NCBI GenBank assembly: GCA_041671045.1
Contig: JBAZCF010000002.1
Location: forward strand, 213,370 to 277,369
Reading direction: 5' to 3'
Source of the DNA: Parachlamydiales bacterium
GTDB taxonomy: Bacteria; Chlamydiota; Chlamydiia; Chlamydiales; JABDDJ01
Length of the DNA stretch: 64,000 nucleotides
Positions within the stretch are counted from its first letter, which is position 1. Every line of letters starts with the position of its first letter. Below are positions 1 through 64,000 of this stretch, piece by piece. Made by a program: the position numbers and the translations under genes. The notes beneath the pieces are model-generated. The model was given only the letters and a program-made list of their open reading frames with translations. It ran no database searches and was not told the DNA's origin.

Positions 1-2644
1 CACCAAACGCTACCTTATTCCTGAGCCTACAAAGAATCCGTACATACAGAACTTTCTTATCAGCGCACAAAAGTATTTCCGCGGCGATGATAGGAAAATC
101 CTGAAATGGGGCCTTGACCTTTCCGGTGGTAAAACCGTCCGTATCGGTCTGCGCGATAGCTCTAATAAGCCTGTTACAAATCCTGACGACTTGAAACAAG
201 CTGCCGACGATCTCTATACTCGTGTGAATAAGATGGGTGTAGCTGAAAGGACGATCCGTGTCGAGAGCAATAATATTGTTTTAGACTTTCCCGGATCACA
301 GGGCCTGTCCGCTAGCGAGCTTGTTAAAGCCTCCGCAATGTATTTCCATATCGTTAATGAGAAATTTAACTCTAAGAACCGTGAAAACGGTACTGCTGTT
401 AGACAATTCTTAGACGGTGTTTGGAATGAAGCGAAGGTGACTAACCGCTTAGATGCAGAAAGCATCAACCAAATTGCTTACCGCCATTTAGGCGAAAGCA
501 TAGGGGATGATTTAGCTATTCAGCCTCGCAGTGAAGCCGCGCAAAGTCTTTACAACAACGGACTACGCCTCGCCGATCCTATGACTGCTAAACCTTCCAA
601 TGCTTTCAATGATACTCTGTCCTCCATCGGCATGATGAGGGATGACGCACATTGGGATGGTGAGAGCAATCCGCTTATCATCATTTTCCATAACTACGCT
701 CTTGAAGGTGCCAACTTAACGAATGTTAATGTAGGCTGGGATCAGTCTGAAGGTAATATTCTAACCTTCTCCATCAAGAATTCGTATGGAAAAAACAGCG
801 AGAATAAAACAGGCAGCCCTTCTGAAGATTTCTATACTTGGACTTCAGAATTTGCTGAAGACCGTATTTCAGGTACGCCTAAAGAAGCTTACACTAACGG
901 AAAAGGTTGGCGCATGGCTGTTGCTTTGAATGGCAACATCATTACAACACCTTCTCTGCGTCAAGCTTTAAGAGAAAATGCAAGCATTACAGGACGTTTC
1001 ACTCAGCGTGAAATTAACCGTCTAGCTGCAGATTTGAAAGCCGGCTCATTGAAATTTACACCGCGCATTCTCTCAGAAGAAAACGTCAGTCCTGAACTGG
1101 GTAAAGAAGAACGTACTAAAGGTATCAGAGCCTCTATCATCGCTCTCGTCTTGGTCGTTATCTCCATGGTCAGCATCTACCGTTTTGGCGGTGTGGTTGC
1201 TTCCTGTGCAGTCCTATTCAACATCTTAATCATGTGGGGCGTCCTACAGAATTTAGATGCTGCTTTGACTCTGCCTGGTATTGCCGGTATCGTTCTCACG
1301 ATTGGCATGGCTATTGACGCTAACGTGCTTGTCTTTGAAAGGGTGCGTGAAGAATTTAAAATGTCCGGAAGAATCGCTTCTGCAATTCAAGCCGGATATC
1401 GTAAAGCTTTTAGCGCTATCTTCGATTCGAACATTACAACGATCATCGTAGCATTAATCTTGATCCAGTTCGACTCAGGACCTATTAAAGGTTTTGCAGT
1501 CACACTGATCATCGGTATTCTATCCTCTATGTTCACAGCGCTGTTCATGACACGCTATTTCTTTGCCGGCTGGGTCCAAAATCCTAAGCACAAAGAACTG
1601 CATATGGTGGAGCTTATCAGCGGTACTAAGTTTGATTTCTTGGCACAAACACGCAAGGCAATATTATTGTCCGCCCTTGTTGTTGCTTTGGGTATCGGTC
1701 TTTTTGCTGAACAGCGTAATACCATTTTTGGTATGGATTTCACAGGTGGATATTCTCTCATTGTGAATGCACAAGAACAGCCCGGTGACGTCAATTATCG
1801 CTTACAAGCACTAGATAGCCTATTGGCGCAAGGTGCAACAACGAACGATCTTCAAGTTCGTCAATTAACCAACCCTTGGCAGCTGCGTATCCAAATGGGA
1901 ATCAGCATGGAAGAGAGTGGACACCCATTCTACCAGATGCCAATGGAAATAGAGGGTAAGTTTACTTATCCATACCAAAGCAATCCACGTATCGATTGGG
2001 TCGTTAATTCTCTGCAAAAAGGCGGATTAACTATTCCTGAATCTGAGCTTGCACAGTTAGACCGTCAGTGGACTGTCATGAGCGGACAATTCTCCGATTC
2101 TATGCGTTACAATGCGATTATCGGTTTGGCGTTGGCGTTTCTTGCCATCTTGGCGTACATCACATTACGCTTCGAGTTCAAGTTCGCAGTTGCAGCTGTG
2201 ATAGGTCTTGTGCATGACGTTATTATAACGTTAGGGATTATCGCCCTTTTCCATAAGCTGGGGCTACCGGTACAAATCGACCTCATTACTATTGGCGCTA
2301 TCATGATGATCATTGGTTATTCTTTGAATGACACGATCATCATTTTTGATAGGATCAGAGAAGATGTGGGTATCATGCGTAAATCATCGTTCCCGGATAT
2401 TATCAATCATGCGTTGAACGTTACGTTGACTCGTACTTTGATGACATCTGGCACGACGATCTTGGTATTGTTAGCGTTAGTCATTTTCGGGGGAGAAGCT
2501 ATATTCAGCTTCGCACTTGTGATGACGATCGGTATTGTTGTCGGAACGTTGTCTTCGCTCTTTGTTGCAGCTCCGGTTATGCTTTACTTGCACAACCGCG
2601 AAGAGAGATCTCAACAAGCAGCGTTGAATCACCGCAAGGTATAA
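1..2644 (+). CDS. secDF: Protein-export membrane protein SecD/SecF fusion, 5' end outside the window
   Basis: The frame of ORF 191..2644 stays open back to base 2 (TKRYLIPEPTKNPY...KWGLDLSGGKTVRIGL, a SecD-like motif). The product has two blocks of multiple TM helices (SecD C-terminal and SecF membrane domains) in one polypeptide, as in chlamydial SecDF. The track's start at 191 is a TTG inside the gene. Confidence 0.9.
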   Translation, partial: TKRYLIPEPTKNPYIQNFLISAQKYFRGDDRKILKWGLDLSGGKTVRIGLRDSSNKPVTNPDDLKQAADDLYTRVNKMGVAERTIRVESNNIVLDFPGSQGLSASELVKASAMYFHIVNEKFNSKNRENGTAVRQFLDGVWNEAKVTNRLDAESINQIAYRHLGESIGDDLAIQPRSEAAQSLYNNGLRLADPMTAKPSNAFNDTLSSIGMMRDDAHWDGESNPLIIIFHNYALEGANLTNVNVGWDQSEGNILTFSIKNSYGKNSENKTGSPSEDFYTWTSEFAEDRISGTPKEAYTNGKGWRMAVALNGNIITTPSLRQALRENASITGRFTQREINRLAADLKAGSLKFTPRILSEENVSPELGKEERTKGIRASIIALVLVVISMVSIYRFGGVVASCAVLFNILIMWGVLQNLDAALTLPGIAGIVLTIGMAIDANVLVFERVREEFKMSGRIASAIQAGYRKAFSAIFDSNITTIIVALILIQFDSGPIKGFAVTLIIGILSSMFTALFMTRYFFAGWVQNPKHKELHMVELISGTKFDFLAQTRKAILLSALVVALGIGLFAEQRNTIFGMDFTGGYSLIVNAQEQPGDVNYRLQALDSLLAQGATTNDLQVRQLTNPWQLRIQMGISMEESGHPFYQMPMEIEGKFTYPYQSNPRIDWVVNSLQKGGLTIPESELAQLDRQWTVMSGQFSDSMRYNAIIGLALAFLAILAYITLRFEFKFAVAAVIGLVHDVIITLGIIALFHKLGLPVQIDLITIGAIMMIIGYSLNDTIIIFDRIREDVGIMRKSSFPDIINHALNVTLTRTLMTSGTTILVLLALVIFGGEAIFSFALVMTIGIVVGTLSSLFVAAPVMLYLHNREERSQQAALNHRKV

Positions 2645-2958
2645 CGTTAAGTATCAAGTTACGCTTTGAGTCGCGTTTAAACTTGGGCAATTTAGGAAGC
2701 TATTGCTGAACTCCGAAAGTAAAGTGCAGACTTTACCTAGGATTCAGCAAAGTTGCTCCGAAGAAGCTCAAAGTTTAGGCGCGACTTTCTCATTTCTAAC
2801 AATCCCCAGTTTCTTCAATAGATTAATCGCTAATTGTGTCGCTAATCATGATAGAGATCCAAAGTTGCTTCTATACAAAATTTATATAGCTTATAAAATT
2901 GATCTTTAACAAAACCATTGATATTCTTTTATTGCAATAATTTACAAAAGGAGGCCGT

Positions 2959-3294
2959 ATGGCAACACCACCCCGCATAGAACCAACACCTACTTCAAAT
3001 GCTGGATATCAACTACCTGCTTGTGTGCAAGCTATAATAAATAATACTTCAAAAAACTTTGAGACTCTTTCGCTGAAGGTAAAGAGTTATGCTACAACAG
3101 AAAATGCGCAGCTTTTTGGCGCAGGAGTTGTCAGCGGACTGGGCCTAGCGCTGCTTTTTAGCGTAAAATTAGCAGGAACAGTCGTCACTTCTAGTCCGAT
3201 TGTTTTAGGTACATTTTTAACTTTAGCCGGTTTGGGCGCTGCATTTTACAGTCTTAGCAAAAGAGTTACGCCTGCTTCAGGTGGTGGAAGCTAA
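2959..3294 (+). CDS. Small membrane protein with a bilobed hydrophobic domain (Inc-like candidate)
   Basis: A strong SD (AAAGGAGG) lies 5 nt upstream of the ATG. The 111-aa product has a polar N-terminus followed by about 50 hydrophobic residues split by a short polar turn (LFGAGVVSGLGLALLFSV-KLAGT-VVTSSPIVLGTFLTLAGLGAAFYSL). A hairpin terminator follows the gene. Confidence 0.6.
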   Translation: MATPPRIEPTPTSNAGYQLPACVQAIINNTSKNFETLSLKVKSYATTENAQLFGAGVVSGLGLALLFSVKLAGTVVTSSPIVLGTFLTLAGLGAAFYSLSKRVTPASGGGS

Positions 3295-3320
3295 GTTATC
3301 TTGATTGGATAGATGGATTA

Positions 3321-3371
3321 AGGACGAAAATTCTAGTAAAAAGTAAACTTTACTCTAATTTCGTCCTTTTT
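3321..3371. terminator. Rho-independent terminator between convergent genes (Inc-like + and recJ -)
   Basis: GGACGAAA (3321-3328) pairs with TTTCGTCC (3358-3365), followed by a T-run (TTTTTT). Confidence 0.6.
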
Positions 3372-3391
3372 TGCCTTGGATAAGAATAGTC

Positions 3392-5200
3392 TTAAAGAGG
3401 ATGGATTTTGAAATCGCGTACAAGCAGTTGTATGCTAGGCCCTAGATAGTTATTTATCTGGGGAGAAAAGGCGACTTCTAAAACGATATTTTTGCGACGC
3501 AGGCTTTCATTTGCATGTGAGCGGCCAAAAGCTATGCCTTCTATGACTAGACCGGGATCTTCGATTTCTTCCAGATACATTTTGAGGTGATTTTTTCCCA
3601 CAATTTTGGGCGGCCATGCTTGCTTTGCTTTGCAATAAAGCAAAGGTTGTGGATTTTCACTGCCATAGGGTGCGAGAAGGCTGATGGATTCCATCAGGTC
3701 GAAGGTCAGATCTCTTAAATGGACTTCTGCATCCAAATACAGTTTATTCATGACGTCTTGATTCTGTAAACGTGCTTCGGCAGCGCCTGTAAATCTCTCT
3801 GTAAAGGAGGGAATGTTCTCGACTTTGATGGTGAGTCCAGCGGCAAGGTCATGTCCGCCATAGTTTAGGAGTAAGTCGGAGCACTCTTTTAGGACGCTTA
3901 ATACCGGAAATTCAGGGATGGAGCGAATGGAGCCTTTTCCAATGCCGCCTTCCATGGATATCATGATCGTCGGGCGATTGTAGTATTTGGATATACGAGT
4001 GGAAAGTATTGCAATAATGCCCGGATGCCAGCTTTCGGAGGACATGACAATGGCTTTATGCTGCAGGAGATGGGGTTCAGCAGAGATACGCGTCTCGATT
4101 TCGCTGGACATGGTCCTTTCAATACGCTGTCTTTCAATATTATTGAGGTCGAGCTCAATAGCCATTTTCTCTGCTAATTGCGTATTGCGGATAAGCAGTA
4201 GCTCTACACCTTTGCGTGGGTCATCAATGCGTCCTAAGCTGTTAAGACGAGGAGCTATTTTTGATGCGACGGTATAGGCAGATACTTCTCCCATCTCCAA
4301 CTCGGGATCAGACACGATGATGAGTTTAAGCAGCCCTATACGTTTGGTTTTACGTAGTTGTTTCAGTCCATAGCGTACGAGGATGCGGTTCTCACCCAAC
4401 AACGCTCCCATATCGGAGATTGTGCCTAGGGCTACCAGATCAAGATAGCGTTTAAGGTCGATTTTCTTGTCTGAGACTAGTCCATCAGCCACTAGTTGTT
4501 TGGTTAGGCCGTGTGCAAGTTTAAAGGCAACTCCAACCCCTGTAAGGTCCCTATTTGGATAGGTGTTGCCTTTGAGTTTCGGATTGAGGATTGCAATGCA
4601 ATTGGGTATAGTTTCTGTCGGTTCGTGGTGGTCTGTGATAATAACTTCGATATTATGTTCTTTTAATCTATCGATCTCGACAGCAGCAGTAATTCCACAA
4701 TCCACTGTAATGACTAGCTTGCACTCATTTCGGACTGCATATTCAGCGGATTCTATGATGAGGTTTTGGCGGGAGCTTCCGGGGCTAGAAACATAAAAGA
4801 GGACTTTTGCCCCTATATATTGTAAGAAATCGACTAAAAGGGCTGTACCGGTCATTCCATCGACATCATTGTCGCCGTAGATGAGTATCCCTTCTTTTTT
4901 TTGAACTGCTTCGCAAATGCGCTGAACAGCTTTATCCATATTTGCCATAAGAAACGGATCATGCAGATCGGGTAGCTTGGCATAGAGATAGTCGTGTATT
5001 TGATCTAGACTTGAAAATTTCCTAGAGACAAGAATTTGCGCTGTAATAGGATGGATTTTGAATTCCTGGACAATCTGATTTTGCCATTCAGCATTCTTAG
5101 GAGGATAAACCCACAACGGCTCTTCGGGGTTATTATTATGCCAGGGCAGCATCGCAGAGCTCCAATTGCGATCGGTCATAAGCGCATTTTTAAAAAACAA
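3392..5200 (-). CDS. recJ: Single-stranded-DNA-specific exonuclease RecJ
   Basis: DHH-family motifs are present (GDNDVDGMTGTAL, ITVDCG, IITDHH) along with a DHHA1-like region (GGHDLAAG). The track's start at 5200 is TTG. An ATG at 5179 (MTDRNW...) is an alternative start. Confidence 0.9.
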   Translation of the reverse strand: MFFKNALMTDRNWSSAMLPWHNNNPEEPLWVYPPKNAEWQNQIVQEFKIHPITAQILVSRKFSSLDQIHDYLYAKLPDLHDPFLMANMDKAVQRICEAVQKKEGILIYGDNDVDGMTGTALLVDFLQYIGAKVLFYVSSPGSSRQNLIIESAEYAVRNECKLVITVDCGITAAVEIDRLKEHNIEVIITDHHEPTETIPNCIAILNPKLKGNTYPNRDLTGVGVAFKLAHGLTKQLVADGLVSDKKIDLKRYLDLVALGTISDMGALLGENRILVRYGLKQLRKTKRIGLLKLIIVSDPELEMGEVSAYTVASKIAPRLNSLGRIDDPRKGVELLLIRNTQLAEKMAIELDLNNIERQRIERTMSSEIETRISAEPHLLQHKAIVMSSESWHPGIIAILSTRISKYYNRPTIMISMEGGIGKGSIRSIPEFPVLSVLKECSDLLLNYGGHDLAAGLTIKVENIPSFTERFTGAAEARLQNQDVMNKLYLDAEVHLRDLTFDLMESISLLAPYGSENPQPLLYCKAKQAWPPKIVGKNHLKMYLEEIEDPGLVIEGIAFGRSHANESLRRKNIVLEVAFSPQINNYLGPSIQLLVRDFKIHPL

Positions 5201-5469
5201 GTGGGTTGCGTCCTAGGGCGACGCCAAAGGGAACGCTAATATGGAATATCCTGAGTTAGGCCATGCGTAAGCACAGCACTATGCTGAGGTTTAATTCCCA
5301 ATGAGCTGTAAACACACCTATGGTGTGTCTAGACATGTTTCCTATATCTGTTACAACTTATTCCAATTTCTCACTTGTTTATTGTAAGTGTTAGCTGAGT
5401 GACTGATCTGTTAATATTTCTTACTTGCTATTGTATCTCTTAGCCAGAGCTTGTCAAGTACTGATTGCG

Positions 5470-6714
5470 TTATTTGGAAATGAGTTGTAATCTTGCCAGG
5501 GTTTCGACATGTGCCGTCTGGGGAAAAAGATCAAAGGGAGTACAATGGATTAGCCGATAGCGGCTGCTTAGAAGTTGTAAATCACGTGCCAAGGTAGATG
5601 GCATGCAAGACAGGTAAAATAAATGTTCAGGCTGATGTTTCAGCAGTTGTTGGATAGCGGACGGGTGCATTCCCGTGCGTGGGGGATTGACAAAGGCTAG
5701 ATCGAAGGGCCCTTTTAGATTTCTTAGGAGGCGTTCTACAGGTCCTTCAATGACATTCCATGAAGCTTGAGCATACTTCTTTAGATTAGCCTTAGCTGCT
5801 TTTACGGCTGCAGGGCTATATTCGATACATTCCACTGATGCGCCTAATTGGGAAAAGAGGCAGGAAGTGATGCCAATTCCGGAATAGAGATCTATTATTT
5901 TTGTAGGTTTAAGAGGACTTACTTCATTGCAAAGTGCCCGATAGATTGCGGCGCTCTGTTCAGGATGATTTTGTAGGAAAGCACCCAGGTGAAAAGAAAA
6001 TGTGAGGTCTTCATAGGTAAGGCTTCCTTCGATAGAACCAAATGTATTTTCTTGGGTTGCCGAGCGGAGTCTTCCCCCTGAAAAAAATGGGGAATGGGAA
6101 ATTTCCTCTACAAGCTCAGAAGAAAATTCTGAAGCAAAGTGAGCGTCCATCAACAGTTTGTCTGTAGATTTTATGAGTGTCACTCTTCCATCGGGACTTT
6201 TATTGAAAAGTTTTCTTAAGTAGGGGAAGAGGGTTTCATCTTCGGAAAAAAGCAGGCATGCGGACGGTTCTATTAAAGCCGTATTATCATTTTCTAAATA
6301 ACCAAGTTTACCTTGGGACAAATGTAATGTGATGTGTCTGCGGTATTGCCACCGGACGGGAGCGGGCACGGTAGGGTAGACAAGGGGTTGGGAGAATTTT
6401 CCTATGCGTGTGAGGGCGTCAATGACAGTTTGTTGTTTATAAGCTAATTGTTCCGGATAGGATACATGCTGCAATTGACAGCCGCCGCAGCGGGTGTAGA
6501 CGGGGCAAAGGGGTTGGATGCGTTGGGGCGAGGGAGAGATGATTTTGAGGAGAGTGCCTTCGGCAAAGTTTTTTTTCTTTTTAGTGAGGCTGCATTCGAT
6601 GATGTCACCGACGCAGCTATAGGGAACAAAAACGGCAAGACCTTCGTGACGCAGTATTCCTGCGCCGCCGAAGGCCCATGCAGCCACCTTTTCGGTGATA
6701 GGTTGCTCCGACAT
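5470..6714 (-). CDS. RumA/TrmA-family RNA (uracil-5)-methyltransferase with TRAM domain and Fe-S cysteines
   Basis: The N-terminal TRAM-like region is followed by the cysteine cluster CPVYTRCGGCQLQH. The SAM methyltransferase core is present (DLYSGIGIT, VNPPRTG, SCMPSTLARD). Confidence 0.85.
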   Translation of the reverse strand: MSEQPITEKVAAWAFGGAGILRHEGLAVFVPYSCVGDIIECSLTKKKKNFAEGTLLKIISPSPQRIQPLCPVYTRCGGCQLQHVSYPEQLAYKQQTVIDALTRIGKFSQPLVYPTVPAPVRWQYRRHITLHLSQGKLGYLENDNTALIEPSACLLFSEDETLFPYLRKLFNKSPDGRVTLIKSTDKLLMDAHFASEFSSELVEEISHSPFFSGGRLRSATQENTFGSIEGSLTYEDLTFSFHLGAFLQNHPEQSAAIYRALCNEVSPLKPTKIIDLYSGIGITSCLFSQLGASVECIEYSPAAVKAAKANLKKYAQASWNVIEGPVERLLRNLKGPFDLAFVNPPRTGMHPSAIQQLLKHQPEHLFYLSCMPSTLARDLQLLSSRYRLIHCTPFDLFPQTAHVETLARLQLISK

Positions 6715-6719
6715 GCGGA

Positions 6720-7181
6720 TTAACCTGCTTTACGTTTGTTCTTTTTAGAAATAAAGTTCTTACGATATTCTTTTACGTCTTCTTCATGGATAACCCAAGC
6801 TGCACCTTTACGGATGGCTTTAAGGTAGCCGATACGAGTAGCGTAATAGATTTTTTGGGCCGGCACTTTAAGCATGCGCGCCACTTGATTCACGGAGAAA
6901 TAACCTTCGTTGTTATTAAAAAGTAGTTCGCCGTCGAACATGGATTTCGTACGGGAATATTTTTGACGACGGTAAGTTTCTAGATCATCAAGATTAATTG
7001 TCCAGCGTGTAGACTCTTTGTGGGCCTTCAGTTTGTTCAATTTAATTGCAATATAGATTGCTTGACGTGATACTTTGTTAATACGAGCAGCTTCTGTAAT
7101 GGAAACTATTTTAGAATCGTTATTAACGTCGGCTTTACGTTTTGCTTTAACTTTAGCAAGCGTATTACTTTTATTAGGCAT
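6720..7181 (-). CDS. euo: DNA-binding protein with two tandem excisionase/MerR-like HTH repeats, Euo-like by synteny
   Basis: SD AAGGAGG lies upstream of the ATG. There is an internal duplication: ITEAARINKVSRQAIYIAIKLNKLKA...WTINLDDLETYR versus SVNQVARMLKVPAQKIYYATRIGYLKA...WVIHEEDVKEYR. The gene lies between recJ/rumA and tsp/gltX, where euo lies in Chlamydia as I recall it. Confidence 0.6.
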   Translation of the reverse strand: MPNKSNTLAKVKAKRKADVNNDSKIVSITEAARINKVSRQAIYIAIKLNKLKAHKESTRWTINLDDLETYRRQKYSRTKSMFDGELLFNNNEGYFSVNQVARMLKVPAQKIYYATRIGYLKAIRKGAAWVIHEEDVKEYRKNFISKKNKRKAG

Positions 7182-7382
7182 AATACCTCCTTGTAATTAT
7201 GAATTTTGTTTTTATGTATTGTTATTAATATAAATAAGTCAATATTTTATCATTTAACTTATTGAAAAAGCAAGATAAAATTAATACAAACTTTAAATTT
7301 TGTTGTCTTGACGGTCTTCAATTTCAAAATTATGAAGCTTTAAAAGAATAATTGCATCCAAAATTTTCAGAATCTGTTAAAA

Positions 7383-9395
7383 ATGTTGCATGTAGCGAGA
7401 ATTGGAGCTAGCATGCCGAAAATTTTTTTTAAAATAGCCTTTGTAATATTCCTATTTGGAATAAGCGTAAACACCCAAGCTAAATTGCCGAGCATTGATG
7501 ATCAATCGGCTGCGAGTAAATTGCGTGAGATTATGGAAATGCACGCAAGCCAAAAAGAGTTTAATGCAGAGGTCATAAAACGCACGCTTGGACTCTATCT
7601 AGATCAGATAGATCCCTTCAAAACTTATTTCATCGAAAGCGACATTTCTGCGTGGCTTGATCCATCGGATGCATTAATACAAAAGATCATTCAAGATTAT
7701 AAACAGAACTCGTTTGTCGAATTTGCCAAAATAGATAAGGCCATGGTCGAGGCAATTTTAAGGCGTCGTATTATTGATAAGGGAATCGTCAATGCGGAAC
7801 TGCCCAAAGATGTGCGGGTAGAAGAATTTAAAGACATGCCTTGGGCGAAAAATATTGAAGAATTAAAAGTTCGCATTACACGACTTAGAGCTCTTCAGTT
7901 GGAAACATTTTCTAAGCTTTCTGCTGTTAATAAAGAACAGATGTCCCATCTAGTCGCAAAACGGCAAGCCAAAGTCGAAGAAGATTTTCTTAATCCTGAT
8001 CCTGACTTCCAAAAAAGACTTGTGCTCACTCACTTGTTAAAAGCCGTTGCTAGCGCTTTAGATACTCACACAGCTTATTTTACACCCGATGAAGCACGGC
8101 AATTCATGATCAATGTGCAGCAGCGTTTGTTCGGCATTGGCGCCCAGCTTAGGGATGACTTGAATGGCTTTACAGTCGTTAAAGTCATTGATGGCGGTCC
8201 TGCAGCTGAAGGAAAGGAATTGAAGGCTAAAGACCGTATCATTGCTGTGAATGGCGAACCGGTTGTAGGGATGGATATCGTAGATGCAGTAGATATGATC
8301 CGTGGCGAAAAAGGGACTCCTGTCACACTGACAGTAATACGCGAAGAGATTGAAGGAGATAAAAAGGACGGGAAGAAAAAAGAGTATAAGGTGGACATTG
8401 TTATCGTCCGCGGCGAGGTTGTCTTGAAAGAGACCCGCTATGACTCCAATTTCGAACCCTTTGGTGAAGGGGGAATTGCCTACTTACGCCTCCATTCTTT
8501 TTACCAGGATCCGGAAAGTTCTTCGGCTCAAGACTTAACAAAAGCTTTTGAGGAAATGAAGAAAGAGCATTCCCTACAAGGGGTTATTTTAGATCTTAGA
8601 AGTAATTCGGGCGGTATGCTTACACAAGCTGTGAATGTCGCAGGACTATTTATCACTAAAGGGGTCATCGTCTCCATAAAAGATGAAAATGGCCAAATAC
8701 AGCACTTAAGGGATATCGATGGAACGACTATCTGGGATGGGCCCTTGGTCGTGTTGGTCAATAAAGGCAGCGCCTCCGCTAGCGAGATCGTTGCCCAAAC
8801 TTTGCAAGATTATGGCAGGGCTATCGTTATTGGTGATGAATATACCTATGGCAAAGGGTCTTTTCAGACATTTACATTAAATCCTTCAACTACTGGCGGC
8901 GTTAATCCTCAAGGTGAATATAAAGTCACTCGGGGAAGATATTATACCGTCTCCGGTAAAACCCCGCAGCTATTGGGAGTGCAGTCGGAAATTGTGGTCC
9001 CAGGAATTCTTTCTGAAGTGGAGATGGGTGAGAAATTCACTAAGCACCCCCTTGAAAATGACGAGATCAAAGAAAACTATGATGATAATCTTTCCGATAT
9101 ACCCTTTACTCAGAGAGCGCGCATTAGTTTATTCTATAAATACAATCTGCAGCAGCGCATTCCTAAAGATGACAAGCTTATGGCAAAGCTTAAAGCTAAT
9201 AGCAAATACCGTATCGATCATAATAAATCGTACCAAGAATTCCTGAAGGAACTGAAAAAGAAAGGGAAGTCGGAAGAAGAAGTCGATGAGGAAGAAGTAA
9301 AACAAGTCTTCCAAAGCGATTATCAGTTGGATGAGGCCTATAACATCCTCCGTGACCTTATCGTATTGAAAGGTTTGACTTGTCCTGGAAAATAA
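7383..9395 (+). CDS. tsp: Tail-specific (C-terminal processing) protease, S41 family with PDZ domain
   Basis: There is a signal peptide (KIFFKIAFVIFLFGISVNTQA) and a PDZ domain (GIGAQL...VVKVIDGGPAAEGKELKAKDRIIAVNGEPV). The S41 core is present (LDLRSNSGG, VLVNKGSASASEI, YGKGS). An alternative start is at 7413. Confidence 0.9.
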   Translation: MLHVARIGASMPKIFFKIAFVIFLFGISVNTQAKLPSIDDQSAASKLREIMEMHASQKEFNAEVIKRTLGLYLDQIDPFKTYFIESDISAWLDPSDALIQKIIQDYKQNSFVEFAKIDKAMVEAILRRRIIDKGIVNAELPKDVRVEEFKDMPWAKNIEELKVRITRLRALQLETFSKLSAVNKEQMSHLVAKRQAKVEEDFLNPDPDFQKRLVLTHLLKAVASALDTHTAYFTPDEARQFMINVQQRLFGIGAQLRDDLNGFTVVKVIDGGPAAEGKELKAKDRIIAVNGEPVVGMDIVDAVDMIRGEKGTPVTLTVIREEIEGDKKDGKKKEYKVDIVIVRGEVVLKETRYDSNFEPFGEGGIAYLRLHSFYQDPESSSAQDLTKAFEEMKKEHSLQGVILDLRSNSGGMLTQAVNVAGLFITKGVIVSIKDENGQIQHLRDIDGTTIWDGPLVVLVNKGSASASEIVAQTLQDYGRAIVIGDEYTYGKGSFQTFTLNPSTTGGVNPQGEYKVTRGRYYTVSGKTPQLLGVQSEIVVPGILSEVEMGEKFTKHPLENDEIKENYDDNLSDIPFTQRARISLFYKYNLQQRIPKDDKLMAKLKANSKYRIDHNKSYQEFLKELKKKGKSEEEVDEEEVKQVFQSDYQLDEAYNILRDLIVLKGLTCPGK

Positions 9396-9437
9396 TTGCA
9401 GGATGGGGCAAAATGATGCACACATCTTATTTAAGGA

Positions 9438-10958
9438 ATGAATGAAATGAGCGTGCGTGTACGTATTGCCCCTTCTCCCACAGGAGATCCTCATGTAGGC
9501 ACAGCCTATATGGCCTTGTTTAATCTCATCTTTGCCCGCCATAATAAAGGCACTTTTGTTCTGCGCATCGAGGATACGGACCGCACACGCAGCCGTCCTG
9601 AATATGAAGAAAATATCTATAAAGCCTTGCAATGGTGTGGGTTTCAATGGGATGAAGGTCCGGATGTAGGAGGACCTTACGGCCCTTATAGACAGTCAGA
9701 ACGCACGGAGATCTATCGCGAATACGTACAGAAGTTGCTTGATAAAGGCATGGCTTATAAATGCTTTTGTACTGCAGAAGATCTGGAAGAAATGCGCGAG
9801 CTACAATCCAAATTAGGAAACCGTCCCGGCTATGACCGCCGCTGCCGCAACTTGAGCGTAGAGGAAATCAGCCAGCGCGAATCCGAAGGCCGCCCTTATG
9901 TTATCCGTCTTAAAGTTCCTTTAAAAGGGGAATGCGAATATGTGGATGCCATCAAGGGACGTGTCACAGTGCCTTGGGCTGATGTGGATGACCAAGTTCT
10001 GCTTAAATCCGATGGGTTCCCTACTTACCATTTAGCTAACGTGGTCGATGATTACCTGATGAAAATCACCCATGTCATTCGTGGGGATGAATGGATGAGC
10101 TCAACTCCTAAACACGTTTTCTTATATGAAGCCTTTGGATGGCAGCCCCCACAATTTATGCATATGCCCCTACTTTTAGGGACAGACGGCAAAAAACTAT
10201 CTAAGCGCCGCAACCCCACTTCCATTTTCTACTATCGCGATAGCGGGTATTTGCGCGAAGCCTTCATCAACTTTTTGACTTTGATGGGCTATAGTATGCC
10301 TAATGATAAAGAGATCTATTCTTTAGAAGAGGTCATAGAAGCTTTTGATGTGAGCCGCATCGGTGTTTCCGGAGCAGTATTCGATATCCAAAAGCTGGAA
10401 TGGCTTAACCAGCATTACCTCATTAATAACATTTCTGAAGAACAACTTTGGCATAGACTGCGTCAGTGGAATTATAGCGACGAATACATGCAAAAACTGA
10501 TGCCCTTAGTGCATACGCGCATTAAGACATTTGCCGATTTCATGGAGCTATGCGATTTCTTTTTTGTTAACCATCTGAAGTATACACAAGAGCTGTTAAC
10601 ACCTAAGTCTATTACTCCTGAAGCTGCAAGCATGATTATACAGTGTATAATCTGGAGCCTAGATGAACAGGAAAACTGGGGAGCTGACGGTGTAAATCAA
10701 GCTTCTCGCCAAATAGCGGAAGCTTTCGGAATCAATCATAAGAAAGTCGTGATGCCTATTCTTTTTGGTAGTCTAATGGGCAAATCCCAGGGGCCACCAC
10801 TTTTTGATTCCGCGGCCTTGCTGGGGAAAGACCGTACACGAGTACGTTTTCTCAAAGCGATGGAATTCCTAGGGGGAATATCTAACAAAAAGTTATCCCT
10901 TCTTCAAAAAGCGTGGCAGAGCAAAAACTGCAGCCCTCTCTTAGAACCTAGCAAGTAA
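9438..10958 (+). CDS. gltX: Glutamyl-tRNA synthetase
   Basis: Class I aminoacyl-tRNA synthetase signatures are present: [11 protein letters not shown] (HIGH) and KLSKR (KMSKS). An ATG at 9447 has better SD spacing (AAGGA) and may be the true start. Confidence 0.95.
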
Positions 10959-10965
10959 AATTCTA

Positions 10966-11001
10966 AACCACGGACTAAGTATTCCTTCTTAGTTCGTGGT
11001 T
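10966..11001 (+). terminator. Hairpin downstream of gltX (candidate terminator or insulator)
   Basis: A 14-bp stem forms between AACCACGGACTAAG and CTTAGTTCGTGGTT (one G-T wobble) with an 8-nt loop. No clean T-run follows, so the terminator function is uncertain. Confidence 0.45.
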
Positions 11002-11140
11002 CTATGTATCTAATAATATTCTTATTTTTATCATCCTTTATATAATTTAATTTATTGTTTAAGTTTTTACTTTTTAATATTATAATCTTTGTTTTAATAT
11101 TAAAGTAAGGATTCATGAGTTAAATTACACGGAGGTAATT

Positions 11141-11791
11141 ATGAACGCTAGTCCAGCCCAATCCGGTGGGGGTGCCGGAGCAGTGTGGGATAAAGCTGTA
11201 GATACAGCCGCTATTGGTGCAACAGTTGCAGGAAAGGGAATCGCAGCCGGTGCGACAACAATAGGTAAATTGGGCTCCAATGCATGTAAATGGATTTACG
11301 ATAAAAGTGGCTTGCAAGGAGCTGTCAAATCCGCTTCCCAAAAATATAGCGATTTTCAAGCAGAGCGGAAGGAAACCAAAGCGTATTCAAATTTGGAAAT
11401 CGGCAAACACATTACAGGGAAAGATTTGAGTTCAAATTCTAGAACATCGGATGATGACGGAGATATGTTGGAGGATGATTTTGAGAGTGATCTTGAAGAG
11501 AGTGGAAGCCAAGAAGAACAAATTGAAATGCAGAATGAAGGTTTGAAGGAAAAAGCCAAAGTAAAAATAGGTGAGGTAAAAGAAAAGTTAAGTTCTAAAA
11601 TGGAAGAGTTTGAAGAAACTCAAAAATTGAAAGATATTTCAGTTGCTGGATCTAAAGCAATATTCAGCGTAGTGCAATTTATTTACAAAGCCCCCGGAAA
11701 AGTAATAGATGCTATAGAAAGACGTGCTGAAAATGCTGAATCAAAAAGTGTATCTGATGAATTAAAAAAATTACAAGAGCGTAATAAATAG
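11141..11791 (+). CDS. Hypothetical acidic protein, first gene of the giant-protein locus
   Basis: SD GGAGG lies 7 nt upstream of the ATG. The 216-aa product has a Gly/Ala-rich N-terminus (GGGAGAVWDKAVDTAAIGATVAGKGIAAGATTIG), a highly acidic middle (DDDGDMLEDDFESDLEESGSQEEQIEMQNE) and a Lys/Glu-rich helical tail. Confidence 0.7.
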   Translation: MNASPAQSGGGAGAVWDKAVDTAAIGATVAGKGIAAGATTIGKLGSNACKWIYDKSGLQGAVKSASQKYSDFQAERKETKAYSNLEIGKHITGKDLSSNSRTSDDDGDMLEDDFESDLEESGSQEEQIEMQNEGLKEKAKVKIGEVKEKLSSKMEEFEETQKLKDISVAGSKAIFSVVQFIYKAPGKVIDAIERRAENAESKSVSDELKKLQERNK

Positions 11792-11862
11792 TTAATATTG
11801 ACTGTAATATAAATTAGAGTTAATATAACGGATTAATTATTTAAAATAGTAATTTTTCCGTT

Positions 11863-14800
11863 ATGACTTCAATTTATAATAATAATTTATCTGTTAATTC
11901 TTCTAATTTTTGTTCATTAGATATATATGATCCCATAAGAAATATACCTACGGGTGCTCCCCCCCTGATTTTACCTCGAGAAAGCTCTGGCGATAGAGGC
12001 AGGGCTTACGCTCTGAATACAAGACTCATAGACAATACCGCAAATTTTACAAATACTCCCCCTCCCTTTGATAATTCCATCTTAGACATGGAAATCCTTT
12101 GTAAAAATGTTAAAGACTACTTAGTAAATACTAAGTTTGGGACGAAAACACTCATAGAGCGTTGGATTGCTATACGAGAAGGAGCAAAATATCGATCGAA
12201 AGATATCCCTGCGGAAAAAAAGCCACCCCTACCTAAATTTTGCATAGTAGGTAGCACTGCAATTGAAGTGTTAGACGAGGAAAACCGTACACGTATTTTC
12301 AATCATGCACAAGTCGAGGCACTGAATACGGATTTTGCGAAAGAAAATCTAGGAAAGAAATCCAACGACTTAGACGTTAGAGCGATACCCGCTGTCACCA
12401 GTTGGGATGAAAACATTAAAATGCTGGTCGATTTTCTATTAGCAAGCAGTTCGCAGCAACAAAGAAGCCTCTATTATGAAGAGGAATGGGGTGTTTTAGA
12501 GAACCTTCTAACTGAAATCTTAAGATATACTGTTGTTCCTACCTTAGGGGAATACTTTTTAGTGCGTCAACCGAAAGTAGACCAAGGGATTGGAACTCCA
12601 AAAACACCTTTTCTGGCAGATAGTTCTAATCTATGGCTGGAAATAGACCCCGATTCCTTAACTCCTAGTGGAGATAATCTAAAAATAAAGGTTGTTTGCG
12701 GAAATAATGCACATCCGGCCAAAGCGTTGGTGCATAAGGCATATGGTTATTTTGACCTGGACCCCAAAGGGAAAAACTATACAGCTCCTATCGTCTATTG
12801 TTCAGCCATGGTGGCGGATAAGCGGACTATTTCAAGGGCAAAGCTTGAAGAGCTTATTTCATCACTTATACTCGTCTGGAAAATAAAAAAAGCCGATCAG
12901 ATTGCTGTCACCTTACGTAATGTAGTGCAGTCACACCACAAGCAGAGTGTAGATGAGGCTTTAGCAGTCGTTTTACTAAAGCTTGAATGTGCAATAAATG
13001 CCTTAAATGTGGAAGGCAAGCCTCCTGTTATTTCCTCTGCTTTATTTCAAGAAGTGTGGAGAAATCTCTTTCTGAATAATGAAAGAAATGGAAATAGCCT
13101 TTTAGAAGTGATATTAAAACTGCGCTTGGATAGCAAATGTCCTGCAGAGCTTATTAATGCATTTTTAACAGTTGTAGGGGCTGCATATTTAGCTATGCCT
13201 TATGACGGGCTGAATTATGATGAGAACGAAGTTATTTATACTGAACAAGAAGGGGTGCCGTCTGCACAGTTTAAAGTAGGGACGGATGTCTATCTTCACC
13301 TGCCCCTGGATTTTGAAAAAGCTGTTGAAGTCATTGAAAAATATTATTTAGCAAATGCTAGAGAAATTCCTTCCGAAGTTTCTACCCTGGTCTTTGGGCT
13401 GTTAGAGAAGATATGCGATAATGAATTATTTGATGGATTCGGACCTTCGCGTCTGTATCAATTTAAAACAAAAATCCCCTCTAGTTTTACCGATGTAAAA
13501 GTCGCCTTACAAACTTGGTCTGAAAGTCCTAGTCCTGTTTTAAGAGCTGCAGCAGCGCATATGTGGGCTGTTTATAGCGAGCTAGGGGATGCGGAAGCAA
13601 TGAAAAGTTTGTTTTTGCACGATATGTTGAATCTCGACGACAAAATTAGAAATTATATAATTTTAAAAATACTGTGTGTACAAAGCCCTGAAACACAATG
13701 GGGGTTGATAGAACACGAATGTGAAAGACAGAACATACCCCACGCATTAGCCGCAACACGAAAACCCGAATTATGCAGGCTTGCGATGGAGATGCAGCAA
13801 AAGAAAGTGTCGAAAAGTTTCTTTCATTTGCTTCTGGAAGCGGACGCTGCCGCTGCATTAGACTATCTAGATAGAATTAAAGACGAAGAAGAAGCAAAAG
13901 CACTGACAGAAGTATTCATAGATAAATGTTTTCAGAAAGCTCCTAGAGAAATCCTCCAAGCAAAATTTGAAGTCCTCTATGCAATAGCTCCTCACAACTC
14001 GCATGTGATTAGGTTTTGTATCTCTGACCGTCAGGACATGTTAGCAGATCTATTGGTCAAAGTAAGAGACAATAGCGTTGGGATGAACAAGCATGATTTA
14101 TTTGAGTGTTGCCTTAAAGCGGTGAGTCTCCCGAAAACAGATAAAATGACCATTATAGAGATTCTAGAAAGTGAAAAAGAAAGTTTAGCGGATTTGTGGC
14201 AGCGCTGTGAAAAAGAGATAATTTTACCTATAGCGATGGAACTTCTGAGTTCTGAGGACATCGCTTTTGTAGAGGCAGGGAAGAATCTTAAGGAACAGTT
14301 GAAAAAAGAGCTATCTAATGCAGAACTAGCTCCGCTTTTAGATCCTGCCTTTAAAATACATTACAGATTAGTCTCTCTTGAATCAACTGTAAGGCTGAAA
14401 AAGTCTGATGAGGCAGTAAAAAAACTCTTCAAGTTGGCTGCAATGCCCCTAGACGCAGCAGCCAAAGTAAGACTGGAAGCTGCGGCTCTCTCCTTGACCA
14501 CGCATCTTATCAGTGAAATATCTACCCCGCATGCTGTGGAACTTTTGGCGCGTATTTTTGTAAACCCGGATCTTAAAACCTTCGACAAAATCCATAGATC
14601 GATTTGGATAGGCTGCAGTGCTTATATCATACAAAGTAAGGAAGCGACTGAAGATAAGTATTCAAAATCTATTCCGGCATTATTGCAGATCAGCCTCAAA
14701 TGGTTAGAGATTACGCCTTCAATTCATAAAACAGAACTAAAGAACCATACTGACAGCTTATTGGCTCTATTATCCCTATTACAAAAGCTTCCAGTTAATA

Positions 14801-17800
14801 TCCCTCAAGTTATCTTATTGTACAGAGCGTTGAGTAACCATACTCAAATCAAGATAAAATTCCATTCCATCGAATTGACCGGTTTAAATCTTATTCACTT
14901 CTTTGAAACGGCTTTAAAAGAAAAGTATTTGGACCTTGCTGGTTTTGCTTTGAATAAGCTGCTTACTGATTCCAAAGAAATGAAATTCCTGGAGAGTTCT
15001 CCACATTCATTGAAGCGGCGGTTAATCCGCAGTTTTGCCCGCCAATGGAAAAACGATCCTTCACAGCTTAAACAGGCAGCAAATTGGCTTAAAAGCAGCA
15101 ATCGTATTTTTTTAGGTGATTCCATCTGGCTAGGTTGCGTCTGTCGTTGGCTACACGAAGTAAATAGATTGCAGGATCATATAGGATCGGAGGTTGTAGA
15201 GAAGGTTATCAAAGAATGGATGGATTATGTAAGAAATAATAAAGAACATGTAGATCCTTCAAAGAATACTGTCCTTGTATTGACATTACTCTCATTACTA
15301 GAAAAGCCGAATTATTCAAATCTGAAGTCGTTATTTACGCAAGATATCCTATTGGTTATGTATTGTTCTTTGAGCTTGCGTCATTCTGCACAGCGTAATG
15401 CAATGCAAAAACTACACTCCCTAGCGTTATCCGTTGGAGCTATCCTTTCTTCTAATGTGGACTCACCTAAGAACAATGTATTTCTGATACAGGTATTCAG
15501 GCGCTTATGGAAGGAAGAAAAGTTCAAAGAAGCATTATTGATTTTTGAACAATTTGCAAATGCATTTAATGAAAAAGGACAAAAAATAGCTTCATCAATG
15601 GCTTTTGAGATACTCGAGTGTATCGAATTGATGGAAGGTAACGCCTGTACAGAATGCATTTTAGAACTACTGATTAAGCTGAAAGATTCGGTGGAAGGTT
15701 CTTCTACGCATGCTTACTGGAAATACTGTTTTAAATCGTTATTTCGCTTTTCCTGTGCAAAAGAGAATTTTGTTTTAGCTGCAAAGATCTGTTTGTTTTC
15801 CGATGATCTCAAAGATCTGACAGATGCTGTTATCAAAGGTTTGTTAGTTAAATTGGACCTTCAGAAATTTGACTATATCAACCAATTGTTAAAGAAAAAC
15901 CCTCATAAATGCTCTCTTCAGATGTGGAAGCAGATTTGGGTTATAGGAACTTCTAAAAAGCTGTATGCAGAGCTCTTGGAGTGTTACCCTCTGTTCAGCG
16001 TTTCTTATCCATTTAAAGGTGGTGATCCACTTCTGGAAGAAATCTATGCTTTAGTCCTTAATGTTCTTTTCCTACAAGAATCTCCGTTGCTGCCTTTATT
16101 TCTCAATGCTAACCTGCAGCAATTAGAACAGATGTCTCTGAGATCTACTACAAACTCCTCTTTACGTCTTCATCTTTCTCAGTTATTGCTGGATAGGCTT
16201 TTGACCGGAGAATATGTCGAGGGACAGGGAAAAAGGATATGGTCTCTATGGCTTAACCTTAAACAGCTGCCTTTAGATGTAAATATCACTGAAAAATATG
16301 CCGCATCCCTCTTTGCCTATAGCTTTAAGCACCGCGACGATTTCCTAATTGAAAATATCTTGGAGCACTACAAAGAACGCATTAAATCGGACCCAGCGAG
16401 CGTACGTAAGAAGTACGAAGAACAATTAAATGCATTGGAGCACTGGCCAGAGCATTTTAATACCAAGTTTTATTTATTCTTATTTATTTTGTATGTAAAT
16501 GCCGGTCAAATGGTTTCGTATGATGTAACGTTAAACTGGTTGCTTCGTCATGTTGAGAATAAAGAAGCCGGTTTTTTCACCTTCTATCTCTTTTCACAAT
16601 TTAGTAAATTCTATCCCCTTCAATGTGCGAATTTTATAGAGCAGAACTCTCAGAAATTTGATGCACTTATCGATGTATTAGCATGTAGTGAGCAGAACTT
16701 TAACGAAATATATTCTATCCTTGCTCAGATATATCAAAGTGACGCTATTGCAAAGGACAAGTATGGCAAATTGTTGTCCAAGTTATTTTCTCTTCATTTT
16801 GTTTTAGATGAAAACAACCCAAACCCCCTGTGCGTAGATAGGGAACGGATGGATAAGTTCTTAGATTCTGCGGCTCATCTTACACAAAGCTCTGAATATA
16901 AAGATTATTATACTTCCAGTGTGATAACGACATGCAGAATTCTTACTTCGAAAGAAGACTTAAGTGTATTTCTGAATTACTCTAATCGTATTATTAATTT
17001 AATTGATGTGAAAGCTCCTGACCAAAATCTTGTGACCACTTTTGTTCTCCAAATAAGTCAGGCCGTGCAAAGCAGAATGTTGACAAGGGAACAACGGACC
17101 GTGGCTAATTCTGTCCTAATGCTCTTGTTAAAGTGCTTTGCTGAGGTCAAGTGTGTGTTGGACAATGGAACCTTGGAGCTTGTATATGATACAATAGAAC
17201 ACTTGGTTTTATCTTCATCCTTTGAAAACCCCGTAAATGTAGAAAAAATTCTTCCTCTTTTGAATATCCTTAAAAGAGATCCAATGCTCTTGATAGCATT
17301 AGAAATTTTCTCGCAAGATTCCAGTTTTATCCTTAAGAAATACGATAATAAACAAATTCTTAGCGGCATAAAATATCTTTTTATAAAAGCAGCGCACGCT
17401 GATCCTGTCCCATTTGGAGTTTTGTTCGGTATTATTAAGAGATATTCCAATGTAAAAGATATTCTTAAAGACAATGCGGATGAACAGATATCTTTATTGG
17501 AGCATTTATATTTGTTTGGCTCCTCTGTAGATGAGATTCTCCTGGTCTTAAATTATATCAACAATAACCAGCATGTACTGGGGGAACGGTGGAGTTCTGG
17601 GAATAAATCTAAAGCCCTTGGACTTCATTTCATCTGCCTCCGAAAATTTTTAAATGTTAACTCTAGTCATTTCACCTCTCTGCAGATTAGCTATGAACAA
17701 TTAATATCCGCATTCCAGGCTTTTCATCGTTTAATAAAGAAAGATTTTTTCGTTCTTAATAGCAACGATACGAGCAACAGAGAATTATTTCATAATTTTG

Positions 17801-20800
17801 CGAGTATGACTTTAGATACTATGAAATTCTGTTTGATGAATTCAACAAGCTTTAATGATAAGCAATCTGAGTTGATACAATTTATTCTAAATAATATCTA
17901 TCATCTTTGTGTGAAGCCCATTAGTCGTTCGCAGTTCCTTAGGGAGGATATGGAATTATCTAAGAAGCTTTTGACAATATGTGTAGAAGTCACAGCTATT
18001 GCTGAAAGATGCGGTGGGATTAATAGAAACTGGCTCTGTGGTGTGTATATTCAGGGTTCCATTATTCAGCATCCCTTGGATATTTTCCCTTTTCTATCGA
18101 ATGAGGCAAGAGACTATGCAATCATACATTTCCTTAAAGTCTATTCAGCTGAAACGGCATTACGAGAAGCTTTTGATTATTGTGATAGAAGCGAAAGCAA
18201 GGAATCAATGTTACTTTGCTTAGATTATATATCGAGAATAGTCTTAGAGGTTAATCAAAGCAATGATTGCAATGACATTCCTGATGAACTTAGACAAAGG
18301 CATAAAGACCTTCTGTTAGCTATTGTAAAACAATCTCTTACGTTAAATGAACGTAAATCCCATCTTGTTCATCTGACAACACTCTCCAACAAGGGATATT
18401 TTAAACAAGATATTGAAGCTGTCCATGAGACAATTTTGAATGCAATGGAGATATTGATCCTGGAAGAAGAGAAGGGCTTCTGTTCTACTCTAATTAAACT
18501 TATGGATGGTTTTGAATTCTGGTTGAAAGAGCCTATCCGCAATGAAAAAGTTGCCTTTTGCATTAAAAATAAAGGCGTTATTTTCGGTAATGAATTTGTC
18601 AAGGAAACACTTTGCAAGACTATTACTGCTTTTGTTGAACACCAGGTCAAAACTCAACAAGAAGCCTATTTGAGTTGGATAACTTCATTTCTTTTCCTTA
18701 TGGATGATCTTTCGGAAAGAAATCGTGTCATTAGATTGTGCGTGCAGGGTGCGTTGCTCAATGAACAGTACGAGTATGCATTAATTTTCATAAATATCTT
18801 AAAAGATGATTTTGGGGATGCAGATAAGAAGAGCGTCGATACAGTATTCACAATGCTTTTGCGATCCCCAATATTTGCAGGCAGCACAGAGATTCTTTTT
18901 AGTACGCAATTAGTATATTTGCTTACCCATCCTGTTTACCAAAATATTTTTCAAAGATATTCACTATCTCTTGAGATCTTAACCCTCTTAAGATTGAGAG
19001 CAATGCGGGATGGTGAGAATGGAAATGTTGCAAATGATATCCTTGAAAAAATGCTCTTAAGAACGATAAAGAGTGACATTGAAAAGAGGGCGTTAAAAAA
19101 AGCCCTAAGCAAAGAGTATATGGACACTCTAGTAGATACTCTAGGAATGATTACTGAACAAAAAAACAAACGCAAGGAAAGAGAGCTTGATTCTGATGAG
19201 TTGCAAGTGTACAAAGAAATCTTTGTGCTTTTGTGGAATAACACTTCGCAAACTATTCGTGACAATTCCCTGTTATTGTTAACCCTTGGCTTTTGCACCA
19301 AAGAGACCTTGGATAGTTTAGATGATAAGGTGAAAGATCTTATAAAACGCTCTCTCCTTACCTATCTAAAAACAGTTTTCAAAGATAAAAAAACTACGCG
19401 CCTTAAGGAATTTAAAGATATCTTGGACGAGATATTTTTACAGGATTTATGTGATATCAAAACCCTTATCTTCGGCATTGAATTCTATTATGAAATGGCC
19501 GAAGCATTCTATAAACAGGGCTTAGTTCCAGACACTTTTATGTGGCTTGATAAATATCTGTCGGCTTATCAGGAAACCAATTTCGAAAATCTTCCTTCTG
19601 ATATCCACAAGAAAGTAGATTTTATTTTTCACCTCTCTTTAAAACACAAAGAATGGTTTACGCTGTGTACTTTAGTGGACTTAATAGAAAAAACCCATCC
19701 AGAAAAGCAAGCTAAAGCCTATTTCAAAAAAGTACAAAACTTCACTTCTTTAGAGGAATCATTATCTTTTGTGAAAGAACTGGATGAAATGAAGTGGATC
19801 GCAGATATATTTCCTGTTAAATCACTACTTCAGAAGTACTTGCGACCTGATTCACTCAAAGATATTACTCTTATTTTTGAAATTGTAGAACTATATAAAA
19901 TATTTGACGCCTCTATATGGAATGAGATCCTCTTGATCATTCAAAAATGTAATGTAGAGAATATAGATTCGAATGTAATACAGCTTATCCAAAGGATTAG
20001 TATGGAAAGAAAGTTTGCAGACAACCTATCACTGCAAGCTAGATTATTTTCGGCACTTCTGACAGTTTTTAATAAAAGCAAAATTCACCTTGAGTTGCCG
20101 CTAGAAATAACTGAGGAGAATCTAGACAAGTTAGCTGCGCACTCCTCAGAGATTAAAGCAGAAGTTTTAGAGAATGGTAGTTACCTTAAGGCATACAATG
20201 CTGAGACTTTAAATCGTCTACTGAACATTTTGTTGAATAATCCGGCATTCAGCCGCTATGACGGGATGTACTTGCGGCAGATTATTCAGGCCAATGATAT
20301 GGAAACTATCGTTAAAGCACTTAGATTAGTCCAAAGGCATCTCCAAGATCAGGACCCTAAAATATTTTTACAGATGTATGCACTTTTGCTTAAGCGTGCG
20401 TTGGATATTGTAAAACAAGGAAATACTGTCACAAAAGAGTTTCTCAAAGTAACAAAGCAAATCAATGCAATTTTGATGAAGAGTACGCAGATAACCCCGC
20501 TGTTTTTCACATATGTTGTAAGCTTGGCGGGATTTGGATACGACAAGTTATATTATGAAGCTGTGGAATTGTTTGATTTTACTCTGGAATATGTCCAAAG
20601 CTCTCTATTGATGAATGAGTTGAAAAGGTTCAATGAAGCGAAAGAAAGTATTTTCCAAGCTTTGTCGCAAACGGGGGCTCCTTTAGTTGTATGTAAGGTG
20701 TGGGGTAAAGCAAAAGATAAAGGACTCATAGCAAAGGAAGAGTATGAAAATGGAATGATTTTGATCCTTGAGCTCGTATTGAAATGTCATGTCTCTCCTT

Positions 20801-22113
20801 TTTGCTCGGACCCTAATTTTGAGCTCCTTTGGACGAATGCTTTAGGCAAAATTTTTGATGGGATAGAGGGAAGAAAAGATGCCCCAAGAATAGCTCGGGC
20901 CTTTATACAGCCCTTAGTACTGCATTATATCTCTACGGGTAAAAAAGCTGAGGCAGAGAAATTATTTAGGAAAGTCATAGATATCTTTGCCCATAAAACG
21001 CGTAGTAAGGTCGCATCTTCGAATGATCCCTTCCCTCAATGTATTGAGAGTTATTGTTGGAATGCCAATAGAAGCTTAGCTTTGAATTTAATGCTCTTAG
21101 ATATTTTGATAAACCAAACTGAGAAGACACATTTACAAACTAATATGCTCTTAGATTGGGGACATGAAATTATTTCAAGGCTAGCAAAAACTTATCCGTT
21201 AGAGGCTGAAATAGTTGGAAAAGCATTTCAAGCCTATATTTTAGCACCTTTATCTCAGAATCAACATGAACTAACATATCATTTCTCATTAGCGATGGAA
21301 GTGATGAACAAGGATGAGAGTAGAGGAATATGGGAAGCTGCTCCTAAACAAGCGGAGTACATAGCAATAATCTCTTCCATCATCAATGGTAGTGACAATT
21401 TGCCTAATGTAATGGAAGCGGAAGATTTTTATGCCCTTATGAAAGATCAAGTACAGGTTAAGAATACCTTCAGATTGGAAATTGCCTGCCGCTTTATTAA
21501 TGTGCTTATGCCACGTGTAAATTCGATTGTAGAGTCTGAAGTTGTCAATAACGTACTTCTTCCATTAGTCAATGCAGCATGCGATCTGGAAGATAACATT
21601 ATAGTCCTAGAAACAGTCGTGGATAGTGCTAATAGATATATAAATCCGAAGGATCCATTAAATTACCCTCTAGTTATTAGCATTTCGGAAGCTTTGCAAC
21701 TTCATTTTAAGAATAGCAAGGAAAGGAATGTTGAAAGTGAGAAGGCTTTAGGAAGACTTGTCATCAATTTTTTTAATAAATTCGATGTAAGTTATCTCCT
21801 TATGAAGGATTTTCTAAAGTATTATAGAGGATTAAACACTTTCATTAATTTATTTGCTAAACTTACAGATTTTTGTTTTATACAGAGCTTTACAAAACTG
21901 ATTATTCAAAAGCAGCGAGATAATTTTGACACCCATTCGGAGGAATATTCCATTCGACAATCGCTACTGATTCACTGGTGCGAAACGATCATGAATCTGC
22001 CTATGGGAAAGAAAACAATAAACTATATATTTGAAAATCCTTTACTAAGCAGTTCCTTGAGTGAAAACACTGACTTTATTCATAAACTATTGGGGTTTCG
22101 TAAAGCAAATTAG
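11863..22113 (+). CDS. Giant hypothetical protein 1 (3416 aa), paralog of the downstream gene
   Basis: This is an uninterrupted 10.25-kb frame in AT-rich DNA, where random frames close quickly. The product is Leu/Lys/Glu/Ile-rich and Gly/Pro-poor, which suggests helical repeats. It shows colinear similarity to ORF 22259..32653. I recognise no known domain. Confidence 0.9.
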   Translation: MTSIYNNNLSVNSSNFCSLDIYDPIRNIPTGAPPLILPRESSGDRGRAYALNTRLIDNTANFTNTPPPFDNSILDMEILCKNVKDYLVNTKFGTKTLIERWIAIREGAKYRSKDIPAEKKPPLPKFCIVGSTAIEVLDEENRTRIFNHAQVEALNTDFAKENLGKKSNDLDVRAIPAVTSWDENIKMLVDFLLASSSQQQRSLYYEEEWGVLENLLTEILRYTVVPTLGEYFLVRQPKVDQGIGTPKTPFLADSSNLWLEIDPDSLTPSGDNLKIKVVCGNNAHPAKALVHKAYGYFDLDPKGKNYTAPIVYCSAMVADKRTISRAKLEELISSLILVWKIKKADQIAVTLRNVVQSHHKQSVDEALAVVLLKLECAINALNVEGKPPVISSALFQEVWRNLFLNNERNGNSLLEVILKLRLDSKCPAELINAFLTVVGAAYLAMPYDGLNYDENEVIYTEQEGVPSAQFKVGTDVYLHLPLDFEKAVEVIEKYYLANAREIPSEVSTLVFGLLEKICDNELFDGFGPSRLYQFKTKIPSSFTDVKVALQTWSESPSPVLRAAAAHMWAVYSELGDAEAMKSLFLHDMLNLDDKIRNYIILKILCVQSPETQWGLIEHECERQNIPHALAATRKPELCRLAMEMQQKKVSKSFFHLLLEADAAAALDYLDRIKDEEEAKALTEVFIDKCFQKAPREILQAKFEVLYAIAPHNSHVIRFCISDRQDMLADLLVKVRDNSVGMNKHDLFECCLKAVSLPKTDKMTIIEILESEKESLADLWQRCEKEIILPIAMELLSSEDIAFVEAGKNLKEQLKKELSNAELAPLLDPAFKIHYRLVSLESTVRLKKSDEAVKKLFKLAAMPLDAAAKVRLEAAALSLTTHLISEISTPHAVELLARIFVNPDLKTFDKIHRSIWIGCSAYIIQSKEATEDKYSKSIPALLQISLKWLEITPSIHKTELKNHTDSLLALLSLLQKLPVNIPQVILLYRALSNHTQIKIKFHSIELTGLNLIHFFETALKEKYLDLAGFALNKLLTDSKEMKFLESSPHSLKRRLIRSFARQWKNDPSQLKQAANWLKSSNRIFLGDSIWLGCVCRWLHEVNRLQDHIGSEVVEKVIKEWMDYVRNNKEHVDPSKNTVLVLTLLSLLEKPNYSNLKSLFTQDILLVMYCSLSLRHSAQRNAMQKLHSLALSVGAILSSNVDSPKNNVFLIQVFRRLWKEEKFKEALLIFEQFANAFNEKGQKIASSMAFEILECIELMEGNACTECILELLIKLKDSVEGSSTHAYWKYCFKSLFRFSCAKENFVLAAKICLFSDDLKDLTDAVIKGLLVKLDLQKFDYINQLLKKNPHKCSLQMWKQIWVIGTSKKLYAELLECYPLFSVSYPFKGGDPLLEEIYALVLNVLFLQESPLLPLFLNANLQQLEQMSLRSTTNSSLRLHLSQLLLDRLLTGEYVEGQGKRIWSLWLNLKQLPLDVNITEKYAASLFAYSFKHRDDFLIENILEHYKERIKSDPASVRKKYEEQLNALEHWPEHFNTKFYLFLFILYVNAGQMVSYDVTLNWLLRHVENKEAGFFTFYLFSQFSKFYPLQCANFIEQNSQKFDALIDVLACSEQNFNEIYSILAQIYQSDAIAKDKYGKLLSKLFSLHFVLDENNPNPLCVDRERMDKFLDSAAHLTQSSEYKDYYTSSVITTCRILTSKEDLSVFLNYSNRIINLIDVKAPDQNLVTTFVLQISQAVQSRMLTREQRTVANSVLMLLLKCFAEVKCVLDNGTLELVYDTIEHLVLSSSFENPVNVEKILPLLNILKRDPMLLIALEIFSQDSSFILKKYDNKQILSGIKYLFIKAAHADPVPFGVLFGIIKRYSNVKDILKDNADEQISLLEHLYLFGSSVDEILLVLNYINNNQHVLGERWSSGNKSKALGLHFICLRKFLNVNSSHFTSLQISYEQLISAFQAFHRLIKKDFFVLNSNDTSNRELFHNFASMTLDTMKFCLMNSTSFNDKQSELIQFILNNIYHLCVKPISRSQFLREDMELSKKLLTICVEVTAIAERCGGINRNWLCGVYIQGSIIQHPLDIFPFLSNEARDYAIIHFLKVYSAETALREAFDYCDRSESKESMLLCLDYISRIVLEVNQSNDCNDIPDELRQRHKDLLLAIVKQSLTLNERKSHLVHLTTLSNKGYFKQDIEAVHETILNAMEILILEEEKGFCSTLIKLMDGFEFWLKEPIRNEKVAFCIKNKGVIFGNEFVKETLCKTITAFVEHQVKTQQEAYLSWITSFLFLMDDLSERNRVIRLCVQGALLNEQYEYALIFINILKDDFGDADKKSVDTVFTMLLRSPIFAGSTEILFSTQLVYLLTHPVYQNIFQRYSLSLEILTLLRLRAMRDGENGNVANDILEKMLLRTIKSDIEKRALKKALSKEYMDTLVDTLGMITEQKNKRKERELDSDELQVYKEIFVLLWNNTSQTIRDNSLLLLTLGFCTKETLDSLDDKVKDLIKRSLLTYLKTVFKDKKTTRLKEFKDILDEIFLQDLCDIKTLIFGIEFYYEMAEAFYKQGLVPDTFMWLDKYLSAYQETNFENLPSDIHKKVDFIFHLSLKHKEWFTLCTLVDLIEKTHPEKQAKAYFKKVQNFTSLEESLSFVKELDEMKWIADIFPVKSLLQKYLRPDSLKDITLIFEIVELYKIFDASIWNEILLIIQKCNVENIDSNVIQLIQRISMERKFADNLSLQARLFSALLTVFNKSKIHLELPLEITEENLDKLAAHSSEIKAEVLENGSYLKAYNAETLNRLLNILLNNPAFSRYDGMYLRQIIQANDMETIVKALRLVQRHLQDQDPKIFLQMYALLLKRALDIVKQGNTVTKEFLKVTKQINAILMKSTQITPLFFTYVVSLAGFGYDKLYYEAVELFDFTLEYVQSSLLMNELKRFNEAKESIFQALSQTGAPLVVCKVWGKAKDKGLIAKEEYENGMILILELVLKCHVSPFCSDPNFELLWTNALGKIFDGIEGRKDAPRIARAFIQPLVLHYISTGKKAEAEKLFRKVIDIFAHKTRSKVASSNDPFPQCIESYCWNANRSLALNLMLLDILINQTEKTHLQTNMLLDWGHEIISRLAKTYPLEAEIVGKAFQAYILAPLSQNQHELTYHFSLAMEVMNKDESRGIWEAAPKQAEYIAIISSIINGSDNLPNVMEAEDFYALMKDQVQVKNTFRLEIACRFINVLMPRVNSIVESEVVNNVLLPLVNAACDLEDNIIVLETVVDSANRYINPKDPLNYPLVISISEALQLHFKNSKERNVESEKALGRLVINFFNKFDVSYLLMKDFLKYYRGLNTFINLFAKLTDFCFIQSFTKLIIQKQRDNFDTHSEEYSIRQSLLIHWCETIMNLPMGKKTINYIFENPLLSSSLSENTDFIHKLLGFRKAN

Positions 22114-22258
22114 AATATGTATTAAAAATATTTTATTTTTTGTTTTTGCGCTCTATGCCCAATATATTCATTGGGATATCGCAAATTCTTCTAATTTGTG
22201 AATTAATTTAAGTCTAGTTTAAGATAGATTGCATTTTAATTGTCATTAAAAAAAATAA

Positions 22259-25200
22259 ATGTCTTCGCCTAGATTTCAAAATCCTGTGTCTTTAAGTGCT
22301 ATCGAAGCATTACCTACCCCTCTTCGCATAGAGGAACTTCCCGACACTCCAGAACCGGAACAAGTATTCATTGTTTGTGGAGAGACTGAGGAAGATGAAC
22401 TAAGGGCTTTTGCTCGTAATTCAGGCTGTGTCGATGAGGAATATTGGCTTATCGGTCCGGTAAAAAAATTCGATCAAGATATCTTAGATATTGCTTACAT
22501 TACCCAAGCCCTGCAGAAAAAACTATTAACCCCGATAAAAAAAGGCAGTGGAACAACGACCAATGCTGAAATTTGGGAATCGCAGTATCTCAATGCTGAA
22601 GCTCGGGCTACCCCGATAACTGAATTCGCCGTGGCGGGCAGCACCGTCATCGAACTTCTGGGTCCTGATAATCGTGTTCTCATCTTAAAAGACGGCGGTG
22701 CTCAGGCATTATGTGTTCCCAAAATTCTCGAACAATTAGATCTTAAGCCTTCCGATTTTGACGGTCGAAGCATCTCTTCGACGGAACAATGGGATGAGAA
22801 GGTACGTCTTGTTGTTGATGCTATCTATATCCATGAAACTCCTGAGGAAAGAAGATCGCTCTATGCAATGAATTACGCGCTATTAAAGAAGAAAATCAAA
22901 GAGGATTTCAAGCTAGATGTCAGAGGAAAAGGCTCTGACTATACACACATTGCCTTTGAGGGTGTAGACCAGGTCAATAAGGATAAGCGTGGCCAATTTT
23001 GTTTATTTTCCTATTCGAACATACAAATAAGGGTTGTCGGTAGTTCTGTCACTAAAGCGGCTGACAAGTTACAAATAAAAATTATCTGTGAAGGAGGCGC
23101 CCACCCTGCCCAAGCCCTTATCCACAAATCATTAAAAATTACTCATACCAAGTCTCCTGAAGAGAAAGACTATCGCGGTGCTCTGGTATACAGTTCAAAT
23201 CTAGTACAGGAAAGTATCTGCCCTAATGCCACGGTTTTTTCCAAGCATCTGAAGGTATTCCAGTCCTTCTGGAAAACGTGCTTATGGAATATGCCCTATC
23301 CTGCTGAAACAGTGATCTATCTCATTGGGAATATTTCAAGTTCGCATAATAGCTCGCCTCTATTTGCTAAAGTGGGAATGTTATTAAAATTAGAATCTGA
23401 ATCGCCTGAAGAGCTGACAGAACCATTTTTACAGGTTTGGAAAAAAACTTTTATCAAATCGAAAGAGCATTTGTATGGAATTGCGAAAGATATTTGTTTG
23501 GGAAGAATTGACAGTGAAGTATCTGCAGTACATTTGAAGGCTGTATTGGGAGTATTAGGAGTACTTCATTTAGGGATGCCTTGCCATCAGAAGACGGGAG
23601 CAGGGGCAAATGTGGTATATACGGAAGTGGAGAAGAAGCCTACAGTGCGCTATTTGCTGTGTAATAATACTTACCTGCATATTCCGCTAGAATTAGAGAA
23701 GTCTATCCAAACGATAGAGGCACTATACATCAAGTGCAAGCAGGACAATGACCTAAGCAAGTTTAATGCACTATCACAGTTATTCATAGGACATTTTGAT
23801 GCTGAGAATTATTCAGGACGCGGTAAGTCATCCTTAAGCAAGTATGCGCCCCTTAAACCTGAAGAATTCGCCCTCTTACGGACTCAGCTTGAAACTTTTC
23901 TTTCTTCTGAAAATCTTTTTCTTTGCCAAATAGCATTTGCTATTACAGCCGTTTTTGCTCTGCATGAAAATACTTCAGCAGGGAAATTTTTTATAGAAAA
24001 GGCGTTCCCTTGGCTTAGTAAAGATACATTTATTCGATGCTTAATGGAGAAACTATTGTGCATGAATGCACTTCCTGCCTGGGAGAAGGAAGTGGAGGCT
24101 TTTTGTAAAAATGCAAAATGGGGATCAGCCCTTGCTGCAGCAGATAACTCAGAATTCCATTCCAAAGCTATCTCATTCGCAAGCGAAGATGAAATTGAAG
24201 AAGTGTTCAATATCCTGGTACAAACAGCACCGGAAGAAGCCGTACGATTTTTAAAATTAACCTCGAAAGACCCTGAGAAGACAGAATTGGTAAAAAAACT
24301 AGTTTCATTGTCTATCGAGAAACTTCCTCTCACCACAGCTTCTACAGATTTTCCCTTTTTTTCATCTTATTTAGATGATTTACAGCTTCTCTCATTTGTA
24401 GATCAAAAACCGGAACTCTTACACGAGGTTTTTTCACATCGCAAAAGTTATACTATAGGCTTACCGGTGCTTCTAAAACTAGCCAAGAATGCACTTCTTG
24501 TTCCTAGTATTGATAAGTTGGCGGTCATAAACAGTTTTGATATCGCCTTATTAAAAGATGAAAAACTCTGGGCCGCCTATTGTAGCGAACTGCTACATCC
24601 TATTATCTTTGAATTGCTTTCAAGCAACATTCCTCAAAAGATCCAGGAAGGGAAAAAATTAAAGAAGAGCATTTCAGAAGGAAATTCTCCCCCTCTAGAA
24701 GTTGAAAAAACTCTCATAGACTTTAGGCTATTCTGTATTGAAAACTACCTAACTGCAGGGGATCTAATTTCCGCCATAAAGGGTTTATCCAAGCTAGCTG
24801 GAATCTTGATGAATCCTACTTCCTCTGCCTGCTATGAGAGGTATTTAAAAGAAGCCATTGTACAAACATTGCACTCGGAAAATGTATTTTTACAAAGGGT
24901 GCTGCTTACGCTGATAGTAGAATTAGATGGGAAAATAAAAGAGAAGGCTATCGATTGGGTTTGGGATAGCTTAGATAAAACGTTTTTCAAAGAAACAAAG
25001 GTTAAGACATGGAGCTCAGACCACATTGCTCAAGCTCATTTTTGTGCTGAGATCGCTGTATTATGGCTGAGAAATCATCCTGAAATCCCAGATCCGGTTA
25101 TTAATTATACTTTTGTTAAAATACAGACAATCTGCGAGGCATTTGGAAAAGCGCCCCAATTTAAAAGCGAATTATGCGCAAACTTTCTGCAGGCTTTCCT

Positions 25201-28200
25201 AACACACACACAATTAGAAAATAAACCTTTAAAGCTTCATTTGGATGTGCCCAAAAAGGAAATAGTACTTAAGGTACTCTTGAAAAACCATTGGGATATT
25301 GCCGCAAGCTTGCTTATAAAGCTCACCCCCCTGAAAGACTTTAGTCCTGTGATTTCTCAGCTGGCTTTTAAACTAGCGCGTAGATGGGCGAACCTGCCTA
25401 AGGCTTCTGTGTACCTGTTGTATGCATTACAGTGGATATCTGCAGAAAATGCCCCTGCTCAATTAGGTATGAACTGTTGGCTTAAATGTGCAACTCGTTG
25501 GCTTAATGCTGCGCATAAGAATAAAGTTTCAAAAGAACATTGTGAAAGAGTCGTTCTGAGTATTTTAAAAGGAGTTGCTGCTTCAGCCAACAAAGAGGAA
25601 AAACAAATTGGATTAGCTACGTCAGTCATTGTGGGTGAAAATCTTAAGCATATCAGAGAGGTAAATCTCAAAAAGCTATCTCCGAACCATTTTGTCCCTT
25701 TCGCCGCAGCGCTGAAAAACCAACTAATAAATGGACGTAGACGGAAAGCCTTTTTTTCCTATTTAAAGTGTGTGCATATGCTAAAGGGAAATATTTTTTC
25801 TTTTCCGGCAAACTTGAAACAGTTGAATGTGGATCTAGAAAGAAGTCCGTACTCGTTTATGGTGGTTGATAGCTTTGAAAAGGCTTTGGAGGAATGTCAC
25901 AAGCCTCTTCAACTCAATGAGGTGGCCGAGAAAGCCCCCGACTATTTGAAATCATCCTCGAATGTAGAGTTTCTATTAGAGGTATTTTACTTTTCATGGC
26001 ATAGAAAGCACTTTTCCCAAGCTTTCCTATTTTTGGATCTTGTTATTGCTCTAAGTATAGCGCCAGGTTTTGCAGCTTCGAATAAGTTCAAACAGGATTT
26101 GTTTGAAGTCATCGGACTATTTGACAGCAGCCAATATAGCCATACTATCAGGCTCTTGACGCTTTTAAAAAGTTGGTTTAATCACCCTCATCTCGAGTTA
26201 ATCATCCAAGAAAATTTTGACGCAGCACTTAATGCCGGCAAAGTAGGCGAAATACAGGCGTTATTTGAACTGAAAAGTGATTCGCAGAACTTCAAGAAAT
26301 GGGTAGATCATTGTCTAGAAAACTTTACAAAAGAGAATTTTGATTTGTTAAGTAAGCAAATGCCAGCATTTGCTGAGCATGTTTCCCTTCAACACTGGAC
26401 AAAACTATGGTGTAAGCTCATCGAGAGAAAAAAAATCCAGGGGTTTGTAGAAGGTTTCATAACGTTCTCAAAGAAATTCCCTTTAGATTTAAATGAGGAT
26501 AAAATCCTAGCGGCTTATGCTCCTGCGCTTGAATATATTTTCTTCCAAAGCAAGGATAACTTTGAGAAATTTTTACAGATCCATCCTGAAGCCATAGAAC
26601 TTTCTTTTAATGAATCACTTTCTAAAAATTTACGTTTAATATTGATTGAACATGCCTTCAGAAATCCTACAGATTTCAATTTGTATTTAACAAGGCTCTG
26701 GAACCTCTATGTAATAATTCAAACGAATAAAACAACAATCATTAATTACATCGAGGATTTGTTTCATCCTGCCCTGGAATTGGGCAGCCAAGATTTTTCA
26801 AACAGCCTATTTGCTACCCTATGTTCCCATCTCAACGATGATAATGTAGGGCCGCTTCCCCACAAATGTGCACAATTACTTTCATCTATAAACAAGTGGC
26901 CCGAAAATTTCCAAAGTTCCCTTTACCGTCTTTTACAGGCATTAAATCGTTTTGTGATAGCAGACTCGACCTATCAATTGCCTGCTTTGAGATGGCTTCT
27001 ACGTTTTGAACAGTCGGAGATGTTATCTCAGGAAACCTTCTTGATACTTCATCGTTGTGTGCCAATTTGGGAAAGTCTTAGCTTGATCATAAGAGATGAG
27101 CAGACAAAAGTTTTGGCTCTCATAAATCACTGCACAAAGAAAGCGGAAAACTTCGTACCTCTGATCCAAATACTAAATCGATGTTTTAAAGAAGGGTTAC
27201 TTCCTAATGAAAATGCTCAGAGTCTTATTTTTGACCTATTGCAAAGTGCTAGTGAAAATAGCACTTATACATTTGAAGAGAAGATCACCGCCTTATCCTG
27301 TTCATCTAATGCTCTACTGCATCATCCTGAATTAGCCGATTGCTATGTTAGAAGGGGATTAGGGTGGTTGGTCAATGTATGTGAATTGAAACAGCCCTCG
27401 GCATCTTTCTGTACTTTATATGCCCTATTGTATACTTCATTTGAAAACTCCTTATGGGAGCATATTCTCTTCGAAGAAGTATTAGAAAAGTTATATGAGA
27501 AATTGAATCTCCCTGAAAATTCAGACGATGATAGGGATAAGTCTATTGAATGTATACAAGAGGTTTTTTGCTTTCACCTTGCTAGAATTAGCAGCATATC
27601 TGCTTCTGACAACAGCTGGCTAAAGCATGCCATAGAAATTTATATTATCAAATTAGTTAAACTACACGAAAAATTCAGTTTAAGAAATATTTCATCCTTT
27701 ATCAACTCGCTCTCAGGATTTAAGTTATATTCTCCTGATGAACTCAAAAAAGCTTTATCAGCCTTCCATCTTGTATTTGATCGCTTCGCCTGGAATAAAA
27801 ATAAGCTAGAGACTATAGAAGAGGATCCTGTTGATCAAGGAATAAACTATCTTGCAGATGTGATATGTCTTAGATATACGACTGAAGCTCCTATCTTCTT
27901 TGACACACTTTTTCACGGGGTCTATATCCTGGATTTATATGGAAAAAACCCTGATAAACTTTGTTCTTTCTATAAGAAAATTATATCTTCTTTCCATTCT
28001 TTAGAGCTTCTTTCCTCTTTCATCGAACACTTAACTCCACAGGGACATGTTTTTGGAAAGGGTTTTACTGAATTTAGTTGTTTAAGAGCACTTGACGTAC
28101 ATTTGAATGTTTTCGAAAAATTTAGCGATCATGTGAATTCTGTGCAGGAAATAGATGCAAAGGGGATTCTGAGTCTTTTCACTACTCTTGCAGGTTATTT

Positions 28201-31200
28201 CACTAAAATATTGAGTTTGAAATTAAGTATCACTCATCCGGAGATTGATACATCGATTTTATGGAAAAATTATTTAGCAATAACAAAACACTTTTTGGAT
28301 GTCCTTTCAGCCCTTATTAAAAGAGACACAGATTCTACCTTACGTTCTAAGGTCAGCTATGAAATCTCTGAATTATGCATCATGCCGGTACTTAGGACAA
28401 TTTCAAATAGCAATGGAATAGAGGAATCAAAGGAGCAGCTTAGAAATGTATTTGTGAGCTTATATGAGATGGGATTGTATTCAATTTTAGAAATGGAAAT
28501 TAGCACAATATTATCACCTCAGTCACATCTTTCTTGCAGGCCTTTTTTTGAATCTCCACTATCCGCACTTTTCTATTTGCCACAGTCTATGCCAGTGCAT
28601 ATTGCCAAAGCAGTTTTAACTTTCCAGGACCAGGCTTCAGCAATTACACAAGCACTGAAAAGAAATGAACCTCTGTGTGGACCGGAGCTTCCTTTTGAAC
28701 AAACCCTAAAGTTTGTAAACTACCTATTTACCTTGGCCTTAGAACGAGATAGCTTAGATGACACTAGCGCTCGAGCAGTCATTCACTATGTTCAAATATT
28801 GCTTACGAGACTGGATGCAGAACATCAATTACGTCTTATAAAAGAGATTTTTCCTTTCATTTATGAAAATAAAAACCATCTTTTCATAGCATACTCTGAA
28901 CAGCTTCTATTGGAAATATTAAGCCTTTGCTTAGGCTTGAACTCTCCTCAAAACACAATACAAGAATTATTAGGGATAATTCTTATCAATTTAGAGATCA
29001 AAAATACCGATAGGATGAGGCAATTAGAAAGTTTACTTGTAAGGGCTTTAATTCATATTTATTCCGGGGAGAAAGAATTATCTCCACACAAGTCTTTGCC
29101 CTTGGTTATAACTTCTTTTTTAGATGCTCATTGGGATTTGGAGGAATTTTCACAAAACCTATTGCTGCTCTATCTCATACCACTATTGGATCGGGAAGAA
29201 CAGCAAAGACAATGCCAGCAAGGCCTTTCTTCTGCCATAGCCGTCCGCGATCCTTTCAATGGGATGTTACTTATCGCTCGTTTTGCAGAGATGGACGTTA
29301 TTCTTCCTGAAGATCATGTCACAGCAATATTTGAAATTCTTATCTATCAGTTTTGGGCCAAAAATGTTTCCTCAGATCTATTTACTCAGGTGTTAAGAGA
29401 TATTTTTAATTCGATTGAGGTAGAGCATCACCGAAAAATATTGAATTGCATCCCTGTGGATATATGCAGGCACTATTACTATGCACTTAAGGGTCTTTCA
29501 AATGAGAACAACGCTATCAGAGATCTCTTAGCTAAATTTGAAGAATACATTATTTTAAAAGAGCTCACCGGCATTAAAGCCCTAAGAAAAACTTGTACTA
29601 ACCCTTCTAACGATGTCGCCTTAGAATATTTAGACATCCTCATTGAATGTACGGATTTCGTAGCAGAATCTACAAGTAGCACTGTTGAGCTTTTAGCAGG
29701 GTCTTTGCTGAGAGAGTTTATTACATGGAACTTTGAACCAAGAACTTTAGATAATATACTGAATTGGTTTTGTGCTGATTCACCGAATTTTGTCTTGGAA
29801 CTATTCGATGAAGATTCTTTGAATATCCTTGTGAAACTTATTAAGCAGAGGATTGCGAAATTACATCACGATAATGAAATGGATATTGATGATTTCATCA
29901 CCGTAATAAATGAGAAATGGCAGACCCCCCAGAGCTTTTTATTTATTGGCGATTCAGCCTTAGTATCCTCTCTCTCTGTTATTGCGCAAGAATTAATCGT
30001 TCATGGATTTGTTAAAGAAGCATTCAGTATATGTAGAGACTTGATTGAAGCGTTTGATGAGTTGTCCCCGGTATTAATGAACAACCTTCTTTTTAATTTA
30101 TCGGCAAAGGCAGTGGAAATTTATTCCACACCTGATCGGGGGCTTGAATTTTTAACAATAATTGCTTTTGTTGAAGATTTTCATCCCCAAAATCTGAGGG
30201 AAATCATTGATTTTCTTTGGAGTAGGGCCAGTATTTCTACTGATTGTTCGAATGCATGCATGATGGGGATAGCTTTTCAATCCGATGAAGTATTTAGAAA
30301 TCAGTTTCCAGCTCAAGAATATGTGAAAAGGTTTATACTTGAATATTCTCAGAACGAAGATATGCTTTGCGATGCGGCTGAGTTGATCGAGCTATATGAG
30401 ATTTCTGATGAGAAAATTTGGCTCCAACTTTTCGGATTTGGGGCTTTGGCAAAGAAAAAATCAAATATCGAAGCTTTAAGGAGTTTGATTCTTTTTGCCG
30501 AAAATTCCTCCCACATTTCGCTTCCACCCTATACTTATGCAGACTGTCTTATTGCTCTGCTGTTTGCGTCTAGCGAAGCTAAATACCCATTGAAATGGAG
30601 CTGTACGTATTTAGAATATGCAACGAAATTCTGCAAACTTGACATTGACATTTCACGGAAACAACATCTTCTGGTCTATTTACTTTATAATTCCACTTTT
30701 GCAGTGGAGACTCCTTCAAACAATCTTGTGCAATTTTTCGCGGTGAGGAATTCAATTCATGAACTTAAATTGCATGGCGGGGCAGGAGACTTAGCAACTG
30801 TAGACAAGTTTTTAATGAGACAAGCTCTTTCACCGGGCCATAATCAAGAGGTTCTTACCTCAGCTTTTTCATTTTTGAACCTAAAACAAATGGAAGGAGA
30901 GAATGCTGACAATATCATCAACTGGTACATTCTACTGATTATACGTTTAAAAGAAGTTTTAAAAGAGGAAGAACAACTCTCACCGGCATTGTCAACAGCC
31001 TATCGATTTCTAGTAGGATATTTAAAACGCCATATGTCTCTTTCAAAAGCCATATCTTTAGCCCACCAATTTGCAAAACTTCTTCGTGCCGACTTTAATG
31101 ACGATGTGGTTATTTTCGTTACGCATGCTGCGCAATGTGGTGCAACAAAAGAGACCTTTACACCTGATATAAGACAGCAATTCTTCGAGATGATGTGGTC

Positions 31201-38498: not shown

Positions 38499-38749
38499 GG
38501 GGCTTTGCCCCCTAGAACCCCCACCAAAGGGCAAAGCCCTTTGGAAACCGCGTTCTCCCCTTCGGGATTTACACGTTAGATTTGGCTCGGAAGCATTAAT
38601 TAATCTCTACATCAGAAATGCAAAGTAAAATGCTTCTATTAATAAAAAAAGAAAAATAGAGGTGAGATAGTCAGACTCTTGTCAATCCAATCGCGGATTC
38701 CCAAGGCTGCTAGGCCTTGGGTGGGGGTGCAGGGGGCGAAGCCCCCTGC
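38496..38749. repeat. MITE-like element A: two diverged 57-58-bp double-hairpin arms in inverted orientation around a 139-bp AT-rich core
   Basis: The left arm (38496-38552) is TAGGGGGCTTTGCCCCCTAGAACCCCCACCAAAGGGCAAAGCCCTTTGGAAACCGCG. The right arm (38692-38749) is CGCGGATTCCCAAGGCTGCTAGGCCTTGGGTGGGGGTGCAGGGGGCGAAGCCCCCTGC. The element lies between the convergent MCP and GDH genes. Confidence 0.85.
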
Positions 38750-41700
38750 TCAGGTTCGCAGTTTTCGTGGAGGATGACGGGGAGGACGTCGACGATGGAG
38801 GGCAGCCAGGAGAGGCCGCGTTTGTAGACGGTGTCGGCGGAGAGGAAGCAGGCGATGATGGCTTTCTTGTGGTTGGGGGGTATTTGTTCTAGGAGGGCAT
38901 GGAGGTGTTTGGTGCGAAGGAGGGGTAGACAGTAGTTGAGGAAGCAGCGGATGAGGGGGTCTTCGGGGTTAGAGGGTAGGTCTATGGAGTCGAGGTATTC
39001 AAGGATTTGGTCGAAGAAGTGGTTGATACGCGCAGAGATTTCATCAGAAATGTCGGTGAGTCTGCCTCCGTTCTCATTGAAGGTGGTGAGGAGGAGGTTA
39101 GCTTCGAGACCGGCGACGAGGCGTAGGCGATGAAGGATTTCCTCTACGAGGGCGGGTTTGTTTTCGAGGAAGCCTTTATCGCCTAGGGTTAGGCCGCTGA
39201 GGACTTCGAAGGAGGAGCAGATGACGCCCGTTTTATTTGCCGAGCTGTCTTTGATGATAAGGACGCCGAGGTCTTCTAGGAAGTAGCGGGCATCGTCATC
39301 CAGGTATAAGTTGGCGCCTTCGACGATGGCTTTAGCTGTCGGTTTTCCGGAAGGGTCGAGAAATTCTGAGACGTTCGCACCGTTGAGGGTTTTGGGGCGG
39401 CCGCCGGCGGGTATGAAGACGTCGGTGGAGATCACATGGACGTTACGTCGCCATAGATGGTTCATATCGTTGCCGCTATGCCATTCCTCTACGACTTTCC
39501 CATTAATTTTTTTCCAGCAGAGAGTTTGTTGTGAGAATGTATTTTTTGAGCGGCTAGTTTCCCTATCAACCAAGAAGCCTTCTTCATGCAATTCTTCGGG
39601 TGGGTAATGGCGGATGGGTTTACCTTGTTTGAAAAGGTCGACGAGGATATCTAAGTTTAGGCCTTTAGGATCATAAATTGTTCCGGACGCGTCGGTTAAA
39701 GCAAGGATTTTGGCTGTTTTAGGGTAGTAGCGTTGTAGGTTGCATATCTCGTTGCCAGCGACGTCGCCGTCGGGACCGCCGGAGATTTTAACGGTGAAAA
39801 CATTTTTGTAAGGATCTATTCCTAGCTGTTTCAGGACGTATTCGAGGTAGACATTCAGACCGAGAGAGGTAACGCCATATTCTTTGTGGTTAATCCCTAG
39901 AATAGGTTTTCCGGAGATAAAAGCGCTGCCGGGCTTGTAGTTGTGTTTCTTACTATATTCGGCTATCCATTCTATCATGCTGTCGTGCATATTTTCGTCA
40001 GGACCTAGATAGAGGTATTCCGGTTTTTGCCAGAAGTCCAATACATGTTTAGCTTTAAGTTTTCCATTGGCTTCGCAGTTGACAATAGTGATGAGAGCTT
40101 CCACAAAAGTGCGTTGGGCATGGTGGAGATATTCTAATTTTTGTTCCTTCCTGTAGTTGTCCACTTTTGCATCGATATCCTTTTTATTTAGGCCTGAAGC
40201 GCCCAGCTCTCTAGCAAGGATATCGGTTTCTAAATCCAGCTGTTCGTAAGGCTTAACAAAAATAACGGCTTTGGCACCACCTTCGGGGATATCTTTATTC
40301 TTTTTGTCTTGTGTATAGGCAAGGTTATAGCATTCGGTGAAAACCCTATTGATCTCGACGAGCATACGTTCTTTCTGCTCGGGATAGATCGTCCGGACGC
40401 CGCCGCGCGATAGGTCTTTGAAGCGGATATGGAAAGAAAAGGTGTACATCCCTTTCACGAAGATGATGGCGAAGGGAAGAACCGGGAAAAAGGCAGGGCG
40501 GTTGAAGGGGATTTCTTCGAGATAGAGGGGGTCTAATCTAAAGCTGAGGGCTGTGAAATTGGTGCGGTAAAAATTAGTTTTCAGTGTGAAATTGACGAAG
40601 TTGATACCCTGAGTGAGGACATTTTTTCTGCGGATATCGTTATCTTCATGTCCTGTGTCAATCTTAGAGATGTCGTTGACGATCCTTTTCTTCAATTTGA
40701 GGTAGGTGTCAATATTTGTGTTCCACGGATCAAATTTACTTCTGAAAGCTTCGCAGATATGTGCTGTAAGTTCGGGATGCCGGCATAGAGCTTCTACAAT
40801 ATTGTCTAGGGTGTATAAATTCTGGTCTATGTGGACCAGAGCCTGGTGGATAAAGGTGACGATAGTCCTAACTAGGTTGCCTTCATTCCCACTAACATAC
40901 CCTGTGGAAACAAGCATTTTTTCTACAGGGTCGCCATCCTCAAAATATTTGATAGTGACGAACTCTCTTAAGAAATCATGGATATTCTCAATTTCCCAGG
41001 CAGGTTTGCCATTGCTGCCGTGCAGCCCTAGAGCCATGACAAGGATGCCATCTTTACTGAAGGAGTTAACATAGGAGGCATTAACGCGCTTTATCACAAG
41101 TTGGTGCCGATGGATAACACCGGCCATACGGTATAAGAAATTATTTTTGGGACAGTTGCGCCAGGCTAGGACTATCTGCATAGAGACAGAGCTTTTCTCT
41201 TGCCAGTCTTCATTATAACGCACCTCATATTGGCAGCTATCGCGTGTCGTAGCGCGATGGAACATATCGATGGCAAGGACTAGCCTTTCGGTGGAAAGGG
41301 AACGCAGGAAGCGGAGGCTAAAAGAATTGAATATTTGCTCGAATTCGCCATCAGTAATGCTGGAATTGCGTACGTTTACTAAGGAACGCAGATGCTCCTT
41401 AGTTTCGGGTGTATAAGGGTTGGTTTGGACTTCAGCAGAGGACTCAATAAAGTAGACAGCTGCGATACGAAGATTCGCTTTAATGCCGGGAACAGGAGGA
41501 GGGGCTTTAGAGATGTAAGACTGATAGTTTCGAATGCCGTACATAGAAAAGTTTTTGAGAATTTTCAAGTCTGCATCGGTGCTGTCCTGGCACATGACAA
41601 TAGCAAAGTGGCCAAACTGGATTAGGGAAAAGTAGTCCTGTAAGTGAAATCCCATCAGTGTTCTGGCGACAACGATAAGATATTCGCGCCCGATTTCTTC

Positions 41701-41826
41701 ATAGAGGATGGGCGGCATATTCTTTTCTAGCCAGGTGTAAAACTCTTGGAAGCGTTCGCTTTCCTTGTGGATAGTCGCATTGAGGTCATTATTGATTGAA
41801 GGCAGGTCTTTTGTGACGTTTTCCAT
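38710..41826 (-). CDS. NAD-specific glutamate dehydrogenase, large (~115 kDa, GDH2-like) type
   Basis: The product is 1038 aa. The catalytic region IPEGGAKAVIF and the dinucleotide-binding region FTVKISGGPDGDVAGNEI resemble fungal/protist GDH2 as I recall it. The last 12 codons and the stop lie inside repeat arm A2. Confidence 0.8.
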   Translation of the reverse strand: MENVTKDLPSINNDLNATIHKESERFQEFYTWLEKNMPPILYEEIGREYLIVVARTLMGFHLQDYFSLIQFGHFAIVMCQDSTDADLKILKNFSMYGIRNYQSYISKAPPPVPGIKANLRIAAVYFIESSAEVQTNPYTPETKEHLRSLVNVRNSSITDGEFEQIFNSFSLRFLRSLSTERLVLAIDMFHRATTRDSCQYEVRYNEDWQEKSSVSMQIVLAWRNCPKNNFLYRMAGVIHRHQLVIKRVNASYVNSFSKDGILVMALGLHGSNGKPAWEIENIHDFLREFVTIKYFEDGDPVEKMLVSTGYVSGNEGNLVRTIVTFIHQALVHIDQNLYTLDNIVEALCRHPELTAHICEAFRSKFDPWNTNIDTYLKLKKRIVNDISKIDTGHEDNDIRRKNVLTQGINFVNFTLKTNFYRTNFTALSFRLDPLYLEEIPFNRPAFFPVLPFAIIFVKGMYTFSFHIRFKDLSRGGVRTIYPEQKERMLVEINRVFTECYNLAYTQDKKNKDIPEGGAKAVIFVKPYEQLDLETDILARELGASGLNKKDIDAKVDNYRKEQKLEYLHHAQRTFVEALITIVNCEANGKLKAKHVLDFWQKPEYLYLGPDENMHDSMIEWIAEYSKKHNYKPGSAFISGKPILGINHKEYGVTSLGLNVYLEYVLKQLGIDPYKNVFTVKISGGPDGDVAGNEICNLQRYYPKTAKILALTDASGTIYDPKGLNLDILVDLFKQGKPIRHYPPEELHEEGFLVDRETSRSKNTFSQQTLCWKKINGKVVEEWHSGNDMNHLWRRNVHVISTDVFIPAGGRPKTLNGANVSEFLDPSGKPTAKAIVEGANLYLDDDARYFLEDLGVLIIKDSSANKTGVICSSFEVLSGLTLGDKGFLENKPALVEEILHRLRLVAGLEANLLLTTFNENGGRLTDISDEISARINHFFDQILEYLDSIDLPSNPEDPLIRCFLNYCLPLLRTKHLHALLEQIPPNHKKAIIACFLSADTVYKRGLSWLPSIVDVLPVILHENCEPEQGASPPAPPPKA

Positions 41827-41934
41827 GGGAGGTATTTGTAAATTAAATTATTTACGTGTGTTATCGCATATACGGTTGTTTTGCTACAAGGATCTCCTAG
41901 GAAATGCGCTGTGAAGAATTTGAAGAAATACAAG

Positions 41935-41979
41935 ACCGTAGAGTAGAGAGGAAGTTTCCTGCCCTCTCTACTCTACGGT
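41935..41979 (-). terminator. Perfect 17-bp hairpin downstream of the P-type ATPase
   Basis: ACCGTAGAGTAGAGAGG (41935-41951) pairs perfectly with CCTCTCTACTCTACGGT (41963-41979) around an 11-nt loop. It starts 30 nt past the ATPase stop. On the minus strand it is followed by CTTGTATTTCTTC. Confidence 0.6.
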
Positions 41980-42008
41980 TTAAATCAAAACAATACAAAC
42001 GTGCTGCG

Positions 42009-43991
42009 CTAGCGCAGCAGGCGTAGCGCGTTAAGTCCGACCAATACAGTGCCACCCTCATGCATGATCACCGCTGCCCAAAGGGGCACAAGGCCTGCAA
42101 GCGCAGGAATACTCGCTACAAGGATCGCTACAGTGGCAATAGTGAGATTTTGAGTCACGATACGCTTTGTCAAGCGAGACTTCCCCACCAGCCAGTCCAG
42201 CTTTTCAATGCTATCCTGCAGCAGGATGATGTCTGCAGCATCCACAGCTGTAGCGCTGCCAACTTTTCCCATGCAGATACCTACGGTAGCGCGGGCGAGG
42301 GCCGGAGCGTCATTGATGCCGTCGCCGATCATGGCAAGGCCTTCTTTCTCTGAAAGTTGTGTGACATGAAGGAGTTTGTCTTCGGGCCGTAAATCGGCGT
42401 AATACTCTTTTAGTCCGACCATCTGGGCTACTCTCTGAGCATTTGCCGCGTGATCGCCGGTAAGCATCAGCAGTTTAAGGTCGCGTTCTTTGTTGAGTGG
42501 TGCGATGGCTTCCTTCACGTGGGGGCGTAGCTCGTCGCCGAATCTAAAGAGGAAGATGCTCTTGCCGATCAGAAGGAAAGCGAGCAGCTCGCCTTGAGAT
42601 TGGATTAAAGCTGCTTTTTCCTCTAAAGCCTTTGCTGTGGCGGCATCTACTTTATCCTGGATGAAGGCTAGGTTTCCAAGGTAGACAGGAAGTTTTTCAT
42701 AGGTACCTTGAAGCCCATATCCTGGGATTGTTTTGAATTCTTCGATGGCGACAGTAGAGACGTTGTTTTTCTGGCTATGGTCTAAGATAGCTTTAGCTAT
42801 AGGGTGGACAGCATTCCTTTCCAATGAATAGGCGACGGAGAGTGCTTTTTCGGTAGGGATATCTTCTCCGTGGAAAGCTTCCAAGCCCAGGTATTGCAAT
42901 TCGCCCGTCGTTAAGGTGCCAGTCTTATCAAAAGCGATGATTTTGCAACTTGCCAGAGCGTCTAAGGTGATACCGCCTTTCAAGAGGATTCCATTACGGG
43001 CGCAAGCGCTGATGGCGCTAAGGTATGCGATAGGAATGGCTAAGATAAGGGCACACGGGGAGGCTGCAATGAGGAAGGCTAGAGCGCGATAGACAGAGCC
43101 TTCATGGCCAAGGAATTCGAGGTTGAAAATATAAGGGAAAGATAACGCAAACAGGGCGGACAGGCCGATGATCGAGAGTGCGTAGGTGCGGCTAAGAGAG
43201 TCAAACCATCTTTGGAGTCTAGGGCGGGATTCCTGCGCTTGGGTGACAAGCTTGATGATGCGTGAAAGGGTAGAGTCAGCACTGGTGTGAGTGACTTTGA
43301 CCGTTAAAGCTCCTTCTAGGTTACGTGCACCTGCAGCCACTGTATCGCCGACTTTTTTCAAGACGGGGACATTTTCACCTGTAAGATGGACGAGGTTGAC
43401 GGAAGATGAGCCTTCGATGACATCGCCATCTAGAGGGATGACTTCGCCCGATTTGACTAGGATAATCGTTCCGACAGTAATGTCTGAAAGAGATCTGTCT
43501 ATGAGGATGCCGCCGGATTGTACGACAGTAGCTTTCGTAGGTGTGAGGCGGTGCAGGCTGCTGATTGCATTCTTAGCTTTAGAGGTCACAGCCTCTTCCA
43601 TTGCTCCTGAGATGGCGAAGAGTACGAGCAATAAGGCTCCTTCCATGCCATTTCCTATGAAGATGGAGGAGAATGCCGCTAAAGTCATGAGGACGTCGAT
43701 ATTAATCTCAAAATCTGCCAGATCCTCTATGGACTCTATTAAGGCAGGGACTCCGGCGAGAAAATAGACGAAAACTAAGATGAGGTGTGAAAAGGGAACT
43801 AGGTTTTCGTAGAACGATAGGACAAATGAGATGAATAGGAGGATGCCGGCTATTAGGGCTGCTTTCAGGGGTAGATTATGAGACCATAAGCGTGAGGCGG
43901 GGGTGAGGAAAGGGCTGCGTGATTCAGCCATACCCATCTCAAAGAATTCATCGAATAGTATGGGTTTGATTCTGTTTTCACTAAAGGTCAT
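42009..43991 (-). CDS. Heavy-metal P1B-type ATPase with SPC transmembrane motif and no N-terminal metal-binding domain
   Basis: The motifs DKTGTLT, TGES-like LTGENVP, MLTGDH and GDGINDAPAL are present, with TM motif ASPCAL. I place the start at ATG 43991, which overlaps the VIT1 stop as ATGA. The longer track ORF begins inside VIT1. Confidence 0.9.
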   Translation of the reverse strand: MTFSENRIKPILFDEFFEMGMAESRSPFLTPASRLWSHNLPLKAALIAGILLFISFVLSFYENLVPFSHLILVFVYFLAGVPALIESIEDLADFEINIDVLMTLAAFSSIFIGNGMEGALLLVLFAISGAMEEAVTSKAKNAISSLHRLTPTKATVVQSGGILIDRSLSDITVGTIILVKSGEVIPLDGDVIEGSSSVNLVHLTGENVPVLKKVGDTVAAGARNLEGALTVKVTHTSADSTLSRIIKLVTQAQESRPRLQRWFDSLSRTYALSIIGLSALFALSFPYIFNLEFLGHEGSVYRALAFLIAASPCALILAIPIAYLSAISACARNGILLKGGITLDALASCKIIAFDKTGTLTTGELQYLGLEAFHGEDIPTEKALSVAYSLERNAVHPIAKAILDHSQKNNVSTVAIEEFKTIPGYGLQGTYEKLPVYLGNLAFIQDKVDAATAKALEEKAALIQSQGELLAFLLIGKSIFLFRFGDELRPHVKEAIAPLNKERDLKLLMLTGDHAANAQRVAQMVGLKEYYADLRPEDKLLHVTQLSEKEGLAMIGDGINDAPALARATVGICMGKVGSATAVDAADIILLQDSIEKLDWLVGKSRLTKRIVTQNLTIATVAILVASIPALAGLVPLWAAVIMHEGGTVLVGLNALRLLR

Positions 43992-44764
43992 AACGAGGGG
44001 CCTATGAAGTAGTTGGAGAGGAAGTGTACGCAAGCGAGGGGCAGTGCCACGATGCCTATATTCCATACGATGGCGGGAATAATGCGGTTCTTTTCATATT
44101 TTGCTGCTATGGCAGCGGCTAGTCCTGCAGTGAGTAGGGCCGCCAGGAGTGCACCCCAACTGCCTAATGCTGCTACAAAAAGGAAAATAAGCAAGATTGC
44201 TGCTGTGCTACCTAAGGCAGCACCTAAAGCTTGCTTCAGGGGATGTTCCGTATTTTCAAGGGTTAGTCCAAGCTCTTCTTCGACCATTACACGTAATAAG
44301 CGGTCTCCATCGGCCATAAGGACGTCCAAGACATCTTCAAGCAGTTTACCTTCAAACCCTTTAGCTGCATACAAGGCTCCAAGCTCTTCACGTTCTTGTT
44401 TGCGATGGTTATCTATTTCCCATTTTTCTTCTTCAACAATACGATGCAAGCGCTCCAGACGTGACCAGCCGATCCAGGCGCTTCTGCCGGCTTTCCATAT
44501 GAGCCAGCTAATGCCAACAAGACCTGTAATTACCATTGTGAGGGTCGAAGAGATAGGTAGGTGATGGCAGATCTCAAATAGCATCGCCATTAAGAGCGCT
44601 GTCTCGCGTGCGGCATCGGTAAATGCAGACCAGTGTCCAGGTATCTCCAGGGCATGGCTTTCGCTTTTGGCTAGTTTTCCCCGCGCCTGGGCTTCTGCGA
44701 CATGGCCTACGGCTGTCTTTCCGTCAAAATGTTCAGGGGAGTTGTGGGGATGATTGCAGCACAT
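43988..44764 (-). CDS. VIT1/CCC1-family iron/manganese transporter
   Basis: There is a central acidic helical metal-binding region (EEEKWEIDNHRKQEREELGALYAAKGF...VMVEEELGL) flanked by TM helices. The track's start at 44827 is TTG and lies inside a terminator hairpin, so the ATG at 44764 (MCCNHPHN...) is preferred. Confidence 0.8.
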   Translation of the reverse strand: MCCNHPHNSPEHFDGKTAVGHVAEAQARGKLAKSESHALEIPGHWSAFTDAARETALLMAMLFEICHHLPISSTLTMVITGLVGISWLIWKAGRSAWIGWSRLERLHRIVEEEKWEIDNHRKQEREELGALYAAKGFEGKLLEDVLDVLMADGDRLLRVMVEEELGLTLENTEHPLKQALGAALGSTAAILLIFLFVAALGSWGALLAALLTAGLAAAIAAKYEKNRIIPAIVWNIGIVALPLACVHFLSNYFIGPSL

Positions 44765-44817
44765 AATATTTCCATTTGCTTTGAGCGATACTATAGCATT
44801 TAAGGGAATATTACAAA

Positions 44818-44845
44818 CAAGAGGCAACGTTATAGCTGCCTCTTG
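44818..44845 (-). terminator. Hairpin terminator of the 600-aa gene
   Basis: CAAGAGGCA (44818-44826) pairs with TGCCTCTTG (44837-44845) around a 10-nt loop. On the minus strand it is followed by TTTGTAATATT. Confidence 0.5.
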
Positions 44846-44886
44846 CGGTGTTAAGTTTGGAGTTTCTAAGGGGGAGGAGAGTAGAT

Positions 44887-46689
44887 TTAAATGCCAGTGA
44901 TTTGCTTAGCTCTATCTATTATTTCTTGGTCGGCCCATTTACAGAAGGAAAGGGAAAAAGCACAGCTTATTCTTTCTTGAATTGATGTTGGGTCAGCAGA
45001 GTTTAATTGGGATAGGATACTTGTCTTTACGGGGGTAGAAAATTGCGGTTTTGCCATCATGGAAATAATGAATTGATTGACGTTAGAGAACTTGTTTCTC
45101 CCTGCAAAGCCTTTTACTTCCTGAAGGATCTCATAATGGAGGGAAGCGGGGAGAAATCCTAACCACTCAGCTAATTCGTTGATCCCAACATTATCCTTCA
45201 TTAAGTTTAATATTTGATGGACAGTTCCATTGGGTATATCTGTTGGCTCTGCTTTTGCCCACGCTTTCACAGTTTTCATATGGGATGAATATTCAGTATC
45301 CGCTGCAATCAATGACTTTGCTTCTTCCGACAGAGCAAAAGTTAAAGCTTTTTTGGGTAAATCCAGGATCTCTTTAACCGCGTTGAAATTGAAATGCAGA
45401 GTTGGAAAACTTTTCAATACTTGCATGGAGGTTTTAATAATAAGATATTGTGTTGCAGAATCTTTTTTTTCGATACATTTGGTAAAAAAATCAAAGTAGC
45501 AGTCATGTCCTTTATTAGTAAATTCATGCAATTCACGTATAAATTCTTTTTGATCTTCATCGTTTACACCTTCGAAAGTCTGCGTATAGACAATCAAGTA
45601 TGTGTTAGAGTGCACACTGGGAAGTCTATTACCCTGGGAAAGTGCTTGATCAATTAGCCTATCTTTATCTTGAAATAGGGTAGTTAGTTTTGCTGGGGGT
45701 AAACTCTTAAAAGCTGTGATTAAGAGGGTTTGAGCTTCTTCATCAAATTTATGGAGCTCAAATTGGGCAGATAAAATGTTAGCAAATTCAGAACGGTCCG
45801 CTGCAGGTATCTCCGCAATCATTTTAGAGCGTTTGATTATATCTTCTAAGGAAGTATATTTAGAAAATAATAAGCCGAGAGAATGAGCGAATTCTTCATG
45901 ATTGACTTCGTCAATCGTAGTTAAAACTTCTTGAACAGCGATTTTAACGAGAATATCTCTAGGAGTATCTTCTTTATCTATCATATCCTCTATAATTGTA
46001 GGCAGCTTTTCTAGGGGGAGCCTACTAAGCTTTTCTAGGACGAAATGGCGGCTTTGATGAGACTTCAATTTGTTAAAATAGGCGTTATTCATGATATTTT
46101 CTGCAAAAAAGGCTTTCACTCCAGGTTTTAGTAACCTTATAAGCTCCAAAGTCTCTGCAGCAGTTAACTCAAGATGATAATCAGACAAGTAGGGCGCATC
46201 AGAATGTTCTAAAGCCCATACTCCTAATTTCACGAAGTTTTCTTTCTCTTCTACCGGAACTTCAAGGATTTTTTTGAAAATGAATTCGCGCTCTAGAGTG
46301 TTGAATTTTTCTTTGAAGAGGGGGGCGATTAACTCCAGCAAGGCACGTCTTTCTTCGACAGGCACGTTATCAATTTTGGCTGTCAGACGCTCAAGCGCAT
46401 TCGCTGCATAACCATAACGTATCTGAATGCAGTCATTTCTCATATCCGTGATGAGATGGCTATTGGGAAAGAATTGCCATAGGAAGATTTCTTTAACTAG
46501 ATGGAGCTTAGTAGGAATTAAAGTCAGTTTTTGGAAAACATAGTTAAGGGAATGGTCTTTGTAATCTCGAATGCTTTGGCCCAGTGCCTGGAATTGATTT
46601 TGAATCGCGTTTCCAAGGACAGCAGCTCTTTTGGGGAGAGAGCAAATAGCTTGAACCACCGGCTGGATTCCATCACAATACATGGGCAT
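44887..46689 (-). CDS. Hypothetical helical-repeat protein (600 aa)
   Basis: This is a long open frame in AT-rich DNA. There are recurrent [VIL]P-x-E/A-[EK] helix-start motifs (VPVEERRALLELIAPLF, VPVEEKENFVKLGVWAL, LPLEKLPTIIEDMI, IPAADRSEFANILSAQF). I recognise no family. Confidence 0.75.
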   Translation of the reverse strand: MPMYCDGIQPVVQAICSLPKRAAVLGNAIQNQFQALGQSIRDYKDHSLNYVFQKLTLIPTKLHLVKEIFLWQFFPNSHLITDMRNDCIQIRYGYAANALERLTAKIDNVPVEERRALLELIAPLFKEKFNTLEREFIFKKILEVPVEEKENFVKLGVWALEHSDAPYLSDYHLELTAAETLELIRLLKPGVKAFFAENIMNNAYFNKLKSHQSRHFVLEKLSRLPLEKLPTIIEDMIDKEDTPRDILVKIAVQEVLTTIDEVNHEEFAHSLGLLFSKYTSLEDIIKRSKMIAEIPAADRSEFANILSAQFELHKFDEEAQTLLITAFKSLPPAKLTTLFQDKDRLIDQALSQGNRLPSVHSNTYLIVYTQTFEGVNDEDQKEFIRELHEFTNKGHDCYFDFFTKCIEKKDSATQYLIIKTSMQVLKSFPTLHFNFNAVKEILDLPKKALTFALSEEAKSLIAADTEYSSHMKTVKAWAKAEPTDIPNGTVHQILNLMKDNVGINELAEWLGFLPASLHYEILQEVKGFAGRNKFSNVNQFIISMMAKPQFSTPVKTSILSQLNSADPTSIQERISCAFSLSFCKWADQEIIDRAKQITGI

Positions 46690-46784
46690 AAAGATCCTAT
46701 ATGTTTCTTATTTTGTAAAAAATATTTTAAATTATTAGTATTAAGAAACTATAAAGGATAATAAAAATGTTTTTTAGTTAGTTG

Positions 46785-47033
46785 TTATTTCCCTCGGCGA
46801 AGATCGTATTGCTTTTGTTCCCAACGCCTATCTTCTAAGCGTCGCTCTTGGATGCGCCAATCATCCCTTTGCTGTTCTATGATTTTATTTTGTATATCCC
46901 AGGCATCCCGCTTTTGCTGCTGTACTTTGTTTTCTACACGGACACTTGCGCGCCAATCGTCATCGCCTACTGCGGCTTTTAAGGGGGACTGGGCTGCGAT
47001 GACAATAAAGAATACAGACAATAGAATTTTCAT
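46785..47033 (-). CDS. Small secreted protein with periodic Trp/Arg/Asp/Gln repeats
   Basis: GGAGG lies 7 nt upstream of ATG 47033. There is a signal peptide (MKILLSVFFIVIAAQSPLKA). The mature part repeats DDWR / DAWD / DDWR / RRWE about every 14 aa. Confidence 0.6.
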   Translation of the reverse strand: MKILLSVFFIVIAAQSPLKAAVGDDDWRASVRVENKVQQQKRDAWDIQNKIIEQQRDDWRIQERRLEDRRWEQKQYDLRRGK

Positions 47034-47177
47034 TGGATTTCCTCCGTAACTACCTAATTTAAGGTTATAATTAATGGTTATTTTTTTAAAATACATTTGG
47101 TATAATTTAATTAGGAGAGTGTTTCAAAACATTCTATATTTTTAGTAACGACTGTATAATTTCACAAAGGATGTACC

Positions 47178-48755
47178 ATGACCACAGATTTAAATACTTC
47201 TGCGGGTGGCAGCCAGTACAATCCAGACGACAGCTTTCAATTTAATCCCTCCACTGACGTAGACAATACAGGAACTGTACAAGCTCCGGCGGCTCCCCCC
47301 AGCGGCCCGGCCGCTCCGCAAGGCCCCGTTGACACTTTAGAACAAAGCGACGCTGTTGCTGAAGGCAGTAGCCCGGAAGCAGCCGCCCCTAAATTAGATC
47401 AACCTGAAGTTCAACAAGCGATCTTGTCCAGCAGCGATGCATTGAAATTTGCTCTGATGAGCAATTTCATGAATATCTTTTCCAGCGGCAACAATCAAAA
47501 TATTCAAATGGATGAGTCTTCTCTGCATAAAGCTTCGGGAATGTATGATTTTAGTAATCTTCAAGCGATGGATATGGATTTCAATAAAGCTATCAATGAC
47601 ATCATTTCGGATAGCTGGAAAAAATTTAATGAGGTGAATAAAGAGTTAGCCCAACGCGATCAAGACTACCTAAAATCCAATACTAAGGCTTACTTAGATT
47701 ATATTGGTTCAGCTCAATATGACGCTAAAAAACAAGCTATAGAAGATTCTGATTCCGATATTTATAAGAAAAACCAAGGCTTAGCCCAATTCGAGGCTTT
47801 TTATCTTTCCCTACCGCCAAACGCTAAACAAGATTTAGTCACCTCTGTTCAAAATAATAAGGATATCCCTGACACTGTCACGAATAATTTGCTTTCTTCC
47901 AATTTAGCAGTCTTTGGAAATGCCTATCAAGAGGCGACAAAAGACGATTTACAGGCTAATAATGCACAGTTTGTCGTCACTGCAGCTATGCTCAATGCAG
48001 GGGCAATCTTAGCGCATCCTGTGAATTTGGATAATATTTCCAGTGATCAGATAAGCACCAAACTATTGTCAGATCAGGTGGTGAATGCAAATTCCAATAC
48101 GACAAACAATGCGATGCCTGTCGTGGGCTTTGATGCGAATACCTTGACAGCTGTGGCATATTTAAGTGCTATAATGGTTACTTCACCATTAATATTAAGC
48201 GCATTTCAAAACGTTGCTGCAGCTAAGGCAGAAGGCAAACCTGCGGAAGAGGCTAAAGATGTGGATTTTGCGAAGAAATACGCGCAGAATATCTCTTCAT
48301 TCGTCAATTCTAAGGGATTTGAAGCAGCTGTCATTGCTGTCATTACACAACGTTCAGGTGAGAGCGGACAGGCTGACAATGATCAGAAACAGGATGTCGT
48401 GTCACGTTTACGTGTGATAATGTTAGCCACGGCTCTAGTTTTACTGAATAAGGCATTTAGCGAGGGTATTGGAGGTAAGGAGGTCCGGGAGCATATTGAA
48501 CATCCCGAAACTTTGATCGACCCTACCTCTAATAAAGCTAAAAACCCTGTGATAGGGGATATAGAATATTCCCTTGCAAGAGACATCAATAGTTATTTGC
48601 CCAAAGATGCCTCAGCGAGAGAGAAACTGTTAAGTGATATTGAAATCTATTTTGACAGCAGCCCTTCCAAAGAAGAACTTGTGGAAAATAACACTGCGAT
48701 CAAAGGAGCATTCACTGAGTTTACTCCTAATGGAAGCACGGAGGTGCAAGGTTAG
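47178..48755 (+). CDS. Hypothetical protein (525 aa) with a disordered Pro/Ala-rich N-terminus and central hydrophobic segments
   Basis: The N-terminus is Ser/Thr/Asn-rich and then proline-rich (APAAPPSGPAAPQGP). Hydrophobic stretches include LTAVAYLSAIMVTSPLILSAFQNVAAA and LRVIMLATALVLLNKAF. I recognise no family. Confidence 0.75.
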   Translation: MTTDLNTSAGGSQYNPDDSFQFNPSTDVDNTGTVQAPAAPPSGPAAPQGPVDTLEQSDAVAEGSSPEAAAPKLDQPEVQQAILSSSDALKFALMSNFMNIFSSGNNQNIQMDESSLHKASGMYDFSNLQAMDMDFNKAINDIISDSWKKFNEVNKELAQRDQDYLKSNTKAYLDYIGSAQYDAKKQAIEDSDSDIYKKNQGLAQFEAFYLSLPPNAKQDLVTSVQNNKDIPDTVTNNLLSSNLAVFGNAYQEATKDDLQANNAQFVVTAAMLNAGAILAHPVNLDNISSDQISTKLLSDQVVNANSNTTNNAMPVVGFDANTLTAVAYLSAIMVTSPLILSAFQNVAAAKAEGKPAEEAKDVDFAKKYAQNISSFVNSKGFEAAVIAVITQRSGESGQADNDQKQDVVSRLRVIMLATALVLLNKAFSEGIGGKEVREHIEHPETLIDPTSNKAKNPVIGDIEYSLARDINSYLPKDASAREKLLSDIEIYFDSSPSKEELVENNTAIKGAFTEFTPNGSTEVQG

Positions 48756-50029
48756 GAATAATAGCACTCGATAAGCTTTGTCATTGCAGCTTGGTCGCTG
48801 CAGGCGATGAGTTCGCGTGCAGAATGCATGGATAATTGTGGAATGCCGATGTCAACTGTTGGCATTCCTGTTAAATTCGCGTGGATGGGTCCAATCGTTG
48901 ATCCTGAAGAAAGATCCCCTCTTCCAACCAATTCCTGAAAAGGTATTTTATTTTTTCCGCATAGCGCTTTAATGTATCCTGCTGTAGCAGCTGTGGAAGC
49001 ATAACGTTGCTGTGCGCTGTATTTAAGGGTGATCCCTTGCCCTAATTTAACTTTATGCTGGGGTTCATGCTTATCAGCATAGTTGGGATGGACGCCATGT
49101 CCTAAGTCTACCGATACGCAGAGGGAGGAAGAGACAATGCGTAAGTAATCGGCGCGAGTACCATTCAGTGCATAAATCAGACGTTCTACTGTTTCAGAGA
49201 AGAATGGGGAAGAAGCTCCCTGTGCAGTTGCAGAGCCTATCTCTTCATTGTCCCAAAAGGCGCAAAGCTTAAGCGTGTTTTCGGCAGGGGTTGAAGACGC
49301 TAAAAAAGCCTCTAAAATGGAGTGGACGCTGCATAGACTGTCGATACGATAAGCGGCGAGCATCTCTTTTTTTGGTCCTACAAATGCGGGGGGCTCTATA
49401 GGATACAAGAATAAGTCGCTGCTAAGGATATCCTTCACTCCTAAGAGCTTACTTAAATAGAGTCCTGCCTCTTTATCATCTTTACAATCGAGTTTTGCTA
49501 GAGCAGCCAAATGATTTTGTTTATGTAAAACTAGCCCTTGGGTATTGACGTCGCGATCAAGGTGGATAGCCAGCTGGGGGATGACGACAGGCGAGTCTGC
49601 GATATTGACTAGAGTCTCCACCAGACTATTGTTTTTACCACGTGAGAAAATTCTTCCTGCAATGCCTAAATCGCGGTTAAGCCAGGAGTTTAATAACGGA
49701 CCCCCGTAGATATCGACACCTAGCATCAGCATGCCTTCCTTGACAAAGGGTGCATTAGGCTTAAGCTTAAAAGCAGGGCTGTCAGTATGCGAGGCGGCAA
49801 CTTTAGCTGAATGGATGGCTTTGCGCGGAATAACAAAGGCAATCAGCGAGGACCCGTCGCGGACAACATAGTATCCTTTGCCGTGCTTTAGTTTCCATGT
49901 CTCGCTTTCATGCAGAGGCGTAAATCCACGCTTATCCAGCTGCTGACGCATATTAGCTACAGCGTGCCAAGCGGTAGGAGAGCCTTGTAGGAATGTGATC
50001 AGTTTTTGCATGTCTAGTAGATGCGGCAT
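48752..50029 (-). CDS. M18-family aspartyl aminopeptidase
   Basis: The motifs SHTDSPAFKLKP, WDNEEIGS, SVDLGHGVHPNY and QLSMHSARE are present. Its stop codon overlaps the stop of the convergent 525-aa gene (TTAG, 48752-48755). Confidence 0.85.
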   Translation of the reverse strand: MPHLLDMQKLITFLQGSPTAWHAVANMRQQLDKRGFTPLHESETWKLKHGKGYYVVRDGSSLIAFVIPRKAIHSAKVAASHTDSPAFKLKPNAPFVKEGMLMLGVDIYGGPLLNSWLNRDLGIAGRIFSRGKNNSLVETLVNIADSPVVIPQLAIHLDRDVNTQGLVLHKQNHLAALAKLDCKDDKEAGLYLSKLLGVKDILSSDLFLYPIEPPAFVGPKKEMLAAYRIDSLCSVHSILEAFLASSTPAENTLKLCAFWDNEEIGSATAQGASSPFFSETVERLIYALNGTRADYLRIVSSSLCVSVDLGHGVHPNYADKHEPQHKVKLGQGITLKYSAQQRYASTAATAGYIKALCGKNKIPFQELVGRGDLSSGSTIGPIHANLTGMPTVDIGIPQLSMHSARELIACSDQAAMTKLIECYYS

Positions 50030-52593
50030 TTATCGTGTTCTCTGTACTCGTATTGGATCCTATCTAGGATCTCGGAATCCATCTTGCAAGGTTCTATCTG
50101 CCAAATATTTTTGCAATAGTTTTCGATAGAGACATCGGTGGAGAATTTACCCATTCCTGCGATATTGTGTATAGCAATTTTTGCCCAGTTCATAGGATCT
50201 TGATAATACTCTTCTACTTTCTTTTGCGTATCGTAGTAGCTTTGTAAGTCATACAGCATGAAATATCGGTCCGGTGCCCCGCCATAGTGCCCTTCGATCA
50301 GCTTGTGGTAGAGGTCGCTGAAGTCTTGGTGCTCTTGCTCGTTTGTAGCAAAAGTATGATCCCTTAAGGAGTCTATAGCGCGTTTAATTTTAGGGTTTTT
50401 CTCGTAGATTGCCCGTGGATTATACTGTCCTCCTGCACGCAGAGCTGCTATCTCTTCTGTCGTTGCTCCAAAGGAGAACGGCCACCATTCATCGCCCACC
50501 TCCTCATGCATCTCAATATTCGCCCCGTCATGTGTGCCTATCGTTAAAGCGCCATTGATGGATAGCTTCATATTACCTGTGCCGGAGGCTTCCGTTCCTG
50601 CTGTGGAAATCTGTTCTGATAAGTCTGCTGCAGGGATGATATATTCGGCTTTGGAAACGTTGTAATTCTCTACATAGACGACCTTTAGCATGCCATTGAT
50701 ATTAGGATCGCGGTTGACTTTGCGGCCGATTGCGTAGATGAAACGAATGATGTCTTTTGCCGTCACATAGCTGGCTGCAGCTTTCCCTGCGAAAATGGCC
50801 GTCCTCTTTATTCTGTTATGGTGGGGATTGTCCAACATCTCAAAATAGATCATCACTAAGTGAAGTGCATTTAATAGCTGACGTTTATACTCGTGTATGC
50901 GCTTGATTTGCACATCAAAGAGCGAGTTGACATCGATTAGGGGGGCACCGCTCACAAATCTTCCACGGTTATCCCTCAACCTATTGCGTGCATTCAGGAA
51001 GTCTACAAAACGCTGTTTGTTCTTATGCTTGATGGTGATGAATTCTTCTAAGGAAGCGTGGTCGTCAGCAAATTTCTCCAACTCCCTAATTTTAGGGAAG
51101 TTCGTTATCCACTCGTTGCCGATGCGATTAGTGATAAACCGTGCTAGCTCAGGATTGCACAAAAGCAACCAACGACGCTGCGTCACCCCGTTAGTCACAT
51201 TGGTAAATCTTTCAGGGTAGATATCATAGAAATCTTTGAACACCTTAGTCTTTAAGATGCTGCTATGGAGCGCTGCTACCCCATTGATGCTATGCGAGCC
51301 GACGATGGCAAGATTGGCCATTCTGACTTTACCTTGCTCAAGAATAGACATACGCTGGATTTTTTCTTCATCTTTAGGGAAGGCTTGCCTGATGTTGCTG
51401 AGGAAGTCATAGTTCAACCTTTCCACAATGCGGTATTGGCGGGGTAAAAGGTAGGAAAATAACTGCTGGTCCCACTGCTCCAATGCTTCGCTCAAGATGG
51501 TGTGATTTGTATAACCCGTACAAGTACGGGTTATATCTACTGCCATCTTCCAGGGAATATCATAATCTTTTGTTAAAATGCGGATCAACTCCGGAATCAC
51601 TAGTGTCGGGTGCGTGTCGTTGATCTGAATACGTACCTTGTCGGAGAATGAACGGAAATTTTCATGATGCGCTAGATAATGACGGATAATATCCTGCAGA
51701 GAAGCTGAAACTAACAGGAATTCCTGCTTTAAACGTATCCGCTGACCTATCTCATGATTGTCACTAGGATAAAGGACGTCGTTCAGTGCCGTATTCTCCG
51801 TAGCCTGATCCAAACGCCCCGCATTATAACTCTGTAAGTGGAAGTTATTGGGCGAATCTTTAGTCGTCCATAAACGCAGTGTCAAAACGGAAAAATCATT
51901 GTTGGGACTGTAGCCTACAATAGGGAAATCATAAGGCATCGCCCAGACTTCGTCAGGATTCTCTAAGGACATAATCTCATCGCCATGGATATTCTGGGTG
52001 GAGATGGTCTTCCCGCCATACTTGATGGTTACTTTACGTAAATCCCGACGGAATTCCCACGGGTTCTCACTGATTAGCCAGCAATCCGGCGCCTCAATCT
52101 GCAAACCATCCCATAGCTGCTGCTCAAATAATCCATACTGATACCTTAATCCATACGCCACTGCCGGATAATGATGGGTAGCCAAGGAATCTAGGAAACA
52201 GGATGCTAACCTCCCCAAACCTCCATTGCCCAATCCCGGGTCAGACTCGCAAAACATGATGTCCTGCAAGTTGCGGTTTAGCTTCACTAACGCACCCTTG
52301 ACAATATCCATGGCACAGATGTTCGTAAGGTTATTGATGAAGATCCTTCCAGGTAAATACTCCATAGAAAGGTAAAAAAGCTTGCGCACGTTAAATTTAT
52401 CCATCGATCGTGTCGTCGCCAGCCACCGGATCATTATCTCTTCACGCAAGGCATAAGACAACGCACGATAAACTTCATCAGAGTTCGCTTCCTCCGACGA
52501 CTTTCCCATCGTAGTTATCAAATAATGCTTAGTTTTTGCGGCCAACATCTCCGCCTGATACTCTAAATCTAATCCACTACCTGACGTTGTCAT
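50014..52593 (-). CDS. glgP: Glycogen phosphorylase
   Basis: The sequence matches the family over its full length, including the PLP-lysine region ISTAGTEASGTGNMKLSINGALTIGTHDGANIEM. The 3' end overlaps the start of the M18 gene by 16 nt. Confidence 0.95.
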   Translation of the reverse strand: MTTSGSGLDLEYQAEMLAAKTKHYLITTMGKSSEEANSDEVYRALSYALREEIMIRWLATTRSMDKFNVRKLFYLSMEYLPGRIFINNLTNICAMDIVKGALVKLNRNLQDIMFCESDPGLGNGGLGRLASCFLDSLATHHYPAVAYGLRYQYGLFEQQLWDGLQIEAPDCWLISENPWEFRRDLRKVTIKYGGKTISTQNIHGDEIMSLENPDEVWAMPYDFPIVGYSPNNDFSVLTLRLWTTKDSPNNFHLQSYNAGRLDQATENTALNDVLYPSDNHEIGQRIRLKQEFLLVSASLQDIIRHYLAHHENFRSFSDKVRIQINDTHPTLVIPELIRILTKDYDIPWKMAVDITRTCTGYTNHTILSEALEQWDQQLFSYLLPRQYRIVERLNYDFLSNIRQAFPKDEEKIQRMSILEQGKVRMANLAIVGSHSINGVAALHSSILKTKVFKDFYDIYPERFTNVTNGVTQRRWLLLCNPELARFITNRIGNEWITNFPKIRELEKFADDHASLEEFITIKHKNKQRFVDFLNARNRLRDNRGRFVSGAPLIDVNSLFDVQIKRIHEYKRQLLNALHLVMIYFEMLDNPHHNRIKRTAIFAGKAAASYVTAKDIIRFIYAIGRKVNRDPNINGMLKVVYVENYNVSKAEYIIPAADLSEQISTAGTEASGTGNMKLSINGALTIGTHDGANIEMHEEVGDEWWPFSFGATTEEIAALRAGGQYNPRAIYEKNPKIKRAIDSLRDHTFATNEQEHQDFSDLYHKLIEGHYGGAPDRYFMLYDLQSYYDTQKKVEEYYQDPMNWAKIAIHNIAGMGKFSTDVSIENYCKNIWQIEPCKMDSEILDRIQYEYREHDKCRIY

Positions 52594-52695
52594 AACTACC
52601 TACTCTTTTATCATCCCCACTTGATACGATAACTTTATTTTCTCTGCAAAAAAATAAACAAAGTTTAATTTATATTTGTCACTCCGGAGACCTCC

Positions 52696-52869
52696 ATGAA
52701 AAATAACTTTTTCCCCTACCTCGCCACCGCCGCCTTCACTTCTTTCATCACTATCCTCATCGTTGTCGTGGGCATCTCCTACTCCCGCCGCCACGGCCGC
52801 ACTCCCATCGATATGGCCCAAATGCAACAACTCCGCGAAAATGCCTCCAACGAAGCTGCAATGAAATGA
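52696..52869 (+). CDS. Unannotated 57-aa single-TM protein, translationally coupled to the downstream DsbD_2-like gene
   Basis: My own translation is MKNNFFPYLATAAFTSFITILIVVVGISYSRRHGRTPIDMAQMQQLRENASNEAAMK. GGAGA lies 5 nt upstream of the ATG. The stop overlaps the next start as ATGA (52866-52869). It has the same C-ending codon style as its neighbour. It falls below the 60-aa cut-off of the ORF track. Confidence 0.55.
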   Translation: MKNNFFPYLATAAFTSFITILIVVVGISYSRRHGRTPIDMAQMQQLRENASNEAAMK

Positions 52870-53528
52870 CCCTCCTTCTCTCTATGCTCCCTATATATAT
52901 TCTAGGAAACCTCCACTGCATCGGCATGTGCGGCCCTCTCGTTATGATGATCGGTAAACACAACTACAGAAACTGGTACTTCGCAGGGCGCATCACCTCC
53001 TTCACTCTCATCGCCACACTCGCCGCCTCACTAGGCAGCGTCCTGACTATCTTCCTTAACCAATACAACCTAGGCGCCCTCCTATCCCTCCTCTTCGGCA
53101 TCGCCTTCATCTCCTACGGCATCCTCAAACTTTTTAACTTCTCACTCCATATCCCCGGACCCAACCTAGGAAAATACATAGCACCCCTCATCCTCAAAGA
53201 CTCTCCCAAATACTCTTTCTCCTTCGGACTCTCCACAGTTCTCCTCCCCTGCGGACAATCCCTCCTCGTCTTCTCCGCCTGCGCCCTCTCCGGCGACACC
53301 CTCACCGGCTTCATCAACGGCGCCGCCTTCTCCCTCCTCACCACTCCCTCACTCCTCCTCGCTATGCACGCCCACAAACTCCTTTCCTTCGGAAAGAAAT
53401 ACTACAACCAACTCCTAGCCCTAGCTTCCATCATCGCCGGCTCCATCGCTCTCCTCCGCTCCCTCGCTGACCTTAACCTCATCCCACACCTCACACTCTC
53501 CCAATCCCTCCACATCACCATCTTCTAG
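52866..53528 (+). CDS. Polytopic membrane protein with HCxxMCGP and LLPCG motifs (DsbD_2 / TauE-SafE-like)
   Basis: GNLHCIGMCGPLV and VLLPCGQSLL lie within about 6 predicted TM helices. This motif pair is characteristic of the DsbD_2-type family as I recall it. Confidence 0.75.
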   Translation: MTLLLSMLPIYILGNLHCIGMCGPLVMMIGKHNYRNWYFAGRITSFTLIATLAASLGSVLTIFLNQYNLGALLSLLFGIAFISYGILKLFNFSLHIPGPNLGKYIAPLILKDSPKYSFSFGLSTVLLPCGQSLLVFSACALSGDTLTGFINGAAFSLLTTPSLLLAMHAHKLLSFGKKYYNQLLALASIIAGSIALLRSLADLNLIPHLTLSQSLHITIF

Positions 53529-53862
53529 CAGGGGGCGCTGCCCCCTGCACCCCCGCCAAAAGACTGCGTCCTTTGGAATCCGCGCGTTGAGTTGTTAGGC
53601 TTGGAACTTTGTGACCATTAATTAATTTGTGGGATATTAATAGAGGTTAAATTAGAGATTTAATTAAAAATTAAAAATTAAAAATTAAAAATTAAAAATT
53701 AAAAATTAAAAATTAAAAATTAAAAATTAAAAATTTGGATAACTCTGCAATAATATTTCTGAATTATTTGTTGTGAAAAAGAACTATGAGCCAGCGATAG
53801 CTACTCGCGGATTCCAAAGGACGCAGTCTTTTGGCGGGGGTGCAGGGGGCAGCGCCCCCTGC
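53528..53862. repeat. MITE-like element B: perfect 57-bp inverted arms around a 221-bp AT-rich core containing a heptamer array
   Basis: 53528-53584 is the exact reverse complement of 53806-53862; I checked this base by base. The sequence is (G)CAGGGGGCGCTGCCCCCTGCACCCCCGCCAAAAGACTGCGTCCTTTGGAATCCGCG. The arms abut the TAG stops of the two convergent genes. Confidence 0.9.
53664..53733. repeat. Tandem heptanucleotide repeat (TTAAAAA) x10, perfect
   Basis: I counted the repeat directly. TT dinucleotides fall at 53664, 53671, 53678 and so on up to 53727, with strict 7-bp spacing. Confidence 0.95.
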
Positions 53863-53865
53863 CTG

Positions 53866-56800
53866 CTATGCGTTGACGGCGTAGGTGTTAGAGAACTCCA
53901 TGGAGAGTAGTTTAGAGACGCCTTTTTCTTGCATGGAGACGCCGTAGAGGCGATCGGCGATGGCCATGGTGCGTTTGTTGTGAGTGATGATGATGAACTG
54001 GCAGCGGTCGATGAATTGTTTGACGACGTTGAGGAAGCGTTCGACGTTGGAGTCGTCTAGGGGGGCGTCGATTTCGTCTAGGATGCAGTAAGGTGAGGGT
54101 TTGACTTCGAAGATGGCGAAGAGTAGGGCCATGGCTGTGAGGCATTTTTCGCCGCCGGAGAGGAGGCTGATGGAGCGCATTTGTTTGCCTGGGGGTTTAG
54201 CGGAGATTTCGATACCGGCTTCGAGTAGGTCATCGTTGTCGACGAATTGGAGGTCGGCTTCGCCGCCATTGAATAGGATGGCGAAGTTTTTTTGGAAGTT
54301 GGTGCGTATGGCGTTGAAAGTTTCTTCGAAGAGTTTGCGGGATTGGGAGTCGAGTTCTTGGATGACTTTAGCAAGTTCATTTTTAGAGAGTTTTAGGTCA
54401 TTGATTTGAGAGGAGAGGAAGTCGCTGCGTTGTTTATCTTGGGAGCATTCCTCGATGGCTAGCATGTTGATATTCTGAGTGGAGTCTAGTTCTTGTTTGA
54501 GCGTTTTGAGTTGTTTTTCTGTTTGAGGAATATCCTCGAGGAGAGGGGAGTTGGGAGTGAATTCGTCGTTATATTTTTCTTTGTAGGCGGAGGTGAGAGT
54601 TTCTTGCAGGGTGGAGAGTTGGGAGGCTTGGACTTGGAGTTTGTGTTTATCGTTTTCAATAGATTTCAGGTTTTGTTCATTCGAGAGCAGTTTTTTCTCG
54701 AGATTTTCGGCTTCTTGTTTAGCGTCAGCAGTATTTTTTTCTAGAGTTTGGCAAGAGGTTTCCAGTTTGAGGACGAGTTTTTGCACAGTTTCAATCTGGT
54801 CGGTGGTGTCGGTATTATTTTCGCAGAGGGAGTCTAGAGCTTCTTTGGCTTGAGAGATTTCGAGGTGAAGTTTTTTTATGTTTTGGCTGATCTCGTGTTT
54901 TTTTAGGGAGAGGACTTCGAGAGAGTGTTGTTGTTGCCTTTCTTTGGCGTAGGCTTCTTGCCAGCATTTGCGTGCGTTTTCAAAGTTGGCTTGTTCTTTT
55001 TTTACGATGAGGAAGAGTTCATCGAGGAGAGTGGATTGATGTTGGGAGGTAGTTTCAGAGAGTTTAAGTTGCTTTTCTAGTGAAGCGACGGAAGAAGCTA
55101 GGTCTTCGCAGCGTAGTGAGCTTTCGACAATAGCTTCGCGAGTTTTATTTTGTTCGGCTTTTAGGATATTGAATTCATCTTCGATACGTTTGGCGTCGGC
55201 TTGGTGTCTGAGGAGTGCGTAGTTGACTTCGACGAGTTTCATTTCGGTGGTGCGCATTTCCTTGTCGAGGGAGGTGCGTTTGATTTGTGTTTCGGAGAGC
55301 CTTTCTTGGTGGAGGCGCTGTTGTTGGCTGTGTTGGATTTTGCGGTGTTCAAGGGAGTCGATCTGCTCTTGCAGGGAGGTGATTTCGGCTTCGCGCATGA
55401 AAGAGTTGCCTTCGCGGCGCGGTTCGTAGAAGAGGACGCGTTTGTGGTCGATGAGAGCACCTTCGTTGGACCAGGCGGGAGTATGGAGGGAGAGGGCTTC
55501 ATCGAGGGTATTGACGATTTTAAGGTTGTCCAAAAAATGGTGGGTGAGGTTACTGTGTGGGGCGTCTTCAGCGCAGAAGAGGGTTACATCGGTCAGTTGG
55601 TGTTTTTTTATGTAGGCGAGGGTAAGGTTAAGGTCTTCTTTTGTGGCGACGACAAGAGTTTGTCCGTAAGGCTGCAGAGCGGCGGCGGCGGCTCTCTCTT
55701 GTCCCGGTGGAGGGGAGATAAGCTCGTAGAGGGGGGTGATTTTACCGTAGAGAGTATTCTTGGGTTGTGCGCTATCTTCCAGAAGACGTTTGCATCCTGG
55801 GGAGAAGCTGTCGAGGGCGGAGCGCAGTTCTTGCAAAGTGTGCAGGCGGGTTTGGAGTGTTGCGCTTTCTTTGACAAGTGTTTCACCGTCGGCCTGGCCG
55901 GTAGCTAGGGAGTCTTTAATTTCATTGTAGAGGTTGTCGAGGGTGTCGAGTTGTCCTTTGTAGGTGTCGATAGTGTCAGAAAGCTTTTTTAGTTCATCGG
56001 CACGGATTTTCTGTTTATCTTGAGTTTCCTTTTTCTGTTGCTCTAGGTTGGAGACTTTATCTTCGAGTGGGGGGAGGCGTTCATTTAAGGCTTCGATACG
56101 AGCTTGGAGTTGTTTCCATTCGGCTTGTTTAGAGCTGTGGCTTTGAGTTAGGGCTAAGCGGCTCTTTTGAGATTCGTCTTGGCTGCGGCGGGTGTCTTCC
56201 AGTTCTTGGGATTTTTCGTCGAAGCGGACTTGTGCTTCATCGAGGGTGCTGCGGAGCTCTGTCAGGCTGGAGCGCAGTTCGCCATGCGCATCATTTTGTT
56301 CACCTTGTTCTTCGGTATTTTTTTCATTTTGGACAGCTAGCGCCTGCAGGTCTTGTCCCCAGCGGGCAATTTGGTGTTGGAGTTCTTCACGCCGTTTGGC
56401 CATATGGCTGCGGTCGCGTAGGAAGAGGTCGCGTTCGTTCCGTTTGGCGTACATCTCGGCAGAGCGTTCCTTCCAAGCTTGTTCGCAGTCGTGGGCTTTA
56501 ATACGGGCTTGGTGAAGTTCTTGGCGTGCGGAGGAGATTTCAGCAGTGAGTTTTTCCAGTCTTTCTGATAGGGATGTTTCCTCAGAAGCAAGCTGTTGGA
56601 GGCGTTGTTTTCCTGTGGCCCATTTTGTTGTCATCAGTTGTTTTTCGAGCAGTTCAAAGAGGGCTTTCCGTTCCTTATAGGCAATGGCGCTGGCAGCTTG
56701 TTGTTCCAAAACGGCGATGCGTTGAGACACCTCTCTAAGGATATCTTCGACACGGGAGAGGTTAAGGTCGGTTTGTTCCAGTTTACGGAGGGCTTCCCTT

Positions 56801-64000: not shown

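Follow-up and report, generated by a model that had tools for sequence, protein, structure and literature searches.

Inverted double-hairpin arms at the 3' ends of convergent genes in a Parachlamydiales genome and related arms in Acetobacteraceae

Arms and the gene ends they adjoin

The window, by which we mean the whole 64,000-nucleotide stretch of Parachlamydiales MAG sequence that was analysed, holds a dense set of about 29 genes, with 5.4% of the DNA intergenic. Three of its six convergent gene pairs carry, in the spacer between the two genes, GC-rich repeat arms of ~60 nt with two hairpins each. Pattern and profile searches found exactly five arms in the window and no chance matches, and the sequence profile found no sixth arm in the window or in the ~8 kb past its right end (Logan contig), a census of ~72 kb in total. 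The GC content of the arms is 58-71%, as compared to 20-34% in the surrounding spacers. All five arms lie in spacers of convergent genes, named here by their Pfam matches, and in each the outer hairpin faces the upstream gene, giving a single orientation. Elsewhere in the window, two giant ORFs that adjoin each other on one strand (11863-22113 and 22259-32653; 3416 and 3464 aa) had no Pfam match at E <= 1e-4. Another convergent pair (47178-48755, plus strand; 48752-50029, minus strand) overlaps by 4 nt at TTAG (48752-48755), which reads, depending on the strand, as TAG or TAA; overlapping convergent stops of this kind are a possible pre-insertion configuration for elements with palindromic targets.

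In the reading direction of its upstream gene, each arm begins with an outer hairpin of the form (G/C)CAGGGGGC-nnn-GCCCCCTG(C/G), followed by a linker ACCCC(C/T)RCC, an inner hairpin and the motif AA(T/A)CCGCG. The sequence of the inner-hairpin stem varies by copy while its pairing is kept. As RNA, the arms fold with free energies of -27 to -35 kcal/mol.

The first pair, A1 and A2, separates the gene for an MCP-domain protein (36687-38498, plus strand) from that for a 1038-aa NAD-glutamate dehydrogenase (GDH; 38710-41826, minus strand). Arm A1 (38494-38552, plus strand) consists of the outer hairpin tCTAGGGGGC-TTT-GCCCCCTAGa (38494-38516), the linker ACCCCCAC, an inner hairpin (38524-38544) and the motif AAACCGCG (38545-38552), and has a dG of -34.4 kcal/mol and a z of -5.5. 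Arm A2 (38691-38749, minus strand; dG -35.4 kcal/mol, z -4.3) has its outer hairpin at 38749-38729, its inner hairpin, with a 6-nt loop CTAGCA, at 38721-38700, and the motif AATCCGCGA at 38699-38691. The core between them (38553-38690) is AT-rich, with 34% GC.

The second pair lies between the genes for a DsbD_2/TauE-like membrane protein (52866-53528, plus strand) and SMC (53866-57321, minus strand). Arm B1 (53528-53587, plus strand) has an outer hairpin at 53528-53548, an inner hairpin at 53556-53576 and AATCCGCG at 53577-53584, and arm B2 (53803-53862, minus strand) has the corresponding parts at 53862-53842 and 53834-53814, with AATCCGCGA at 53813-53805. Their z values are -2.2 and -1.5, and their inner hairpin contains an A-C mismatch on the sense strand whose antisense counterpart would be a G-U pair. 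The AT-rich core (53588-53802, 20% GC) includes a perfect 7-nt microsatellite, AAAAATT/TAAAAAT, of ~11 copies at about 53662-53735. The fifth arm, C (60580-60638, minus strand; z -4.1), is solitary. It shares its spacer with a seryl-tRNA synthetase gene on the far side (59139-60419, plus strand) and meets the gene for an OEP-family outer-membrane efflux factor (OMF; 60609-62099, minus strand). Its outer hairpin is at 60637-60617, its linker is ACCCCTGAC, its inner hairpin lies at about 60608-60590 and its motif AATCCGCGA at 60588-60580. A second, unrelated structured element (60459-60575) fills the rest of the SerRS-OMF spacer beside arm C; it has a long stem closing two internal hairpins (dG -58 kcal/mol, z -7.5), and a short partial look-alike (GCGACAAGTC ... 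CCTATACTARGATAAG) lies in a different convergent spacer, at 32700-32750, immediately ahead of the Hsp70 stop codon.

With their cores, the pairs span 256 nt (element A, 38494-38749) and 335 nt (element B, 53528-53862), and arm C corresponds to half an element. B1 and B2 form a 60-nt inverted repeat that is 98% complementary, and A1 is 80% identical to the reverse complement of A2, while arms of different pairs are 73-81% identical. That likeness is greater within than between pairs argues that a pair and its core behave as one unit. No significant homology was found between core A and core B, or between either core and the spacers of relatives, and the cores may belong to the element or be native spacer.

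Two of the five arms encode the end of a protein. The 3' end of the GDH gene reads GAA CCT GAG up to the arm and, from the arm edge on, CAG GGG GCT TCG CCC CCT GCA CCC CCA CCC AAG GCC TAG. An earlier note on this DNA had claimed that arm A2 supplies the last 12 GDH codons, QGASPPAPPPKA, together with the TAG (38748-38710), and that this stop (38712-38710) lies in the inner-hairpin loop; sequence, ORF list and fold agree with it on each point. The same holds, from sequence and ORF list, for its statement that the solo arm encodes the last ~8 codons and the stop of OMF: the gene ends GCC GCC AGG GGA CTC TGT CCC CTG GAC CCC TGA, in which the outer hairpin of arm C encodes (A)RGLCPLDP and the TGA (60611-60609) falls between the two hairpins. 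The C-terminal peptides predicted from these captured tails end in HENCEPEQGASPPAPPPKA and ETQAEAARGLCPLDP.

The remaining three genes end, as had been stated, in TAG at the edge of an arm or a few nt outside it. The TAG of the MCP gene (38496-38498) lies within the A1 stem, cTAGGGGGC; the DsbD_2 gene ends TTC TAG CAGGGGGC, its stop (53526-53528) having its G in common with B1; and SMC ends GCA TAG CAG GCAGGGGGC, with the stop (53868-53866) 3 nt outside B2. All three stops that abut arms are thus TAG, as compared to 29% among the remaining genes of the window. Direct reading of B1 and the sequence after it indicated that the arm consensus is without an in-frame stop in every sense frame, and the GDH and OMF stops occupy copy-specific positions, namely, for GDH, the CTAGCA loop of A2, which is enlarged, and, for OMF, C's ACCCCTGAC linker. 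B1 (53526-53531) and B2 (53863-53868) both have the hexamer TAGCAG at their outer junction, and A2 has it once more in its unusually large inner-hairpin loop (38700-38721), with the TAG serving as the GDH stop; this recurrence may reflect chance or a selected small insertion.

Arms are placed at gene ends more often than chance would give. In a placement simulation, the probability that an arm edge falls between -41 and +5 nt of a same-sense stop was 0.011 for uniform placement and 0.16 for tolerated placement that spares genes. The probability of the association with stops was 1e-4 when the five arms were treated as independent and 4e-3 when only three independent events were counted, and three of the five arm edges lie within 4 nt of a stop (p = 2e-4). 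Because TA is abundant in AT-rich spacers, a preference for TA alone does not explain this tight fit.

C-termini compared with orthologues

The arms are absent from the orthologous GDH, MCP, OMF and DsbD_2 loci of relatives (54-87% protein identity), and the alignment of GDH and OMF with arm-less orthologues that the earlier note had proposed found none with an element-encoded tail. The closest GDH orthologue (87% identical), at a locus without an arm, ends in QENTEPE followed by TPKKTPKR, as compared to HENCEPE followed by QGASPPAPPPKA in the window. The conserved core of the protein extends to SIVDVLPVLL and is followed by variable tails, which in other close relatives are similarly EPEK/PEK-basic. 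At the DNA level, the relative reads GAA CCG GAA ACC CCT AAA and continues to a TAG, whereas the window enters the arm directly after GAA CCT GAG. Since homology stops exactly at the arm edge, a native tail of eight residues has been replaced by one of 12. The GAG at this junction had been taken as the outer-edge counterpart of a stop triplet; we rejected the idea that it is a mutated stop carried by the element, as it aligns with the Glu codon of the orthologue, in which EPE is conserved, and is a native codon.

For OMF, orthologues of 85% and 81% identity without an arm downstream end in SKPECDCK and VSTCEI, respectively, while the protein of the window ends in PPCETQAEAA followed by RGLCPLDP. 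The conserved core ends in GGGWV(L/I)DAD and the tails beyond it vary, so the breakpoint is less sharply defined than in GDH. It is plausible from these comparisons that the OMF tail was replaced or extended.

A different outcome was found at two other genes. The MCP protein of a relative ends AKGDF-TAA and that of the window AKGDF-TAG(GGGGC), and all DsbD_2 orthologues examined end at the position of HITIF in the window, so that both native C-termini are intact. In a 74%-identical relative, the DsbD_2 gene ends TTC TAA gcc, as compared to TTC TAG CAGGGGGC here. In both genes the TAA of relatives corresponds to a TAG whose G is the first base of the arm, which places the junction inside the stop codon, at TA/G. 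The end of SMC is uninformative, because tails differ among its orthologues.

These comparisons divide two broader proposals of the earlier note. That the terminus of the element carries or targets a stop is borne out insofar as the arm's G completes a host TA at MCP and DsbD_2, but the consensus of the arms lacks a stop. That insertions trimmed or replaced native C-termini is, on sequence comparison, supported for GDH and plausible for OMF; it is not general, since MCP and DsbD_2 have kept theirs.

Class of the repeats and their relatives in other bacteria

The arms combine features of several classes of repeats. Like REPs, they are short stem-loop palindromes that lie mostly outside genes, the exceptions being the MCP stop within A1 and the stretches shared with the GDH and OMF ends. 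As in REPINs, two inverted units form a larger hairpin (A1/A2 and B1/B2), and as in MITEs, there are 60-nt TIRs, small size, no coding capacity and AT-rich cores. The conserved GTAG/CGTC tag is absent from the arms, whose outer flanks are cTAG, GAG, TAG, CAG and GCC and whose antisense flank is GGGT; we therefore file them as REP/MITE-like and not as members of the two REP super-families. No transposase of any kind was found among the 29 ORFs of the window, and no autonomous IS with matching TIRs in the window or the related loci examined. RAYT genes are typically single-copy. A tblastn search with seven queries (Di Nocera supplement) of 444 kb of DNA, including a minor part of the genome, yielded no RAYT or TIRYT homologue. 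TA lies on either side of element B, while element A has TA at one end and TC at the opposite end, and arm C has none; no unambiguous target-site duplication was found, the spacers of relatives being not alignable with those of the window.

In consensus scans of the three arm-bearing loci, no hairpin-plus-T-run of a Rho-independent terminator coincided with an arm hairpin; one weak candidate was reported on the other strand, at arm C's outer edge (60636-60648). ACCCCC comes after the outer hairpin and AATCCGCGA after the inner one, and because a T-run is absent after both, the arms are not canonical terminators. Two arm-free convergent spacers (3294-3392 and 32653-32752) contain classic hairpin-plus-T-run terminators. 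Against 4227 Rfam models at the gathering threshold, the arms matched none in the window or in 17 related loci. The best sub-threshold matches were to RF02937 (Clostridiales-2), with 19.5 and 17.4 bits as compared to a gathering score of 58.6, at 53828-53889 (plus strand) and 53503-53562 (minus strand), on the antisense strand of the outer hairpin and linker. This antisense portion (GGGGGUGCAGGGGG...CCCCCUGC) resembles the 5' part of the model, but the rest of the model is unmatched, and the copies in Clostridia and Acetobacteraceae also fall below threshold.

Several of these properties have precedents. One REP survey (Di Nocera et al. 2013, PMC3733652) describes REPs as lying mainly between unidirectional and convergent ORFs, in the convergent case <20 bp from both 3' ends, states that REP termini often give the flanking ORF its TAG stop, and places about 10% of intragenic repeats at ORF ends. 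The arms resemble REPs, BIMEs and REPINs (PMC3733652; Bertels and Rainey 2011, PMC3116915) in being short GC-rich palindromes, often in inverted pairs, with a preference for convergent ORFs. They differ in being double hairpins of ~60 nt rather than single palindromes of 20-40 nt, in having cores of 135-215 nt, longer than typical REPIN spacers, and in belonging to a family that spans phyla, whereas REP-RAYT systems are reported to be mostly vertically inherited. TIRtrons, the elements of TIRYT tyrosine transposases, are described in PMC3733652 as having long TIRs, of which some are 'double palindromic' and some share a GGGG-containing motif, and as forming moderately abundant families of singles, dimers or clusters, all of which recall the arms. 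The TIRtron motif as given there, GGGGWSAS, is matched by arm C and its relatives (GGGGACAG) but by neither A nor B, and no TIRYT gene adjoins any arm examined.

A parallel for altered proteins comes from Coxiella burnetii, another intracellular bacterium, in which QMITE1 and QMITE2 overlap functional genes exclusively at their 3' ends, by 1-50 bp, changing C-terminal composition with little alteration of length; in one strain, a MITE supplies 33 C-terminal residues of EnhC and its stop context (PMC5896051). QMITEs are likewise non-coding MITEs that affect gene 3' ends, but their sequence is unrelated, they have direct repeats as well as TIRs, and no TA/G stop junction has been described for them. 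Rickettsia palindromic elements are also palindromic and non-autonomous and become parts of ORFs, but they insert in frame inside genes and not at stops. TA is the insertion target of the Correia elements of Neisseria and of IS630-type elements, and for IS630 it is the TA within CTAG. The CTA/G junctions at MCP and DsbD_2 would presumably fit a TA- or CTAG-targeting transposase, for example of the IS630 type, although neither an IS630-like transposase nor a clean TA duplication was demonstrated here. Since both the provision of stops by REPs and the remodelling of 3' ends by MITEs have been published, the phenomenon is known. The arm family itself is absent from Rfam and from the literature searched, in which the arm hairpin sequences were not found in print and no such repeats were described in Chlamydiae. 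The less ordinary points are only the spread across phyla and the TA/G junctions.

Public genome and metagenome collections were scanned with a 22-base structural pattern. The arm architecture was also found in Acetobacteraceae-type genomes (Acidocella, Rhodovastum and Falsiroseomonas) and in GC-rich peat contigs, and a profile found no arms in related Parachlamydiales loci. The Acetobacteraceae-type copies are inverted arm pairs with the outer hairpins outward, forming near-perfect palindromes of ~200 nt with termini AAG(T/C)AAGG and differentiated left and right arms. A profile built from the five window arms only detected the second arms of the Acetobacteraceae pairs, which the 22-base pattern had not picked, with E values of 1e-11 to 1e-7. 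Window and Acetobacteraceae arms are 71-83% identical, as high as among the window arms, and three subtypes are common to both phyla: a CTTT loop with ACCCCCAC, a GCT loop with ACCCCCGC, and GGGGAC/GTCCCC with ACCCCTG. The 30-aa peptide encoded by an arm, as a query against 1.84 billion representatives, returned nothing at E <= 0.001; the Acetobacteraceae-type element had no blastn match among plasmids, and a scan of viral contigs found none.

In the Acetobacteraceae-type genomes, the element terminus coincides with the stop of real genes, namely rplS in Acidocella and Rhodovastum and a decarboxylase gene; the stop of a gamma-glutamyltransferase-like gene is 8 nt from an element and that of another gene 33 nt. 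At rplS the element directly follows the TAA stop in both genera (L016 4293-4491 and L031 3895-3967), which suggests that an element of this family has been kept long-term at the rplS end across genera. Some copies in GC-rich genomes adjoin gene starts. Related arms in two Clostridia MAGs lie in the sense orientation 20-26 nt downstream of ORF stops. These form direct tandem arrays (L014 7542-7996 and L011 5994-6230; period 139, 3.3 copies, 95% matches) within mosaics of other hairpin repeats, differing from the inverted pairs seen elsewhere. On metagenome contigs L039 (1-340) and L043 (1-310), the first ~40 nt recur as the reverse complement after a palindromic element, a fold-back that looks like an assembly artefact due to the palindrome.

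Origin of the arms at gene ends

We consider it probable, at roughly 0.6, that the arms are either TIRs or REP-like half-sites, belonging to a small MITE/REPIN-type element without coding capacity that this Parachlamydiales lineage has in common with Acetobacteraceae, and that the protein tails are by-products. Two inverted arms around a core would constitute one element and arm C half of one. The element was probably acquired horizontally, and its copies would have been retained where they are least harmful, in the spacers of convergent genes, with the outer end joined to host DNA at the stop codon or a few codons before it. Where the junction fell within the stop (TA/G), the first G of the arm would have remade a TAG and left the protein unchanged, as in MCP, DsbD_2 and probably SMC. 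Where it fell upstream, after Glu-1026 in GDH or near the end of OMF, the native tail would have been lost and the ORF would run into the hairpin to the first in-frame stop, gaining a short Pro/Ala/Gly-rich tail. Stop codons are scarce in the GC-rich hairpin, so that an ORF deprived of its own stop continues for 8-12 codons. Such an element would presumably be mobile and may prefer TA or stop codons, and a stable hairpin at a stop could also, if REPs are a guide, act on the RNA, by protecting its 3' end or by interfering with termination. In relatives, 100-400 nt and even extra genes lie between the flanking genes, while here both element termini touch stops, so that elements A and B are not explained by a single simple insertion. 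The arms may have been inserted separately at each gene end, or insertion may have been accompanied by deletion.

A host origin of their position would account for several of the same observations. The arms could be 3'-end RNA modules selected by the host, stabilising mRNA or modulating termination or translation, with the capture of C-termini a side effect of close recruitment. All five point in a single orientation to their upstream gene and are very stable as RNA, the convergent spacers that bear them lack a canonical terminator at the arms while arm-free ones have obvious terminators, and the cross-phylum sequence conservation is unusual for REPs. The retention downstream of rplS in two Acetobacteraceae genera and the sense-oriented Clostridia arms 20-26 nt past ORF stops point the same way. 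We take this explanation seriously as a rival but regard it as rather unlikely, as a U-tract follows neither hairpin, every Rfam family remained below threshold, part of the sense orientation follows automatically from the palindromic, inverted-pair layout, and the B1/B2 inner hairpin carries its A-C mismatch on the sense strand; relatives, moreover, do without arms at the same genes, and some copies in GC-rich genomes lie beside gene starts. A bolder form of the element reading is that the arms belong to a module of Chlamydiota, Acetobacteraceae and Clostridia whose placement depends on specific recognition of translation stops, by its insertion machinery or by a conserved host factor, with integration at the TA of a stop codon and regeneration of the stop by the module's own first purine. 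We hold this to be doubtful; if it were true, the arms would represent a genuine stop-codon-targeting mobile element or 3'-end module and not merely a tolerated repeat.

At the other extreme, there may have been no targeting at all, the elements having landed in short, tolerant convergent spacers, or grown there by local rearrangement, until they filled them, so that the TAG junctions and tail captures are coincidence plus small deletions. In favour of this, all arms are confined to convergent spacers, at three of the six convergent pairs of the window, the genome is tightly packed (5.4% intergenic), and convergent genes can overlap by 4 nt (TTAG, 48752-48755); differences in synteny indicate that the loci have been rearranged, and the significance of the association is only about 4e-3 if three events were independent. 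But three of five edges within 4 nt of a stop (p = 2e-4), two independent TAA-to-TA/G junctions exactly at a native stop, the same abutment at unrelated Acetobacteraceae loci, and a solo arm that lies on one side of a 190-nt spacer and yet overlaps the OMF end make coincidence improbable. The contrast between arms of 58-71% GC and spacers of 20-34%, together with their 71-83% identity to Acetobacteraceae elements, might also be taken to mean that GC-rich fragments of a co-occurring alphaproteobacterium had been joined chimerically into the Parachlamydiales MAG during assembly or binning, and palindromic copies did produce fold-back artefacts at the ends of contigs L039 and L043. Continuous chlamydial sequence flanks every arm, ORFs read through two of them, and the five copies differ from one another. 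We rejected such a chimera, for which we see hardly any chance, as independently assembled Logan contigs match the GDH-A2-core-A1 and OMF-C junctions base for base.

With the arms read as parts of a small non-coding element, the GDH locus provides an orthologue-controlled case in which a small palindromic repeat rewrites the C-terminus of a conserved enzyme of 1038 aa, and the MCP and DsbD_2 genes indicate that such a repeat can also enter a stop codon and leave the protein unaltered. For annotation, this means that tails and TAG stops of this kind are repeat-derived and are not conserved features of the proteins. The recurrent TA/G junctions offer a concrete and testable hypothesis of insertion-site choice. 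Finally, double-hairpin subtypes that can be recognised as the same are present both in GC-rich Acetobacteraceae and in a chlamydial symbiont, which suggests that a non-coding element has spread horizontally.

Follow-up and report, generated by a model that had tools for sequence, protein, structure and literature searches.

The convergent DsbD_2-like gene (plus strand) and smc (minus strand) meet at an intergenic inverted repeat, here called copy B, in the 64,000-nt stretch of Parachlamydiales DNA that we analysed as a whole (the window). A sequence-only reading had described its arms as exact reverse complements, and comparison of 53528-53584 with 53806-53862 bears this out at 57 of 57 positions; the repeat can be lengthened to 60 nt at 98% (53528-53587 / 53803-53862), with 215 nt between the extended arms. 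No match of this kind arose in 100 shuffles, and the chance expectation for the 64-kb window is about 5e-27. Each arm is made up of two small hairpins (HP1 and HP2), a linker and a tail, so that the inverted repeat is two identical copies of one 57-nt two-hairpin module. The features of the junction are as follows.

53526-53528, plus strand: TAG that ends the DsbD_2-like gene (52866-53528), with its G doubling as base 1 of the arm; relatives have the stop at the same codon position
53528-53584, plus strand: left arm of copy B, its module oriented like the DsbD_2-like gene; 83.5 bits with covariance model R1
53528-53548, plus strand: left HP1, GCAGGGGGC-GCT-GCCCCCTGC
53549-53555, plus strand: left linker, ACCCCCG
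53556-53576, plus strand: left HP2, CCAAAAGAC-TGC-GTCCTTTGG, with one A.C mismatch
53577-53584, plus strand: left tail, AATCCGCG
53585-53805, no strand: AT-rich centre, 221 nt, 21% GC
53662-53735, no strand: heptanucleotide tandem repeat within the centre, (AATTAAA)x10.6, 100% perfect
53806-53862, minus strand: right arm, identical module in the sense of smc; R1 84.8 bits
53806-53813 (tail), 53814-53834 (HP2), 53835-53841 (linker) and 53842-53862 (HP1), minus strand: parts of the right arm
53866-53868, minus strand: smc (53866-57321) stops here in TAG, 3 nt beyond the arm, reading TAG-CAG-GCAGGGGGC

Both TAG stops thus lie where they had been placed before, 0-3 nt from the arms. The arms have 70% GC as against 21% in the centre, whose heptanucleotide array is the only tandem repeat found in the window. 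By BLAST, the centre shows no similarity to that of a second inverted pair in the window (copy A, below), nor to the corresponding spacers of relatives. Its only open reading frame is a 45-aa GTG frame overlapping smc, and a promoter scan returned 3 sites against 1.1 +/- 1.1 expected, an excess that is not meaningful at 21% GC.

Chimeric or fold-back assembly can create perfect inverted repeats, and the source is a metagenome-assembled genome (MAG), for which reason we asked how far the reads support the repeat. The sole sequencing run found to hold the window sequence in the collection searched, SRR18595301, yielded Logan assemblies with 0 mismatches to the window over 5.2, 5.0 and 13.3 kb, and one of these contigs (L040) confirms the outer 30 nt of the right arm. 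The short-read contigs do end within modules, 30 nt into the right arm of copy B and within the second hairpin of the left arm of copy A, which is how real repeats behave in a k-mer assembler. An assembly artefact is nevertheless extremely improbable: the Logan contigs are 100% identical to the window up to that break, gene order across the junction is the same in four relatives, typical short reads are longer than a 57-nt arm, and the arm is a bona fide member of a family with relatives in other genomes.

Double-hairpin modules at gene ends in the window

The window holds five modules at three intergenic sites: two in copy B, two in copy A and one solo module, copy C.

38495-38553, plus strand: copy A left module; HP1 has at its base the TAG (38496-38498) that ends the MCP gene; R1 69.9 bits
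38692-38750, minus strand: copy A right module; R1 79.1 bits
60580-60637, minus strand: copy C, solo module; R1 82.1 bits; identical in Logan contig L001

No module was found in the 6.4 kb by which contig L001 extends past the right end of the window. The consensus consists of HP1, a G5C/GC5 hairpin (AGGGGGC-NNN-GCCCCCT), a linker ACCCC(C), an HP2 whose stem varies and covaries, and a tail AA(A/T)CCG. Modules are found singly, in inverted pairs across a centre that varies and, in other hosts, in tandem arrays.

As the sequence-only reading had also noticed, the arms of copy A (38495-38553 / 38692-38750) have diverged and are now 71-76% alike; they resemble different module subtypes, the linker, HP2 and tail of the left arm matching a Komagataeibacter subtype at 33/35 positions. 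Across the seven inverted pairs of the family, that of copy B alone is perfect, the others having arms 59-76% identical. Covariation was seen at 8/18 pairs of both hairpins among 7 modules and at 13/18 pairs among 23 modules drawn from several groups of hosts; in the larger set 96.6% of cells were paired, a level that none of 500 shuffles reached. Because the hairpins covary while the arms of the other pairs are only 59-76% alike, the conserved unit is the set of small hairpins in each arm rather than the 57-bp duplex. When strandedness was compared by sense and antisense fold energies and by counts of G.U and A.C, all 30 A.C counts came from one subfamily.

All five modules of the window adjoin or contain the stop codon of a gene. 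The right module of copy A encodes the last 12 codons of the NAD-glutamate dehydrogenase (GDH) and its stop (38710-38712, in the HP2 loop), and copy C provides a TolC-like outer-membrane efflux gene with its last ~9 codons and its TGA stop (60609-60611, in the linker). Copy A is not present at the orthologous GDH/MCP site in three relatives, and the GDH tail at this site changes from ...EPETPKKTPKR* to ...EPEQGASPPAPPPKA*. SMC ends in ...AVNA* here and in ...AVQVP* and ...AVNVP* in the two closest relatives. On either strand the module contains or adjoins stop codons, as in TAAGGGGGC...GCCCCCTTA and TAAGTAAGTAAGGCC....

Module relatives in other hosts

A strict-pattern scan of 185,579 species representatives, a set to which the source genome does not belong, revealed one other true copy, in a proteobacterial MAG (L003); a further match (L002) was due to chance. 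The L003 copy is an inverted pair whose HP1, linker and tail are almost identical to those of copy C and whose HP2 is fully compensated, and its inverted repeat extends outward beyond the module into the last codons of ksgA (GCGCGTGCTTATAAGTAAGTAAGG vs GCGCGTGCTTGTAAGCAAGCAAGG on the other arm). In prophages of Komagataeibacter/Novacetimonas we found 41 modules in 85 kb, arranged in tandem arrays of 1-5 units, and the array at one terminase/portal junction varies between 1, 2 and 3 units. A high-GC phage contig (L024) carries two inverted pairs. Inverted pairs beyond copy B comprise copy A and those of L003, L024 and L038. Giant-virus-like contigs, at loci that were pre-selected by pattern, contain an inverted pair around a tandem repeat directly 3' of the RNR stop codon, and judged by these pre-selected loci such contigs probably hold relatives of the module.

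Several look-alikes were set aside. Four matches from a metagenome scan were chance occurrences in 68% GC DNA without HP2, and viral matches of ~3 kb with tandem AAGGGGGCTCCGCCCCCTTAAACCCCC units were anelloviruses (ORF2 motif), which we treated as look-alikes and not as family members. Searches of Rfam 15 gave no gathering-level match across the window, and E-value searches with copy B and the Komagataeibacter units returned only chance-level matches below 20 bits. A tRNA/tmRNA search found none, six-frame peptides of the copy B arm had no match among 5.8 billion proteins, and an exact look-up of the DsbD_2-like ORF gave no record. GenBank phages and PLSDB plasmids, searched by BLAST with the copy B arm and the elements of L024 and L041, matched only in the G5C hairpin, which is unannotated there. 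In the literature on Parachlamydia, Chlamydiae, giant viruses and Komagataeibacter we found no relevant described element.

The nearest relatives of the window's modules lie in Proteobacteria and their phages, and the one other true copy among 185,579 genomes is proteobacterial, which suggests that the family probably entered this Parachlamydiales lineage horizontally; its occurrence in several phyla and in viruses likewise counts against purely vertical descent.

Gain and origin of copy B

The order of genes across the smc/DsbD_2 junction is conserved in relatives, and what lies between them is not. The closest relative (L004, SMC 87% identical) has an unrelated 65-nt inverted repeat at this convergent junction, L007 an unrelated 33-nt inverted repeat and L006 a 32-bp spacer with a plain hairpin; a covariance model run over the relatives' loci detected no module. 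Copy B was thus gained at this junction after the lineage split from its nearest sampled relatives, replacing a short native spacer, and on the compared sequences its presence at the site is not ancestral. Recent insertion or duplication, one of the explanations that the sequence-only reading had offered for the perfect arms, is therefore supported, the relatives' site being empty or otherwise filled and copy B being the only perfect pair of seven. We infer that the perfect arms reflect youth: either the insertion is recent, or one module type was recently converted or duplicated in inverted orientation.

Another explanation offered for the perfect arms was selection for an obligate 57-bp duplex. 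In such a case a bidirectional terminator, a cruciform or an RNase III site would have evolved for this particular junction. Every sampled relative does have some palindrome here (11-bp, 33-nt or 65-nt arms), and the fold predicted for copy B is extremely stable, at -171 kcal/mol as RNA (z = -17) and -99 kcal/mol as DNA, with single modules at about -27 to -38 kcal/mol. We regard such selection as very unlikely: the arms are members of a family dispersed over unrelated genes in unrelated organisms, long-duplex complementarity is kept in no other pair, and arms elsewhere are 59-76% identical while their inner hairpins are held by compensatory changes. A terminator signature is also missing, for a scan of 53300-54100 returned 0 terminator-like sites and no U-tract follows the hairpins, HP1 being followed by ACCCCC and HP2 by AATCCGCG. 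The phage modules, for their part, cannot be strong terminators, since they sit between co-directional, probably co-transcribed genes.

The single module, as distinct from the long duplex, may act as an RNA 3'-end hairpin. On the predicted folds, each of the convergent transcripts would end in, or run into, two very stable hairpins, which could shield the transcript 3' end and impede read-through. A transcript crossing all of copy B would form a 57-bp perfect duplex (the -171 kcal/mol structure), potentially a natural RNase III substrate.

As for mobility, the part of the earlier reading that concerned recent insertion stands, and the case for a classical terminal-inverted-repeat transposon is weak. 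Copy B could in principle be a MITE, an IS deletion derivative with 57-bp terminal inverted repeats whose 335-bp unit was moved by a DDE transposase from elsewhere in the genome. In favour are its long and perfect terminal repeats, small size and lack of coding capacity, its absence from the orthologous site of relatives and the presence in the window of a second element of like architecture, copy A. The target-site duplication that had been suggested as a check is absent from the outer ends of copy B, and no direct repeat was found in the flanks of any of the three copies (...TTCTA/CTGCTATG... for copy B, ...GATTTCT/CAGGTTCG... for copy A and ...CTTATGG/CGGCTTCT... for copy C). Further points against a MITE are the dissimilar centres of copies A and B, the solo arm that copy C represents, and the arms of all other pairs, which differ by 24-41% with each keeping its own hairpins. 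The varying number of tandem units at one site in Komagataeibacter-group prophages is moreover the behaviour of REPs and BIMEs, and neither a RAYT nor any other transposase is present among the ORFs of the window. Taken together, these observations make a classical MITE improbable.

A different possibility is that copy B never arrived as one unit. Each gene could have received a separate 3' module, or a solo module could have been inversely duplicated in place, for instance by template switching at a hairpin, with gene conversion keeping the arms identical and local spacer DNA forming the centre. Copy C shows that modules are able to stand alone, centres differ between copies, the arms of copy A resemble different subtypes, and the L003 repeat that reaches into ksgA looks like conversion or duplication spreading past the module. 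In-situ inverted duplication or gene conversion at copy B is a possible event; that copy B never arrived as one unit appears, as the full account, rather unlikely. Inverted pairs recur in four host groups unrelated to one another, suggesting that the pair itself is a propagated form; the centre of copy B has no detectable similarity to the relatives' spacer, and two independent insertions of the same 57 nt, each 0-3 nt from a stop codon, would be a coincidence.

We therefore favour, with reasonable though not high confidence, the reading of copy B as a young or homogenised REPIN/BIME-like doublet of the 57-nt double-hairpin module rather than as a classical terminal-inverted-repeat transposon. 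More tentatively, the module might be a horizontally travelling 'gene-end' element common to Chlamydiota, Alphaproteobacteria and their phages as well as giant viruses, possibly passed between them within amoebae and spreading with no transposase of its own, for instance through hairpin-mediated template switching or conversion; copy B would then be a fresh copy caught before its arms diverged.

Known repeat systems and significance

REP doublets that form hairpins (REPINs) have been described in Proteobacteria (Bertels & Rainey 2011, PMC3116915). The elements studied here resemble REPs, REPINs and BIMEs in being short palindromic units repeated in extragenic space at gene ends, in occurring as inverted doublets that fold as a larger hairpin in single-stranded DNA or RNA, with singlets beside doublets, and in forming, in the Komagataeibacter-group prophages, arrays of near-identical tandem doublets whose number differs from strain to strain. 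They differ in that the 57-nt unit combines two hairpins with the conserved single-stranded motifs ACCCC and AAWCCG, and the 221-nt spacer of copy B, with its microsatellite, is long for a REPIN. The REPs treated by Di Nocera et al. 2013 (PMC3733652) have the tetranucleotide GTAG or CGTC conserved at one palindrome end; neither is present at the foot of HP1 or HP2, the module ends being (T)AGCAGGGGGC... and ...AATCCGCG. The cognate RAYT (a Y1 HUH transposase, usually flanked by REPs) is absent from the ORFs of the window, and copy number there is low, at 5 modules in 64 kb. Whereas the REPIN-RAYT systems covered by one preprint are described there as lineage-specific and vertically inherited (bioRxiv 10.1101/2022.05.22.493013), the present family crosses phyla and occurs in viruses.

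Other systems share traits with the module, which has neither a TA nor another target duplication, has arms that are themselves built of hairpins, varies internally between copies and occurs as solo arms and tandem arrays; in these respects it departs from the Correia elements of Neisseria. Those are small non-coding MITEs with terminal inverted repeats, often between convergent genes, where co-transcription gives a long RNase III-cleavable hairpin, and they can act as terminators. The Rickettsia palindromic elements (RPEs), like the modules, are palindromic repeats of an obligate intracellular bacterium that become part of ORFs; here the GDH and TolC-like genes take their last 9-12 codons from modules. 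RPEs are unrelated in sequence and enter genes internally and in frame, whereas the modules lie at the extreme 3' end, bringing or abutting the stop codon. GC clusters and double-hairpin elements of mitochondria (Allomyces, yeasts) are, like the module, GC-rich two-hairpin units dispersed in AT-rich intergenic DNA. They are mobile, as the module is on the present reading, and they too are said to lack a transposase; unlike the module they are organellar and do not typically form inverted doublets at stops. Bidirectional intrinsic terminators and the palindromes of the Mimivirus 'hairpin rule' come directly after stops, are often common to convergent genes and define or protect RNA 3' ends; the modules differ in lacking a U-tract or A-tract and in being a conserved primary sequence across hosts rather than any foldable hairpin.

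Some candidate classes were rejected. Integron attC sites have the core-site consensus R''/R' RYYYAAC ... GTTRRRY at the ends of an imperfect palindrome and lie in a cassette array beside an integrase, whereas the ends here are GCAGGGGG.../...CCCCCTGC, housekeeping genes in conserved synteny flank the element and there is no integrase. IS200/IS605 ends are direct, not inverted, and a G-quadruplex was dismissed with only three G5 runs per strand. A CRISPR repeat, group II intron domains and SECIS were also considered and then dropped.

Small palindromic repeats have, to our knowledge, hardly been described in Chlamydiae-related bacteria, and REPs, REPINs and MITEs are usually regarded as lineage-bound. 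Here one 57-nt module is met in four settings: the stops of Parachlamydiales housekeeping genes, prophage arrays of acetic-acid bacteria, a high-GC phage and, probably, the RNR end of giant-virus-like contigs. If this distribution is true, the family would offer a tractable case of a non-coding repeat transferred across phyla and a marker of exchange between amoeba-associated microbes. The perfect pair of copy B, the diverged pairs of copy A and others and the solo copy C form a natural series for the birth of a palindrome, its decay and the upkeep of its sub-hairpins. For annotation, a covariance model of the module would mark ORF tails that derive from the repeat as well as contig breaks in MAGs. 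Real proteins also have their C-termini rewritten by the element, namely GDH and the TolC-like protein, with SMC as a possible third.

The double-hairpin module at the smc/DsbD_2 junction

The arms of copy B (53528-53584 and 53806-53862) are reverse-complementary at 57/57 positions, and the repeat reaches 60 nt if one mismatch is allowed; about 5e-27 such inverted repeats would be expected by chance in the window. The arms have a GC content of 70%, and the 221-nt centre of 21%. The feature is real and the sequence-only reading had described it correctly, including the stop codons of both flanking genes at the outer arm ends. Each B arm is a self-contained 57-nt module, made of a first hairpin (HP1, GCAGGGGGC-GCT-GCCCCCTGC), a C-rich linker (ACCCCCG), a second hairpin (HP2, CCAAAAGAC-TGC-GTCCTTTGG) and a tail (AATCCGCG).

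Modules outside copy B, and landmarks of copy B, in the window
38495-38553, plus strand: left module of copy A
38692-38750, minus strand: right module of copy A
53526-53528, plus strand: stop TAG of the DsbD_2-like ORF (Pfam PF13386), its G being arm base 1
53662-53735: (AATTAAA)x10.6 microsatellite in the B centre, free of mismatches and the only tandem repeat in the window
53866-53868, minus strand: stop TAG of the smc ORF, 3 nt outside the other B arm
60580-60637, minus strand: copy C, a solo module

Copy A (38495-38750), the inverted pair at the junction of NAD-glutamate dehydrogenase (GDH) and MCP, is built like B, with two perfect hairpins per arm around a centre of 138 nt and 34% GC. 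The window modules are 69-80% identical to one another, and their stem differences are mostly compensatory, as in CAGGGGGC/GCCCCCTG versus TAGGGGGC/GCCCCCTA, or AAAGGGC/GCCCTTT versus AAGGCC/GGCCTT. Trained on seven modules, a covariance model recovers exactly the five of the window, at 70-85 bits, with no further window match above 25 bits. An Rfam search returned no family matching the module, and neither tRNA-like genes nor a U-tract terminator were found; the element at the DsbD_2/smc junction is neither an intrinsic terminator nor an attC site, and belongs to no Rfam family.

Could B have been created by assembly? Logan contigs of SRR18595301, the only run in that collection found with these genes, agree with the window without a single mismatch along stretches of 13.3, 5.0 and 5.2 kb, and break 30 nt inside the B right arm in one case and within a copy A hairpin in another. 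Since this is the behaviour that real repeats give, an assembly artefact is unlikely. The SMC of the window is 100% identical to a protein of a Parachlamydiales MAG at NCBI. The two genes flanking B (52000-58000), smc and the DsbD_2-like gene, have sense strands rich in C and poor in G. GC skew is -0.29 for the plus-strand gene and +0.39 across the minus-strand gene, a bias much stronger than in the rest of the window.

Gene ends and orthologous sites

All five modules are oriented with the sense of the directly upstream gene, each touching its stop codon. The stop TAG of MCP, the gene left of copy A, forms the base of HP1 in the left module, and the GDH ORF enters the right module for 12 codons before stopping in the HP2 loop (tail ...ENCEPEQGASPPAPPPKA*), its last 12 residues, QGASPPAPPPKA, being encoded by the module. 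Likewise, the ORF of a TolC-like efflux protein runs into copy C for about nine codons and ends at a TGA in the linker (tail ...AARGLCPLDP*). The neighbours are housekeeping genes, and the 64 kb contain no gene for a transposase or recombinase.

Native gene ends of this genome that lack a module are illustrated by two ordinary terminator-like hairpins: a perfect 17-bp stem 3' of a P-type ATPase gene (41935-41979) and, separating a giant ORF from dnaK (32649-32686), a stem of 17 nt flanked by A/T. Two giant ORFs lie side by side at 11863-22113 (3416 aa) and 22259-32653 (3464 aa), where GC content is the lowest in the window (35-39%).

Convergent smc/DsbD_2 gene order is kept in relatives, whilst the filling of the junction varies. 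The comparison of orthologous sites proposed in the sequence-only reading found them filled differently, and the covariance model detected no module at any of these loci.

The smc/DsbD_2 junction in four relatives
L004, SMC identity 87%: junction of 308 bp; unrelated inverted repeat with 65-nt arms (3608-3839, 91% alike) round a 102-nt AT-rich centre
L005, SMC identity 78%: contig stops 50 nt past the stop codon
L006, SMC identity 64%: junction of 32 bp with a plain 11-bp hairpin
L007, SMC identity 58%: 33-nt inverted repeat (9415-9494, arms made of CGCAAAGG motifs) and an extra small gene

The DsbD_2 stop falls at the same codon in all compared relatives. Here SMC ends in ...AVNA*, and the two nearest relatives have ...AVQVP* and ...AVNVP*, which is consistent with B having replaced the last smc codons. 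Copy A is missing 3' of GDH in three relatives (identity 87%, 70% and 69%), and the ends of their GDH proteins, ...EPETPKKTPKR* or similar, show that the A module displaced about seven native codons. Being absent from these sites, A and B must both have been gained once this lineage had diverged from its nearest sampled relative.

The junction seems to have been colonised repeatedly by different palindromes. The L007 arm is found again at 3-30 of L005, revealing further palindromic repeat families in the clade, several of which circulate there. The window itself holds a second small repeat family, CCTATACTARGATAAG, at 32735, 60547 and, inverted, 60454 (0.06 expected). Hairpins of the GCGACAAGTC type precede these repeats, which occupy two further convergent junctions, those following dnaK and serS (32690-32750 and 60440-60570); hairpins crowd the serS/TolC spacer (60481-60505, 60500-60550).

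Module copies in other hosts

A strict pattern matching 5/5 window modules was scanned over 185,579 species, one genome each, and gave one further true copy, in L003, a locus of an uncultured proteobacterial MAG of 62% GC; it follows that no Chlamydiota species representative has a strict copy. The L003 module (726-786) is nearly identical to copy C in HP1, linker and tail, with a wholly different but fully paired HP2 stem, and is half of an inverted pair round a central hairpin. The L003 inverted repeat (571-813) spreads outward over the triple stop TAAGTAAGTAA at the ksgA end, and beyond the modules covers GCGCGTGCTTATAAGTAAGTAAGG, with stops in three frames and the last ksgA codons (RVLISK*). 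This MAG appears frameshift-rich and may be a long-read assembly.

Looser patterns scanned over IMG/VR yielded three more groups. Group (a), prophage contigs of Komagataeibacter, Novacetimonas and Gluconacetobacter, holds 41 modules in 85 kb, each followed by a weaker, degenerate inverted partner; module and partner together measure about 136 nt, and 1-5 such units stand in tandem. Array size is polymorphic in these hosts, the terminase/portal junction holding 1, 2 or 3 units depending on isolate. Over linker, HP2 and tail, the left module of copy A matches the Komagataeibacter-group subtype at 33/35 positions.

Arrays in Komagataeibacter/Novacetimonas prophages (five units in a row at one contig end)
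L041, 18-690 and 4129-4400
L043, 1232-1567
L048, 2402-2601

Group (b) is a phage contig of 68% GC (L024) with two inverted pairs, both between co-directional genes and one of them between terminase and portal. Group (c) comprises AT-rich (24-33% GC), giant-virus-like contigs of 28-177 kb with genes for ribonucleotide reductase (RNR) and for a SAP-domain protein. Here a module rich in GC runs over the RNR stop (TAAGGGGGC...), and opposite it, beyond a (ATATAGGGCCGC)x13 tandem repeat, stands a second module in inverted orientation; this composite layout is that of B. In L038 (1497-1640) this repeat lies where B has its AATTAAA microsatellite, and tandem repeats may arise preferentially between arms.

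Across 23 modules from these groups, 96.6% of cells are paired and 13/18 pairs show both-sided changes; 0/500 shuffles match this, and sliding the partners abolishes the signal. The viral loci were pre-selected by pattern, so their E-values overstate the case. Homology to groups (a), (b) and L003 is strong, and to group (c) probable rather than proven. Matches of about 3 kb in IMG/VR were rejected as family members: these are anelloviruses whose GC-rich tract only resembles HP1 and linker. Their tracts (L012 843-945 and about 12 other contigs) are tandem AAGGGGGCTCCGCCCCCTTAAACCCCC units, equal to HP1 and linker of the giant-virus-like module except for the loop, a striking likeness that is probably convergence.

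Origin and possible workings of the element

Arm-to-arm identity of the seven inverted pairs
Pair B: 100%, the only identical pair
Pair A: 76%
L024, two pairs: 72% and 71%
L003 pair: 71%
L038 pair: 64%
Komagataeibacter unit: 59%

The sequence-only reading had set B against the diverged arms of A, as borne out here, and had offered recent mobility or an obligate long hairpin as explanations. Selection for a 57-bp duplex is not supported, the arms of the other pairs being only 59-76% alike. The small intra-arm hairpins are intact in all seven, which places conservation on these hairpins together with the single-stranded ACCCC and AAWCCG motifs, not on the long duplex. The perfection of B is best read as youth, and its flawless 7-nt microsatellite fits a young or unstable structure. 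Mobility was broadly the right idea; no target-site duplication was found at the outer ends. That paired modules recur in four host groups leans towards B having recently inserted as a ready, propagated doublet; the L003 repeat reaching into codons of ksgA, and the lack of homology between the A and B centres, lean towards its having recently been made in place, by inverted duplication of a single module or by conversion.

The element is a variant of palindromic intergenic repeat. It works most like REPINs and BIMEs (PMC3116915) without being a demonstrated member: it has neither a GTAG nor a CGTC head, the 64 kb showed no RAYT, the unit exceeds theirs in length and complexity, and the family is not confined to one phylum. 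As a MITE it falls short on target duplication and on shared internal sequence. As with Rickettsia palindromic elements, it becomes part of ORFs, and its GC-rich double-hairpin design recalls mitochondrial double-hairpin elements. Literature searches returned no description of this element.

We propose a non-autonomous palindromic repeat behaving like REP/REPIN/BIME DNA, which would be copied by way of single strands in folded form, through an enzyme acting in trans or hairpin replication errors. Each convergent mRNA would end in two hairpins (-27 to -38 kcal/mol), which may shield its 3' end and impede read-through. A transcript crossing the whole element would form the 57-bp duplex (-171 kcal/mol, z = -17), a predicted RNase III cut site. 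Phage copies lie inside probable operons, which makes the module at most a partial terminator. Two things lift the element above an ordinary MITE report: a single small non-coding module is apparently shared among Chlamydiota, Alphaproteobacteria, phages and perhaps giant viruses, and its position, hugging stop codons, rewrites protein C-termini.
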